Shown one piece after another: positions 1-64,000 of a DNA stretch of 64,000 bases; positions within the stretch are counted from its first letter, which is position 1, and each line of letters starts with the position of its first letter. Under the pieces are notes generated by a model, which was not told the origin of the DNA, searched no databases, and worked only from the letters and a program-made list of their open reading frames with translations. This DNA comes from Scenedesmus sp. PABB004 (lineage: Eukaryota). The DNA lies in contig CM026547.1 of the NCBI GenBank assembly GCA_014905635.1, positions 4,464,001-4,528,000 of the forward strand. The letters are read 5' to 3'. Both the position numbers and the translations under genes were made by a program.

Positions 1-1593
1 GGCCTCGTTGGCGAGCAGACCGGTCGCCCACGCGCTGATCGCGGCGGCGCTGCGCTCGCCCTGGTAGGCCTGCCAGCTGGTGCTGCCGGGGGCGAGCGCC
101 ATGATCGTGGGATAGCCGCGCACGCCCTGCAGGCAGCGAGCGGCGCGGGCGGCACGCGTCGGTCGCACGCCGCACCACGCACGCGCGGCGCGCGCGGCGC
201 GGCGCGCGGCGGCGCGGCGGCGCGCGCGGCGGCGCGCCTGCGCGCTGCAGATGCTCTTGTGGTCGTCGCAGTTGATGGCCGCGACCTTGACGACGCCGCG
301 CAGCGCGCCCGCGACCTTCTTCCACTTGGGCGCGAGCTGCTGGCAGTGCCCGCACCAGGGCGCGTAAAACTCAACCAGCCACACCCAGCCGCTGCCCGCG
401 CCGCCGGTGGGGAAGCTGTCGCCGTCGAGCTGCTCCACCGCGTCGCCGTCGCCGTACAGGCCGCCGGCGCCGCCGCCACCGTGGCCGCCGGGGTGCCCGC
501 CGCCGCCGCCGCCGCCGCCGCCGGGGAAGCCGCCGCCGGGGAAGCCGCCGCCGCCAAACTGGAACCCCCCGCCGCCGCCTGCGGGGGCACGCGGCGCGGC
601 GCGGCGCGGCGCAGCGTCGGCGCCGGCGCCGGCCGGCGCGGCGGCTGCTGCGCGCGGCGCGGAGGCAGGCACGCGACGGCGGGCGCGCACCGCCCATGTT
701 GAACTGGAACTGCCGCCCGCCGCCGCCGCCGGCCCCGCCGCCGCCGCCGCCGCCGCCGAAGAAGGCGTTGAACAGATCAAACGGGTCGCCCTGCGGGGCA
801 GCGAGGCGTGGCGGCGCGCCGACGCCGTGAGGGGCCGCGCCGCGCCGCGCCGCGCCGCGCCGCCTCCGCCGCCGCCCGCGCCGCCGCCGCCGCACGTGGA
901 ACTGGAAGCCGCCGCCGCCGCCGCCGCCCGGGCCGCCGCCGCCGCCCTGCTTCAGCCCCTCCTCGCCAAACTGCGTGGCGGCGCGGCGCGGCGGCGGCGC
1001 GGCGCGGCCGGGTCGGGGCGCCGTTGCCGCCTGCGCAGCCCGCGTGCCGCCGCCGGCGCGCCCCCTGGTGTGTGGGCCGCCGTGGCCGCCGCCCCTGGCG
1101 CGCCTGATCGTACACCCGGCGCTTCTCGGGGTCGCTCAGCGTCTCATACGCGGCGGCGACTTCCTTGAATTTCTCCTCGGCCGCCTTCTTGTCCGACGTG
1201 TGGCGATCGGGGTGCCATTTGCTGCGGTTGGCGGCGGCGCAGCGGGCGCTCGGCGCGGGCGGCGGGTGGCGCGGCAGCGGCGCGCCGGGCACAACCGCTG
1301 CCGCTGCCGCTGCGTCGGCGCACGCCCGCGAGCCCCTCCCTGGCGGCCGTGAGCGCCGCGCCAGCCGGCGCCCGCACGGCCTGCGCTGCGGCGGCTGCCG
1401 CGGCCGGGAGAGCCTTCCAGGCCCCTGCTGCTGCGCACAGCGCCTGCTTCTTGTAGGCGCGCTTGATGGTCCGGTCATCCGCGTCCTGGGAGATGCCCAG
1501 GATGTCGTAGTACTTGCTGCTGCGCGCCGCCTGGGCCGGCCCGCAGCACGCAAGGGCGAGCGCCAGCAAGATGATGGCCGCGCCTGCACGCAT
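1..1593 (-). CDS. ER-luminal DnaJ + thioredoxin-domain protein (ERdj3A/TMS1-like), multi-exon, 3' end outside window
   Basis: Signal peptide [19 protein letters not shown]-domain [46 protein letters not shown]-rich region; thioredoxin [24 protein letters not shown] and GVRGYPTI. Confidence 0.9.
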
Positions 1594-4027
1594 GCTCGCC
1601 ACGCCCCGCGCAGGAGCGCCGGGCAGTACGCGGCTGTTTGGTCGGGGCGTACCGCTGTGGCCGGCTGCGCGGCGGCGACGGCAACTGCGCGGCGCCGCAC
1701 GGCCGGGCGCGCGGAGGGACAGCGAGGCGCGGCGCCGCCGCGGGTTTTTCAGTTGTTCGGTTGCCAGCTGCCGCGCCGGCGTGAAAAAACTCCCATTCGC
1801 GTCCGCCATGCGCACGTCCTGCTTGCTTGCTGCTTGCTGCTGCTGCCGCGCGGCCGTCGACGGGGCGCGCGCTGCCGGGGCGCGTCGCTCGCCGCTGACC
1901 GAGCGGTCAAAGGGGGCTCGACGTTGCGTTGGGAGTGTTAGTGTTTTAGTGTTAAACACAAAGGGGTAGTAGACAACACAACGGTGAAGACAAGTAGTAC
2001 CAGAGCTGCAGACACACAAGGTCGCGCACGCTTGGCGGCGACGACCCGGCCGCGCGGTGTGGGCCGAGGAACACAACACTGGTGGACGCACGCACATCCG
2101 CGCAGCCACGCGCGCGCTAGCGCGCCGCGCGCGAACAAACACCCACACGCCGTAGTATGCCTCCGGTTCAGGCCTGCACCTCAGCTGCAAGGCCGCCAGT
2201 CACCACCCCGAAGAACTCGGTACGCAAGGCTGGAGGGGTGGGGGTCCCAGTGCGCGCGCGCCTGTGGTGGCAGGCGCGCACACGGGAGGCAGCCCGCGTG
2301 CACGAGGGCGGCGGCGGCGCTCACAGCAGCCGCGCACCACAAGCGCACGGCAGGCCGCAGGTCGGGAAAAGAGGGGATGGGGGCCAAGTTGTGTGGCCGC
2401 AGCAGTCCCTCCAAGCCCAGCGTTCCTCCAAGCCCAGCGTCTCGCGCACGCGCCTCGCCCCGCCAGCAGTGTGCTGCGTGCGAGGCGAGGCGCGGAGCTG
2501 TCGCCCACTCCCACGGTCCAAAGCCAGCGGCCGAGGCTGTCACGAGCCCGGCGCTGGGACAGAAGATGCGGCTGGGACAGACCGGTAGATGCGGCAGTGC
2601 ACGCTCGGAGGCGTCGCGGGGGGCCAGGACCCCCGCCAGCTCAAGAGAGCGGCCGTGCGCGCCAGCGCCGACGACGACGCGCACAGCCAGCAGCGCCAGG
2701 TCGCAGCAGAAGGCATGTGTTTGGCCGCAAGTGACGCGGCAACAGTCTGTCGGCAGCACAAACAAACAACAACAAGCTCATGATGTTGCAACGCGTGTGC
2801 GCACGAGTGCGGGCAGTGCCCGGCGTTCACATGCCGAGGGGCAGCCTGCTGCAGCTGCCGCGCGAGGTCTAACCAACAACCGCCCGGGACGCCGCGAGAT
2901 GCCGAGCCGAGTGCAAAGCAGATCGGACATGATGTGCGCCGCCACGCCCGCGTGGCGCGTGCGCCGTGCGGCGGGGGGTGGCGGCGCTCAAGTTCCGCGT
3001 CAGCCCCCAGCAACTGTCGCGCGTGTTGTACACACAGTTGGTTGGGGGCTGCGCTGCGCTGCGTGCGAGCCACATGACACGAGCCCAGCCATATATATGT
3101 GGTGCCCACACCTGCTAGTCAGCCGTGGCGAGGCGTGCGACTGGCGATGGCTCCGCTCGTCTGTTTGCCCGTGGCCCAGGGGAGAGCCGTGCATGCGTTG
3201 CGCTCGGTCGCGCCGCGGGGGCCGAGAGCGCGCGCCGCCGCGCGCCGCTGCTGTGCACAGCTTGTTCGTTGAGCCACGCAGCAGCACGCGCGGCGGCGCA
3301 GGGGCCAGCATCAAAACTCGGCTAGGGCTATCCAGTCGACGAACGCACGCGTGGCCCGTGCACGCTGCAGGGGCCACCAGGCGCCCAGACCAGACCACGG
3401 AGCAAAAACGGCCGTGGAGGCAGCTACCCCGCAGCGCGCAGCGCGCGCCCGGGGGGAAGCAGAAGAAGGGTGAAGCAGACGCCCCTGCGGGCGCGTCAAC
3501 GTGCGTGCCACGGCGTGCGCGCGCCGCAGGGCCGCCGGACAGGTGCTGGCCGGCGACCGCAGCCGGCGCCGCGCGTGCAAGACCGGTCCTGAATCACACC
3601 CAGGTTTGGCTCAACAACACCGCCTCCCTCAAGACCACACAGACTTTCCCTCGCATCCCTCAGCCGCCTGCCGCCGGCGCACCACCGTGCGCACAGCAGC
3701 CAACGCAGCCCAAACGGCGCACCTCCGCGTGCACAGCCAAAGCAGCCCAAACGCCAGCTGCGCCCACGGGAGGCATAACCCGAACTCGCTGGCTCCGCCA
3801 CTCCATGCGCACGGCGCATCGGCGGGCAGGCATGGCGCCTGCCGCCGGCGCGGCGCTGTGCTGCGCCACCTGCAGCCACACACGGCCACCACGCGGGGCC
3901 ACAACATGAGCCATGCACCACATCATCACCACACCAAGTTGGGTCACGAGCTGATCAGTCACGTTAGATGTGTGCCGAGGCGGGCACGCGTAAGACGATC
4001 GCGCGCCTCGCGGCGAAGCCGCCCCCC

Positions 4028-5373
4028 TCACCAGGCAGGCCGCTGCCAGGCCGGCGCGCCCACGCAGGGCGCTGCGACGGCGGCGGCCGCAAAGAGCGAC
4101 CCCGCCGCCTCCTCGCGCTCCACGGCCATCGCCTGCTTGCGCAGCGCGTGCAGCTCGTCCATGAGCGCCCGCAGCTGGTCAAACTGCGCGGCCAGCGCCT
4201 TCAGGCGCGCGCCGACGGGCGCCGGCCCGGCCGGCCGCGGCGCCGGGGGCTGCGCGGGCTGCGGCGGCACGCCGCCGGCCAGCGCGCCCGCCGCGGCGAG
4301 CTCGCGCATGATCGCCGCCTCGAGCTCCTCCTCGCTGGCGTCGCAGCTCGCGCCGCTGCCAGTGCTGCCGTCGCTGGCCAGGCCGCCCATCTCGTCAGCG
4401 AGCATGCGGTCGAGCATCGCCGCCGTGGCGGTGGGCTCGGGCGGCGTCAGCGCTGCCGCCACCCCCGCCCAGGCCGCCGAGCAGCCCCCGGCACTGCCCG
4501 ACAGCTGCGACAGGGCCGGCCCGGAGCAGCCCGAGCCGCCCTGCGCAGCGGCGGCCGCGCCGCCGAGCTGCCACTCGGGCGGCAGGCAGCAGTCGCTGCT
4601 GTCGTCGGCATGCAGGCTCGCGCTGCACCAGGCCTCCGCCAGGGCCGCGGCCGCGTCGGCGGGGCAGGGCGGCGCGGGCGCGGGCGCGCGCGCCGCCGCG
4701 GGGAAGCACGCCGGCGCGCCGGACCAGCAGGCGCGCTTGAGCGCGTTTGCCTCGTCCGCGTGGACCTTGCGCTTGATGAGGCTCGCGCGGCAGCTGCGCT
4801 TGGCACCCTCAAACTCGGACAGCAGCTCGAGCTTGCCGCACTGCTGGCAGAAGCGCCACAGGTCGTCGCCGCAGCCCTCGCACCGCACGGCGTCGGCCTG
4901 CGCGGCGCGGCGCGGCGGGTCAGGGGGGTCGGCGGGCAGCGGCGCGCTCTCTGCAGGTGGGCGGGTGGGCGGCGCCGCCCGCCCCGCCGCGACCGCAGCA
5001 GCTGCCCCCCGCGCACCTTGAGGTGCTCGGCGCATACGCGCTTCTTCAGGCAGTACGACCTGCCCAGCGCCTGCAGGTCCACGCCGCAGCCGGCGACCTG
5101 CGCGCGAGGCAAGAGGCGCCGGCGGCGGCGTCAAGCGGTGGGTCATCGCCGCGCGACGGGCGCCCTGGTGACACCGCCCCCGCCGGTGCCCGCACGCGTG
5201 CTGGCCAGCACCGGGAGAGCTCTCCCGGGCCTGTCGTGCGCTGCAGCGCCCCCGCGCGGGCGCACCCGGCAGAGCTTGCGTGCCCGGTCGGCCGGGGGCA
5301 TGGAGAAGGCGCCGCAGGCATCGGGCTTGGCCTTGTTGCCTGAGGGATAGCATGGGACGGCGGTGTCAGGCAT
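4028..5373 (-). CDS. SBP (SQUAMOSA promoter-binding) domain transcription factor, 3 exons; start ATG 5373 or 5301
   Basis: Spliced LCR|VAGCGVDLQALGRSYCLKKRVCAEHLK|ADAVRCEGCGDDLWRFCQQCGKLELLSEFEGAKRSCRASL matches the SBP consensus; TGA at 4028-4030. Confidence 0.85.
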
Positions 5374-6200
5374 CGCGGGGCCGCGAGGACGGCACTACGG
5401 CTGCGATTTGCGTTCGCACTGATGTCGCGAAATATCCAGGTTTCGTGCGTCGCCCCGGGCCCCCCCGCGGCGCACGACGGCGGCCGGATGCCGCCGTGCC
5501 ATGCTGGAAAAACGACCGGACGCGTCCGCGCGGCGCGGCGGGCGCGCGGCGGGCGCGAGAAGCCGCCCGATGGGCGCGGGCATGCGCCCACCCCCCGGCG
5601 CCGCGCGGTGCGCCGGGGCCCGGCCGACCCTCGCATCGCGCTGGCTCAGGCGTCTCACCGCTCATCTGGCACATTCTCTCGCGCCCGGGGTTGCCTGGGC
5701 GTCGATTGCAGTGCAGGGTGGGCCGCGAGCTCAGCCGCGAGCTCAGCCGCTGCGCCTGCGCGCTGGGACGTCTTCGACCACGCTGCGACTGATGTGCGTG
5801 TCCGCCGTGCCGCTGCGCCGCTGTTGTTGGCGGTGCGCTGTTGGCTTAACTATCGGCTCTGCTAGCGCGTGTCCTGGGTCTCGTGGCTCGTCGGGGGGTG
5901 CGTCGTTGAGATGCGATGTGCGGGCGCCGGCGCGCGGCGGGGGGGAGGGCCGCTGCGCGGCGCGCGGACCCGCGTTCAGCGCACCGAACCTGAACGGCTT
6001 GCACGCTGAGCGCCTGCGCCGCCGCTGCGGCGCGCGCCTGGCCCATTGGTGCCGGGGTGGCGCGAGCAACACGCTGGCCGGCACGAGCGCGGGCGCCGCT
6101 GCTGGCGTGCGCGCATAACTGTAAGATAAAGGCCAGGCACTTGCGGTCACTCAGCTGCCAGTGTGATGCGCCGCCGTGGCCCCGCGGCGCAGCAACGCAC

Positions 6201-7909
6201 TCAGCCCAGCGCCACCTCGCGCCCAAACACCCAGCTGAAGCACGCAGCGCGCCCGCGGTCGCGCCGCCGCGCGCGCGAGCGGGCTTCGCTCTGCAGCTCC
6301 GCCAGCCGCCGCAGTGCGGCCGGGTGCTCCAGCAGCCACGCCGCCGCTGCCGGCGCCTCGTCCTCGCACAACGCACCGCTGTCGCTCGCATCCGCCAGCT
6401 CGGCCACCTGCGGCGGCAGCAGGCGCGCGTCGCGCGGGGCACGCTGTGGGCCCGCAGCGCGCTGTGCGACCCGCCCGCGCCCCTCTCGCATTGCGAGGCT
6501 CACGGCCCGCGCAGCCGCCCTGGACAGCTGCGCCGGCCCGCCCTCTGCCGCGCGCGCCCAGCACGAGCCACGCCGAGGCTGGCGGCGCACCCGCCACATG
6601 CCGCACCACTGCTCCACCGCGTCGGCGACGTCGCTCGCGCTCAGCGCGCCCAGCGCCTCGGCGGCGGCCATGGCATCAACGTAGAGCGCCGAGCCGCGTC
6701 GGCACGGCGTGCCGGCGCCAGGCGTGCCGCCGCCCGGCGTGCCGGCGCCCAGCGGCCGCGCCGCCGCGGCGCTGCCCCCGTCATGCCAGCCGCCGTCGTC
6801 CATCGCGGCGCCAGGCATCAGCACGCCGTGCCGCAGGACTGCCGCGAGCGCCTGCGTCGCGCCGCGCCGGTCCACCGCAAAGAGCTGCGACACGATGGCC
6901 GCCTGGCGGCGGCGGCGGCGCGCGGCGGGCGGGCCCCCTCGGGCGTGAGCCAGCGGCGTCGACGCCGCCAGCGCTCGCCCGGCCCCGCGCTGCGTTCCTG
7001 GTGCGGTCGCACCAGGACGCGCGCACAACACACCTGTGCCACCTCGTGTCGCGCCCCGCCGTCGGCGACGGCGGCCGCGACGCGCGCGAGGCGGCGGCCG
7101 CCGTGATACCGCGCCGAGGCCGCCAGGTTGCCGGCCAGGACGCGCGACATGCGCGCCTGCGCGCGCCGCGCCGGGCGCAGCCGGCGGCCGCGTCGCGCGC
7201 TGCTCGCGCGCTGCTCGTGCCCCCGCGCAGTGCGGCGCGGCGCGGCGCGTCCCGGGGCGCCCAGCGAGCCCGCCTCTGGCCGTCTGCCGCGCCGCACCTG
7301 CACCAGTCCATGCATGATGAGCTCGTACGGCTGAGCCGCCCAGCCGCTCGCGTCACCGGCGCCGATGGCGGTCTGCATGCTCACCTCCAGCGCGCGCATG
7401 TGCAACGCCCCGCAGCCGCCGCAGTAGCTCAGCAGCGCCGCGCGGTGGCGGCTGCGGTCCGCCGCCCACGCGCGGAGCCAGCGCGCCCACGGCCGCGCGT
7501 CGGCGCCGCTCGTGGCGCCCAGCACCGGCGCCGCGCACCACGCGGACAGCTGGTTGGGCAGCGTCGACGCTGAGACCGTCAGCGCCGCGACGACAACCAG
7601 CACGTCATCCGGCAGGCGGCGGCCCTCTGCCCGCAGTTCGGCGAGCTGCTTCAGGAAGTCTGGCGACCCCGGGTCCGGCAGGCCCGCGTCGAGCGGCGCC
7701 GCCGGTGCCTCGAAGCGGGGCAGCTGCTGCGCCGCCCAGGGCATGAGGCCCTCCAGCACCTCCGCCTGCCGCCGCTGCACCTCCGCCTGCTGCGACTGCG
7801 GGCGGCGCGGCGCGCCCGCTGCCGCCGCCGGCGGCGCTGCTGCTGCCGCCGCTGCCGCCGAGCCGCGGCAGCGGCCGCGCGCCGGTCGCGGGAGCTGCGG
7901 GCGGAGCAT
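6201..7909 (-). CDS. Acyl-ACP (stearoyl-ACP) desaturase homolog lacking diiron glutamate ligands; about 4 exons
   Basis: Colinear with SAD/FAB2: LPDPGSPDFLKQLAELR..LPDDVLVV, WARWLRAWAADRSRH, RHE, QLFAVD, MPGAAMDDG, C-terminal FSWVFGREVALG*; N-terminus resembles a transit peptide. Confidence 0.8.
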
Positions 7910-8142
7910 GCTGCACGCGTGGCGCAGGCTCGGGGCGGCTGGGCACGCAGCTGATCGGCCGTCGTGCTGCCCCGGCGGCGGTCTGCACGGCTCTGAAAAC
8001 AAGCGCGCAGCTCGGCACTTGGTCGCCGTGGGCAGCGGGACGCCGGAGCAGGTGTTGCGAGCGCGGCCGGCGGCGCGGTTCAGGCCCACCCCGCCAGCGT
8101 GCGGCGGCGCCCGTCGGCCGCTCCGACTCGCGCGCGCATGCA

Positions 8143-8557
8143 CTACCGCCAGCGCTCGCGGCGCGGAAGCAGCTTGCCGCCGGGCGCCGCCACACCTTGC
8201 CTGCGCGCGTGGGCGGCGGCGGCGGAGCGTGGGCGGCTGCCGCGGCGGCGCGCAGCTGGCCGAGGGCCCCGCAGCGCGCGTCGCGCGCGCGGCTCGCTCA
8301 CCGCACGTAGACCACGGCCAGCACGACGAGCACCGCCAGCGCGAGCACGAGGCTGTTGGTGGCCGGCAGCCAGCGCCCGCCGCGCGCCTCGGCGGCGGCG
8401 CCCTGTATCCGAATGACCGGGCTGCCGCCGTCCTCGCCGCCGGCGCTGCCGCCACCGCTCCTGTCGCTGGGCTCTGTGCCCGGCTGCGCTGCCGCGCCGT
8501 CGCCGCCTTTGCCCGCGTCGCCGCCGCCACCTGCTGTCGGCGGCGACGCACCGGCAG

Positions 8558-8597
<40 letters not shown>

Positions 8598-10629
8598 GCC
8601 TGTTTGCGCCGCCGCCGCCGCCGGCGGTGGCTGCCCCCCAGGCGGCGCGGCTGCCGCCGCTGCCCCTGCGCCCTCGCCCGCCGGCGCGCCCGCGCCGCCG
8701 CCGGCGTCGAGGCCGGCGTGCTTAAAGAGCGGCCAAGTCGCCGGGTGCGTGGGCAGCAACTCCACGAGCGCCAGCAGCGCGCGCACCCAGAGCGTGACGA
8801 CCGACTCAAAGCCCTCGCGCGTCGTGGGGTTGAACATGCGGAAGCAGTCCTCAAAGCTCGCGGCCTCGTCGCCGTAAATCTCCCACGTGAATGACATTGG
8901 CACGCCCAGCACCTCCCACATGTAGTCGGTGCCCGTGCCGTGCGCCAGGTAGCTGCGGCGGCGGCGGCGGGCGCGGCGGCGGCGCAGCGGCGGCGGTGAG
9001 CCGCAGCACAGAGAGCCGGGCGGGGCCACGGCGGCTCGCGCCTGGCCCGCACGCGCGCACCCGACGCTGTGGCCGCCGGAGCCAACGACGCACTGCGGGC
9101 ACGCGAGCTCCTTCACGCGCTGCAGCATGCGCAGCGCCGCGGCGGCGTCGGTGGTGTTGGGCACCATGGGCTTGTGGTCGTACGGCGTGAACAGCGCGAA
9201 CATGCCGCTGTGCACGTTGAGCCACGTGTGCGGCTGCAGCTCCTTGGCCAGCGCCAGCAGGATCTGCACCTCCGGCTCGCTGACACGCGGCGCGGCGCGG
9301 GCGGCGGCGGCGGAAATCGTGGCGCCGACGATACGACCGGGCGGCGGCGGCCGGCCGCGCGCGGCGGCGGCGGCCGGCCGCGCGCGGCGGCGGCGCGCGC
9401 ACGGCGGCGGCGCGTGCACGGCGGCACCTGTGCGGGGCCTTGCCGGGGAACTCTTCTTTTGGGTCGTAGTCCTTCTCCTTCTTGCCCCAGTCGATGTCCC
9501 AGTTGCGGTTGGTGTCCACGCCGCGCCCGTTCTTGCGCTCGCACAGCGCGCCGCCCTCGACGAGCGCCCGGCCGTTGACGTTCTCCATCGGCAGCACCTG
9601 CGGCGAGCGCAGGCGCGGGGCGGCAGCCGATCGCGTGCGTGGGTGTGGAGGAGGAGGGGGGTCTGCCCGCTGCCCGCTGCCGGCTGCCGGCTGCCGGCTG
9701 ACCGCCGCCCTGTCCGCGCCGGCGTGCTGCCGCCGCCGCTGCCGCCGCCGCTGCCGCCGCCGCGCGCCTTGAATACGGTGTGCTCGAGGATGGTCCGGAG
9801 GCGCGCCAGCCGCGCCCCGCCGCCCACCAGCGCCTCCAGCTGCGCGGGGTCGGCCAGCACCTGCGCCGGGGGCGCGGCAGCCACACCGTGAGCGCTTGCG
9901 TGCGCCGCCGGCGCGCCCCGTCGTGCACGCCCGCGCACCTGCAGCAGGCGCAGCCCCACTTCGCTGCTGATGAACTCCCGCCCGTGCTCCCCAAAGTCCT
10001 GCGAGCGCGGGCGGGCAGCGGTGGGCGCGGCACGCCGCCGCCGCCGCCGCCGGCGCGGGCGCGGCGGCCGCACGCAGCCGCCGCCGCGAGCAGCTCACCA
10101 CGAGCAGGCGCGCCTTGGTGCGGTGCGAAGGGCTGAGCCCGCCCAGCTCCACCGTCACCACCTGCGGGGCCGCGCGCGCGTCCCAGCTCACCGCGCGGGC
10201 GCAGGCGCGGCGCGGGCGCGCCGCCGGCCGCTGTGGCTGCTGCTGCTGCCGCGCGGCGCTGGGCGAAGGCCCCCGGGGCGCGGTGCGGCGCGCCTGCAGG
10301 TCTGCCTTGTAGTCGCCGTCCGCGGCGTGGCGCAGCTCGAGCTTCATTATGTCGGGGTGCTCCGCCACGAGCGCCTCGACCTTCGACAGCAGCTCCGTCC
10401 TGCAAGCCGCGCCGCGCGCGGCGGTTGGGGCGCGCCGCGCGGCGGCCGGGCGCGTCGGCAGGCGGGCGGCGCGCGCGGCGCACTTGCGCAGGTAGAGGGA
10501 GTAGTCCGGCTGGGCCAACGCCTTGCGGTGCGCCGGCTCGGCGGCGGCCGCGGCGGCGACCGGCGCCGCCGCGAGCGCGAGCAGCGCGGCCGTGAGCAGC
10601 GCCGCCGCCGGGGCGCGCGCGCACGGCAT
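8143..10629 (-). CDS. Zinc carboxypeptidase (M14 family) with signal peptide and C-terminal TM anchor, multi-exon
   Basis: FGEHGREFIS (HxxE), ERKNGRGVDTNRNW, SEPE, NVHSG, GTGTDYM, FTWEIYG; hydrophobic LVLALAVLVVLAVVY; last exon 8200-8143 splices in frame to TAG. Confidence 0.9.
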
Positions 10630-11012
10630 GGCCCAGCTAGCGCGCGGGGCCGGGGCGCGCCCAGGCCGGCTGCATGGGCCGCCGGCGGCCGCCGGCTGCG
10701 GGCGGCGCTGCCGCCGCTGGCGCGCCGCCGCTGCTGCTGCTGGGCGCTCGGCTGATGGGCGCCGTTGCCCTGCGGCGTGGTGGAGTTGGCCGGGACGCTG
10801 CGGGCTGGGGCGAGGGGACTGGCGTCCGGCGGCGCGGCGGCGGCGGGTGCGCACCAACCGCCTGGGTCTTTGCGCCGCAAGCGGCGATCGCTGCGCCCTG
10901 CCGCGGTCCCCACGCCTGCGCCCCGCCCGCGCGCCTCCACTGCACGCCCGCCCGACCCTCACCGAGCCCACCGCGCACGCCAGGCGCCTCAGCATCGAAG
11001 CATCGACCTTCG

Positions 11013-11195
11013 ATGCTCGCTCGCGCCGCGCGTCGCTCCAATCTCGATCGCCTCCTGCTCCTCGCGCTCACGGGCAACCTGGTGTTCGCGGGCGTGGCCG
11101 TCTACAACGAGCGCGCGCGCGCAGGGGGCATGGGAGAGCAGGAGCTGCTGGCGCGCGTCGAAGCGGCCCAGAAGGCCCACCACAAGGACGCGTGA
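11013..11195 (+). CDS. Putative 60-aa single-TM microprotein (uORF or first cistron upstream of EHD1)
   Basis: MLARAARRSNLDRLLLLALTGNLVFAGVAVYNERARAGGMGEQELLARVEAAQKAHHKDA*; GC3-biased, coding-like codons; one hydrophobic helix followed by a charged helix. Confidence 0.55.
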   Translation: MLARAARRSNLDRLLLLALTGNLVFAGVAVYNERARAGGMGEQELLARVEAAQKAHHKDA

Positions 11196-11418
11196 AGCGG
11201 GTGCGAGCGGCGCAAGGCTCCAGGCCGCGCCCGCGCGGCGCCGTCGGCCGCCGGCGCGGCGGCCGTTGTGGAGCGCGCGCTGCCGGCGCGCTGCCGCGCG
11301 CCGCGCGCCGCTCACGCCAGCCGTCGCCGCCGCCCGGCAGGCCGGATAGACTAGGTTAGACAGCAGCAGCGACAGCGACAGCAGCGACAGCAACAGCAGC
11401 AGCAGCAGCAGCGGCGCC

Positions 11419-14400
11419 ATGGCCGACGCCAATGCGGCCATCTACGACCGCTGGTTCAAGGTCGCCGACGCCGACCAGGACGGCCGCGTGACCGGCGCCG
11501 ACGCGGTCGCGTGAGCGCCGCCGCCGCCGCCACCGCCGCCGCTGCCGCCGCCGCGGGGGCCGGGCCGCGCGCAGCCCTCGGTGTCCGCCGTGCGCGCCCG
11601 CGCCGAGCCGCGGCGCCGCGCCGCGCCACGCCCGCCGCGTAGCTTCTTCCAGCGCAGCGGACTGCCCAAGGAGGTGCTGGCCAAGGTGTGGGACCTCGCC
11701 AACAGCCAGCGCGCCGGCTACCTGGACCGCCCCGCCTTCCACAAGGCGATGGGGCTCATCGCCCTGGCGCAGAGCGGCAAGGACGTGACGCGGTGCGGCC
11801 CCGCGCGCCGCGCCACAGCCGGCCGGCCCGCGCGTCGCGGCCGCCCCATGGCGGCGGCGGCAGCCGCGCGGCGGGCTTGCTGAGCCATCGCCGCCGCCGC
11901 CGCCGTGGCGCGCGCAGCGACAACTACCTGGCCGCGCTGGAGGAGGGCGTCGCGCTGCCCACAATGGCGGGCCTGGACCTCCGGCCCTCGGGTGCGACGG
12001 CGGCGGCGGCGGTGGCGGCGGAGCGGGTCCCGGCCGGGCCCTGCGCCGCAGCAGCCAGCCAGAGGGGCCGGCAGCTGCCTGAGCCCGGCCCCGCCCGCGC
12101 CCCTGCCGCTCGTGCGCGCAGGCGGCGGCACGCACCCCCGGGCGCGCCCGAGCCCGGCGCGGGCGCGCCCGCGGCGGCGCCCGGCCCCGCCCGCGACGCC
12201 GCGTCCAACGGCGGCTACGCCTCGCCGCGCGCACGGGTGCGCGCCGCGCGAGCGCGGGCCGCGCTCGCGCGGGCCCTGCCCGCGCCGCGCCACGCCCGAG
12301 CCGCCCGTCGCCGCGCGCCGGCGCCGCAGCCGCCGCAGCAGGAGGCCGCGACGCCGCCGCGCGGCAAGGGCGGCAAGAAGCCGCTGCCGGCCAAGGTCGT
12401 GACCTCCATCATCGACGGCCTCAAGGCAATCTACTTCTCAAAGGCGAGCCGCCTTGGCCTGCCGGCATGGCACGCGCGTGCATTGCACGCGGTGCCCGTG
12501 GCGCCGCGCCGCGCCGCGCGCGGCGCCGCGCGCCGCTGTTGCGCCCGCTCGGCGCCGGCGGCGCGCGCCGCGGCCGCGCACGAGCCCCGCCGCGGCCGCG
12601 CCGCGCCGCGCAGGTGCGGCCGCTGGAGGACGCGTTCAAGTTTGGCAGCTTCTTCAGCCCGCTGCTCACGGAGAGCGACTTTGAGGCCAAGCCGAGCGTG
12701 CTGCTCCTCGGCCAGTACAGCACAGGCGCGCGCGGGCGCGGGCGGGGCGGCCGCGTGGCCCGCCCGCCAGCCCTGCCCGCCAGCCCCGTCAGCCCCGCGC
12801 GCCGTGGGCCGCCGCCCGCCGGTCACCGCCGCCGCTGCTCGCGCCGCGTGGCGCCAGGCAAGACCACGTTCATCAAGTTCCTGCTCGGCACTGACTACCC
12901 GGGGTGCCACATCGGGCCCGAGCCGACGACCGACCGGTGCGCCGCGCCCCCGGCCGCGGCGCCTCGGGCGCGGCGCACGCTGGGCCCCAGGCCCACCGCC
13001 GCGCGCCCGCCGCCCGCCCGCGCGCCGCGTGTCGCGGCGCGCAGGTTTGTGGTGGTGCAGCACGGCCTCGAGGAGCGCCGCACGCCCGGCAACACGCTCG
13101 CGGTGCAGCCCGACAAGCCCTACCAGGGGCTCAGCATGTTTGGCACGGGTGCGACCTAGCTAGCACCGCCGCCGCGCACGCGACACCGCCGCCCGCCACC
13201 ACCCCGCGCCGCGCGCCGCCGCGCCCCGCCCCACGCCGCCGGCCGCCCCTCCCTGCTCGCGCCGCGGCCAGGCTTCCTCTCGCGCTTCGAGGGCGCCTCG
13301 TGCCCCGCCAAGCTGCTGGAGGAGATCACCATCATCGACACGCCCGGCGTGCTCAGCGGCGAGAAGCAGGCGCGCGCCGCCCCCGCGCCGCCGGGACGCC
13401 GCCGGCCGAGCCCGCCGCCGCCGCGCCCGAAGCACCCCCGTGCAGCACACGCCCGCCGACGCGCGCCGCCGCCCACCGACGCGCGCCGCCGCGCCGCTCA
13501 ACGCGCCGCCGCCCGCCGACGCGCGCCGCCACACCGGTCAACGCCCCGCCGCCGCCCGTTGCGTGCGCGCGCGCGCAGCGCATCGAGCGCAACTACCAGT
13601 TCATCGACGTCTGCGAGTGGTTTGCGGTGCGCTCCGACCTCATCCTGCTGCTCTTCGACCCCTACAAGTGAGCCCCGCGCGGGCAGGCGGCGGGCGGCGC
13701 GCTGGCTGCGGGTGGCGCTCGCCGCGCGGCGCGCGTCCGGGCGCGCGGGCTGGCCGGCGGCGCGCCCACCCGCCGCCGCGCCCGCCGCCAGGCTGGACAT
13801 CAGCGACGAGTTCAAGCAGGTCATCAGCACGCTCAAGGGCCACGACGACAAGGCGCGCGGGCAGCGCACGCGCCGGCGCCGCCCCCGGCGCGGTGCCCCG
13901 GCGCGCCCCCGCTCGCTGCAGACGCCCCGCTGTTTTTTTCACGCGTGCGCCGCTTGTTGACACGCGCGCGCGCGCACACGCGCAGGTGCGCATCATCCTG
14001 AACAAGAGCGACCAGGTGGACCAGCAGCAGCTCATGCGCGTGTACGGCGCGCTCATGTGGTCCCTCGGTAAGGTCTTCAAGAGCCCAGAGGTCTGCAAGG
14101 TGGGCGCGGCCCCGAGCAGCCCGCGGCGCGGCGGCGTGCGCGGGGCGCTGCCGCCGGCCGCGCAGGGGCACGCCGCGCACGCCGCTCGACCGCGCGCTGC
14201 GCCTCGCTGCGCGCCGCGCCGCGCCGCCGAATGCGCCGCCGGCCGCGCTGCGCCGGCAGGTCTACATCGGCAGCTTCAACGCCGACGCGCCGATCGACGC
14301 GACCAAGAACCCGCACTGCGTGGACCTGTTTGGCAAGGAGCAGGCGCAGCTGCTGCACGACCTCTATGAGATACCCACGCGCTCCTGCGACCGCAAGGCG

Positions 14401-15207
14401 CGCGCGCCGCGCCTCCGCCGTCGCCTGCCCGCCGCGCCGCGCCGCGCCGCGCTGCGGCCTGCCCGCCGCAACCAAACTCAACCCAACTCACCCTCAACTT
14501 GACCCAACCCAACCTGGATCAAACTAAACCCAAACCCAGATCAACGAGTTTGTCAAGCGCGTGCGCGCGTTCCGCATCCACCTGCTCATCATGGGCCACA
14601 TGCGCGCCCACATGCCGGCCATGTTTGGCAAGGACAAGGCGGCGCGCAAGATGCTGGAGCACCTGCCAGACATCTTCTACCAGGCGCGCACCGCGCGACG
14701 CGGCGCGGCGCAGCGCACAGCGCAGCGCGGCGCGGCCCGCCGCACTGGCGTGGCGGCTCGCGGCGAGCGCGCGCCCACGCCCGCCTGCCGGTCGCCCGCC
14801 CGCCGCCCGCCGGCGCTGCGCGCCGCCGCGGCCGCAGGTGCAGCGCGAGCACCACCTGCCGGCGGGGGACTTCCCGGACGTGCACCGCTTCAGGGACATC
14901 CTGTCTGCGTTTGACCTCAGCGCCTTCCCCAAGATGAGCAAGTCCATGGTCAAGCAGGCGCGCTGGCCGCACGGCTGCGCCGGGCCGGGCCGGCGGCCGC
15001 GCCCCCCCGCGCGCCCGCGCCGGGCCGGCGGGTCGCGCGCGCGCGCGCGCGCCGCGCCTGGCGCCCGCGCCGCGGCCGCCGCCGACGAGCCGGGCGCGAC
15101 ACCGCGGCCGTGACCGTGACCGCGCGGCCGCGCGCGCGCAGATCGACGACGTGCTGAGCATCGACGTGCCCAACCTGGTGCGCGCGTTTGACAACCCCTA
15201 CCAGTGA
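11419..15207 (+). CDS. EHD1: EH-domain-containing dynamin-like protein, plant-type with N-terminal EH domain; about 16 exons
   Basis: EH: WFKVADADQDGRVTGADAV|FFQRSGLPKEVLAKVWDLA. P-loop LLGQYSTG|KTTFI, IGPEPTTD, IIDTPGVLSGEKQ, LLFDPYK, ILNKSDQV; ends RAFDNPYQ*. Confidence 0.95.
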
Positions 15208-15571
15208 GGGACCTCCGGGCAGCGGCGCTGCCCGGGCGGCCAGCGCTGGCTGCGGGGCCGCGGGTGGGCGCCGCGGAGCTGGCGCCCGCGCCGCGCGGGC
15301 CCGGGCCGCCCCACGGCGGGGGCGCGGGCGGGCGCGGCGGTCAGAAACGCGCGGGGCGAGAGCGTGGGCGGGGCGTCGCTGCTGCGGAAGCGGCAGGCGG
15401 CGGCGCTGGCGGCCTCACGGATCCAGCCGGCAGGGGCTGTCGAGCCTGGCGCAGGCGAGGAACCGTGCGTGGTGCGTGGCTCTGCGTGTGGGCACACGCC
15501 CCAAGTTACGAGTTCAGTCTTGACGGACCCGCCGCTCGTGGCCGCGGCTCGCCCCCCTGCGCGTTGCCCCT

Positions 15572-16006
15572 CCGCGGTCACCGCCGCTGGCCGCCGCTGC
15601 GCTGCCTGCCGCCGCGCGCGCGCCGGTGCCGCCCCGGCCGCCCGGCGCCGTCGCGGCCTCCCTCGTGGGGCACCTGCGGCGTCGCCCCGATCTCGGGTGC
15701 GTGGAGCTCCCCTGGCCAGGGGAGCTGCGCTGCCATGGCAGCGCTGAGCTCGGGCGATTCGAGGGTGGTCATCAGCGGCCGCCCGGTGACAAAGGGTTCC
15801 AGGTGCCCCCGTCGCTGCTCGCGCGCTGCTGGGGCCACGCCTGACCGCTGGAGGCGTGCCGGGTCGGGGCGCAGCCACGCGCGCGCGTGCGCGGCAGCGC
15901 AGCAGTCGCGCGCTCTCGCCGCGCGCCCACGCGCCGCCCTCGCCCGCGCGCCGCCACAGCTCCGGCCTAGACAACGAACTGCAGCCCTAGGCTACGCACT
16001 GCCCGC
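15572..16006 (+). repeat. Copy 1 of a ~420-bp direct repeat (copy 2 at 17402-17814)
   Basis: Long near-identical blocks in both copies, e.g. GGGCGATTCGAGGGTGGTCATCAGCGGCCGCCCGGTGACAAAGGG and CCACAGCTCCGGCCTAGACAACGAACTGCAGCCCTAGG. Confidence 0.95.
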
Positions 16007-16283
16007 GAAGACCGTGGGAAGAAGACTGAACTGACCAGCGCTGACCGGCAGCCCGCTCACGGCTCGCCCGACGGCAGGACCGATCGGCCGCACAAATCAA
16101 AAGCAAGAAGTGCGCAGTGCGGACAGAGCGACGCAGCATGCGGTCCGTGGAGCAGGCCAGAGCTCAGCGCCCCCATCCAGCCCGCCAGCGCGGCAACCAC
16201 ATCACAGGGCTGCCGGCAAGCGCAGACTGATCACGAGTCGCGAGTTGCCGCGGCGCGCCGCGTGCGGCTCAGTTGACAGCTGG

Positions 16284-17182
16284 CTAGCGCCCCGCGGGGC
16301 GCGCGCCGCCGCCCGCGGGCGCGGCGGGCGCGACGTTTGCGACCACGCCAAACGCCAGCCACTCGTCGCCCCAGTCGCCGCCGGGACGCAGCGCGCCGGC
16401 GGCCAGGCTGATGCGGCCTTTGTAAGAGTTCTCGCGCGAGGTGAAGGCGCTGCGCGGCGCAGCGGGGGACGCGGCGCGGCGAGGTGAGCCTCTCGCGCGG
16501 GGCGGCAGGCGGGCGGCGCGGGCCGGCCGGGGGCGGCGCGCGCACGCGCGCGCGGGCGCGACTCGGCGGCGGCGCGGCGCACCACTCGAGCTTGGCGCCG
16601 GGCGCCAGCGGCAGCGGCAGCTTGCGCCCGCCGCACGCGTCGAGGCGCAGGCGCTGGCGGATGTCGTCGCGGGTCACGCCCGCCGCGTCCATGAAGCGCG
16701 CGTCAACCACCACGACCCCGACCTGCGCGGGGCGGGCGGGGGGGGGGGGGGGGGTGGCGTTGGCGCGCGGCGCCGGTGCTGCCGGCGGCTGGCGCGCGGC
16801 GCCGGTGCTGGCGGCGGCTGGCGCGCATGTTATCGCCGCGGCGGCGCAGCGGGCGCCGCGGCGGGGGCGGCCGCGCAGCGGCCTGCGCACCGTGACGGGC
16901 TTGTTGCCGGTGTTGGTGATAACGGCGACGCCGGCGGCCTTGTTGCCGACGCGGGACGCCTTGATCGCCAGGCGCAGCGGCGGCTCGGCGCCCGCGGCCG
17001 CGCCGGCGTGCGCCGCGGCTGCGGCGCGGCGGCGGCACGGGCGCGTCGGCGAGAGGCACAGCGTGCGAGCCCGGGGCGCGGCCCGGGCGCCGCGCCGCAG
17101 CGGCGGCGGGGCGGGCCGGGCGGCGAGCAGCGGCGAGCACACCCGCGAGGAGCAACGTGGCCACGAAGACGCGGGCCGCCAT
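16284..17182 (-). CDS. Small secreted hypothetical protein, possibly Ig-like beta-sandwich; 4 exons
   Basis: MAARVFVATLLLA|AAHAGAAAGAEPPLRLAIKASRVGNKAAGVAVITNTGNKPVT|VGVVVVDARF..CGGRKLPLPLAPGAKLEC|AFTSRENSYKG..AGR*; GT-AG junctions join in frame. Confidence 0.7.
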
Positions 17183-17401
17183 CGCCGTTGACTGCCGGGC
17201 GTCGAGATGGGGTGGGAGGACGACACGCAGCGGTCGCGGAGCCGGGCTACGTCCGCGCGGCGGCGGCGTCCTGCGGCGGCGCTTCTGCGCGCGCACCGCG
17301 CCCTAAACTCAGCTCGCCCTGACTCAGCTCGCCCTGGCCGGCGGCGGAAAGCCAGCGCGTGACCCTCCAGCGTGCTGCAGGCGCGCTGGCGGGCCGCGCC
17401 G

Positions 17402-17814
17402 CCGAGGTCACCGCGCTGGGGCCGCCGCTTCGCTGCCTGCCGCCGCGCGTGCACCGGTGCCGCCCCCGGCCGCCCGGCGCCCTCGCGGCCCGGCTCGTGG
17501 GGCACCTGCGGCGTCGCCCCGATCTCGGGTGCGTGGAGCTCCCCTGGCAGCGCTGAGGTCGGGCGATTCGAGGGTGGTCATCAGCGGCCGCCCGGTGACA
17601 AAGGGCTACAGTGCCCCCGTCGCTGCTCACGCGCTGCTGGGGCCACGCCTGACCGCTGGAGGCGTGCCGGATCGAGGCGCAGCCACGCGCGCGCGTGCGC
17701 GGCAGCGCAGCAGTCGCGCGCTCTCGCCGCGCGCCCACGCGCCGCCCTCGCCCGCGCGCCGCCACAGCTCCGGCCTAGACAACGAACTGCAGCCCTAGGT
17801 CACGCACTGCCCGC
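17402..17814 (+). repeat. Copy 2 of the direct repeat; occupies the putative promoter/5'UTR of the PPR-cyclin gene
   Basis: Matches 15572-16006 and ends 17 nt before ATG 17832. Confidence 0.95.
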
Positions 17815-17831
17815 CTAGACGGCCCAGCGCC

Positions 17832-19467
17832 ATGCATCACCCGCGGCTGCTGCCCGCGTGAGCGCGCAAGGCGGCGCCGCGGCCCGCCCCAGCTCCCCTC
17901 GCGCGTCTCCGCGCGTCGGGTGGGCGGCGGGCAGCATGTGGGCGCCCCCCGCGAGCGCCGGGCCCGGGCCGAGCGGCCCCGGCGCCGGGCAGGACCTGCG
18001 GGCGCTCTTCCTGGCCGATCAGAGCCTCTACGCCAGCCTGGGCCTGGGCGGGGCCCCCGGCGAGGCCGGCGCGGCGCCCCCGAGCGCGGTCGGGTGGGGC
18101 GGGCAGGCGCTCCCCGACAGCAACGGCTACCGGGTGCCCTGGTTCGGCCGCAACCGCAACAAGGGCGGCGCCCACCGCCAGGCGCGCGCCGCCCACGGCG
18201 CGCGCGGGTGTGAGGCATGCCCAGCAGCCCGCGCCGACGCGCCCGGCGCCCCCGGCGCGGGCGGCCCGGCCTGCGGGCCGGGCGGTCCGGGCGGCGGACG
18301 CGGAGGAGAGGCCAGCCCCGGCGACGCGCTGAGCGTTGAGGAGGCGGTCGCGCTCGTGCGGCGGCTGCCGCGGGGCGACCCGCTGCCGGAGCGCCTCATG
18401 CGCGGCCTCGCGCACCTCGACAGCCGCGCCGTGGCGCTGCTGCTCAAGGACCTCGCCAAGGCGGGCCTCGACGCGCGGTCGTTCGAGCTGTTTGACGCGC
18501 TGCGCGCGCTCCCGGAGCGCCACCCGCTGCGCCGCCACTGCGACGTCTACACCTACACCGCGACGATCTCGCTCTGCATCTACCAGCAGGCCGCCGACCG
18601 CGCGATGGAGCTGCTGGGCGAGATGCGGGCGCGCGGCGTCGAGCGCAACGTGCACACGTACACGGCGCTCATGAATGTGTGTATCAAGTGCGGCCGCCTG
18701 CCGTCGGCGCTCGACATCTTTGCCGCGATGAAGGCCGAGGGCTGCACGCCAAACGTGGTGACCTACAACACGCTCATCGACGTGCACGGCAAGCTCGGGC
18801 AGTGGGAGCGCGCGGTCGGGGTGCTCAAGCTCATGCGCGACGAGGTGCGGACGACGCGCGGCGCCGGCGCCGGCAGCGCGCACGCGGCGGCAGCGGCAGC
18901 GCGGCAGCGCGGCGGCAGCGGGCGGCGCGCGCGCGCCGGCGCGCTCACGCCCGCGGCGCGCCCGCGCCGTCGCCGTCGCACCGCGCAGGGCGTGTCGCCG
19001 GCGCTGCGCACGTTCAACACGCTGATCATCGCGTGCAACATGTGCAACCAGCCGCGCGAGGCGCTCGGCGTGTACGGCGAGCTGCGCGGCGCGGGCTTTG
19101 AGCCCAACGCGACGACGTACAACGCGCTCATCAGCGCGCACGGCAAGCTGGGCCAGCTCGACCGCGTGCTGGAGGCGTACAAAGACATGGTCTGGAAGGG
19201 CCTCGAGCGCAGCGTGATCACCTACTCGTCCCTCATCAGCGCGTGCGAAAAGGCGGGGCGCTGGGAGACGGCGCTGCAGCTGTTTGGCGAGATGCAGCGC
19301 GACGGCTGCGCCGCCAACACGGTGACCTACAACAGCCTCATCACCGCCTGCGGCCAGGGTGCGCGCGCCGCGCGCGCCGCGCGCGCCAGGCGGCGGCGGC
19401 AGCGGCGGAGGGCGGGCGCGCGCCGCCGCGGGCAGCCGCCGGCCCCGCAGGCGCCGGCCCCGCCGAC

Positions 19468-19510
<43 letters not shown>

Positions 19511-21389
19511 GCGCGCAGGCGCGCAGTGGGAGAAGGCGCGCGCCGTGTTTGAGCAGATGCAGGCCGCCGGGTGCACGCCCGACGTGGTCACGTACACGGC
19601 GCTGATCAGCGCGCTCGAGCGCGGCGGGCAGTGGCAGCTGGCGGTCGACGCGTTCACGCAGATGGTCGCCCGCGGGTGCCGCCCCGACGCGATCGTGTAC
19701 AACGCCATCATCGACGCGCTGTGGCAGACGGGCGTCGTCTGGGCGCAGGCCAAGGCGCGCGAGCTGTTTGTGGGCGCGATGAAGCAGGGCTACTTCCGCA
19801 ACGCGCGCCTCAGCGCCGACGGCGGGCGCAGCGAGCTCAACCTGCACGCACTGACCGCGGGCGTCGCGATGCTCAGCCTGCACAGCTGGCTGCAGGACAT
19901 CCAGTGAGCGCGCGCGCGCGCCGGCGGCGGCAGCAGCAGCGGCGGCGCGCCGCGGACGCGCCGCGGCGGCGCGGGGCGCCCGTCCCGTCGCGCGCGCGCC
20001 GACCGCGTCCCGCCGCCCGTCCGCGCGCGCGCGCGCGCCGCAGGGCCAAGGCGCTGAGCGGCGGCGACGGCGCGCTGCCGCCGGTCGTTGCCGTCGTGAC
20101 CGACGCGGGCGCGGCGAGCCGGGAGCAGGGAAACTTCATCATCAAGGAGGCGGTCGCCACGCTCACCGCGTTCTGGGGCGCGCCCTTCAGGTGCGTGTGT
20201 GCTCGCGCGCGCGGCGTGCGGCGTGCAGCCGGCGCGGCGTGCGGCGCGGCGCGCGGCTGCTAACGCCGCCGCCGCCGCTGCGTGCGCCGCGACGTCGCCG
20301 TCGCAGGGCGGTGCAGGACCACACCTACCTCGGCGTGCTGGAGGCGCCCGGCCCGCAGCTCGCGGCGTGGGCGCGCAGCCCCGGCTTCTCCGCGGCGATT
20401 GCCTCGCTCTTCCCGCCCGGCACCGCCGACGCGGGCAGCGCCGAGCCCCGCGCCGCGGCGCAGCGCGAGTTCAGCGCGGCGGCGCAGTGCGGCGAGGCGT
20501 TTGGCGCGGTCTCGCGCTTCGAGGCGAGCCACAGCCTCGCGCTGCAGAACATGACGCTCCCGTTCCTGCAGCAGCGCACGGCGCTCATCGGGGCCATGCT
20601 CGACAAGGGCACGGCGCTGGGGCTCAAGGACGAGGTGGTGCACGACGGCGTGCTGCTGCTCGACCGCGCCGCGTCGACCGCCACGCAGGTGCGCCGCGCC
20701 GGGAGCCGCGGGCCCGCCGCGCGGCAGCAGCAGCAGCAGCCGCGGCGGCTGCCGCTCGCGCGCCGCCGCTCCCTCCCCCCGCCTCCGGCGCTGACGCCGC
20801 CGCCGCCGCCGCCGCCGCTCGTGCGCCGCCCTTCCCAGATGACTGCCGACGTGCTGCCGCTGGTCGCGGCCGCCGCGCTGCAGCTCGCGCTGTCGGCGGC
20901 GGGCCCGGCGGCCGACGCGCCCGCGCCGAGTGCGGCCGCGGTCGCCGAGGCGTGGGGCGTCGAGGCGCCGCGCCTGCTCGACATGTGCTGGCAGCTGCAG
21001 ACGCTGCTCAGCGACGACACGCTCGCCATCAGCACGATGCGCTGCCTCAAGGTCTACCTCGAGCGCATGGGCTACCGCTACCTGGACCGGCAGGGCCTGT
21101 ACGTCATGGCCGGCCTGCCCATCATGCTCGCCGTGGAGGCCCTCTTTGACATGAGTCTGCTCAACTGCCGCCCGAGCGTCGTCGCCGCGGCGCTGCTGTA
21201 CGCGGAGCGCCGCCAGCGCGGCGCGGTGCCGTTCTGGCCGTCCAGCCTCGCGCGCCTGACCGGCTATGAGGACCTCACCACGCCCGAGCTCGCGTGCGCG
21301 GTGCGCGCGGCGCAGAAGCTGTGCCGCAAGGCGCTGTACGCCCAGATCTACCGCGCGCAGAGCACCAGCCTCGCCGCGGCCTCGGCGTC

Positions 21390-21421
<32 letters not shown>

Positions 21422-21894
21422 CGCAGCAGCAGCAGCAGGCGCAGCAGCAGCAGGCGCAGCTGCAGCAGCACGCGGCGCTCGCGGCGCGCGCGGCAGCGCT
21501 GCAGGCGCAGGCGGCGGCGCTGCAGGGCCCGCCCAGCTCGGGCGCGATGGCGCGCGCCTTCAGCGGCGGCAGCAGCGGCAGCGGCGGCGGCGCACTCAGC
21601 GCGGCGCCCAGCGGCGCGCTGACGCTCGCCGCGCTCTCTGTGCCGATGGGCAGCCTGGGCGGCGGCGTGCCGAGCCTTGGCGGAGCGCCCATGGAGCTGC
21701 CGCTGCTGGCTCAGCTGCAGGGCCAGCAGGTGGGCGCCGCGCAGCAGCTGCTCGGCGGGCTGCCCATGGCGGCCAGCCTGTCCGCGGACCTGTCGGCGGC
21801 GCTGGGCGCCAGGCCGCCCGGCGGCGCCGGCGCCGGCGCCGGCCCGCAGGAGAGCGTGGCCTTCTCGCTAGGCCTGCTGAACCTGAACGCCTGA
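17832..21894 (+). CDS. PPR-cyclin protein: P-type PPR array + Smr-like domain + cyclin-like domain + polyQ tail
   Basis: Tandem 35-aa motifs (NVHTYTALMNVCIKCG, NVVTYNTLIDVHGKLG, SVITYSSLISACEKAG, DVVTYTALISALERGG); Smr-like ELNLHALTAGVAML; cyclin-like QRTALIGAML..LGLKDEVVHDGVLLLDR and RPSVVAAALL. Confidence 0.9.
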
Positions 21895-23626
21895 CCCCCT
21901 CGCCACGTTGCATCGTGACGAATGGTCCCCCAACTTGATCGCTCTCTGTCTGCACAGGGCCTGGCTCGGTCGGTCTGGCGGCCGAGGCGCGCGGAGCGGC
22001 AGCGCGCCCAGCGCGCGCTGCCGGCGCCGCCCCGGCGCAGCCCCCTTGGTCGGCGTTGGCGCCGCCGCGCGCGTGCTGGCCGCGTGCGCAGCGGCCGCCC
22101 ACACTCCTGGTGGGCGGCTGCAGCGCCGGGTGCCCGCCCCGCGCGGCTTAGTAGTTGTTTGTGGTTGACCCGCAGGTCTCAGCAGGTCTCAGCCGGGGAG
22201 TGGAGGACTCGCTTGCGACTGCCGTCGTCGTGCTGGTCCGGCCGCGTGCCGGGCTGCGCGGGCAGAGTGCGGGGGCGCGCATGAGCCGCGCCGCGCCGCC
22301 GGTGTGCCGCCGCTTGAGCAGCAGCACTAGTCCAACGGATGGCCACAGCCTCTCCAACGACGCGCGATGCGGTTGCTGTTGGTCCTACAGACCACGCCCG
22401 CTGTCTGGCACCTGCTGCGCGCGCCCGCTGCAGGCGCCGGCGGCCCCCCGCCGCCGTGAGCCTGCCGCGGGCGCGGGCGCGCCGTGCCGGCGGGCAGAAC
22501 ACTCTCTCTGAGGCGGAATCAAAGGATTCGCCGCGCCCGCGGTGCCGCGGGCGCGTGCATAGCGTGCATGCATCCACCACGACGGTGCGCACCCCAGGTC
22601 GCTCGCTCGCTCGCTCAATCGCTGGCCGAGTGTTGCCACGCGCCGCGCGGGGCGACGGCCCGCGCGTTGAATCTGTGCTGCGCCTTGTCGGCTCGTGGCC
22701 CTCCAAAATGAAAGGAAGGTGGCTCTGTTGTTTGTTTGTTTCGCGGCGGCGGGCAGCACTGGCAGTGAGACGCGTGTCGGGTTGCACTCCAGCGCACGCG
22801 TCACACGCTCGCGGCAACGAATTGCCGCGCGGAGCGGCAGCCTTCGCTGAGCGGCGGTGTGATGGTTGGGGGTTGGCTCTCTCTTGCTTGACGGCAGCCC
22901 GCTCCGCAGGCGGCGGCCGGTCGCTGACTCCCGGCCGCCGCCCCCCGTTACGTACGCCGTCGCGTGTGGGCGCTCTGCCGCCCCGCGACCGTTTCTTGCC
23001 GCACTGCGGGCGCGCGCGCCCCCCACGCGGGGCGCTGTGCCGCCGCAAACGCATGCACCTCCCCGACCGACAAGGAACGCTGACTGCATGACCTGGACCC
23101 CGACAGGCACGCGCGCGTGTGGAGCGGAGCACGCCGACGGTTGGGGCGCCAGCCCCATGGTTTGCCAAGCTCGTCATGTGGCCTGGGGCACGCAGGGCGG
23201 GGCACAGCCGTGGCGCTGCTGCCGCCCCCCCTCCCCCCTCCCACACACACACACACACACACAAACAACAACAACACAGCAGCCGCGCGTGTGCTTTTAT
23301 GGTTGCGCACCCGCAAACACCACACCACACACACACCACAACGCACGAAGCCGCGTCTGGGCTTGCTTGCTTGCTTGCGCCGCCGCCCCGCGCCGGGCCC
23401 GTTGAAAAGGGCAAGCTGGCGTGGGGCAGGCTCTCCGGCGCGCGCGCTGCGCCATCGTGGCCCCCGCGGCGCGCTGTGCCGCCTGTCTTGTCCCGCGCGA
23501 ACACACTCACTCCCTTCGGTCGGGGGCGCGGGCGAGTTTGGTCTGGCCGAGGACTGTCAAGGTGCCGCGTATTGGCCAGCACTGTTTGCGGCGGCGCGCG
23601 GGCGCATGCGTAACACACAGCAGAGC

Positions 23627-25409
23627 TCACCCGCCCGCTCCTCCTCCTCCCGCCTCGTCCGCGCCCGCGCCCGCCGCCGCACCGCCCGCCTCCTCCTCCG
23701 CCTCCTCCGCCGCGCCGCCCGCTGCTCCCGCCTCACCCTCCGCCGCCGCGCCCGCCGCGCAGTTGGCGAGGCGGCGCCCCACGAGGTAGCGGTCGTCTCG
23801 GATGGCCGCATGCAGCGCCGCGCCGGCGCGCGCCGCGCGGGCCGCGCCGCACCAGGCCAGCAGCGCCGCGTGGAACGCCGCGTGCGCGTACAGCTGCGCC
23901 GCCCGCAGCGCCGCCGCGGGCAGGCGCGGCAGCAGCGCCGGCAGCAGCCCGCGCGCGAGGACGTACGGCAGCGCGAGGCTCGTGCACAGGCGGAGCAGCA
24001 CGGGGCCGACGACCTTCGTCAGCGCGCGGCGGAAGTCGAGCCCCGCCAGCCCCGCCGCGGCGACGGCCTCAGCGTGCGCGTGCCACGCGTCGGCGTTGAC
24101 CCGCGGCGGCGCGCCGCCGCGGCGCGGCGCGCCCAGCGCGGCGAGCACGTGCCACAGCTTGAGCGCGAGCACGCCCAGCACCCAGTCCTGCGCCGCGGCG
24201 CGGCGGCGCGCGCGGGCTCGGCGGCGCGGCGCGCGAGCCCGGCGCGCGCGCCCAGCGCAGCGCGGGAGCCCAGCGCCGCGTGCTGCGTTGGGGAGGTGAA
24301 ACACCTGTCTCACCTGATAGAGGAAGATCAGGGCGGTCTGGTTGGGCGGCAGCCTCAGCGGCAGCAGCACCAGCTCGCACAGCATGCCCAGCAGCGTCGC
24401 GACGACGCCAAGCCAGAGCACGAGCAGCAGCGCGCACTGGCCCGCGAGCAGCAGCCAGCGGCCCACCGCGGACGCGAGCGCGCGCGCGTTGGCGCCCGCG
24501 CTCGCCGCCGCGCCGCGCGCGAGCGCGGCGCCCGCCCAGAGGGCCACGAGGCCGATCGCTCCGGTCAGCAGGTCGGACTGGAACGGCAGCCGCGCCGCGC
24601 GCAGCAGGCCGCGCCCGAGCGCGACCGGCACGATCAGCAGCGCCGTGTTGGCCGCCGCCGCGCTGGCGAGCCAGAGCAGCGCCAGGCCGACGACCTTGGC
24701 CGCGTAGCTCGGCTGCGCCTCGAACCACTCGGTGCTGGGCGCCGGCGCCGGCGCGGGCGGCGGCGGCGGCGGCTGCCTCGCCCGCTGCTCATCGAGCTGC
24801 GGCTGCGGCAGCGCGCGGTGCGCCTCGCCGGGCGGCGGCGGCGCCGCCGCCGCCGCTGCCGCCGACGAGCTGGGCGCCGCTGCGCCATCGCTGCTGGTGC
24901 TGCTGCCGATGCCGCTCGTGGCGCCCGCCGCCTGCGGGGTCGTGGCCTGCTGGCCCGCCGCGGCGCCTCCTGCGGCTGTGGCCGCCGCCGCCGTCGTCGC
25001 CGCCGCCGCTGCCTCTGCCGCCTGCTCTGCCGCTGCCGCGCCCGCGCCCGCGGCGGCAGCGCCAGCGTCAAAAGGCTGCTCCCGCTGCTGCTGCTCCCGC
25101 TGCGGCTGCTCCCGCTGCGGTTGCGGCTCCAGCAGGTAATCGCGCCACCCCAGCAGCCTGCGCGATCAGCGCCGGCGGCGGCGGCAGCCGTCACGGAGGC
25201 AGGCGCGCGCCGCGGCGCGCTCGACGCACGCGGGGCCGGCGCGCGCCCGCGGCCGCCGCGCGGGGCCGCCGCGCACCCGCCAGCCCACGCGAGCCACCAG
25301 CGCAGCGCGGCCTTGAGGCCCTCCCGCACGCGCACGTGCTCCAGCGTGAGCGGCGCGAGGATGTGCAGCAACAGCATGTCCGCGGGCACCTGCCGCACGC
25401 GCCGCAGCA

Positions 25410-25443
<34 letters not shown>

Positions 25444-28035
25444 GGGCTCGGGACAGGGCGCGCGCCCAGTGCCGCCCCCGACCGCGGCCGAGCCGGGCGC
25501 GCCCCGCCGCCGACCGCACCTGTGTGACGGGGTCGAAGAGACCCACGCGCAGCGGCCAGAGCGCCGGGGCGAGCGCGCGCGCGGCGAGCGCCGGCACGTG
25601 CACCAGCACGACGCAGAGGCCTGCGGCGCGCGCGGGGTCAAAAGCGGCGGCGGGCCGCCCGTGCCGCCCGCGCCCCCGCGCGCGCGCTCCCGTGCAGCAG
25701 CGGCAGCGGCGCTCACACGCGCCGACCGCCCAGGTCGCCGCCACGCGGCCGAGGTAGCGCGGCAGCGGCTCGCGCAGCATGTCGGCAAACGGGTTGCGCT
25801 CGCCCGCGGCGAGCTCCTGAAGGCGCGGCAGCGCGCCGGCGCGCAGTGTATCTCGGAGTACGACCAGCACAAACGCCGCGCCGAGCAAGCAGCCCACGCC
25901 GAGCACCCAATGTAGAAAGCCGGCGATCAGCGGCGCGGCCGCGAGCGCCTCGCCGCGCGCGCCGACGCTGTGCGCGGTGAGCGGCAGCGCGCACACGTCC
26001 ACCCACAGCCCCGCCGCGAGCGGCGCGGCGACAAACTCGAGCGCCAGCAGCAGCGCGACCTTGGCGCCGCGCGCGGCGAGGCCCGCCGCGGCGAGGCACC
26101 AGCGCGCTGACGAGCGCAGGACCTGTGCCGCGCCGCAGCGGCGTGGGCATCCGCGTGGGCGCAGGCGCAGGCGCGCGCCTCGCCCGTCCCGCCCCCAGGA
26201 CGCGCCGCGTGCGCTCGCGTGCGCGCGCGCGCGCGCGCCGCACCTGCAGCAGCGGCCGCCGCCCGCCGGCGCGGCGCACGCGCGCGCTCGCGACGCGCCA
26301 CAGGCGCACCGACAGGAACGCCCACACCGCGGTCGCGAGCAGCGCCGCGAGCAGCGCGTGCCCCGCGCTCAGCGCGACGACGTCGGCGCGCGCCGGCAGC
26401 TCCAGTTGCGCGCTCAGCTCGTGCAGCAGCTGCTCCAGGCTCACCGGCATCAGCGGCAGCGCCTCTGCCGCCGCCAGCTGCAGCACGGCGTCGGCGCTGC
26501 CGCCGCTGCCGGCGGTCGCCGCGGCCGCCGCGGCGGCGGCGCCCCCGGCCGGCGCCTCGTCGCCCGCCGGCGGCATGCCGGCGAGCACCGCCAGCGCCAC
26601 CCCCAACAGGCGATGCATGGCCGGGTGCCGCCTGAGCGCGGCCTGCAGCGCCACCAGCTGCGCGGGGCTCAGCGCGGCGGCCGCCGCGGCCGCGGCCGTC
26701 AGCAGCGCGCGCCCGAGCGCCAGCGGCAGCAGCACCAGCGCGAGCATGGCAAGGGCGTTGCCCACGAGAACCAGCGCGACGGTCTCGGCGAACGCCAGCC
26801 ACGAGCCCTGCAGCCCGAGCAGCTCCTCGACCGGCACATCAGCAAACGCGTCGCCCTCGCGGGGCCCGCCGCCGGCGGCGGGCTCCGCCGCCTCGCCGAC
26901 GATCGCGTCGATCATGATGGCCGGCGCCAGCACCGCCAGCGCGACGGCGGCGCCGTGCGCGTCCAGCGGCGGCTGGCCCTGCGCCCGCTCGGGCTGCAGC
27001 AGCGGCTGGGCCTCGCCCGCGTCGCCGGCGTCGCCCGCGTCGCCGTCGCCCCCGCCCCCACCCTCGGCGGGGGCGGCCGCCGGCCCCGCCGCGTCGCCGC
27101 CCGCGGCGGGCGGCGCCGCGGGCGCCGGCGCGAGCTGCTGCTCGAGGCCCGCGAGCGCGGCCTTCAGCTGCTCCTTGAGCGCGGAGAGCCCCACGTTGAG
27201 CAGCACCACCGCGATGCACAGGAGCGACCCCGAGACGCAGTCGGTGGCGACCGCGAGCACGTGGCTGCGCTCGCGCAGCAGGCGCGGGGCGTCGGCGAGG
27301 GAGCGGAGGAAGCAGAGCCGCCAGACCGCGCACGTCACCCACGGCACCAGCACCAGCCACACGCACGACACCACCCACACCTGCCGCGCGGGCGGGGGCG
27401 GGCGCTCCTGGGCCAGGCCGCCGCGCGGCGCGCTGCGCTGCGCCGTGCTGCGCCGCGCTGCGCCGCGCTGCGCCAACCCGTGCCGTGCTGCACTGCACTG
27501 CGCCGCGCACCCGGTGAGCGACCCTGGCCGCGGCGGCGGCGCGCTTGACCAGCCCCGCCGCGAGCTCGTGCCAGGGGAGCTTCAGCGGAGCGTCGTCGCG
27601 ATAGATCGGCGTGAACTTGAACTCATGCTTGCACACCTTGCAGGACGCGCGCCGCGCGCGGGGTGAGGTGGCGGGGCGGGCGAGGCCGCGCGGCCGAGAG
27701 CGCGCGCGTGCGCCCTCGCACCTCGCAGTGCGTGTTGCCGCTGTGCTCCAGCCAGTGCAGGAGGCACGACTGGTGCACGTACTTGATAGAGCCGGCACAC
27801 CTGGGGCCGCCGGGCGCAGGGCGCGGGCGTGAGCGAGCGCGCAGCGCCGTCGGCTGCTTCCGCACTCGCGCGCGCGCGCAGCGGCGGCGGCGGCGGCGCA
27901 CATGCAGGGGTAGAACAACGCCTCGCTCCCGCCGCAGCGGCAGATGCGGCAGACGTCGCTGTCCTCATCCTCGCTGTGGTCGTGCCCCGCGTGGTCGTGC
28001 GCCGCGGGCGGCGCGACGGCAGCAGCGGCGGCCAT
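23627..28035 (-). CDS. SUD1: RING-CH multi-TM ERAD E3 ubiquitin ligase (SUD1/MARCH6/Doa10 family), multi-exon
   Basis: [48 protein letters not shown]; many TM segments; C-terminal [12 protein letters not shown]. Confidence 0.9.
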
Positions 28036-28378
28036 TCGCGTCGCGCCCGGCCGCGCCTGGCCGCGCGCTCGCCCAGCTCGCTACGGCGACGCTACGGAGA
28101 CGCCGCCATGCGGAGGTACACGGCACGGCGAGGCTGAGAGAGCGAGGGAGCGGCGCGCGGCGGTGGCGGCGCTGCGCCGCGGGGCTGGCGCTGCGCGCAC
28201 GGCGTGCGTCTGCCACAGGGCGCGCCCGCGGGGCGTCCGCGGGGAGCAGGGAGACGGCCGACGGGGGCGGCGGGTGCTGCGCGACGAGCTGCGCGGTTTG
28301 GGCGACTGGCGCCGCGGCGGCAGCGCTCCGGCGCCTGCCGCGGTGCGGCGCGGCCGCGGGTGCGCCACTGCTGCTGTG

Positions 28379-28379
<1 letters not shown>

Positions 28380-28430
<51 letters not shown>
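28380..28430. repeat. (CTG)17 microsatellite, intergenic or UTR
   Basis: Uninterrupted CTG run seen directly. Confidence 0.9.
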
Positions 28431-28431
<1 letters not shown>

Positions 28432-28679
28432 GCCCAGCCTGGCACGCCAAGCCCGCGCGGGGTGCTCCGATCAGTCGCCCGCGCAACCTCCCAACGCCCC
28501 CCCCCTGCAGCCCGCGCCAGCCCGCCCGCCCCCTCCGCCCGCATCAACGCAGCGCCGCCAGCTGCAGTGCTGCCGCCGCGCTCCCAGCGGCGGCCACGCC
28601 GCTCCTGCGCCTGCAGGAGCCGCGCGGCGCGCGCCGCGCCGGCCGGCCGCGCGCCAGCCGCTGCTGGCGCCAGCCGCGC

Positions 28680-28722
<43 letters not shown>

Positions 28723-28808
28723 GGCTCGGCCGTGCGCGCGCCCTGTTCCCGGGGGCGCTCGCTGCTGGTCCGTGCGCTCAATTGGCGCTCGCTCGGCGCC
28801 GCCGCCGC

Positions 28809-29440
28809 TCAGTACTGCTGCCCCGACAGGTAGTCGCCCAGGTTCTCCACGACCACGTTGCACTCCCCTGGCTGCACGGGCTCGTTGTAGATGCCGATCA
28901 CGAGCGCCGTGTTGGTCTGGGTGCGGCGGCGGCGGCGCGGCGCAGCTTCAGCAGCGCCGGCACGCGCACGCATGGGCACGCGCACGGGCGCGCGCGCGAT
29001 CGGCGGGCCCTCTGCGCCGGCCCGGGCCCTGCGCGCGCCCCACGAGCGCCCCGGCGGCGCGGCGGCGCGGCCGCGCGAGCGCGGGCGGCGCGTGCGCGGC
29101 AGAAGCAGCAGCAGCGGCAACCGCCGCGCCGCACCTTCTTGATGCAGCAGCCGCCGCCCGTCGACTTGCCGCGCATGACCGTCTCGTCCCCCGGCACGAC
29201 CTGGAACTTCTGGTCGCCCAGGAAGATGCCCTTGCCGCCCAGCTCGCCGGCGTGGCCGTCCTTCTCCAACGAGGCGAAGCCCGTCATCAGCGCGGCCACC
29301 TGCTCCGGCGTGACGGCCGGGAAGGCCTCGCTCTGCGCCCACACGCCGCCGTCCTGGCCCACGATGGCCGAGGACGTGAGCTTGCCGCCCGTGTTGGGCA
29401 GGTCGACCATCAGGTGCTCGATGTAGCCGTCCCACGACAT
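28809..29440 (-). CDS. PRF1: Profilin, 2 exons
   Basis: [80 protein letters not shown]. Confidence 0.95.
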
Positions 29441-29998
29441 GGCTGCTCGCTGCGTGGCGCGCTGGGGGGACGCGGCGGCCGGGCGGACTGGCCGCGACCG
29501 CGCGCTGCGGGGCGCCGGGGCGCGGCGGCGCCGCGCCGGCGCGGCGCAGCGCCGGCGGCGCAAAGCCCCGCGCGTACGCTCGGCGACGGCCGCCGCCCCC
29601 GGTCGCGGGCGCGCCAGGAGCGACTGCAGGGGCACAGCGCGACGCGCCGCGGCTCAAACGCGAGGCGCCGCCACTGCCGCCGCCGCGCGCGCTCGGGGTG
29701 CGGCGAGCGCTCGGGTGAGGGCGCGGTGGCGCGACGCCCGTGCGCCGCCGGCAGCGAGCGCTCCTGCGCGGCGTGGCCGACCGAGCGACGGAGGCGACGG
29801 GCGCAGGGGCCCCGATGCTCGTGCGCCGCGCCGCCGGTGCGACGCCGTTCGAACCCCGCGGGGCTTCGGCGTCGCCACCGCCGCCGCCGCAGCTGCCTCC
29901 CCACTCCCACTCCCGCGGCACCCTGGCTGCACACCCCCATCGGCCCGTCCGTTTGCTGGGCCGGGCCCGCGCACAGCGGGAGCAGCACTGCTTTAAAC

Positions 29999-32900
29999 AT
30001 GGCCCCCGACGCCCAGACGAGCGCGCCGGAGCTGGGCCTCGACCCGGGCACGCAGGCGGGCTTCGTGAAGTGGTTCAACGGCCTGCCGCAGGTGTGCCGC
30101 CCTGCGGGGCGCCGCGGGCGCCATCCCCGCGTGCTGCGGCTCCCCTGGGCCATGCGCGCCGCAGAGCGCCCGGCCTGCGCCCGCCGCCCGTCGGACGGGG
30201 CGCTGCGGCCGCGTCAGCGCGGGTGCGCCTCCGACCGCCGGCGCTGCTGCCGCTGCCGCGCGCTGCGCCGCTGCCGCCGCGCAGGACGCGCAGGTCGTGC
30301 GCTTCTTCGACCGCAAGGTGCGGCCCTGGCCCCCCTGCGCCGCACGGCAGCGTGGCGCGCGCCGCCCGCGCGCCGGCGCCGCCGCCGCAGCGCGCGCCGT
30401 CGGCTCACGCCGCCCGCCCGCCCCGCCCACCCGCCCGCCCGCGCGACCCGACAGGGCTTCTACTCGGTCCACGGCGACGCCGCGCTCGCGGTGGCGCGCG
30501 AGCACTACCGCACGACCGCGGTGGTCAAGTACCTGGGCGGCCCCGCGCCAAGCGCGACGCCGGCGGGCAAGGCCGCGCCGCGCGGCGCGTCCACGCCCGG
30601 CAGCGGCGGCAAGCCGGCGGGGCTGCCGTCGGTCACGCTCAACCGCGCGCTGTTCGAGTCAGTGCTGCGCGCGCTGCTGCTGGAGGGGGGCAGCACGTCG
30701 TGGAGCTGTGGGAGGGCGCGGGCGCGAGCTGGACGCTGGCCAAGTGAGGCGGCGGCGGCGCGCCGCCGCGGCGCTGGCCCCGCGCGGCGCGCGGCCGGGC
30801 GCCGCGGCGCCGTCCCACGCGCGGCGCCCGCGCGCCCGCGCTCGCAGGCAGGCCTCGCCCGGCCGCCTGGCCGCGTTTGAAGACGCGCTGTTCCGCGGCG
30901 GCGCCGGTGCGGCGGGCGACGGCGCCGGCGGGCTGTCCGCCGCGGCGGCGGGCGCCGCCGAGTCGCCGCTGCTCGCGGCGGTGTGGCTGGGCAGCAGCGA
31001 GGGGCAGCGGCTCGTGGGCGTGGCGTTCCTGGACGCCGCAGCGCGGTGAGGGGCGCCGGCGCCGGCGGCACGGGCCGCGGCCGCGCCGCGCTCGCCCCGT
31101 GCGCGCTCGCGGCGGCGCCCCACCCCGCCGTGCCGCCCCGCGCCGCGCCGCGCCCGCAGCCGCCTGGGCGCGTGCGAGCTGCCGGACGACGACCACTTTT
31201 GCTGCCTGGAGTCGCTCCTGCTGCAGCTGGGCGTGCGCGAGGTCGCGCTGCCGCGCGTGGGCGCCGGCAAGGACGGCGCCACCCAGGCCGGCGACGGCGA
31301 CGCCGGTGAGGCTGCTGCGAGCGCATGCGCGCGGCCGGGGCGGCCGTCTGAAGCCAGCTGGCGGGGCCGGTGGCCAGGCCAGGCGCCCGCCGCTCACGCC
31401 CGCGCCGCGCCGCACGCCGCCCCGCAGCCACGCCCGCAACGGGCGGCAAGGCCAGCGGCGCCGGTGCAGCCGCGGCGGCCGCCGAGGGCCGGCGCCTGCG
31501 CGACGCGCTCGCGCGCGTGGGCGTGATGGGCAGCGAGGTGCCGCGCGGCAGCTACGCGACCAAGAACCTGGAGCAGGACCTCGGCCGCCTGCTGCAGGCG
31601 CGCGGCCGGCGCGCCGCGGCCGGGCGGCGCCGGCGCGGCGCCGTGCTGCTGAGCGGCGCCGTGCTGCTGCGCGGCGCCCCGCGCTGAGCGCCGGCCGCCG
31701 CCCGCCCCCGCACAGAGCGGCAGCGTGGAGCAGCACCGGGACGTGCTGGAGCGCCCCGCCGCCGCGGCGGCGCTCGCCGGGCTGCTCGCGTTCGCCTCGC
31801 TCGGCGCGGATGCGTCGGGGCACCACCGCCACTCGCTGGCGCTGTACGACCCCGGCCAGTGCGTGGCGCGCTGCTCGTGCCCGCGCAGCGCGCCGCCGCC
31901 GGCAGCAGCAGCGCCGCGCGCGTGCCGACGCGCGCGCCCGCCCACGGCCGCGCCCGCCAGATTCATGCGGCTGGACGCCGCCGCGGTGCGCGCGCTCAAC
32001 GTGCTGCCCTCGCGCCTCGACGGCGCGGCGAGCTTCAGCCTCTATGGCATCATGTGCCGCGCCCGCACGCCGATGGGGCGCCGCCTGCTCAAGGCGCGCC
32101 GCGCCGCGCGCCGCGCCCTGCGGCGCGCGGCGCCGCGCCGCGCTGCGCCGCCCGCGGGCGCGCCCCGGGGCGCGGCACCGAGCGCCGCCGCCGCCGCCGC
32201 GCCGTGCGCAGACGTGGCTCAAGGCGCCGCTGGTGGACGCGGCCGCCATCCGGCAGCGCCTCGACATCGTGGGCGCGCTCGTCGGCGACGCGGCGCTGCG
32301 CGAGGCGCTGCGCGACGCGATGCGCGGTGCGTGCGCACACACGCCCGCGCGTCCGCGCCTGCACGCGCGCGCGCGGGCGCGGGCGCCTCGCGCAGGGGCC
32401 GCGCCGCACCCTGCCGCCACGCGCCCCGCCCCGCCCCCTCGCCCGCCCTCTCTCCCAGGCCTGCCTGACATCGAGCGCCTCACCCGCAAGCTCGAGGCGC
32501 GCCGCGCGTCGCTGGCCGACCTGTGCCAGCTCTACCGCGCGAGCAGCGTGCTGCCGCGGCTCGAGGAGGCGCTGCGCTGCCACGAGGCGCGGCGGCGGCG
32601 GCGGCCGCAGCCTGCGCCCCGCGCCGCGCGGCCGCCCGCCGGCGCTGCCGCGCCGCACACCCGCCCACGTGCCGCACGCCACCGCCACGCGCGCAGGGCC
32701 CCGCCGCGGCGCTGCTGTCGTCGCGCTACGCGGAGCGCCTGGGCGAGGCGCACGACGACGCGCACCTCACCAAGTTTGAGCTGCTGCTCGAGGCGAGCCT
32801 CGACCTCGAGGCCGTGCCGCATGAGTACCTCATCGCGCCCGCGTACGACCCGCGCCTGCAGGTGCGCGCCGCGCCGGGGCGGCGCGGGGCCGGCCGCCGA

Positions 32901-35494
32901 CGCGCCGCGGGCGCGCGAGCCCCGCGCGCAAGCTCCGCGCGGCGCCGCGGGCTGCGCGCCGACTCGCGTCCGCCGCCGCCTTGGCCGGCCGCCAGTCGCT
33001 GCGCGCGGAGAAGGAGGAGGCGGAGGCCGAGATCGCGCGCCTCGCCGCGGCGGCGGCCAAGGACCTCGGGCTGGTGCTCGACAAGACGCTCAAGCTGGAG
33101 TGGCACAAGGCCGCGCACGCGCGGTCGCGCTGCCTGCGCATCACGCAGAAGGAGGAGAAGGCGGTGCGGGCCAAGCTCAACGCGCGGTGCGGCGCACGCG
33201 GCGCACGCTGCGGCGCACGCGGCGCCAGGCGGCGCGGGCTCCCGGCGGCCGGGGCGCTCCCTTGCGCGCGCACGCTCCCCCTTCCCTGCAGCCTGGCCCG
33301 CCCGCTCGACTCCCACCCGCTTGACCCGCCCGCCCGCCCGCCGTCGCCCGCCCACCCAGGTACATCCTGCTTGAGACGCGCAAGGACGGCACCAAGTTCA
33401 CCAACCGCGCGCTCAAGGAGGCCGCAGAGGCGCAGGCCGACGTGTCAGGGCGCTACGAGGGCCTGCAGCGCGACCTCGTCGCACAGGCGCGGCCGCGGCG
33501 GCGGCGGCGGCGGCGCCGCACGCGCGCTGGCGGGCGCTCGCCGGCGCGGGCTGGCGCGCTCGCGCCGCAGCGTAGCGCGTGGGGGCCCCGCGCGAGGAGC
33601 CCGCGCCGCGCGCTGCCGCGCAGGTCGTCGCGGTCGCGGCGACGTTCAGCGAGGTCTGGGGCGGCGTCGGCGCGCTGCTGGGCGAGCTGGACGTGCTCGC
33701 CGGCTTTGCCGACCTCGCGACGTCCGACCCGACCCGGCCGTACTGCAAGCCGACGATCCTCGAGGCCGACGGCGGCGAGATCCGGCTCAAGGCGCGGCGC
33801 AAGGGGGGGGGGGGGCGGACGGCGGTCGGCGAGGCCCGAGGGCCTCGCGGCGGAGGGGGCGACCTCTTGCAGGGTCTAGGACTGCGAGGGCCCTGCGCCC
33901 AAGGGCGCGCGTGCGGGCGAGCGTCGGCCCCAGCCGCCGCCGCCGCGCCGTACCGCGCAGGGGTCGCGCCACCCGTGCGTGGAGGTGCAGGAGGGCGTGG
34001 CGTTTGTGGCCAACGACGTGAGCATGGTGCGCGGCGAGAGCTGGCTCAGCACCATCACTGGGCCCAACATGGGCGGCAAGTCGACCTTCATCCGCCAGGC
34101 GCGCCACGCCGCCGCGGGGCGCGGCGCAGGGCGGCCGCGGCGGCGGGCGGGCAGGAGGAGGGGGGCCTGCCCCCAGGGGCCGCCAGGCGCGCGGCGACCC
34201 CGCGGCGCGCCGCCGCCGCCGCCGCTGCTCCACGCCGCGCGCCGCAGGTCGGCTGCGCGGTGCTGATGGCGCAGGTGGGCTGCTTTGTCGCGGCCGACGA
34301 GGCGACCATCGCGCCGCGCGACGCCATCTTTGCGCGCGTCGGCGCGGGCGACTGCCAGCAGCGCGGCGTGAGCACGTTCATGGCAGAGATGCTCGAGACC
34401 GGCGCCATCCTGCGCGGCGCGAGCAGCAGGCGCGCCCGCGGCGCAGCGCGCGCGCGCGACGAGCGCGCCCGCGCCCGGGGCGCCGCCCGCGCGCCCGCGC
34501 CGCCGCAGCGTGGGGGCCTCTGCCACACCACACCCCACGCACCTCACACACACACACACACCTCACACACACACACCTCACACACACACACCTCACACAC
34601 ACACACCTCACACACACACACACACCTCTCACACCTCGGCAGGTCGCTGATCATCATCGACGAGCTCGGCCGCGGCACGTCGACGTACGACGGCTTTGGC
34701 CTCGCGTGGGCGATCGCGGAGCACATCATGGCGGCCATCGGCGCGCCCACGCTCTTTGCGACCCACTTCCACGAGCTCACCGACATCGCCGGCCCCGGCG
34801 GCGTCGCAAACCTGCACGTGCAGACCGCGCTCGACGAGGCCACGGGTGCGAGACGCGCGCGCGCCAGCGCGCCAGCGCTGCGCCGCAGCGGCGCAGCGGC
34901 GCACCCCCTCGTCCTCCTGCCGGCGCGCCCAAGCACGTCACGACAGCGCCACGCGCCACCAATCGGTCACGCCCCCGCGCCGCCGCCGCCTGCACCCCAG
35001 GCAAGCTGACGATGCTCTACAGCATCGCGCCCGGCGCGTGCGACCAGTCGTTTGGCATCCACGTCGCCGAGAGCGCCAACTTCCCGCCGGCCGTCGTCGC
35101 GGCGGCAAAGGCGAAGCTCGCGGAGCTCGAGGCCGCGTCGGCGGGCCGGGCCAACGACGGCACGAGCAGCGCGGAGCCGATGCAGGTCGACGGCGCCGGC
35201 GGCGCCGGCGGCGCGCGCGGCGCGAAGCGCCCGCGCGGCGGCGAGCCCGGCGAGGACGGCGACGACGCGGGCGGGCGCGACGACGCGGCGCGCGTCGCCG
35301 CGCCGGACCAGGGCGGCAAGGCCGACGCGTCGCGCGCGCGCGCGAAGCGCCTGCTGGGCGAGTTTGCTGCGCTGCCGCTGGGCACGCTCTCGGGCGGCGC
35401 GGCGGCCGAGGCGGCGCTGGCGCTGCTCGCGCGCGTGGAGGCCGAGGCGGCCGGCGACCCGCTGCTGGCGCAGCTGGTCGCGGGCGTGCGCTAG
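29999..35494 (+). CDS. MSH2: DNA mismatch repair protein MSH2, about 20 exons, apparent 1-nt frameshift at 30685-30690
   Basis: [121 protein letters not shown]. Confidence 0.95.
34530..34637. repeat. CA-rich tandem repeat (~15-nt unit CACCTCACACACACA) in an MSH2 intron
   Basis: Seen directly, upstream of the acceptor at ~34642. Confidence 0.85.
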
Positions 35495-35582
35495 GCGCAA
35501 GGGTGTGCGCGCGCCTGTGGCCTGGCGCGTGGTCGCGGGTTGCAACGGCTTCGACGCCCCGCCGCCGGCGCTGCCAGCCCGA

Positions 35583-35965
35583 TCATAGCTTGGCCGCGGC
35601 CAGCTCCTCCGCCGCTGCAGCCGCGGCCGCCCCCGCGCCGCCGCCGCCGGTCGTCGCCGCCGCCGCGCCGACGCCGGGCGCGCCGCGCGCGCGCGCCGCC
35701 GCGGCGGCCGCCGCGCCCGGGTGCACCTCGCAGCCGCGCTTGTATTCGTTTGTGTCGCCAATCACCGACACGCGCTCGCCCGGCGCGACTGCAGACGCGG
35801 CGTATGCCAGCAGGTCCCCGGCAGCCGCCGGGCACGCGCCGGCGGCGGCCGCGGGCGCAGGCGCCGGCGCCGCCCCGGCCGCGCAGGCGCCCGCCGCCTC
35901 CGCGGGCGGCGCCGCGGGGCAGGCGCCGCCCTCCTGGCCGCCGCCCTCCTGGCCGTCGCCGCCCG

Positions 35966-36015
<50 letters not shown>

Positions 36016-39000
36016 GCCTGCAGCTCGTTGGCGCCGCGGACCAGCACCATCACCTTGCGCCGCGCCGCGCCGCGGCCGAGCACCTCGCGCGCGAACGCGG
36101 CGAGCTCGGGCCGCGTGAGCGTCGCCAGCTCCGCCGCCTCGGCCTCCTGCCGGTCAAAGTCACGCGTGCCGGCGTAGATCTCGCCCCACCAGCGCGACGC
36201 GAGCTCGCTCAGGCGCTTCGGCTTCTCACGCTTGGCCTTGCTCAGCTCGGCCACGCCCGCCGCAAACTCGTCCTGCGCCACGGCCGCGCGGCAGGTGCAG
36301 CGCGCGTCGGCGGCGCCACCGGCGGCGGGCGCGGCGGCGGCGGGTGCGGCACGGCGCGCGCGGCGGCGCGGTTGGCGGGCCCGCCGCACCTCTGGCAGCG
36401 CCACGATGCGGTCGACTGTGTGCGCCGCAAAGTCCTCGACCGCGCGCGCGAGGTGCGCAGCGCTGAACTTGTCGCTCTGCAGCACAAAGACGATGTCTGC
36501 GCGGCACCGCGGGCGCCGCAGGCGGCGGCGCGGCGCGGGCTCGGGGCGGTGCCGCCAGCGGCGCGCGTGCGCGGCGGGGAGCGCGGACGCACTCTGCACG
36601 CCCAGGTCGGACGCGCCAAACATGTGGACGATGTAGCCCAGCTGCTGCTGCGGGCGCGGCGCGGGGGCGGCGGCGCGCGGCGCCCCGGCGCGCGTGAGGG
36701 GGCCCGCGGGGCCGCGCGCGGTGCGCGGGCGTCGCGGGCGCCGCGCATCGTCGGCGCACCTGCGTGCGCAGCTTGTGGAAGGCGTCCCGCTTGGACAGCT
36801 GCACCAGCAGGCCCGCGAGCGCGTTGCGGCGCCGGTCGTCGGGCCCAACCTGCGCCCGCGGCGCGGGCGGCGTCAACGCCGGTGCAGGCGGTCAACGCGT
36901 AGCCGCCGCCGCCGCCGCGCCCACCGCCGCCGGCGCCGCCGCTCCGCCCGGCGCCGCGGGGCACTGCTGTGTTGAGAGCACAGCACGCGCACCTGGTACG
37001 CGACCCAGACCGCGCTGTTCTCGTTGTCCGGGTTTGGCCCGTCCTCGACCAGCGCGCTCGTCACGCCCGCGGGCGGCTTGACCATGCGCAAGTCCTTCTC
37101 CTCCCCGGCCAGCGGCGGCGCCGCGCCCCAGCCGGCACGCAGCTTGGCGAGCGCGCCGTCGACGATGCCTGCGCGCGGGGGCGCCGCGCGCGCGGCGGAG
37201 TGTGGGCGGGCGCGCGCCGGCGGGCGGCGGCCGGCGCGCGCGCGCGGGCGCCCGCCGCGGACGAACAAAAACAAGCCCGAGCGCACCGCGCGCGTCGCCG
37301 GGCGAGACGTTGCCGACGGCCAGGCCCTCCACAAACACGCGCGCGAGCAGGCGCGGCGCAAAGGCCTCGAGGTCGGCCGGCGTCAGGCCGGCCACGAGGG
37401 CGGCGTACTGGTCCACGCTCCAGCGACGCAGGTTGGTCAGCAGCTGCGGGCGGCGGCCCGGCGGCGAGTCTCGGTGTCGCGCGTGGGCGCGACCGCGGCT
37501 GCTAGCTGGGACCCGCCCGCGCCCCGCCGCGCCCGCGTCCGCGGCTGCGCGTCCGCCGTCGCGCCGCAGGCCCGTGCGTCGCCGCCGGCCGCACCTCGGC
37601 GCGGTACATGGCCCACTGGTAGGGCTGTTGGAACCGCGTGTTCTCGTACTCCCGCGCCGCCGCCTCGGCCGCGAGCGCAAAGCGGTCGGGCCGGACGGAG
37701 AAGCCCGCCAGCGCCGCGACGACGAGGTCCAGCAGCAGTGGTAGTTTCTCGCTGTAGCCCTGCACGCTCAGCTGCAGGCCCGCGAGGTGGTTGGTCACGC
37801 TGTAGCTCAGCCCCGCGAGCTCGGCGGGGTACGTCACCTGGCGGCGGCGGCGGCGGCGCGGCGCGGCGCGGCGCGGCGGCGGCCCGGCGAGGCGCGCGCG
37901 CGTGAGCGGCCGTTCGGCGGGCGGGCGGCCAGCCTCGGCTCGGCTCGAGCGCTCGGCTCGGCGCTCGGCGCTCGGCGCTCAGAGCTCAGCGCTCGGCGCA
38001 CCTCGTTGAGGTAGTCGCCCAGCAGCTTCACCAGCAGCCGCACGCACACCGCCGCCTCGGGCGACGCGTACGCCGCCGGCGTCTGCGTGGTGCGAGGGGG
38101 GCCGGGTGTCGGCGGGCGCGGCGCGGGCGCGGCGCGCCAGTGGCTCCCAGCGCGGCGCGGCCGTCGCGCGCCTGCAGGTCGAGCACGATGGCGGCCTTAG
38201 GGCTCTCGAAGCGCAGGTCGGTGCGGTGCCACACGCGCGCGGCGGGGCCGTCGAGCAGCAGGCCGGGCAGGCCCTCGCGCGGCCCCTCGGCCGGCACGAG
38301 CGCGAGCCGCGACGGCACAAAGGGGTTGGGCGCGGGCAGGTGCAGCGCCGGCAGCGGCGCGCCGTCGCACCACGCCGCCAGCCAGGCGGGCGGCAGGGGC
38401 TGGACGTCGTAGCGGGTGCCGTAGATCGGCTCGCTGAGCAGGGCCGGCGGCGCCAGCCCGGCCAGGCCGGGCGCGGCCGCGGCCCCCGCGCCGGCCGCGG
38501 GCGGCTCCGGCTCGTGGCAGCGGCTCGCCCACGTCACGCGCACCGCCTGCGGCGTGAGGTGATCCAGGAACGACCGGATCGCCGCCGGGTCGTACTCCTG
38601 CGCGCAGACGGCGCAGCACGCGGGCGGGCGGGCGGGGTCGCGCGCGAATGGCGCAGGGCCGCGACCGGCCGGCGCAGCACGGCCCCGGCCCCGTCCCCGC
38701 CGCAGCCACGCGCCGCCGCCCGGTCCCGCGGCCCGCCGCCGCACCAGGGGCACGTGGTATAGCGCGAGGAGCAGCTGCTCGTCGGGGTATACCGCCATGC
38801 CGCCCGCGAGGCTCGTGGTCGCCGCGTACGGCGGGAGCTGGTCCCGCCAGTTGAAGCGGAGCTCCTGCAGGCCCGCCAACTCGGCGTACGTCTGCGGCGG
38901 CGCGCGCGGGCGGGGCGGGGCGCGCGTGGGCACGCGCCGCGGGCCCGCCGCGCGGCGTGCGCGGCGTGGCCGCGGCCCGACCCCCGCCGCGCCGCGCGCG

Positions 39001-40934
39001 CCTGCTCGTTGATGCCGCCGGGCGCGCGCAGGAGGTCGAGGTGCTTCAGCACGTGCTCCGCCACGCGGGCGGGGTCGGCGTTGCCCTCCTCGGTGAGGTC
39101 GACGCGCACGGTGAAGAAGCCCCGCGCGCTCAGCCCGCCGCCGCTCTCGCCCGCGGACAGCGCGCTCGCGAGCCCCGCCGCCTTGAGCGCGGCAAAGGCG
39201 GAGCCGTCGCCCTCGTGGCCGAGCACGTGGGAGAGGTAGTTGGTCGGCGCCGCGCGGAAGTGCGGCTCGCTCGGCGGGATGTCCCACGTGAGATGCAGGC
39301 TGTGCTGCGCCTTGACCGGCACGACGCGCACCAGCAGGCCGCGGTGCTGCGCGGCGGCGGCCGTGGCGGCGGCGGCGGCCGCGGCGGCCGTGGCGGCGGG
39401 GCTCACGCGCGGGCAGCGGCGCGCGGGCAGCGGCGCGCGCCCAGGCGACGGCCCGCGCGCGCGCGCGGCGTGCCCGCGTGCACGCCGCACGTGCGGCTGG
39501 CCGCGGCGGCGGCGCGGCGCACCTCTGGGAGGAGGACGTCGGGCGAGAAGGCCGGCGGCGCGAGGCCCTTGTTCACCACGGGCGCAAACGCGGCGGCCGC
39601 GAGGGCCTGCAGCTCGTCCAGCGGCTGCCGGCCGTAGACCGCGGCAGTCATCACGTTGGCGCTGCGCGGCGCCGTGCGGGCGGGCGGGCAAGCTCGGGCG
39701 CGCGCGGCGGCACGCGCGCACGCCGCGCTGCGAGGACGGGCCGCGTCCGCGCCGCGCCGCGCCGCGCTGCCGCGCACCTGTAGTGCCGCGCGTGGAACGC
39801 GGCGACCGCGTCGCGCACGTCGATGCCGGCGGCCGTGGGCGCGGTGAGCAGAGTCTCCAGGTTGCCTGTGAAGAAGCGGGACCAGGGGTGGTCCTGGTTG
39901 GACGTCGCCTTGGCGAGCTGGTGCAGGCGCCACGCGTCGACGGCCACGTTCTTGCCGTGCTCGCTGTCCACCGCCTTGACCTCGCGCTCCACGCCGTCGG
40001 CGCTGATGAGCGGCGCGATGAAAAACTGGGCGAAGCGGTCGAGCGCCTCCGGCAGCGCGTCCCAGTTGACGTCAAACTGCGGACGCGGCAGACGCGGCGG
40101 CGGCGCCCGGGCCTCGGCGGCCGGGCCTTCCTCCTTCCTGCCTCTCCGCACTCCACCCTCCTCTCCGCCCTCACGCCAAACCTCCCGCCCCTGTGCGTGC
40201 GCCGCCCACCGACCTGATAGTTGGTGTCCTCTGCGCTCGTGAACGCGTTGGTGTGGCCGCCGTGGTCCGAGATGAACTTGCTGTACTCGTCCTCCGCCGG
40301 GTACTTTTCGCTGCTGTAAAACAGCATGTGCTCGCAGAAGTGCGCCAGGCCGGGGAGCTCCGGCGGGTCGCTCATGCTGCCGACGCGCACCTGCGCGGGC
40401 GCGCGCAGCGGCGGCGGCGCGGCGCTTCGGGCGCGGCGGCGGCACACGCACGCAGCGTGCGCGCGCGCCCGCACGTTGAGCGCGGCCGCGGCCTTCTCGG
40501 TCTCGGGGTCGCTGATGAGCAACACGCGCAGGCGATTGGGCAGCGTGATGGTGCGATACTCTGATCGTCGCGCCGCGGAGGCGGAAGCGTGAGGCGGGCG
40601 GGCGGCAGCAGCGGCTGCCGCCGCCAGCGGCCGCCGCAGCGCATGCGCGGCGCGCGCGCCCGCGCGGCGGCGCTGGGCGGGGCGCCCGGGTGGTGGTGGC
40701 GCGTGGGCAAGGCGTGGGTAAGGCCCGCGACTGCGGCCCCTCACCCTCCTTCGCGCAGCGCGGCAGCACCAGCTGCGGGCCGACGACCAGCGGCGCGTCC
40801 GCCGCCGCCGCCGGCTCGGTGTGCGGCGCGGCGCCCATGGGTGCCGCTTGGCCAGGCGCGAGGGGCGCGGTCAGCAGCGGCAGCAGCAGGAGCGGGAGCA
40901 GCGGCGACGGCGGCGGCGGCCGCGCGGCGCGCAT
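35583..40934 (-). CDS. Insulin-degrading-enzyme-like M16A metallopeptidase (PXM16-like) with C-terminal PTS1; start 40934 or 40838
   Basis: [29 protein letters not shown] (HxxEH), [39 protein letters not shown]; ends -AKL*. Confidence 0.92.
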
Positions 40935-41394
40935 GCACGAACGCCGAGGTGGCGGCGCCGATCGGACGCGGCAGCGGCGTGGGCGAGAGATCGTGGCGGC
41001 GCCGGCGGCATCGGCTGCGAGGCGGCGCGCGGCGGGACGCGCGGCCGGGACGCACACCGCTGCACCCCGGCGGTCCAGCGCCGCTGGAGCAGGGCCGCGC
41101 CTTGCCCGTACGTGGAGAGTCTCGCAGCGTGGCAGTGGAGTCGCAGCGACGGGCTCGCCGCGGCTGCCGCTCGCAGGCCCGCCGCCAGCGCAGCGCGCAC
41201 GCTTGGCGGTCGAGTCCGAGCCCGCCAGCGCGCCACGCGCTGTGTCATCCCTCCTGTTTCGACGCGCGCCCGGGACGCCTCGCGCCCCGCCTGGGGCCGG
41301 TTGCGCCGACGCCGGGGCGCGCTGCTCGTCGGCGGAGCCTGCAGCAGCGCCCGGGCCCCTCCGCTTTCGGAGCTGCTGCCTGAGCGACGGCGAC

Positions 41395-41985
41395 ATGTCA
41401 CGGCGGGCGCTGCCGGCCCTGGCGCGCGCGCTGGCCGCCGCGAGCGCGCGCGGCGCGGCGCCGCCAGCGGCGGCGCGCGCCCTGTTCGCACAGGCGCCCG
41501 CGCCGCCGCGCGCGCGCGCGGCCTCCTGCAGCAGGCTCCGGCCTGGGGGCGCGTGCCGGCGAGCTGCGGGCGCGGCGCGCTCGCTGGAGGCGCCGGCGCC
41601 GCCGCGCCGCGCCGCAGCCTGGCGGGCGGCGCGGCGGGCAGCGTGGCGGGCGGCAGCGGCGCGGCGGGCAGCGGCGACGCGGCGGGCGGCATCGTGTCGT
41701 TCCCGCTGGCGCAGACCGGGGAGGGCATCTCCGAGTGCGAGCTCGTGCAGTGGCACGTCAAGGCGCGCGGCGCGGCGGGCGGTTGGGGCGGTTGGCGCTC
41801 GCGCCGCAGCACGGCGCGCTGCCCCGCCGCGGCGCCCACGGCCCCGGCGGCGCACAGTCGTGAGCGTGAGCGCTTGGACCCGGCTGCGCGGCCGCCCCCG
41901 CCGCAGGAGGGCGACGAGGTGGAGGAGTTCCAGGCGCTTTGTGAGGTGCAGAGCGACAAGGCAGCGATCGAGATCACCAGCAGGT

Positions 41986-42016
<31 letters not shown>

Positions 42017-43723
42017 GCGCCCCATCCCAGCGCGGCGCGTCGCGCACCGCCGCCCCTGCAACGCTGCCGCTCGCGCCGCGCCGCGGGGCGGCAGGTATGC
42101 GGGCACCGTCGTGCGCCTGCACGCCGCGTGCGGCGAGATGGTGCAGGTCGGCGCGCCGCTCGTCGACATTCGCACCGACGCGGCGCCGGCCGGCGAGGCG
42201 CAGCCGGGCGCTGCCGCGGGCGCGGACACCGCCGACAGCGGCAGCGACACCGACGCCGCCGGCGGCGGCGGCGCGGCACACCCGGTAGGGCCGCACCCGC
42301 TCGCCACGCCCGCGGTGCGCCGGCTCGCGCGCGAGCTGGGCGTGGAGCTCGGCCGCGTGCGCGGCAGCGGCCCGGACGGCCGCGTGCTGCGCGAGGACGT
42401 GGAGCGCTTCAAGTCGGGCCTGGAGAGCAGCATCGCTGACAGCCTCGTCGACCGCATCGCCGAGCGCTCCGGCTCCGACTCGGTGGCACAGCTCTGCGCG
42501 GCGGCAGCAACGGCGGAGGAGGAGGCCGCCGCCGGCGCGGCCGCGCTCGCCGAGGCCGAGGCGGCGGCGGCCGGCGGCGGCGGCGGCGCTGGCGCCGGCG
42601 GCGAGTGCGGCGGCGGCGGCGGCGGTGCCGCCGCGACGGCGGCCGGCGCCTCGGCGGCCGCGGCCGCGGTCACGCGCGTCCCGCTGCGTGGCTACCGTCG
42701 GTGGGCGGCCGGCGCGCGCGCGGTCTCACCCGCGCGCGGCCCGGCGCGGCTTCCTCTGCGCTCGCGCGCTCGCTCCCGCGCCGCCGACGCGCCGCCGACG
42801 CGCCGCCGCGCGTGCCGCCGCCGCGTGTGCAGGGCCATGGTGCGCAGCGCCGTCGAGGCGGGGCGCGTGCCGACGTTCCACTACCTGGACGAGCTGCCGG
42901 TCGACCGCCTGCTCGCGGCGCGCGCGCTGCTGCGCGAGCACCCCGCGCTGCGCGGCGCCAACCTCACGCTGCTGCCCTTCATCATCAAGGCCCTCAGCCT
43001 CGCGCTCGCGGCGCACCCGGGGCTCAACGTGAGCCTCGAGCCCGGCGGCGGCGCGCTGCTGCAGCGCGGCAGCCACAACGTCGGCGTGGCCATGGCCACG
43101 AGCGCCGGGCTGGTCGTCCCAAACATCAAGCAGGCACGGCGCGGCAGCCGGGGCGCGGGCCCGAGGTCGCGGGGCGCCGGGCCGCAGGCCGCGCCGCGCG
43201 ACGCGCCGCCGCGCCGTGGCGCGCGCCGCCGGCCGCGGCCTGCGGCGCCGCAGGTCGAGTGCCTGAGCATTCCCGAGGTCGCGGCGCAGCTCGCGCACCT
43301 GCAGCAGCTCGCGGCGGCGGGCAAGCTGGGCGCGGAGGACGTGAGCCACGGCAGCCTCACGATCAGCAACATCGGCGCGCTCGGCGGCACCTGGGCCGCG
43401 CCGCTGCTCAACCCGCCCGAGGCGGCCATCGTGGCGCTGGGCCGCGTGGCGGCGCTCCCGCGTTACGACGCCGCGGGGCGCCTGTCGCGGCAGAACGTGC
43501 TGCCGCTGTCGTGGGGCGGCGACCACCGCGTGCTCGACGGCGCGGCGCTCGCAGGTCGTGCGCCAGCGCCGCCGGCGCCGGTCTGGCGGCCGCAGGTTTT
43601 AGGCCCCTCAAGCGCTGACCGCCGCCACCGCCGCCACCGCCACCGCGCCCGCGCGCAGAGTTCAGCAACACGGTCAAGGCGCTGCTTGTCGAGCCGGAGC
43701 GCATGCTCATGTATCTGCGCTGA
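41395..43723 (+). CDS. DBT: Branched-chain 2-oxoacid dehydrogenase E2 (lipoamide acyltransferase), mitochondrial
   Basis: Presequence MSRRALPALARAL; lipoyl domain FPLAQTGEGISECEL..CEVQSDKAAIEITSR; subunit-binding domain ATPAVRRLARE..GSGPDGRVLREDV; catalytic DHRVLDG. Confidence 0.93.
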
Positions 43724-44300
43724 GCGGCCCACGCGCGGGCAGCGGAGGGAGCGTGTAGGGTACCTAGACGGCCGCGCGGCGGCGGCGCGGTCTGCGGCGC
43801 GCGCGCTGGCGGCGCAATTGCAGCCTGTTGGCGGTTTTGGCGGCCGGTTTTGCGGCTTGCGTGCGGCGGCATGTACCGCCAGGCTTTTCGTGGCGCGCGC
43901 GCGAGGGGGCTGCGGCGGCGGTGCGGAGCGGGGGGTCGACTGCGGGCCGCCGGAGAGAGTGACGCGGGGCAGAGGTTACGTCATGGACGCGGCCGGCTGG
44001 GCGGGCCGCGCGGGCGGCGCAACAGCGCAGCAACGCGAGTTCGGCGCGCCCCCCGACAACGCAACAGCGAGCAGCAGCAGCACGTTGAGGGCGGCAGCAG
44101 GTGAAAACCAACGCGCGAGCCTTGTGGTACATTGGATGCGGGGGCCCGAAAACCACAAAACGGCAGCGCACCAGGCTCTGCACCGGGCGCGCGTCAGCGG
44201 CAGCATCGGCCGCCACGCGCGGGCCGCATCCAGGCGCCTGTCATTGGAGCGTCTGCGGCGTCTCTCTACAAAAAAGGCAGCAAACAATGGCAGGAGACAG

Positions 44301-45845
44301 TCATCCGGCGTGCACCCGCCCGCGCGGCGCGCAAGCAGCAGCGGCGGCGCTCGCCGCCGCGCACGCGGCGCCGGCCCCGTGGGCGCACGCATGCGCGGCG
44401 TCCCCTGCACTCGCAACACCGCCTAGGCGCGGCGCCAGGCGCCGCAAGAGACCCAAGCCCCCACCGCTCGGCCGGCCCCAGGCCGGGCGCGCCGCGGCGC
44501 CGCGACCGGAGCCCGCGGCCTGGTGACCGCACGACCGAGCCCGTCCCCTCGCCAGCCCTCGCGGAACGCTCACACCAGCCGACGCCTGCACGCCACGCGC
44601 GGCTCACACCTGCAGCGCAGCCGCCGCCTGGCGCGCGGCGAGCGAGGCGGCCTTGCCGGCGGCCAGGGAGGCCAGCACGCGCGCGCGGCCCCACCACGAG
44701 AGAGACTCCCAGTCGGCGCGCTGCTGCTGCAGCCGCGCGAGCACCGCCTCCTGCCACCAGTCGGGCGCGTCAAACGCGGGAGCCTCCACCTCCTGCTCGC
44801 CCTCGCCGCCGTCCGCCTGGCTGCCCGGCGGCGCCTGCCGGGCGGCGCCGCGGCTGTGCTGCTGCTGCGGCTGGTCCGGTCCGGCGCCGCCCACCCCCGC
44901 CGCCGCCGCGCCCGCGGCGGCCGCCTGGTGGGCCTCGAGCCACGCTGCGACGCGGTCCCAGGGGCACCAGTCCAGGTCGTCCTGCAGCTCCTCCAGCGCC
45001 GCGAGCAGCGAGGCCTGCAGCGCCGCCTGGCTGCCCTCGGCGTCCAGGGACCCGCCCGCGCCCAGCGACGCGCAGCTGCTGCTCGCGGGCGGGCTCGCCG
45101 CGCCCGCGCCGGCCGCCTCAGCCTGCCGGCGCGCGGCGCGGCGGCGGCGGTGGCGCGCCCGCGCCTCCGCCTCGGCCTCGCCCCACGGCTGCGCCGCCGC
45201 CGGTTCGGCCGGCGCCGCGCCGCCGCCGAGGCTGCGCGGCTGCGTGCCCGCGCTGCACACGCTGTCGGCCGCCGCCGCCACGGCCGACAGCGGCACGCAG
45301 TCGGTGAAGTGCCGTATGTGCACCGCCCACGCGCTCGCGGCGGCGACCGACGCGTCGTCGTCGCCGTCGCCGCCGCCGTCGCCGCTGCTGGCGCCGCTGC
45401 TGCTCGCGTCGCTGCTGCTGCGCGGCGCGTGCCGGCTGCTGCCGGCGCGCCTGCTGCCGGACGAGCTCGCGCGCTGCGGCTGCGCCTGCGGCGGCGGCTC
45501 CGCCTCGCCCGCCAGCACCGGCGGCGGCGCGGCCGTCGTCGCGCTCAGCGCGAGCGCGCTGTCCAGCAGCTCCAGCACGGCGCAGTGCATGCTCCCGCTG
45601 CTGCCGCACGCCGCGAGGCCGCGCGCGGCGTCCTGCTCCTCCTGCGCCCGCGCCGCCGCCGCCGCAGCGGCGGCCGCCGCGCGGCGCAGCTCCTGCTCGT
45701 GCTCCGACGCGGCCTCGGGGATGCTCGTCAGGCGGGGGAGGAAGAAGCTTCCCCGCGCGTACCCCGGCGACCCCACCACCGGCAGGGGCATCGGCGGCGC
45801 CGCGAGCGCGAGGCCGCCGCCGCGCTCGCCGTCGTAAAAGTCCAT
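44301..45845 (-). CDS. Hypothetical protein; main exon 45845-~44610, last exon uncertain
   Basis: ATG-initiated 413-aa ORF with coding-like composition (FFLPRLTSIPE; LDWCPWDRVAAWL; PDWWQEAVL); CAG|GTGTGAG donor at its end. Confidence 0.6.
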
Positions 45846-46720
45846 CGCGCTCCGCGCCGCGCCGCCGCCGCCGGGGGCGCGCGCCTGCCGGCGCCGGTCG
45901 CCGCCGGCCGGGCCCGCCGCCTCACGAGGGCAGCCGGCGCTCGCTCATGCGCCTGCCCGTCACCTGCGACACGCGGGCGGCGGGGCCGCGCGGGCGTGGA
46001 GCGCGCGGTGTCGGGCGACATGGCGAGCGTTTCGTTGCGCCGGCCCCGCAGGCTCGCGCCGGCTGCGGCCCGGCTCTGGCCGCCAGCGGCCCCGACGGTG
46101 GCGGTGCGAGCAGCCGCAGCCCGCCTGGCGCGCCCGCGCCGCGCGCAGAGCGGGCTGCGGCCCCGGCTCGCTGCCCGGGCGCCGCGCCCGCCCGCGCTCG
46201 CGCGGCGCGCCCGAGGCCCCGCGACACGATTGAGAGCGCGCCCCTCACCGCCGGTGGGGGCGCGGCTGCGGCGCTCTCGATGTTGGAGGTCCCGCTGCTG
46301 CCCGGCCTGCGCGGCGCGGCTGGCGTGCGCTGCGCGTCGCGTGCGATGCCGGCGGCAGTGTGGGCCACTGTCGCGCAGCAGATCGTGCTCGGGCACTGCG
46401 GCCGAGGTTCCGGCCTTCGTGAACCCGGCGAGCTAGAGTGCCATTTTTCGGCGAGCGCCGGTGTGGGCATTCGGCGACCGCCCCCCCCCCCCCCACACAC
46501 ACACATCGCCAGCGGGCGGGTCGTCGCCGCGGGTCGCCGCGCCGCGCCCGCCGCCGCGGCCGCGCCCGCCGCTTCGGCCCGCGCGCCGGCTCGCCAAAGT
46601 GCACGCACAGCGCGGAGCGCCGGAGGCTCAGACTGCAGCGCCTCGCAGCAGCGCCTGGCGCGTCGAGGCCCCTGCCGGGCGGCGGCCGCCCGGCCGCTGC
46701 CGCTGCTGCGCGCCGCGGCG

Positions 46721-49282
46721 ATGGAGGACGCGGCGCTCGGCTGGCGCCTGGTCGGGACCTTCCACAGCATCATCGTCGGCCTACAGCACCACCCCGGCGC
46801 CGTGGACGACGGCGAGGTGCGCCGCGGCCGCCGGCGCCCGCTTCACGCTGCGCCGGCCGCCGGCGCCCGCTTCACGCTGCGCCGGCCGCCGCCCACGCGC
46901 GGCGGCCCCGCTCGCGCCTCGCGCGCGCAGCTGGTCTCGCTTGTGCGGCAGCCGGACAACCCGCATGACTTCAAGTGCGTGCGGCGGGCGCGCGCGCCGG
47001 CCACGCCAGCCGCGCTACCGGCCCGCGCCCGCCGCGCGCGACGCCGTGCCCCCACCCCTTCCCCCGCCGCAGCGCCGTGCGCGTGGACAACCGCGCGGGC
47101 GTGGACGCGGGCTACCTGCCCCGCGAGCTGGCGCGCCAGGTCGCGCCGCTGATCGACGGCGGCGCGCTCCGCGTCGCCGCGGTCATGCCTGGCGGCGGGC
47201 GCACGCAGTTCACGCTGCCGCTCGACGTGTACTGCTTCGCCCCCGCCGCGGCCGCGGGCCGCACGGCGGCCGCGCTGCGGGCGCGGCTCGACCGACTCGG
47301 CATCCGCCTGTCCGCCGCGGGGCCGGGCCTGCGCGCGCCGCCGCTGCCGGCGCCGCAGGTGCCGCAGTGGGCGCCAGCGCACGTGCCGCCCGTGCTGCCG
47401 CTTGACGAGCCGCCGCCACCGCCGCCGCCGGCGCTGGCGCCGCCGGTGCTGGCGCCGGCGCTGGTGCAGCAGCCGCCGCCGGCGCTGGCGCGGCAGCTGC
47501 CCGCGCCGATGCTGGCGCAGCAGCTGCTGCGCAGCGACAGCAAGCGGCCGCTGACGCTGCAGCCAGGCGCCAGGGCAGGGGTGCATCAAGAGCAGCAGCA
47601 CAAGAGGGGCAAGCTGATGGACGGCTGGGCGCCGCCAGGAGCAGCGGCCGCGGCGGCGGCGGCGGTGCAGCCCTCGCCGGCGTCCGAGCGGCCGTCCCGT
47701 CGGCTGCCGCCGCCGCCGCTGCCTGTCAGCGAGCCCCGCAGCTGGGAGCAGCACGGCAGCTTTGTCGGGCGCAGCCTGCCAGTCGCTGGAGCCGGGCAGC
47801 TCGGCGGCGGCGGCGGCGATGATGACCCGGCGGCGGCGGCGGCAGCGGCGGCGGCGGTGCAGCTGTCCCCGGCGCCGCGGCCGCGCCGCCGACTGCCGCC
47901 GGCGCCGTCGCTGCCTGTCGGGCCGGCAGCGGGCCGCGATGGCGTGGCCGGGGCAGGAGGAGCAGCTGCAGCACGTGAGGTGGCGCCGGAGGCGGCGGCA
48001 GCCGAGGCCACGCCGCCGCTGGCGCCCACGGTGGACCGCACTGACGAGCGCGGGCGGCCCTCGCAGCAGCAGCTGCCCTGGCGCTGGCGGGAGCAGGAGG
48101 AGCCCCCGCCGCACTCGCAGCAGCTGCCCTGGCACTGGCAGGAGCAGGAGGAGCGCCCGCAGCACTCGCAGCTGCCGTGGCGATGGCAAGGGGAGCGGCA
48201 GGGGCAGCAGGAGCGGCAAGAGCGGCAGGCGCAGCAGGAGCGGCCGAAGCAGCAGGAGCAGCTGGAGCGGCACCCGAGCGCCGCAGCGGCAGAGCAGGCG
48301 GGCGCTGGCGCCGCCATCGCCCGCGCCGCGCGGCAGCGCGCGCGCGTGGCCACCGCCGCTCGGGCGGCCGCAGCGGCCGCCGCCGCCGCGACGCTGTGGG
48401 GCCTGGCGTCGCTGTCACAGCCGCCGGCGCCGCCGACGCCCCCTCTGAGAGATCCGCTGGACGTCGTCACCGCGCGTCCCGGCAGCCAGCCGCCGAGCCT
48501 CGGGGCGCCGCCCTCGAGTGTGCCCCACGCGCAGCTCGCAGGCCACGCCAGCCTCGGCGGCGGCAGCCTCGGCGGCGGCAGCCTCGGCGGCCAGCCTGGT
48601 CCCAGCGATGCCTGGCAGGGGACGCTGGGCACGCCGCCGGTCGCCGCCCCGCCGCCGCCGCCGTCGTCCGCTGCGCGGCCCCCAGCGCGGGGCGTGTTTG
48701 ACGGCTGCTTTTTCACGACCTGCGCCGAGCTGTGGGGCGAGATGGACATCGCCCACCACCTTGCGCTGGCCACAGTCGTGTGCGGCGCTGCCCGGGCCGC
48801 CGCCGCCGCCGCCGCCGTGGCGTCACTCGCCTGCCCGCGCGGCGCTGCCCACCGCGGCTGCCCGCCCCGCCGGCCGCGCCGCAGGAGGCAGGGCGGTCTC
48901 TTCTTCGAGGGCAGCGCCGGCGGCGCGCAGCCGCCGCCCGACGTCGTCGCCGCCGCGCTCTTCGCGCTCTGCCCCGCGGCCGTGCGCGGCGGGCGTGCGC
49001 GGCGCGCGCTCGTGTGCGACGCCGGCCTCGCGCGCGTGCCCGCGGCCGGCCGGGTCACGGTGCGCGGGCGCGCAGCACAGCGAGCGGCGGCGCCAGCTGG
49101 CGCGACTGTGGGCCAGCGCGGGCCGCTGATCAGTCATGACCGCCGGCCGCGCGCCGACGCCGCGCGCGCGCCTGCAGGTGGCCTGGGTGGACGCGTGCGT
49201 GCGGGCCGGCAGGCTGCTGGACGTGGGCGGGGATTCGAGCTTTGCGCCGACGTACAACGAGAGCATCTGGGCGGCCTCGTGA
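46721..49282 (+). CDS. HIRAN-domain protein with C-terminal BRCT-like domain
   Basis: HIRAN: IVGLQHH..GE|LVSLVRQPDNPHDFN|AVRVDN..GYLPRELA..VAPLID. BRCT-like: GVFDGCFF..GG..RVT|VAWVDACVRAGRLL. TGA at 49280-49282. Confidence 0.75.
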
Positions 49283-49454
49283 GCCCCCGCGCGCGCGGGG
49301 GCCGCCGCGCGGCGGCCGGCGTCTGGCTGCGCACGCTGTCCGCTGGTCACGCGGCGCAGCGCGCTGGGCCCGCGCGGGCGGCGAGTGAACTGGTCGCACG
49401 GCCAGGACCGCGGTTGCAACCCGGGGGCACGCCGCCGCCGCCGCCGCCCACGCG

Positions 49455-51281
49455 TCACGTGCCGTCGTCCTCGTCCAGCGCCTGCACGAACAGCGCGCCC
49501 TGCGGCGCCAGCCCCGCCTCGGCCAGGTCGAGTGCCGCGCCGGAGCGCTCGTACACGCGCTTGGGAAAGGCGCAGACCAGGTGATAGGCGAGGCAGTCAA
49601 AGCAGTGGAGCGAGTCAACCCAGTCAAACAGCGCGCCGACGGTGCTGCCCGGCGGGAAGCGGCGCTGCGCGTTGGCGCCGTCCGGCAGGCGCAGCCGGAT
49701 GGTCGCCGCGCCCTCCGTGCCCGGCGGCGGCTCCGGCGCGAGCGCCGCGGCGGCGCGCTGCCGCCGCGCGGCGACGCTGGCGGCCGCCTGCAGGCGGCGC
49801 GCCTCCGCCGCCTCCGCCTCCGCCCTGCGCGGTGGGCGACGGCGGCGGCGGCGCTCGGCGGGCGCGGCGGGCGCGGCGGGCGCGCTGCCGCCGCTGCGCG
49901 CGCTGCACGCGCCGCGCACCTCGCGCGCGCCTCCTCGGCCGCGCGCGCCGCGGCAACCTCCTCGGCGGCGCGCCGCTCCTCCGCGCGCCGCGCCTCGCGC
50001 TCGCGGTCGGCCGCCAGGGAGGCCTCAAACTCCGCGTTCTGCTCCGCCAGCAGCCGCCGCGACATCTCCTGCGGCGCGGCGCCCAGCCGGCGGCGTCGGC
50101 CCGCGCGCCAGCCGCTGCCGCCGGCGCCGCCGCCGCCGCCCGCCGCCATGCCGTGCGCGCGCGCACCCGCTCCTCGCGCTCCAGGCGCTCCGCGTCGAGC
50201 AGCACGCCGTGCTCCTCCACCGCGCGGCGCAGCGCGCCGAGCAGCTGCTGCGCGCGCAGCGCGCCCTGCGCCGCCACGACGAGCTTTGTGCGCGCGCCGC
50301 TGAACGCGAGCAGCGCGACCGCGGGGTAGGTCGTCACGTTGAGCCGCGCGCTCAGCCCAAACGCGTCGCCCCGCCGCACGTCCCCGCCCCACGCGACAAA
50401 GTGCTGCTCCACGTACGCAACAACGACCGGGTCGCACAGCACGCCGCGCACAAAGGCGTCGGTGTCCTCGTGCTCCGGGCTGTGGAGGTACGCAAAGAGG
50501 AACTTGAACTGTCCGTGCGCTGCCGCCGCGGCGCCGCGCCAGCCGTCGGCGACCCACGCCGGGTGCGCGGGGCCGTAGCGCGCGTCAAAGGCGGCCACAA
50601 ACTCGGCCGCCTGCGCCGCCGGCTCGGGCGGCGCCGACGCGGCGGCGAGCACCGCGCGCGCCGCGCCTGCGCGCGCGGCGGGCGGGCGGTCGGGCGCGGG
50701 TCGGGCGCGGCGCGCGGCGCGCGGGCGCGCGGGCGCGCAGGCCGCCCCCCGGCGGTGCGCCGTTGCCGCACCTCGCGCCGAGCGCATGAAGGCCGCCGGC
50801 AGCACGCGGTCGCCCACGAGCGCGGCGAGCGTGAGCGCGCTGTGCACCACGTGGGCCATCACGCCGACGCCCGCGCTCAGCAGCCGCAGCGGCAGCGCCA
50901 GCAGGCCCCGGGGCTGCGCTGCCGCCACGGCGCGGCGCCGGCGCCCCCGCCCGCCGCGGCGGCGCGCGCCCCGCCGGCGCCGCCGCTGCCGCGGCCGCCG
51001 GGCGGCGGCGCGCGCGGCTCGCCGGGGTGGCTGTCTGCGCGTCGGGCGGGCCGCGGGGGGCGCGGGGGCTCGGCCGGGCGCCGCCGCCCGCCCGGCGCGG
51101 CGGCGGCGGCGGCCGCGCGTGCGCGCGCGTGGGCGCGTGCGGGCGGCGGCGCACCGTAGAACATCTGCACGGCGCTCTCAAAGTTGCCGTGCGTCGCCTC
51201 GAGCAGGAACGCCGCCTGGTCGGCGTCGGCGCCCGTGGTGGACACGAAGCGGGCCACCTGCTCGTCGCTCGCGGCCGCCAT
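49455..51281 (-). CDS. PUX10: UBA-UAS-UBX protein (PUX10/FAF2/UBXD8 family Cdc48 adaptor)
   Basis: UBA-like FVSTTGAD..AAFLLEATHGNFESAVQMFY; hydrophobic hairpin; UAS FKFLFAYLHSPEH..TYPAVALL; coiled coil EQNAEFEASLAADRE; UBX IRLRLPDG..RRF..FPKR..GLAPQGALFV. Confidence 0.88.
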
Positions 51282-52077
51282 GGCGCCCCCCACGCGGCGA
51301 GGCGCTGCGCAGCGCCGCCGCTGCTGCCGCGCGCCGCCGCCGCCGGCGCTGCTGCGGCTGCTGCTGCCTGCACTGCTGCGCACTGCTGCGGGCGTGTGCA
51401 GGGCGCGCTTCGGCAGGCGGGAGGCCCCGGGCCTGCGCTGCAGGGGGGCGTCCGCGGGCAGTGATGGCCTGGGGCCGCGCCCTGGGGCAGCGCCTGGTGC
51501 GCCGGTGTGGCCGAAGGGCGGAGACTTGCGGCGAGGCGGAGAGGGGTCGCGGCCTGCGGTCTGCGCGTGGCCCGCGGGGTGCGGCATCGAGCTTTTGCGG
51601 TCCAGGCCGGTGCAGGGCCCTCGCCGAGGCCCGCCGGCCGCTCCAGGCGCTGCGCCCGTCGACGCTGCCGCACACACCCGCGCGCGCAGCCGTCGCCCCG
51701 GCCCCTGCTGCTCGGCGGGTGCTGGTCTGGCGCGCCACCGCTGCCCGCGCTTGATCGCGGCGCCCACGGGCCGCGGCTCCCCCGTCCAGCCTTCCAGGCG
51801 CTGCAGCTGAACCAACTCTGCGCCCGCCCAGGCGCGCAGACGGCCCCGCCGCTCCGGCGCGGCGCGACAGCAGCGGCGGCGCCGCGAGCGGGCGCGCCCC
51901 CGGCGCGCCGCGCCCGGCCGCCGGCGCCGCCCGCTCCTGACGCACGCCGCTCCGCCGCCGCCGCAGGGTGCCGCGGCGCAGCGCGGGCGCGCCGGCAGGG
52001 GCCCGGCCAGCGAGCAGCTGGAGCGAGCGAGCGGCGGCGCTGATGGTCGGCCAAGCCGCCGCGTGAGCCGGAGCACG

Positions 52078-54891
52078 ATGTCGCAGGTGCATGCGCGCGC
52101 GCGCAGGCGCAGGGCTGCGTGTGTGTGGGAGGGAGGCGGGCGGGGTGGTGCTGTGGAGTCGCTGGCCGGCAGCGGCGCGCGCTGACCGCGGCCCGCCGCT
52201 CGTTGCAGGAGGAGGAGCGCGAGGTGTCGAGCGCGTCGGAGGAGGCGGAGGAGGAGGGCGAGGACGTGTCCATGGGTGAGCGCGCGCCTGGGGCGGCGGC
52301 GCCAGCAGCAAGCAGCGCCGATCGCAGCGCCGGCGGCGGCGCAGTGGCAGGTGTGCTCACGCGCGCCGCGCCCCCGCCGCCGCGGCCGCTGCTGCAGAGT
52401 CGGAGGACGACGCGGACGAGGGCGCCGCGGCGTCGTCGTCCGGCGACGAAGACGCGGTGCGTGGCACACGAGTGCCGGGCGCGGCGTGCCCGGGGGCGGC
52501 CGCGCCTGCCCTCGTGCGCGTCCCTGCGCCCGCGGCCGCCGCCCCAGGCCCGCCGCCCGCGCACCGCTCGCAGGACTCGGACACCGACAGCGAGGGCGAG
52601 GACGGCGAGGACGGCGAGGACGACGGCGGCGACGGCGCCGGCGAGGGCGAGGAGGGCGGCAGCCCCAAGCCCCGCCGCGGCGGCGGGCGCGGCAAGCGCG
52701 GCGACGGCGACGTGCTGCGCCTGCACCGCCGCACGGCCAAGGCGGTGCCGCAGGAGCGCGAGCGCCTCGACGGCGCGGCGGAGCTGCCCAACACCAAGCC
52801 CATGATGGAGCTCAAAGCCGGCAGCAACATCTGGTACCAGGCCTACGTGCTCAAGGAGTCCATCAACGAGGCCAAGGTCCGCTTCCCAGGTGCGCCGACG
52901 CGCCGCCGGTGCACGCGGGCGCGGGGGGTGCGGACCGGCGGCGTGGGGGTGGGCGCCGCGGCTGCGTGCGCCGCGGCGCGGCGACCTGAGCGGCCCGCCG
53001 CGGCACCGCGCGCGCAGACCCCGACGGCCGGCGCGCCGACCTGCTGCGCACGTGGGTGAGCAAGTCGTCGTCCCGCATCTGGCGCGGCTCCTACGCGCAC
53101 GGCGACTGGCAGTTCCTGGGCAAGGGCGCGTGGAAGCCGCGCCAAAAGCCCAAGCGCAGCGTGCGCGGCGGCGGCAGCCAGCGGCGCGGCACGGGCGCCG
53201 GCGGCGCCGGCGGCGCCGGCGGCGGCGCCGGCGGCAGCCAGCGGCGCAGGCGCGCGACGCGCAGCGACGGCGCTGTGCCGCACAAGCGCCCGCGCGGCGA
53301 GCGGCGAGGTGCGCCGCGCCGCGCGGCGCGCCCGGGCGGGCGAGGGCGGGGCGGGGGTGGCCTCAGGGGCGCAGCCGCCGGCGCCGTCCCGCGCTTCTCT
53401 GCCCTGCCCGCTCACGCCTGCTGGACCGCCCCGCGCGCGCAGACGGCGAGGACGAGGGGGAGGAGGAGGACGAGGACGAGCAGGAGCGCTCGTCCGACGC
53501 CGACTCGGCCAGCAGCAGCGACGCCGGCGCCGGCGCAGAGACGACGAGCGCCAAGCGCCCGCAGCCGCACGGCAAGCAGCACACTGCGGCGCTGCAGCAG
53601 GAGCAGCAGGAGCTCGCGGCGCGCAAGGCGCTCAGCGCGCCGCAGATGGCGCGCCCACAGCCGCTGGCGCAGCGCGACGGCAGGCCCGCCGCCGCCGGCG
53701 GCGAGGAGGGGCACCGCCGCTCGGCGGCGGCCGCCGTGGCCAAGGGCAAGGAGCGCGCCAAGGAGGCCGCGGGCTCTGAGGGCGGCTCGCCGGGGCGCCA
53801 CGTCAGCCCGCGGCCGCCCGCCAAGCAGCCCGCGCGCGTCGGGGACGGACCCAAGGCGCCGCGGCCGCAGGCGCCCGGCGCCGGCAAGGGCAGCGCGCCC
53901 GCCGCGGCAGCGCCCGGCAAGCAGCGACCCGGGCGGCCCAAGGAGGGCGGCGAGGCGCCGCGCCCGTCTGGCGGCGGAGCCGCGCGGCCGCGCAAGCAGC
54001 AGCAGCCCGGCGCAGGGCGGGGCGGCGGCGCCGGCGCCGGGCGCGGCCGCGAGGGCAGCCGGCCGCCCGCCGCGGCGAGCAGCGAGCGCTCGGGCGAGGA
54101 GCGCGGCGGCGCGGCGAGCGACGGCGAGGCCACCAGTGCACGGAGCGCGCACAGCGATCTCCTGGAGGGGCTGCATGCAGGTGGGCCTCGCCGCGTGCTC
54201 CGGGGGCCAGCGCTGTCTGGCTGCGTCGCTGCGTGCGCGCATGCCCGCCGCGCGCCCCGCCCGCCCGCCGCCGCCCGCCCACCGCCACGCCCCGGGGACG
54301 CCGCCGCGCAGACGGCGAGCTGGCAGAGCGCTGCCAGAGCAGCCAGGACCTGTCAGACCCGCTCGCACACTGGTTTGAGCTTCACTACTGCCTGCTCGCG
54401 CAGCGCGGCCAGCTCGCGGCCCCCGGCGCGCGCCTGCCGGGCGGCAACCTGGAGGCGGGGCGGCTGCCGCAGGGCTTCAGCCCCTGGGACCCCGCGTCGC
54501 GCGGTGCGGCGCCCAGGTCGGCGATGCAGGCGCAGGCGCGCAGCATCCTTCTGGCGTTGCCCGCGCCGGACGGGGGCGGCGACGGCGGCGGCGCCGGCGC
54601 CGGCGCCGGCGCCGGCGGCGCAGGGGGCGAGCCCGGCGCCGCCCGCCGCGCGCCGGAGCCCGGCGCCGCCGCTGGCGCCAAGCGGCCGGGCGCGCAGGCG
54701 GCGCCGGCAGAGCCCGCCGCCAAGCGCAGCCGGCCGTCGGTGTCGGACGCAGCACAGCAGGACACCGGCGGCAGGCCGGCCGGCGGCGGCGGCGGCGGGG
54801 GTCCCTCCCACCGGCGCGCGCTGGTGCTCAGCAGCGAGTCCGATGACGACGAGGGCGACGCGGCCATGCCAGATGCGCCGACAGCGGTCGC

Positions 54892-54935
<44 letters not shown>

Positions 54936-56589
54936 TCAGGACGGGCAGTGGCGGGGGCGCGGCAGACCGCGCAGCCCCCGCCGTGCAGCAGCAGCAGCAG
55001 GGCCAGGCGCAGTCAGCGACGGCGCAGCGGCCGCCGGGCAGCGCGGCCGGCAAGGGCGAGGCGCCGGGCAGCGCCAGCAAGCAGGGCAAGCCCGCGGCGC
55101 CGCTCAGCGGCAGCGGCGCCGCCGCCGCAGGAAAGCCGGCGCGACCCGTTGACGGCAGTGAGGGTGGCGCGGGGCACACCAGCAGCAGCTGGCAGCCGCA
55201 CCCGCCCGCGCAGCGCGGTGCCGGTGCCCCCGCCAAGCCGGCTGGCGGCCGCACACCTGGCGCCGGCGGCGCGAAGCCGGCTGCTGCGCCGGGCAGCGGC
55301 GTGCAGCGGCCCGCCGCGCCTGGCTGCGTGGCATCGCCCGGCGGCGCAGCCAAGGCCACGGCCGGCGGCTCCGGTGGCGGCGACAGGCCAGCCGGCCCCG
55401 CTGCCGCCGGCGGCGGCGCAGTGCCGCAAGGCAGCGACAGGGCGCCCCCTGCGGGCGGCAGCCCCGGCAAGGCACCGCCCAGCAGGGCCGGCGACAGGGG
55501 CGGCGCTGGCGGCCTGCTCAAGGCGGCGGTGGCGGGCAGCGCTGCGGCGGCTGCCGCGGCGGCGGCGGCGGGCGCGCAGCGGGCCGGCGCCGGCACGGCG
55601 CTCCGGCCCGCGCTGGCGGGGCACGAGCCGTCCGCGAGCTGCAACAGCAGGAGCGACGGGCCGGACGCTGCCGGGGGCGAGCAGCGGGTGAAGGCCATCA
55701 CTTCGGGGCGGAGCCCGGGCCCTGCGCCCACGCCCCGGAGCAGCAGCGGCGGCGGCGCTGCGGACGGCGCGCACGCGCAGCGCCAGCAGCAGGCGGCCGC
55801 CGCCGCCGGCGGCGGCGGCGGCAGCGCCGGCCAGCCCGACGCGCGGCGGCCGTCGCCCCCCGCAGCGCCGGGGCCGCCTGGCGCCGGGCGGCCGCTGCCC
55901 GGGGCGACGCCGGGTGAGGCAGCTGAGCAGCTCCTGTCGACGGCCGCCCGGCCGCCGCACAGGCCGCCGCGGCCCTCGCCCCGCGCGTCGCCGCAGGGCT
56001 CCCCGCGCGCCAGCCCGCTGCGGGAAGGCAGCAGCGACGCGCCGGGCGACCGCGCCGGCGGCGACCACGCGCGCGGGCCGCCCAAGCCGGCCGCCGGCGC
56101 GCACGAGGGCCTGCAGCCGCGCAACAGCAGCAACGTGGCGGCCTTTTTCGGCAGCCTCGCGGCAGCCGGCGCCGGCAGCGCGCGCGGCCCGCTGGCCGGC
56201 GCCGGCGGCGCGGGCGCACCCCCGCCGCCCGTGGACGGCGTGGCGGCGCTGTCGGCCGCCGCGGCGCGGCTGCCGCGCACCAGCGCATCGCCGCCGCCGC
56301 GCGCCGCCGCCGCCGCCGCCGGCCGTGGCGCGCAAGGACGAGCCGCCGGAGCAGCCGCAGCGGCAGCGCCTGCCCAGCCCCGCGTCGCCGCCAGCCATTG
56401 GCGCGAGCGCTGGCAACGGCGCCGGCGGCGGGCAGCTGCCGAGCGCGCGCGCGCGGCACCGGCACTGCGAGCCCCGCGCCGCACCGCGGCTCGGCCGGCC
56501 CGGACGGTGCCGGCTCGGGCGGGTGGCGGTCGTCGCCTTCTTGGAACCCCAAGAAGGCGCTCCTGGGCGCCAGCCGGTCGTGGGAGTGA
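52078..56589 (+). CDS. Large low-complexity putative nuclear protein with possible Tudor/Agenet-like domain; C-terminal end uncertain
   Basis: In-frame spliced acidic exons; globular block MMELKAGSNIWYQAYVLKESINEAKVRFP|DPDGRRADLLRTWVSKSSSRIWRGSYAHGDWQFLGKGAWKP; second block DPLAHWFELHYCLL..LPQGFSPWDP; basic NLS-like stretches. Confidence 0.65.
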
Positions 56590-56790
56590 GGCGGCGGCGG
56601 TTGCTAGGCGTGCGGCTGGGCGCGAGGGATCGAATGGCTGGGCTCAGTGGCGGGGTTCAGAGGGGCTGCACCGCGTGCAAGCGCGCGTTGTGCGAGTGCG
56701 ACTGCGTGCCGCAGCTCACTCGCAAAGCAACTCAACTCTGCGCGCCCAGAACACAACTCTCGGGCAGCCGCTGCGCCTCGCGCCACCCCG

Positions 56791-59700
56791 TCACGACGCC
56801 TCGGCCCGGTCAGTCGCCATCGCACCCCGACCGGCTGCCGCCGCCGCGGCCACCGCCGGCTCTGCCGCCGCTGCCTGCAGCATCAGCAGCAGCTGCTGCT
56901 GCCGCAGCTGCGCCTGCGGCCGCGGCCGCGACTCCAGCTGCTGCCGCGGCTGCTCCTGCTCCAGCTCCTGCGGCTGCCGCTGCAGCTCCAGCCGCTGCCG
57001 CTGCAGCTGGGGCTGCTGCTGCGCCTCGTCCGCGTGACCCACGCCCTGCACAGCAGGGCCGCGCTGGCGCGCCGCCGGGTGCGCCCGGCCGGCGCCCGCA
57101 GCCTCCGCAGCGGTGCCGGCCACCGCGGCGCCGGCCGCGCCAGCGCCGGCCTCCTCCGCAGCGCAGCGGGCCGCCGCGGCGGCGGCTTTGGCTGCCGCCA
57201 CGGCGCCCTCGATCGCCCCCGTTGGCTCCGCGTGCACGCCCACGCCCAGCAGCGACGCCACGTTCGCCTGGTGCGCGCCCACGGCCGTGATCATTTCCAT
57301 CAGCGAACGCTGCCACACCGCGTGGCGCGCGTCTGCCGCCGCCGCGCTGGTCAGCGGGCCCATCACCGCGCCCGCCAGCGGCGTGAGCACGTGCGCCAGC
57401 AGCAGCAGCTGGCGCTGCGCGGCGCCGTGCAGCTTGTGCAGCCGCACGCCGACGCGCGCGAGCGCGGCAGCGCCGAACGGCCCGTCCGCCGCTGGCGCGC
57501 CGCCGCCGGCGGGGGCGGACAGGCGGTTGGGTTGGACGAGGGTCTCAATGCGCTTCAGCTCCACCTGCAGTGCCCCCCGGCACATGACCGCGGCGGCGGC
57601 GAGTCCTCGCGCCGCCGCGAGCACCCGGGCCCCTCCCGGAGCGTCCGGCGCCCAGAGCTGCTGCTCGAGCGCGCAAAGCTGCAGGTGGAGGCCCTGCGAG
57701 TGGAGCTTGAGGCCCTGGACCAGCAGGTACATGGCTCCGATGCTCGCCGGGCAAACGGCAGGGTTTTGCTGCGCCGGCGCTCCCGCCACGCCGGCTGGCG
57801 GCGGCACGCGCGGCGCCGGCGGGGCCTGCTGCGCTGCCTGCTGCGCTGCCCGCAGAGCCGCCCGCTGGGCCGACCGTTGTGCCTCCAGCTGGGCCGCCAG
57901 CTGCGCCGACCGCTGTGCCTCCAGCTGGGCCGCCAGCTGCGCCGACCGCCGGGCCGCCTGCCGCTGTGCCGCCGCGCGCACGGCCGCAGCCGCCTGCCGC
58001 TGCTGTGCCTGCTGCTGCTCTGGCAGAGCCTGCTGTGCCGCCGAGCCGAAGGCTGCCGGCGGCGGCGGCGCCAGAGGCGGCTCCAGCCGGAACGCGTGCT
58101 GCGCGCCCTGCGGGGCCCGGCCGGCGATCAGGTGCCGCACGAAGCTGCCTTGCTCGGGCGCCGGGCCCGGCGTGCTCGTTGGGCGCCAGGAGCTCGGCAG
58201 CTGCTGCCAGCCGCCGCTCCCGAGCTCAAAGCGCAGGCTCCCGGCCGGGCCCGGGCCGCGGCGCGCCCGGGAGCGGCGCGCCCGCGGCCCCGGCTGCTGC
58301 CGCCGGCAATGCGCAGCGCGCCGGACGCGCCCAGCGCGCCGGGCGCGCCCAGCGCGCCGGGTGTGCCTCGCCCGCCGCTGCGGTCGCGGCCGCGGCCGCG
58401 CGGCGCCGGTGCTGCGCGCACTGACTGCGCGTGCAGCACCTCCAGCCGCCGCAGCGCGTCCGCACGCGGCGCCAGGTGGCGCTGCGCGCGCGTCGCCCGC
58501 GGGGCGACGCTCACAGGCACGCCGGCCGCGGCCAGCGCGCGCGTGCCGGCCTCCGCGCCAGCGCTCGGCGGCGCCGCGGCGCGAACGCCGCGGCGTTTTC
58601 GCACGCCCCAGACGGGCAGCCGCGGCGAGCCAGCCGCCGGCTGCGGCGCGGGCGCGGGCGGGCTGCGCTGCGCGGGCGGGGGCACGTGCTGCTGCGCGAG
58701 CTGGAGCCCGCGGCGCCACTTCAAGGGCGCCGCCCTGGGCACGTGGCCGCTGATGCGGGGCCGAATCCACTTCTGCAGCAGCTTGACGCTGTGGCGCGCG
58801 GAGTCTGCAGGCAGGCGGGGGAGGGGCGGAAGGGGGGCGTCCGTCAGCGGCGCGGGCCTCCGCCGCGCTGCCCGGCAGAGGTGAGCAGGCGCCGCGCGCT
58901 GGTCGTCGGCGGCCGCGCGGCGCGGAGAGCGGTTGGCGCGGCGTCGCACCCGGCAGCCACGTGGCGTCAGGCAGGCGCTCGCCCGCATAGAAGCGCAGCG
59001 GGAGGTTCAGCACCGGCCGCTTGCGCAGCAGTGGCGCGAGGCCCAGTGCGGCGCGGTCGTGCGCAAACGCGGCGGCTTGCGCTGTGCTGAAGCGGCCCAG
59101 CAGCAGCACTGCGGGCGGGCGCGGGCGGACGTCGTGAGGGCGCAGCGCTGCTGCAGGCCACGGGCGGCGCGCCGCCGCCCGCCCGCCCCCCCCCCCCCCA
59201 CCCCCCCCACGCGCACACACGCACACACACGCGGGCCCCAGCCACTCTCGCGCGCGCCGCCGCACCTCCCACGCGCGGCACCTCCAGCAACGACTCGAAG
59301 CAGCTGCTGACAGCGCGCGCGGGGTTGAAGGCCACGCCCTCAAACTCTGCCGCGGCCCGCTCGCCGGCGGCGTGCGCGTGCGCGTCGCCGGCGGCGCTGC
59401 CCGCGCCCCCGCCCGTGCCGGCCGAGGCGCGGCGCGAGCGGAGCACCGGGCCCGGCGCCGGCGAGCCGCCGGCGGCGGCGAGCGGGCCAAAGCCGGACAG
59501 CAGCACCGCGGCCGCCTCACGCATCGCGTCCTCCTGTGCCTGCTCCTCGGCGGCCCTGTGGCGCTGCAGCAGCGAGCCGCCGCGCTGCCGCCAGCCCGCC
59601 CGCGCCGCGAGCACGAGCGACGCCGCGGCGCCGCGCGCGCCGCTGCCCTGCCGCAGGGAGCCGCGCGTCCGCCAGACCCGCCGCTGCAGGCGGTCGCTGG

Positions 59701-61445
59701 CCTCGCCCATCGCGGCCGCCCGCTGCTGCCGCGCTGCCGCGGCCGCGGCCGCCGCCGCCGCCGCCGCCTGGCCGGGCGGCGTCGGGCCGGCGCGGCCCGC
59801 CTGCAGCGGCTGCAGCGCGGCAGAGCGCCTTGCGCTGGGGCGCCGAGGGTCTGCGAGCGCGTCCTGCCGGCACGCTGCCTCCCACGAGGCGGGCGGCTGG
59901 CCCAACGCGCGGCGCTGCCGCAGCCACACTTGCCATGGCTGCGGCCTGGTTGCGTCGTCGCCCAGGTGCTGCCGCTTGGCGGACCCGCGCTGCTGCGCGT
60001 CGCCGTCGTCGCCGCTGCTGCTGCTGCTGCCGTCGCCGCTGTGCTGCTCCTCCTCCTCCATGCGCGGCCGCTTGCGCTCGCGCAGCCTGCCGGCGACTGC
60101 AAGGTCAGCCTGCGCGGCCGGCGCGCGCTGCCGCTCGCGCTCCGCAGCCTCGGCCGTCTCCTGCTGCCGCTTGAACACCAGGCTGCGCCGGCTCATCGGC
60201 GGCGCGGCCGGCGCGGCCGGCGCCTGGTGGTCGTCCACCTCCATGGGCGCCTCGGCCTCCTGGCTGCTGGACGCGTCGGCCTCCTCCGCCACCCAGCTGC
60301 GGCTGGCGCTGGCGCTGGTGCTGCTGGGGTCGCTGGGGTCGCTGCGCTCGCTGCCAGCCATGCCGCTGTCGCTGGACAGCGCGCCTGCCGCCGGGGCGCG
60401 GCTGCGCGCGCCCGCGAGCCTGGCCGCGGCCGCCGCCGTGCCCGCGCCGGCCGGCGGCTGCGGCCGCGGCCGCGGCTCCGGCCGCGGCTGCGGCTCCGGC
60501 TGCGGCTGCGGCCGCGGCTGCGGCTCCGGCGCCGACGCACCCTCGCCGTCGTCCTCGCTGCTGCTCACCTCCAACGCCTCGCGCAGGTACGGCGGCGTGT
60601 CTGGCAGCGAGTCAGAGCCGGAGGGCGCGAGCGCCGGCGGCCGCGACGGCGGCAACCCGCCGGGGCTGGACAGCCGCGCCGCCTCGGGCGCCAGCGCCGA
60701 CGCCATGGGCGTGCCCGGCGCGCCCGCCTCCTCGTCCTTGTCCGCGCCCGCCTCTAGCTCCTCCGCCGCCTCCGCCGCCGCGTTCGGCTGCCCGGGCGCG
60801 GCCGCCGGCGGCGGCGCCAGCGGAAGCGGCGGCGCCGGCGGCGGCGGCGGCGGCGCGAGCAGCGTCCACTGCCCCTTGGGCCGCTTGCGGGCGTCGGGCG
60901 CGTCGAGGCGCAGAGGCACGCGCGAGCTGTCCAGCCGGCCGTACAGCGCGGCCGACGGCCAGCCGTAGCTCACGTCGCGCAGCGCGGCGTCGACGACCCA
61001 CACACCGCGCTCGCGCGGGTGCGCATACGGCGCCCCCTGCAGGCACACGAGCGTCGCCGGCACGCGCCAGGCCTGCACCTTGCGGGTGAAGGCGTGCGCC
61101 AGGTTGCAGACCAGCTCGATCCGGGCGCCGGGCAGCAGCTGCGCCCGGGAAGGGTGGTCGCCCGGCAGCTGCTCGCTCGGCGCCGCCGCAGCCGGCGCCG
61201 CCGCAGCCGGCGCCGCCGCAGCCGGCGCCGCCGCAGCAGCCGGCGCCGCCGCAGCAGCCGGCGGCGCTGCAGCAGCAGTCTGCGGTGGAGGGACGTGGGA
61301 GACGGTCAGTTCGGCGCATGGGGCGCTGCGCTGCGCTCGCGCGCTCGCCGCTGCGCCGCGTGCGGGGCCGCGAGCGCGCCGCCGCTGCTCCGCGCACCGC
61401 CGCCGCCGGGCAGCCCATCTCCCAGCTCCCGCCCGCCTCCGACAT
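56791..61445 (-). CDS. AP2/ERF-domain protein with an additional N-terminal globular domain
   Basis: Spliced FEGVAFNP..EVPRVG|VLLLGRFSTAQAAAFAHDRAALGL..VLNLP resembles the AP2 consensus (YRGV..LGxFxTAEEAAxAYDRAA..LNFP); first exon MSEAGGSWEMG splices in frame. Confidence 0.7.
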
Positions 61446-61742
61446 GGCGCGCTACGGCCTCGTGCGCACGGCCGGCAGCATGCTGGCGCGAGAGCGAGAC
61501 AGCGCTCCGCGGCCTGCGAGCCCGAGGCGATTGCGAGGCGGTCGCTGGCGGGCCACGCGAAGCCACGAGCCGGTGTCGGGACGCTGTGGCGAGCGGCGGC
61601 GGCGTGCGGCCTGGGCGGCGCGCCGGGCGGTCGGTCGCGTCGTCGTTCTCTTGAGCCCTCGCCACGCCCTCCCCCAGCCTCCTGCAACAGTCCTGCAACA
61701 GGGGATACCGCACACCCCCACCAGCGCGGCCCGGCGCCCGCA

Positions 61743-64000
61743 TCACGCGCCGCGGCCGGCCATGCTGCCCGCGCCGCCCGCGCCGACGGCGGGCTCGCCG
61801 CCCGGCTCGTCGCCGCCGCCGCCGCCGCCGCCCGCGCCGAGGCGGTCGTACATGGCGTCGATGACGCCCCGGTACGCGTCGCGCGCGACGGGGCGCTTGA
61901 GCTTGAACGTCGGCGTGAGCAGCCCGTTCTCGACCGTGAACGGCTCCGGCACGAGCGTGACCGCGGCGACCTGCTCAAAGCCGCGCAGCTGCGCGGCGCG
62001 GCCCTCCTGCGCCATGCTGTGCATCACCGCCGCCACGACCGCGCGCTCGCGGCAGAGCGCGGGCATGTCCTGCGGCAGGTTGCGCTCGCGCGCCCAGGGC
62101 AGCAGCGTCTCGGGGTCGGGCACCGCCACCGCGACAAGCTGCGCCTTGAGGCTGTCGCCATACACAAACGCCTGCAGCACCAGCGGGCTCCTGCGCGCGG
62201 CACACCGCGACGCGCGGGGCGCGGCGTGGGCCGCCGGCGGCGGCGGGCGCGGCGCGGCGCCGCGCGCTGCGTCGCGCCCGCGTGCGCGCGCGTGCGTAGT
62301 GCTATGCCAGGCGCTGCGCACCGGGTGTAGACGTTTTCGATCTTCTCCGGCGCGATGTACTCGCCCTGCGCGAGCTTGAAGATGTTCTTCTTCCTGCGAG
62401 GCGCGCCGGGCGTGCGGGCCGGCGCGCGGGCGGCGCGCCGGGCGTGCGGGCCGACGCGTGGGCGGCGCGCCGGGCGTGCGGGCCGGCGCGCGGGCGGCGC
62501 GCCAGGCGTGCGGGCCGGCGCATGGGCGGCGCGCCGGGCGTGCGGGCCGACGCGGGGGCGGCGCGCCGGGCGTGCGGGCCGGCGCATGGGCGGCGCGCCG
62601 GGCGTGCGGGCCGGCGCGCGGGCGGCGCGCCGGGCGTGCGGGCCGACGCGCGGGCGGCGCGCCGGGCGTGCGGGCCGACGCGCGGGCGGCGCGCCGGGCG
62701 TGCGGGCCGACGCGTGGGCGGCGCGTGGGCGGCGCTCGGGCGAGCGCGCGCGTGGCACGCGGCGCCCACACGGGCACGCCCGGGTGTGCGGGCGCGCGGC
62801 GCGCGGCGGCGCGCGGCGGCCGCACCGGTCGATGATGCGCAGGCGGCCGCCCGGGAGCCACGTGCCGACGTCGCCGGTGTGCAGCCAGCCATCGGCGTCG
62901 AGCACCTCGGCCGTCTGCGCGGGGTCCTTGTAGTAGCCAGCAAACACCGTCGGCCCGCGCACGCACACCTCGCCGCTGCGCGCGCGGCGCGGCGCGTGTC
63001 GGCGCGCGGCGTCCCGGCGTCGCGTGCACAGCGTGCACAGCGTGCGCGCGTGCGGCGGCTGCCGCGCGGCCGCCGCACCGCGGGTGCGGGGCGTCGGAGG
63101 TGAGGTAGTGCATCTCGGGGATGTCCACGAGCTTCACCTCGCAGCAGGGCAGCGGCGCGCCGACGTGGCCGATCGTGGGGTCGTCGACGCGCGTGATGGT
63201 GATGGTGCAGGAGGTCTCGGTCATGCCGTAGCCCTCGAGCACGTGGCAGCCAAAGCAGACGCGCAGGAACATCATCACCTCCGCGCTGATCGGGCTCGCG
63301 CCTGTGGGCGCGGGCGGGGGCGTGAGCGCGCGGCGGCGCGGGCGTCGGCGGCGCGCGGCGAGCCGGCGCCTGCTCGAGGCGCTGCGCCCCGCCCTCTACT
63401 TCGACCCGCGCCGCCCCCCGACGCCGCTGCCGCCGCACCGGTGGTCATGTACTTGACCTGCCCGCCCACGCGCTCGCGGATCTTGCTGAACACCAGGCGG
63501 TCAAACAGCGGCCCCCAGCGCCCGCCGCTCATGTCGCCTGCGCGCCGCGGGCGCGCGCGACGACGCGGGCGTGGCTCGGCGCGCCGCGCCTGATCTGCTG
63601 CGCACAGCACGGCGCGGCGCGGTGGCACGGCGCGCAGCGCGCGCGCACCCCCGCCCGCGCGCGGCACGCACCCGCCTCCAGTGCGGCCTTTTTGTAGGCG
63701 TACGCGCGCTCGAACAGCGCGCGCTTGACGGGGTTTGCCTCGCGCATTGTGGCCATGACGCGGTCGTAGATGCGGTTCCACAGCCGCGGCACGCTCACAA
63801 AGATGTTGGGCTGCAGCGCCTGCGAGTGCGGCGGCGGCGCGCGGCGGCGCGTGCGGGCGCGCGGGCGCGCGGAGCGGCGTGGGCGCGGCGGCGCGACGGC
63901 GCCGCCGCGCTGCGCGGGCGAGCCGCCCGCCGCGGGCGCCGCCGCAGGCCCCGCCCCGCGCCGCAGGCCCCGCCGCGCCGCGCAGGCCCCGCACCAGCAC
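61743..64000 (-). CDS. Long-chain acyl-CoA synthetase (LACS6/7-like), 3' part only
   Basis: [89 protein letters not shown]. Confidence 0.95.
62400..62725. repeat. 32-bp GC-rich minisatellite, about 10 copies, in a LACS intron
   Basis: Unit GGCGCGCCGGGCGTGCGGGCCG(G/A)CGC(G/A)(C/T)GGGC starting at 62400, 62432, 62464 and onward. Confidence 0.9.

What the first reader, a model, noticed from the sequence alone, without database searches (positions are those of the whole stretch)
6201..7909. Intact acyl-ACP desaturase paralog lacking all four diiron glutamates: candidate regulatory pseudoenzyme
Seen: an intact spliced ORF colinear with soluble acyl-ACP desaturases through to the terminal FSWxFxRxV motif. 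By-eye alignment to the castor-numbered ligands (E105, E143, H146, E196, E229, H232) gives ITEEALP->VSASTLP, EENRH->DRSRH, FQER->VQAR and DEKRH->GGARH. All four Glu are lost and both His are kept. Established: these enzymes are diiron homodimers. Inference: this protein cannot desaturate, yet it has no stops or frameshifts. It may heterodimerise with FAB2/SAD, bind acyl-ACP or ferredoxin, or act as a sensor of plastid fatty-acid flux.
Basis: partly seen in the sequence, partly recalled or inferred. Interest (0 to 1): 0.75.

Follow-up and report, generated by a model that had tools for sequence, protein, structure and literature searches.

The report
Iron-site-less desaturase paralog, green alga
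This green-alga gene encodes a full-length copy of the plastid fatty-acid desaturase that has lost the residues that hold its two iron atoms, and similar copies kept in several related algae suggest a protein that still does something other than desaturate.

Summary
A four-exon, minus-strand gene (7909..6201, 417 aa) matches soluble acyl-ACP desaturases end to end: 190 bits against a profile of 48 canonical homologs and Pfam PF03405 at E 3e-26. At the six castor ligand positions it reads A, R, H, A, G, H, so all four Glu are gone and both His are kept.

The window is ~79% GC, and 33% of all codons in the six frames lie in stop-free runs of 417 codons or more. Better evidence for an intact gene:
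- three GT..AG introns that restore colinearity;
- a coding GC1/2/3 signature in every exon but not in the introns or flanks;
- start and stop placed as in orthologs.

The gene belongs to a clade with proteins of Flechtneria, Raphidocelis, Monoraphidium and Chromochloris (SAD2, Cz13g17200). Every member with the N-terminal half lacks E105; the other ligands are lost lineage by lineage. Chromochloris SAD2 is transcribed.

Best reading: a conserved, catalytically dead desaturase-fold protein. Its role is unknown, and a regulatory role was not tested. Expression in this organism and dN/dS could not be obtained.

The parts
6201..7909 (-). Whole gene: 4 exons, 3 introns, ATG at 7909..7907, TGA at 6203..6201; 417-aa acyl-ACP-desaturase-like protein
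7298..7909 (-). Exon 1 (residues 1-204): Ala/Arg/Pro-rich N-terminal presequence (residues 1-38, 7909..7796; plastid targeting inferred, not tested), then the first half of the desaturase domain
   Evidence: Pfam E 3.1e-26; PDB phmmer 4e-18; GC1/2/3 .81/.62/.92
7568..7570 (-). Codon GCG, Ala114, at the castor E105 ligand position
7454..7456 (-). Codon CGC, Arg152, at the castor E143 (bridging Glu) position; Arg is shared with the Raphidocelis and Flechtneria orthologs
7445..7447 (-). Codon CAC, His155 = castor H146, kept
7157..7297 (-). Intron 1: 141 nt, GTGCGG..GCGCAG, in frame and open. The Flechtneria transcript-derived protein P0011 stops a few residues after the same point, as if this intron were read through
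   Evidence: flat GC1/2/3 .89/.83/.89
7034..7156 (-). Exon 2 (residues 205-245): holds Ala205 (E196 position, 7156..7154), Gly238 (E229 position, 7057..7055) and His241 (H232, 7048..7046)
   Evidence: phmmer to castor 1oq4_A residues 200-237 (weak alone, E about 1, but colinear); GC1/2/3 .88/.63/.93
6903..7033 (-). Intron 2: 131 nt, GTGTGT..CGCCAG. Its removal is needed to shift into the frame in which homology continues
6591..6902 (-). Exon 3 (residues 246-349): includes the MPGAAMDDGGWH motif and a Gly/Ala/Pro/Thr-rich insert of about 28 residues (about 6785..6699) that canonical desaturases lack; orthologs carry inserts of variable length at this place
6408..6590 (-). Intron 3: 183 nt, GTGCGC..CCGCAG, in frame and open. 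It is supported by colinearity with orthologs and by its flatter codon-position GC
6201..6407 (-). Exon 4 (residues 350-417 plus stop): ends LRRLAELQSE...FSWVFGREVALG*, with the stop at the same position as in orthologs (..REVSLG*, ..REVALG*)

Best explanation
The gene encodes a conserved, catalytically dead member of the soluble acyl-ACP desaturase family. It keeps the desaturase fold, probably sits in the plastid, and cannot assemble the diiron centre, so it cannot activate O2 or desaturate.

It belongs to an old paralog lineage, the 'SAD2' lineage known from Chromochloris zofingiensis. That lineage lost ligand E105 at or near its origin and has since shed the other ligands one lineage at a time. 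The window's copy is the most stripped one found.

Because the rest of the protein has been kept across distant algae, it most likely works by binding rather than by catalysis. My split of the odds:
- about 0.3: it pairs with the active desaturase, or with itself, through the family's dimer interface and so modulates or titrates desaturase activity;
- about 0.25: it binds acyl-ACP or a lipid in the retained substrate channel;
- the rest: some other non-catalytic role.

Shown: homology, gene structure, ligand loss, the ortholog clade, and transcription of orthologs. Inferred: inactivity, plastid location, function by binding.
For: (1) Full-length colinear homology: 190.8 bits against a profile of 48 canonical homologs and Pfam PF03405 at E 3.1e-26.

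(2) Only 2 of 6 ligands are kept. Positions E105/E143/H146/E196/E229/H232 read A/R/H/A/G/H. These six residues are named as the iron-binding residues of castor SAD in a passage of PMC4777478, which prints the last as 'H237'. Two further columns that are >=90% conserved in canonical homologs are also changed only in the window copy: W of WQP is deleted and D228 is Gly.

(3) The gene looks live:
- three GT..AG introns, one of which (131 nt) is needed to restore the frame;
- all four exons have GC2 .62-.65 against GC3 .90-.93, like the PPR, M14 and MARCHF6 genes of the window, while the introns (.89/.83/.89.84/.77/.86.89/.74/.84) and flanks are flat;
- start and stop align with those of orthologs.

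(4) Ortholog clade. In a 57-row tree the window protein groups at SH-aLRT 99 with Flechtneria rotunda P0011, and at 99 with Raphidocelis P0010, Monoraphidium minutum P0161, fragments P0162 and P0163, and Chromochloris Cz13g17200 P0009. Ligand states:
- Chromochloris K E H E E H;
- Monoraphidium A E H E D H;
- Raphidocelis A R Q E G H;
- Flechtneria A R H then truncated;
- window A R H A G H.
All 5 members with an N-terminal half lack E105, against 3 of 149 other homologs.

(5) Orthologs are expressed. Cz13g17200 reads 27.6-29.4 at 0 h and 18.5-19.2 at 6 h of salt stress; SAD1 reads 50-57 rising to 735-1282 (supplement file 12 of PMC7161124; units were not in the rows I saw). P0011 derives from a transcriptome assembly.

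(6) The fold is kept in the closest full-length ortholog. The AF2 model of P0010 has mean pLDDT 81.4, and Foldseek matches castor 1afr_A at E 2.5e-19, TMt 0.90.

(7) A predicted complex of P0010 (residues 48-442) with the canonical Gonium desaturase P0013 (residues 105-455) scored 0.94, with the best of 3 controls at 0.10. That mark was reached by 51 of 78 solved complexes and 2 of 108 mismatched pairs. The runs agree in >=97% of contacts, and partner pLDDT is >=84. Desaturase homodimers are solved, so the pass may come from likeness. It also used a cross-species stand-in and the ortholog, not the window protein.
Against: - No expression data exist for this organism.
- No close relative was found, so dN/dS could not be computed.
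- The open frame itself is uninformative.
- The window copy keeps the fewest canonical-invariant residues of the clade: 19 of 33, against 21, 25 and 24 of 34 for the orthologs. That also fits ongoing decay.
- Loss near the ligands (7 of 16 kept) versus elsewhere (12 of 17 kept) is only a trend.
- Predicted dimer-interface positions are no better conserved than the rest: window versus canonical majority 25/66 against 101/265; window versus P0010 31/66 against 125/276. A canonical pair shows 38/64 against 122/268, p 0.05.
- Residues encoded by AT-rich codons are not kept preferentially: 11/24 against 55/152, p 0.37.
- The clade is small (7 sequences, 3 of them fragments). No orthologs were recovered from other Scenedesmaceae, so the gene may be dispensable in many lineages.
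- In Chromochloris, SAD2 does not follow SAD1 induction. This argues against an obligate activating partner.
Confidence: 0.65

Rival explanations
1. A duplicate that is decaying in this lineage. The clade may be functional elsewhere, but the window's copy is a young unprocessed pseudogene that has not yet acquired a stop or frameshift, which would be hard to see at 79% GC.
For: Stop-free frames of this length are commonplace in the window (33% of all codons). The window copy is the most degenerate clade member: all four Glu, W of WQP and D228 are lost, and it keeps 19 of 33 invariant columns. No expression evidence could be obtained for this organism.
Against: - There is no frameshift inside any exon across 378 aligned residues.
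- All three introns keep GT..AG.
- ATG and stop sit at the orthologous positions.
- Each exon keeps GC2 about 0.63, well below intron and flank GC. Long neutral drift under this GC pressure should erase that.
- The terminal branch (0.52) is not longer than those of sister lineages: P0010 0.43, P0009 0.65, P0163 0.98.
Confidence: 0.17
2. Still an enzyme. Either the metal site has been rebuilt from other residues (for example D151 and D236 next to the lost ligands, plus the two His), or the fold now supports a different, iron-independent chemistry.
For: Both His are kept. Asp sits one residue before the E143 position and two residues before the E229 position. The clade's persistence shows that some function is selected.
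Against: - No acidic residue replaces or neighbours E105 (VSASTLP) or E196 (VQARMS).
- On a helix, a shift of one or two residues points a side chain away from the centre (general structural knowledge, not tested here).
- Arg at the bridging E143 position would put a positive charge where the metals sit.
- Ligand states differ between orthologs (K/A; E/R; H/Q; E/A; E/D/G), which is the pattern of a site released from constraint, not a rebuilt one.
Confidence: 0.05
3. Artefact: a wrong gene model or an assembly error creates the apparent ligand losses.
For: The model was built by eye and script without transcript data. E196->A depends on the exon1/exon2 junction.
Against: - Three of the four losses (E105, E143, E229) lie inside exons and do not depend on splicing.
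- Reading through intron 1 puts Val, not Glu, at the E196 position.
- The spliced spacing Q-x8-GN equals the canonical spacing.
- Independent orthologs from other projects show the same kinds of loss.
Confidence: 0.02

Closest known systems
Castor stearoyl-ACP delta-9 desaturase (RcSAD1; PDB 1AFR, 1OQ4) and other plant and algal acyl-ACP desaturases, Pfam PF03405
   Same: Colinear over the whole domain up to the C-terminal FSWxFxRxV. The ortholog model superposes on 1afr_A at TMt 0.90. Both His ligands and many framework residues are kept (W139, R145, Q195, P of MP, W before the last helices).
   Different: All four Glu ligands are replaced (A, R, A, G). The WQP Trp and D228 are lost. There is a 28-residue low-complexity insert after the MPxxxMxDG loop. 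Identity to the canonical majority residue is 37% (126 of 337 columns).
Chromochloris zofingiensis SAD2 (Cz13g17200), listed in the literature as a second stearoyl-ACP desaturase
   Same: Same clade (SH-aLRT 99). It shares loss of E105, Ala at T140, the DDGWH motif and the ..REVSL(V/G) end. The passages read say that the species also has SAD1 (Cz04g09090), that SAD1 has a much higher transcript level than SAD2, and that SAD1 is considered the major source of 18:1 (PMC8126118; PMC7161124).
   Different: Chromochloris SAD2 lacks only E105 (Lys instead) and keeps the other five ligands. The passages I read of the two papers treat it as a desaturase and do not mention the ligand change.
BADC proteins of plant plastids (biotin-attachment-domain proteins that resemble BCCP but lack the biotinylation motif)
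   Same: By analogy only. They are a dead paralog of a plastid fatty-acid-synthesis component that binds the active complex and modulates or stabilises it (passage of PMC10440990). This is what the window protein may work like.
   Different: Unrelated fold and pathway step. No interaction has been shown for the desaturase-like protein.
Mycobacterium tuberculosis DesA2 (PDB 1ZA0), a 'putative acyl-ACP desaturase'
   Same: A desaturase-fold protein whose desaturase function is in doubt (title seen; the doubt itself is recalled, not read here).
   Different: Only a weak structural match to the ortholog model (E 1.5e-02, TMq 0.41, 15% identity). It is bacterial. As I recall, it keeps its metal ligands.
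SAD-like proteins with Lys at E105 and Gln at H232: Pedinophyceae sp. YPF-701 CAG9461243.1 (P0029) and metagenomic P0070
   Same: They share Lys/Ala at E105, Ala at T140 and a non-Glu at E142 with the window's clade. A tree that holds them together with the clade has a log-likelihood 16.3 higher than the free quick search, p-AU 0.75.
   Different: They keep E143, H146 and E196, have different C-termini, and sit on very long branches (1.54 + 0.82), so the grouping may be long-branch attraction. The group was named after the data had been seen.

Membership tests
Soluble acyl-ACP desaturase (Pfam PF03405 FA_desaturase_2), as a homology family | Significant, colinear sequence match over the domain | tested here: met
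   Pfam E 3.1e-26, above the gathering score (92.4 against 22.7 bits). Custom profile 190.8 bits, positions 6-345 of 351.
Soluble acyl-ACP desaturase, as an enzyme (EC 1.14.19.x) | Six diiron ligands: E105, E143, H146, E196, E229, H232 (castor numbering) | tested here: not met
   The positions read A, R, H, A, G, H, so 2 of 6 are kept. The ligand list comes from a passage of PMC4777478.
Soluble acyl-ACP desaturase, as an enzyme | O2- and ferredoxin-dependent desaturation of acyl-ACP | not testable with these tools
   Needs recombinant protein and an assay.
Soluble acyl-ACP desaturase | Desaturase fold (four-helix-bundle core) | tested here: inconclusive
   Tested only on the Raphidocelis ortholog P0010: pLDDT 81.4 and TMt 0.90 to 1afr_A. 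The alignment given to the predictor included canonical desaturases. The spliced window protein cannot be handed to the fold tool.
Soluble acyl-ACP desaturase | Homodimer | tested here: inconclusive
   The predicted P0010:P0013 heterodimer scored 0.94 against a best control of 0.10, but like complexes are solved. Interface columns are not preferentially conserved in the window protein.
Sphaeroplealean 'SAD2' ligand-deficient clade (defined here) | Groups with Cz13g17200, Raphidocelis GBF91352.1 and Monoraphidium KAI8462510.1 to the exclusion of canonical desaturases | tested here: met
   SH-aLRT 99 for the 7-row clade in a 57-row tree. Caveat: four of the rows have an odd amino-acid make-up.
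Sphaeroplealean 'SAD2' ligand-deficient clade | E105 not Glu, and Ala at T140 | tested here: met
   In the 7-row group (five clade members with this region plus P0029 and P0070), 7 of 7 have a non-Glu at E105 and Ala at T140. Among other homologs, 3 of 149 lack Glu and 7 of 148 have Ala.
Pseudogene | Stop codon, frameshift, lost start or lost splice site | tested here: not met
   None was found. The absence of stops has little weight at 79% GC.
Pseudogene | Loss of the codon-position composition signature | tested here: not met
   Exons read .81/.63/.92; introns and flanks are flat.

The most novel reading that the evidence does not exclude
Green algae carry an old, so far undescribed family of desaturase-fold proteins with a defective iron site. 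It would comprise sphaeroplealean SAD2 and perhaps also the pedinophyte Lys105 proteins. These would act as non-catalytic subunits, pairing with the active stearoyl-ACP desaturase, or holding acyl-ACP, to set how much 18:0 is turned into 18:1. That would be a BADC-like brake on desaturation, released when SAD1 is induced under stress. In Chromochloris the SAD1:SAD2 transcript ratio rises from about 2:1 to about 55:1.
Probability: 0.2. Interest if true: 0.75.

Novelty: new variant of a known kind. Interest (0 to 1): 0.52.

Why it matters
Stearoyl-ACP desaturase sets the ratio of saturated to unsaturated fatty acids in plastids, and it is a standard target in algal and crop oil engineering. A conserved dead paralog would be a new player at that step. 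If it binds the active enzyme or its substrate, knocking it out or overexpressing it could shift oil composition.

It also bears on annotation. Chromochloris 'SAD2' and its relatives are listed as desaturases or hypothetical proteins, although they lack one or more iron ligands. Three full-text searches found no paper describing an inactive acyl-ACP desaturase paralog in algae.

The graded series of ligand states, from one ligand lost to four, is a natural record of how an active site erodes after its first loss.

Tried and rejected
- Own genome: none is held, so I could not look for the canonical desaturase of this organism. tblastn of three desaturases against the window finds only this locus.
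- Close relatives for dN/dS: the metagenome scan with exon 1 gave 594 pattern matches, none confirmed. The word-based search with the window protein found only distant grass desaturases (6 hits). The search with Flechtneria P0011 found only P0011 itself.
- Test for retention of residues encoded by AT-rich codons against GC pressure: 11/24 against 55/152 match the canonical majority, p 0.37, not informative.
- Test for extra conservation at the predicted dimer interface: none in the window protein.
- Poly(A) signal TGTAA: 3 on the + strand, 0 on the - strand, 3 expected per strand, not informative.
- Plus-strand frames over the locus: 0 of 5 have a Pfam match at E<=0.01. A sixth (7428-8891 +) had none at E<=1e-5.
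- Exon 2 and exon 4 alone have no Pfam hit. Exon 2 alone is only E about 1 against castor chains. Both are placed by colinearity within the full model.
- Earlier notes of this scan: nothing was found by place, by sequence or by words.
- Papers not held: Lindqvist 1996, Shanklin 2009 and Liu 2015. What I say of them is recalled. Of Liu 2015 I saw only the title, in a reference list.
- Gene neighbourhood: it holds no lipid-gene cluster, so I rejected an operon-like context argument.
Full report
THE LOCUS. The window is extremely GC-rich: 0.70-0.83 in every 2-kb bin, about 0.79 around the finding. On the minus strand between 7909 and 6201, three reading frames carry pieces that resemble soluble acyl-ACP desaturases. 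Pfam FA_desaturase_2 (PF03405) matches the frame with exon 1 at E 3.1e-26 (92.4 bits, profile 2-161 of 325). It matches the frame with exon 3 at E 3.1e-05 (profile 203-240). The third minus frame tested has no match. All 8 PDB sequences matched by exon 1 at E<=1e-3 are plant acyl-ACP desaturases. Five plus-strand frames over the locus have no Pfam match at E<=0.01, and a sixth had none at E<=1e-5. tblastn with three desaturases finds no second desaturase-like locus in the 64 kb.

GENE MODEL. Joining 7909..7298, 7156..7034, 6902..6591 and 6407..6201 gives a 1254-nt CDS of 417 codons plus TGA. The three introns are 141, 131 and 183 nt, each GT..AG. The 131-nt intron is required to move into the frame where homology continues. 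The other two are in frame and open, so frame alone cannot prove them. Two things support them. First, the spliced protein aligns as a single domain (residues 39-416 to positions 6-345 of 351) to a profile I built from 48 canonical homologs, at 190.8 bits, with the same spacing as orthologs. Second, each of the four exons has the codon-position signature of real genes in this window: GC1/2/3 of .81/.62/.92.88/.63/.93.80/.65/.92 and .82/.62/.90. For comparison, PPR reads .64/.53/.96, M14 .68/.54/.94 and MARCHF6 .85/.58/.94. The introns (.89/.83/.89.84/.77/.86.89/.74/.84) and flanks (.71/.74/.73.77/.81/.82) are flat. The Flechtneria protein P0011 ends a few residues after the point that matches the exon 1 donor. 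Fragments P0162 and P0163 turn to unrelated sequence after the point that matches the exon 3 donor. I read both as read-through of introns at conserved positions; this is an inference, since I did not see their DNA.

WHAT THE OPEN FRAME IS WORTH. In this window there are 975 stop-to-stop frames. Of these, 67 are at least 417 codons long, and they hold 33% of all codons in the six frames. 60% of codons lie in runs of at least 204 codons, the length of exon 1. An open frame therefore says almost nothing here. Absence of frameshifts within the homologous exons, intact splice sites, an orthologous start and stop, and the codon signature are the usable evidence.

THE LIGANDS. HMMER alignments to solved desaturases put SASTLP against TEEALP and ADRSRH against AEENRH. 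Against castor 1oq4_A, whose chain numbering is the mature numbering, residues 200-237 align to exon 2, giving D228->G, E229->G and H232 kept. Counting back across the junction gives E196->A. E105 is the Glu that follows T104. Counting along the aligned chain gives the same offset for E105 and H146, and the title of PDB 4v0j names a Thr104Lys mutant. In the 417-residue model the six positions are A114, R152, H155, A205, G238 and H241. A passage of PMC4777478 names E105, E143, H146, E196, E229 and 'H237' (sic) as the iron-binding residues of castor SAD. That the last is H232 is my recollection, and it agrees with the invariant His column. Among the other homologs gathered here, the E105 column is Glu in 146 of 149, E143 in 145 of 149 and H146 in 144 of 146. 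No acidic residue neighbours the E105 or E196 positions. Asp sits one residue before R152 and two before G238. Two more columns that are >=90% conserved in canonical proteins, the Trp of WQP and D228, are changed only in the window copy among clade members. I conclude that a diiron centre cannot form. This is an inference from established knowledge of the family, not a measurement.

RELATIVES. A full HMMER scan of 1.84 billion representatives with exon 1 gave 178 hits at E<=1e-3 and none at E<=1e-30. The best were P0009 (41% identity), P0010 (42%) and P0011 (43%). Their sources name them as follows:
- P0009: Chromochloris zofingiensis Cz13g17200, 'SACPD2';
- P0010: Raphidocelis subcapitata GBF91352.1, 'hypothetical protein';
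- P0011: a Flechtneria rotunda transcriptome ORF. Flechtneria is placed in Scenedesmaceae, Sphaeropleales.
A profile search added Monoraphidium minutum KAI8462510.1 (P0161) and two unnamed fragments, P0162 and P0163.

In a 57-row maximum-likelihood tree (quick search, LG+C20), these six plus the window protein form a clade at SH-aLRT 99. The window protein is sister to Flechtneria at 99, and the nearest canonical protein is Gonium pectorale KXZ42185.1. The tool warns that P0010, P0161, P0163, the window protein and P0011 have unusual amino-acid make-up and that P0011 is a long branch. The grouping is backed by shared states that do not depend on composition. E105 is non-Glu and T140 is Ala in all seven rows of the group (five clade members that cover this region plus P0029 and P0070). 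Among other homologs, 3 of 149 lack Glu at E105 and 7 of 148 have Ala at T140.

A GRADED SERIES. Ligand states in the order E105, E143, H146, E196, E229, H232 are:
- Chromochloris: K E H E E H;
- Monoraphidium: A E H E D H;
- Raphidocelis: A R Q E G H;
- Flechtneria: A R H, then truncated;
- fragment P0162: E and H at the last two positions; fragment P0163: D and H;
- window: A R H A G H.
The simplest history is loss of E105 at the base of the clade, followed by lineage-specific loss of the others once the site was no longer used. Of 34 columns that are >=90% conserved in the 48 canonical proteins, the window keeps 19 of 33, Raphidocelis 21 of 34, Monoraphidium 25 of 34 and Chromochloris 24 of 34; canonical controls keep 33-34 of 34. 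In the window copy, 7 of 16 such columns within four residues of a ligand are kept, against 12 of 17 elsewhere. This is a trend only.

IS THE LINEAGE USED? Chromochloris papers state that the alga has two SAD genes, that SAD1 has a much higher transcript level than SAD2, and that SAD1 is considered the major contributor of 18:1 (passages of PMC8126118). They also state that Cz13g17200 did not change under salt while Cz04g09090 rose strongly (passages of PMC7161124). The supplementary table gives Cz13g17200 as 27.6, 28.1, 29.4 at 0 h and 19.2, 18.7, 18.5 at 6 h. Cz04g09090 is 56.8, 50.4, 51.7 and then 735, 1099, 1282 (units were not in the rows shown). SAD2 is thus transcribed at roughly half the basal SAD1 level. 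The Flechtneria member comes from a transcriptome assembly. Recognisable, colinear orthologs in several families of an old algal order argue for selection on the protein as a whole. This is inference: I could not compute dN/dS, because no close relative was found.

FOLD AND PAIRING. The spliced window protein cannot be given to the structure tools, so I used the closest full-length ortholog, Raphidocelis P0010. Its AF2 model has mean pLDDT 81.4, with 270 residues at >=90. Residues below 50 are confined to 1-37 and to the Gly/Ser insert 297-344. The model matches castor 1afr_A at E 2.5e-19, TMt 0.90 and 29% identity. The input alignment contained canonical desaturases, which favours that outcome.

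A predicted complex of P0010 (48-442) with the canonical Gonium protein (105-455) scored 0.94, with the best of 3 controls at 0.10. The tool's mark was reached by 51 of 78 solved complexes and 2 of 108 mismatched pairs. The runs agree in >=97% of contacts, and partner pLDDT is >=84. Desaturase homodimers are solved and the partner is a cross-species stand-in, so the pass shows likeness to the family dimer, not that binding occurs.

Against a dimer-based role, the 66 predicted interface positions are no better conserved than the rest. The window protein against the canonical majority is 25/66 versus 101/265. Window against P0010 is 31/66 versus 125/276. A canonical pair shows 38/64 versus 122/268, p 0.05.

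HOW IT MOST LIKELY WORKS. Shown: a full-length desaturase homolog with 2 of 6 metal ligands, an intact gene structure, a clade of similarly defective orthologs, and transcription of two of them. Inferred: no diiron centre and hence no desaturation; plastid targeting, from an N-terminal 38 residues rich in Ala, Arg and Pro and free of acidic residues that lies outside the domain match; and function through binding.

I put 0.65 on 'conserved non-catalytic desaturase-fold protein'. Within that, about 0.3 goes to pairing with SAD1 or with itself. The Chromochloris expression pattern fits a titrating partner better than an obligate activator. About 0.25 goes to acyl-ACP or lipid binding. There is a precedent in the same pathway: BADC proteins resemble BCCP, lack the biotinylation motif, and bind and modulate or stabilise plastid acetyl-CoA carboxylase (passage of PMC10440990). 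[quoted passage not shown] 2015; title seen in a reference list; content recalled, paper not held) would make a heterodimer with a dead subunit kinetically meaningful.

RIVALS.
- A copy decaying in this lineage, 0.17. It fits the uninformative open frame and the extreme degeneracy. It is opposed by the splice sites, the codon signature and an unremarkable terminal branch.
- A rebuilt or different active site, 0.05. It is opposed by the lack of acidic replacements and by ligand states that vary between orthologs.
- A model or assembly artefact, 0.02. Three of the four losses lie inside exons.

NOVELTY. Three full-text searches found nothing describing an inactive desaturase paralog:
- 'acyl-ACP desaturase' with 'pseudoenzyme': 0 papers;
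- 'ACP desaturase' with 'EXXH' and 'microalga': 1 paper, on maize desaturases;
- 'ACP desaturase' with 'catalytically inactive' and 'diiron': 1 paper, on bacterial BioE.
In the passages I read, the Chromochloris papers call SAD2 a stearoyl-ACP desaturase. The library lacks most subscription journals, so this is not proof of absence. I rate the finding a new variant of a known kind: a dead derivative of a well-known enzyme family, conserved in a group of algae.

SURROUNDINGS. The neighbours are ordinary nuclear genes:
- DnaJ, 780-2199 (-);
- SBP-domain protein, 4031-5365 (-);
- M14 carboxypeptidase, 8301-10094 (-);
- EHD-like, 12083-13156 (+);
- PPR protein, 17819-19549 (+);
- MARCHF6-like, 23630-25165 (-);
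- profilin, 28.8-30.1 kb (-);
- MutS, 30.7-35.5 kb (+);
- M16 peptidase, 35.6-40.9 kb (-);
- 2-oxoacid dehydrogenase E2, 40.7-44.4 kb (+);
- UBA/FAF1, 49.6-52.8 kb (-);
- AMP-binding enzyme, 61.7-63.4 kb (-).
Nothing here links the desaturase-like gene to a lipid gene cluster.

Noticed in passing
P0029 (Pedinophyceae sp. YPF-701, CAG9461243.1) and P0070 (JGI metagenome): A second pair of desaturase-like proteins with Lys at E105 and Gln at H232, and Ala at T140 as in the window's clade. A tree holding them with the clade is 16.3 log-likelihood units better than the free quick search (p-AU 0.75). This may mean an older, chlorophyte-wide ligand-defective family, or it may be long-branch attraction.
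   Followed up: partly
P0011 (Flechtneria rotunda transcriptome ORF), aligned to window 7298/7297: The transcript-derived protein stops about 10 residues after the position of the window's exon 1 donor, as if intron 1 were retained in the assembled transcript. The intron position seems conserved, and splicing may be inefficient.
   Followed up: no
P0039 (Oxalis oulophora KAM7274022.1, 237 aa): A land-plant desaturase-like protein with Lys at the E105 position (IAKMAQP) and a large internal deletion. It is probably a decayed plant copy, and it shows that E105 loss recurs sporadically.
   Followed up: no
window 1-64000: Extreme base composition: GC is 0.70-0.83 in every 2-kb bin. One third of all codons in the six frames lie in stop-free runs of at least 417 codons, so ORF-based gene finding is unreliable here. 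Codon-position GC (GC2 far below GC3) separates exons from introns well.
   Followed up: yes
window 52001-56000 and 2001-4000: Strong A-over-T skew (AT skew 0.32-0.33 at 52-56 kb; 0.24 at 2-4 kb, where GC drops to 0.70). No Pfam match was found in the long frames there.
   Followed up: no
window 8298-10094 (-): The neighbouring M14 carboxypeptidase-like gene carries a run of 12 Gln and long Ala/Gly/Pro-rich stretches within its open frame. Low-complexity inserts seem common in this genome's proteins, as in the desaturase-like protein's insert.
   Followed up: no
window 5728-5751 (+): A direct tandem duplication of the 12-mer GAGCTCAGCCGC lies in the region downstream of the gene's stop codon.
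   Followed up: no

Follow-up and report, generated by a model that had tools for sequence, protein, structure and literature searches.

The window, a stretch of 64,000 nucleotides from Scenedesmus sp. PABB004, has a GC content of 70–83% and belongs to a eukaryotic assembly of 39.97 Mb, representing a compact genome with 79% GC. Short introns and GC-AG donors, like the REX1-S/REX1-B pair described below, suggest a chlorophyte green alga. On the forward strand, a small open reading frame (ORF1) precedes an EHD1-like gene, and a zinc carboxypeptidase-like gene lies divergently on the other strand, with 383 nt between its ATG and that of ORF1 (Table 1). The extent of ORF1 (60 aa) and the 223 nt from its end to the EHD1 ATG agree with an earlier note on this DNA. 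The identity of the downstream gene as EHD1, also proposed there, is borne out by Pfam matches to EH (PF12763, E = 9e-10), EHD_N (PF16880, E = 1e-9) and DUF5600 (PF18150, E = 4e-11), which stand in the plant-type order with the N-terminal EH domain first. Hand assignment and an HMM gene model both yield 16 exons for EHD1. The donor at 10847–10854 is palindromic, and a minus-strand 5′-UTR intron considered at this site is a candidate only.

Table 1. Features of the ORF1–EHD1 locus (positions in the window)
Feature	Position	Strand	Basis or remark
Carboxypeptidase-like gene (M14 zinc), divergent neighbour	8143..10629	-	Gene model and Pfam
Presequence exon of the earlier note	10765..10846	+	At most 5′-UTR or promoter sequence, non-coding
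Possible 5′-UTR intron, uncertain	10847..10992	+	Contains CTCAC; donor at 25th percentile; both acceptors (10983 and 10992) weak
Perfect 10-bp stem with 7-nt loop over the ORF1 AUG	10991..11017	+	Folding
ORF1, predicted 60-aa conserved microprotein	11013..11195	+	ORF translation, homologues, alignment, AlphaFold2, hydropathy
Layout of ORF1			Short basic N-terminus; hydrophobic helix at about residues 14–32; C-terminal helix leading to conserved Q-K-x-x-H
Sole internal AUG between the ORF1 and EHD1 starts	11130..11132	+	ORF1 frame; weak context (5th–9th percentile)
Inter-ORF spacer, ATG-free	11196..11418	+	223 nt; 83 nt after splicing of the candidate intron
Candidate GT-AG intron, probable	11201..11340	+	140 nt; CTCAC branch-like motif at 11311–11315
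EHD1 leader	11341..11418	+	A-rich (31% A), CAG repeat; all three frames stop within 20 nt past the acceptor
EHD1-like gene	11419..15207	+	16 predicted exons; strong start context; EH, EHD_N, DUF5600

Yardsticks for this GC-rich sequence were obtained with a simple HMM gene finder trained on 464 kb around the window, which comprised 151 genes and 851 training introns, and then applied to a held-out 400 kb from two other contigs. The resulting figures are approximate, because the gene finder was seeded on EHD1, had no transcript check and may split or truncate genes.

The ORF1 microprotein and its relatives

Conservation of the small ORF, named as a check in the earlier note, was found by phmmer and profile searches in six homologue clusters, which are 38–59% identical and 60–110 aa long as called. 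The phmmer search of 1.84 billion representatives (E ≤ 0.001) gave six matches, three of which are full-length relatives: P0003 (57% identity, E = 3e-10), P0005 (44%, E = 4.4e-7) and P0007 (43%, E = 3e-4). The others (P0002, P0004 and P0006) were dropped on inspection as long repeat proteins. A four-sequence profile returned six proteins out of 5661 candidates, including the three new relatives P0010 (E = 1.7e-23), P0011 (E = 1.6e-18) and P0012 (E = 6.3e-6). ORF1 and the homologue clusters share the start, a single hydrophobic helix, an invariant Asn and the stop region; the seven-sequence alignment has 11 invariant columns, including the Asn in the hydrophobic stretch and, at the C-terminal end, Q, K and H. 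A single-sequence word search with ORF1 gave no candidate.

The homologue records come from Logan, ENA and JGI, with no NCBI or UniRef source among them, and are named at most 'hypothetical protein'. P0012 appears to read through an intron-like insert, suggesting eukaryotic hosts for the homologues. ORF1 seems to be single-copy in its own genome, where a search with the single protein matched only itself. Overall, ORF1 is very probably a genuine conserved, unnamed microprotein gene, as judged by these alignments, and our searches found no described, Pfam, PDB or named member of the family. The unannotated membrane microprotein put forward in the earlier note is thus well supported by conservation, its membrane insertion being predicted.

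The composition of ORF1 is atypical. Its coding score is +1.9 nats, versus −39 and −75 in the other frames. The codon-usage signal is 0.011 nats/nt versus an exon median of 0.157, and GC3 is 0.88 versus a 10th percentile of 0.93. The HMM gene finder leaves ORF1 uncalled by default and calls its last 21 codons only under relaxed settings. This weak codon signal, together with the absence of the exact ORF1 sequence from a collection of 15 billion proteins, would fit a chance non-coding frame in a GC-rich UTR, but the six homologue clusters are independent, have conserved length and differ by conservative substitutions, and ORF1 outscores all 106 intergenic ATG ORFs of 40–90 aa, making a non-coding ORF1 extremely improbable.

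The ends of ORF1 bear on two readings in which it would be part of a longer protein. According to the earlier note, the upstream segment 10765–10846 is a presequence-like exon, and ORF1 would then be the last exon of a precursor carrying a targeting presequence. The arithmetic of this proposal stands: the donor at 10847 joins in frame to an acceptor at 10983 or 10992, CTCAC is present, and an assembly indel could hide a link to the ATG at 10755. The presequence itself, however, does not: the frame of the segment is closed by a TGA at 10753 and lacks an ATG, its score is non-coding (−6.7 nats) and the acceptors rank only at the 2nd and 6th percentile. In addition, P0005, P0007, P0010 and P0011 begin at the position of the ORF1 Met, within 1–3 residues, P0003 has an internal Met at this position, and the extensions of P0003, P0009 and P0013 do not align to the segment. 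A targeting presequence from this region is therefore very unlikely. Splicing of ORF1 in frame to EHD1, which would create a membrane-anchored EHD1 isoform, is hardly to be expected. A phase-compatible GT is present at 11192, CAG acceptors are available at 11363–11411, and the repeat, translated in the EHD1 frame, would give a Ser/Asp linker, but the donor is at the 5th percentile, the acceptors score at most 1.0, and four of the six homologue clusters end 2–8 residues past the conserved His. A fused form was also absent from 8000 candidates of 194–2000 aa, which is weak evidence. As judged from sequence, the two ORFs encode separate proteins: ORF1 is conserved and has a start and a stop of its own, and EHD1 has its domains.

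The best Kyte–Doolittle 19-mer scores 1.76–2.01 in all seven family members, and the net charge before the peak is +2 or +3 in six of them. In the AlphaFold2 model of ORF1 (pLDDT 74, pTM 0.35), helices span residues 2–36 and 42–59. No Pfam family matches ORF1, a PDB sequence search with the family gave no match below E 0.9, and Foldseek with the two-helix model gave no assignable family. ESM-Atlas neighbours of ORF1 are small single-pass proteins (0.79–0.87, all below 0.9). They are no more than a lead, and P0005 as query did not reproduce them. ORF1 resembles COX6C (PF02937), SMIM20/MITRAC7 (PF15061) and DUF4748 (PF15932) in size, basic N-terminus, one transmembrane helix and helical tail, but their Atlas scores to ORF1 are 0.79–0.81, below 0.9, and no Pfam match to any of the three was seen at E ≤ 1 for any of the seven family members. 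Cbp4/UQCC3, which we take to be similar to ORF1 as a small single-pass mitochondrial protein, received no support in the Pfam tests of the seven members. A search of the genome with PF07960 gave no match anywhere and is uninformative.

As a best guess, ORF1 is most likely a small single-pass subunit with an accessory or assembly role in a membrane complex. Placement in the mitochondrial inner membrane follows from weak leads and is tentative, though a serious candidate. The N-terminus of ORF1 would lie on the positive-inside side, and the invariant intramembrane Asn would pack against a partner helix. The NPF motif is absent from ORF1, which makes a direct role with EHD1 less likely.

Start contexts, the spacer and the candidate intron

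At −3 the ORF1 AUG carries a T, found in only 5 of 134 training starts. Among these starts its context ranks at the 1st percentile, compared with the 5th for the internal AUG at 11130 and the 60th for the EHD1 AUG. The context model is self-trained, and the held-out starts (n = 111) were chosen without a context term. Among the latter, 5 score lower than the AUG at 11013, 10 lower than that at 11130 and 74 lower than the EHD1 AUG at 11419.

The perfect 10-bp stem described in the earlier note (10991–11000 paired with 11008–11017) is present. Its stability alone is modest (−13.1 kcal/mol), and the probability that the AUG is unpaired is 0.0004. The stem occupies one of four distinct places in 464 kb with a hairpin of at least 10 bp and at most 60% GC, and none of the 151 predicted starts lies in any of 401 such hairpins in the same 464 kb. 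The ORF1 AUG is more paired than all 139 training starts, and an AUG that is unpaired with a probability below 1% is found also in 5 of 115 held-out starts. Overall folding around the ORF1 start is ordinary (z = −1.08, 26 of 200 shuffles; 55th percentile). The stem may have a role.

The spacer was said in the earlier note to leave little room for a terminator plus promoter. This is overstated: in the training 464 kb the median predicted tandem gap is 543 nt and 7 of 68 gaps are at most 223 nt, whereas the held-out medians are 436–447 nt with 8 of 52 or 3 of 49 gaps in this range, placing the spacer in the lowest 6–15% of predicted tandem gaps. Several tandem gaps of 198–336 nt contain TG[CT]AAC at 10–206 nt past the stop, suggesting that truly separate gene pairs fit into such a space. 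The spacer contains no ATG, and nor do 41 of 109 post-stop windows of 223 nt.

TGTAA is the usual poly(A) signal of chlorophytes (PMC1868727; PMC7896298, both in the parts available). Both TGTAA and TGCAA are absent from the spacer, as the earlier note had observed, but this absence is uninformative: TG[CT]AA occurs within the first 223 nt after the stop in 28 of 115 held-out predicted genes and is missing in the other 87. It is found in 25 of 62 tandem gaps. TGTAA is not enriched here, with 3 occurrences in the window, 39 versus 35 expected in 464 kb, and 14 of 139 stops followed by it; TGCAA is found more often past stops than ahead of starts (40 versus 10 of 139). Neither motif occurs downstream of EHD1 from its stop at 15207 to 16284, where the next CDS is predicted. 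As the motif is absent from most post-stop regions of the predicted genes and from the region downstream of EHD1, and as gaps are short, the argument from a missing motif and missing room is weak.

The earlier note also described a typical intron in the spacer, and its elements are all present: GT at 11201, CAG ending at 11340, and CTCAC 27 nt from the acceptor. The candidate exceeds chance, however, only with the branch motif. Its length, A+T content (13%) and CTCAC position are typical. The donor and the acceptor each rank at the 17th percentile, and their combination ranks at the 14th among predicted introns. If splice sites are the sole criterion, the score of the candidate is reached in 23 of 109 and 27 of 85 post-stop windows. 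CTCAC is enriched near the 3′ ends of 888 introns (130 versus 8), and with the motif as a requirement the candidate is matched by 3 of 109 and 4 of 85 sense windows (7/194), compared with 0 of 109 and 1 of 85 antisense windows (1/194) and 154 of 799 predicted introns. The branch motif, which was a criterion of the earlier note, was required only after the splice-site-only null had come out negative. Taken together, the likelihood ratio for a real intron is roughly at least 5, and 11201–11340 is a probable intron.

The donor lies 5 nt past the ORF1 stop. Exactly at the acceptor, the A content rises from 6% to 31%, a level reached by none of 139 and none of 115 other leaders. In the spliced linker of 83 nt, EHD1 would be out of frame with ORF1, and the three frames are closed just past the acceptor.

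Expression of the ORF1–EHD1 pair

It is plausible, and slightly favoured, that ORF1 and EHD1 share one mRNA, from which EHD1 would be read by leaky scanning; the start contexts, the branch-bearing intron candidate and the presence of a REX1 pair in this genome are consistent with this. ORF1 would be transcribed from a promoter region shared divergently with the carboxypeptidase gene, and the mRNA would continue into EHD1, with splicing of 11201–11340 producing the 83-nt linker. Scanning ribosomes would frequently pass over both the ORF1 AUG, with its poor context and its pairing in the stem, and the weak in-frame AUG at 11130 before initiating at the strong EHD1 AUG, by analogy with the leaky scanning described in the available part of Duenas et al. 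(2025, PMC11892635).

In that part of the same paper, algal bicistrons have a weak ORF1 and a strong ORF2 start context, leaky scanning was tested in vivo, and the medians in C. reinhardtii are 357 nt for ORF1 and 183 nt for the spacer; ORF1 and the 223-nt spacer fit these values. As far as available, Gallaher et al. (2021, PMC7896298) and Duenas et al. (2025, PMC11892635) include REX1-S/REX1-B, TOM22-like/SDHAF3-like, OST4-first and CDC26/TTM3 pairs. Shared with such pairs are a small, easily missed first ORF, often a subunit-like one, a same-strand spacer (short, although such gaps are not rare here), an out-of-frame second ORF, a weak-first/strong-second context and few AUGs before ORF2. 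Those bicistrons were established by long reads, Ribo-seq and cross-species colinearity, whereas the ORF1–EHD1 pair is known from sequence alone, and ORF1 falls into no described family. A size-matched published pair, Cre16.g686789/Cre16.g686800 (195 + 1719 nt), was set aside, its only listing in the accessible material being in a phosphate-transporter paper.

Alternatively, ORF1 and EHD1 might be two tightly packed separate genes, the ORF1 mRNA ending in the spacer and EHD1 starting in the spacer or inside ORF1; the intron candidate would then be a chance occurrence or an EHD1 5′-UTR intron, with at most occasional read-through. This arrangement is less probable but has to be taken seriously. 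It is consistent with the short predicted tandem gaps of this genome and with the gaps of 198–336 nt that accommodate TG[CT]AAC. The published, annotated list of algal loci that are exclusively bicistronic does not include EHD1, as far as PMC7896298 is available, and EHD or endocytosis terms are absent from its seven readable supplements, in which partially polycistronic loci are given by ID only. In the seven PMC11892635 supplements EHD has no match, which says little as their accessible part holds IDs only, and literature on EHD1 with Chlamydomonas or bicistronic terms yielded no such locus. Read-through transcripts with intergenic splicing in Arabidopsis show little ORF2 translation in the available part of Kurihara et al. 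(2022, PMC9768141). They are similar in that an intron between tandem genes can bypass termination of the first gene, but in Arabidopsis each gene also has a transcript of its own, the read-through RNA seldom supports ORF2 translation and NMD removes this RNA, whereas here the contexts favour ORF2. Against separate genes stand the weak ORF1 versus strong EHD1 start context, the branch-bearing intron candidate directly past the ORF1 stop, and the tiny size of ORF1, which is typical for algal first cistrons in the published parts available.

Searches for the same pair elsewhere gave no confirmed locus: of the pattern matches obtained with the ORF1 alignment (597 metagenome, 188 genome and 187 viral), none was confirmed, and the same held for the 597 obtained with an EHD1 segment.

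The gene-pair arrangement as such is already known in algae, and surprise is moderate because the general phenomenon of algal bicistrons is established. What is added is a conserved microprotein family, for which no Pfam, PDB or named member was found and which escapes gene callers. Should the two ORFs prove to share an mRNA, the locus would be a natural case in which a core trafficking gene is expressed from behind a small ORF, and the AUG-covering stem and the linker intron would be its two candidate controls; the words 'intron' and 'hairpin' are absent from the main text of Duenas et al. in the form available (PMC11892635), which describes neither a spliced linker nor a stem that occludes the AUG. 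A more far-reaching proposal, in which the bicistron is conserved, the AUG-burying stem and the spliced linker set the ORF1:EHD1 ratio beyond Kozak context alone, and the microprotein joins EHD1 as a stoichiometric membrane partner during endosomal recycling in algae, is speculative and improbable.

The control for known bicistrons in this genome was REX1 alone, the CYTH and LYR loci being too short or ambiguous for spacer measurement; a search with PF13233 for a further known bicistron gave no match in the genome. REX1-S (Tfb5, E = 2e-10) ends 48 nt before REX1-B, indicating that the known algal arrangement is kept in Scenedesmus sp. PABB004.

Another short gap between tandem genes

Besides the spacer between ORF1 (the 60-aa microprotein ORF) and EHD1, the same window holds a second short tandem gap on the minus strand, in which 233 nt (7910-8142) separate the end of the carboxypeptidase-like gene from the predicted start of the next gene, a match to FA_desaturase_2 (E 2e-24). 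The poly(A)-type motifs TGTAA and TGCAA are absent from this gap too. Upstream ORFs precede the start codons of the carboxypeptidase-like gene and of REX1-S in our Scenedesmus assembly (table).

Small features in the window and at the REX1-S/REX1-B locus
Feature	Location	Strand	Remark
12-codon upstream ORF	window 10637-10675	-	ends just before the carboxypeptidase-like ATG
Short upstream ORF	L042 (REX1-S/REX1-B locus), about 990-1024		its end overlaps the start codon of REX1-S, as TAATG
Small gene	window 16284-17182	-	between both copies of the ~400-nt element

Donor choice in EHD1 and gene-model statistics

At window 11992-12121, within EHD1, a good GT donor at 11992 throws the gene out of frame, and the gene model takes a GC donor at 12023 in its place; the cause is a weak site or else an assembly error of one base. 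In the 464 kb around the window, the model places GC donors in 203 of 851 predicted introns, and TGA is the stop codon of 115 of the 134 training genes.

A repeated element and CYTH-like matches

Seven near-equal CYTH-like matches lie on several contigs of our assembly (C21, C34, C35, C52, C57 and C64), which suggests a repeated element or duplicated segment. By eye, two near-identical copies of a ~400-nt element are seen in the window, at about 15580-15990 and 17420-17810.
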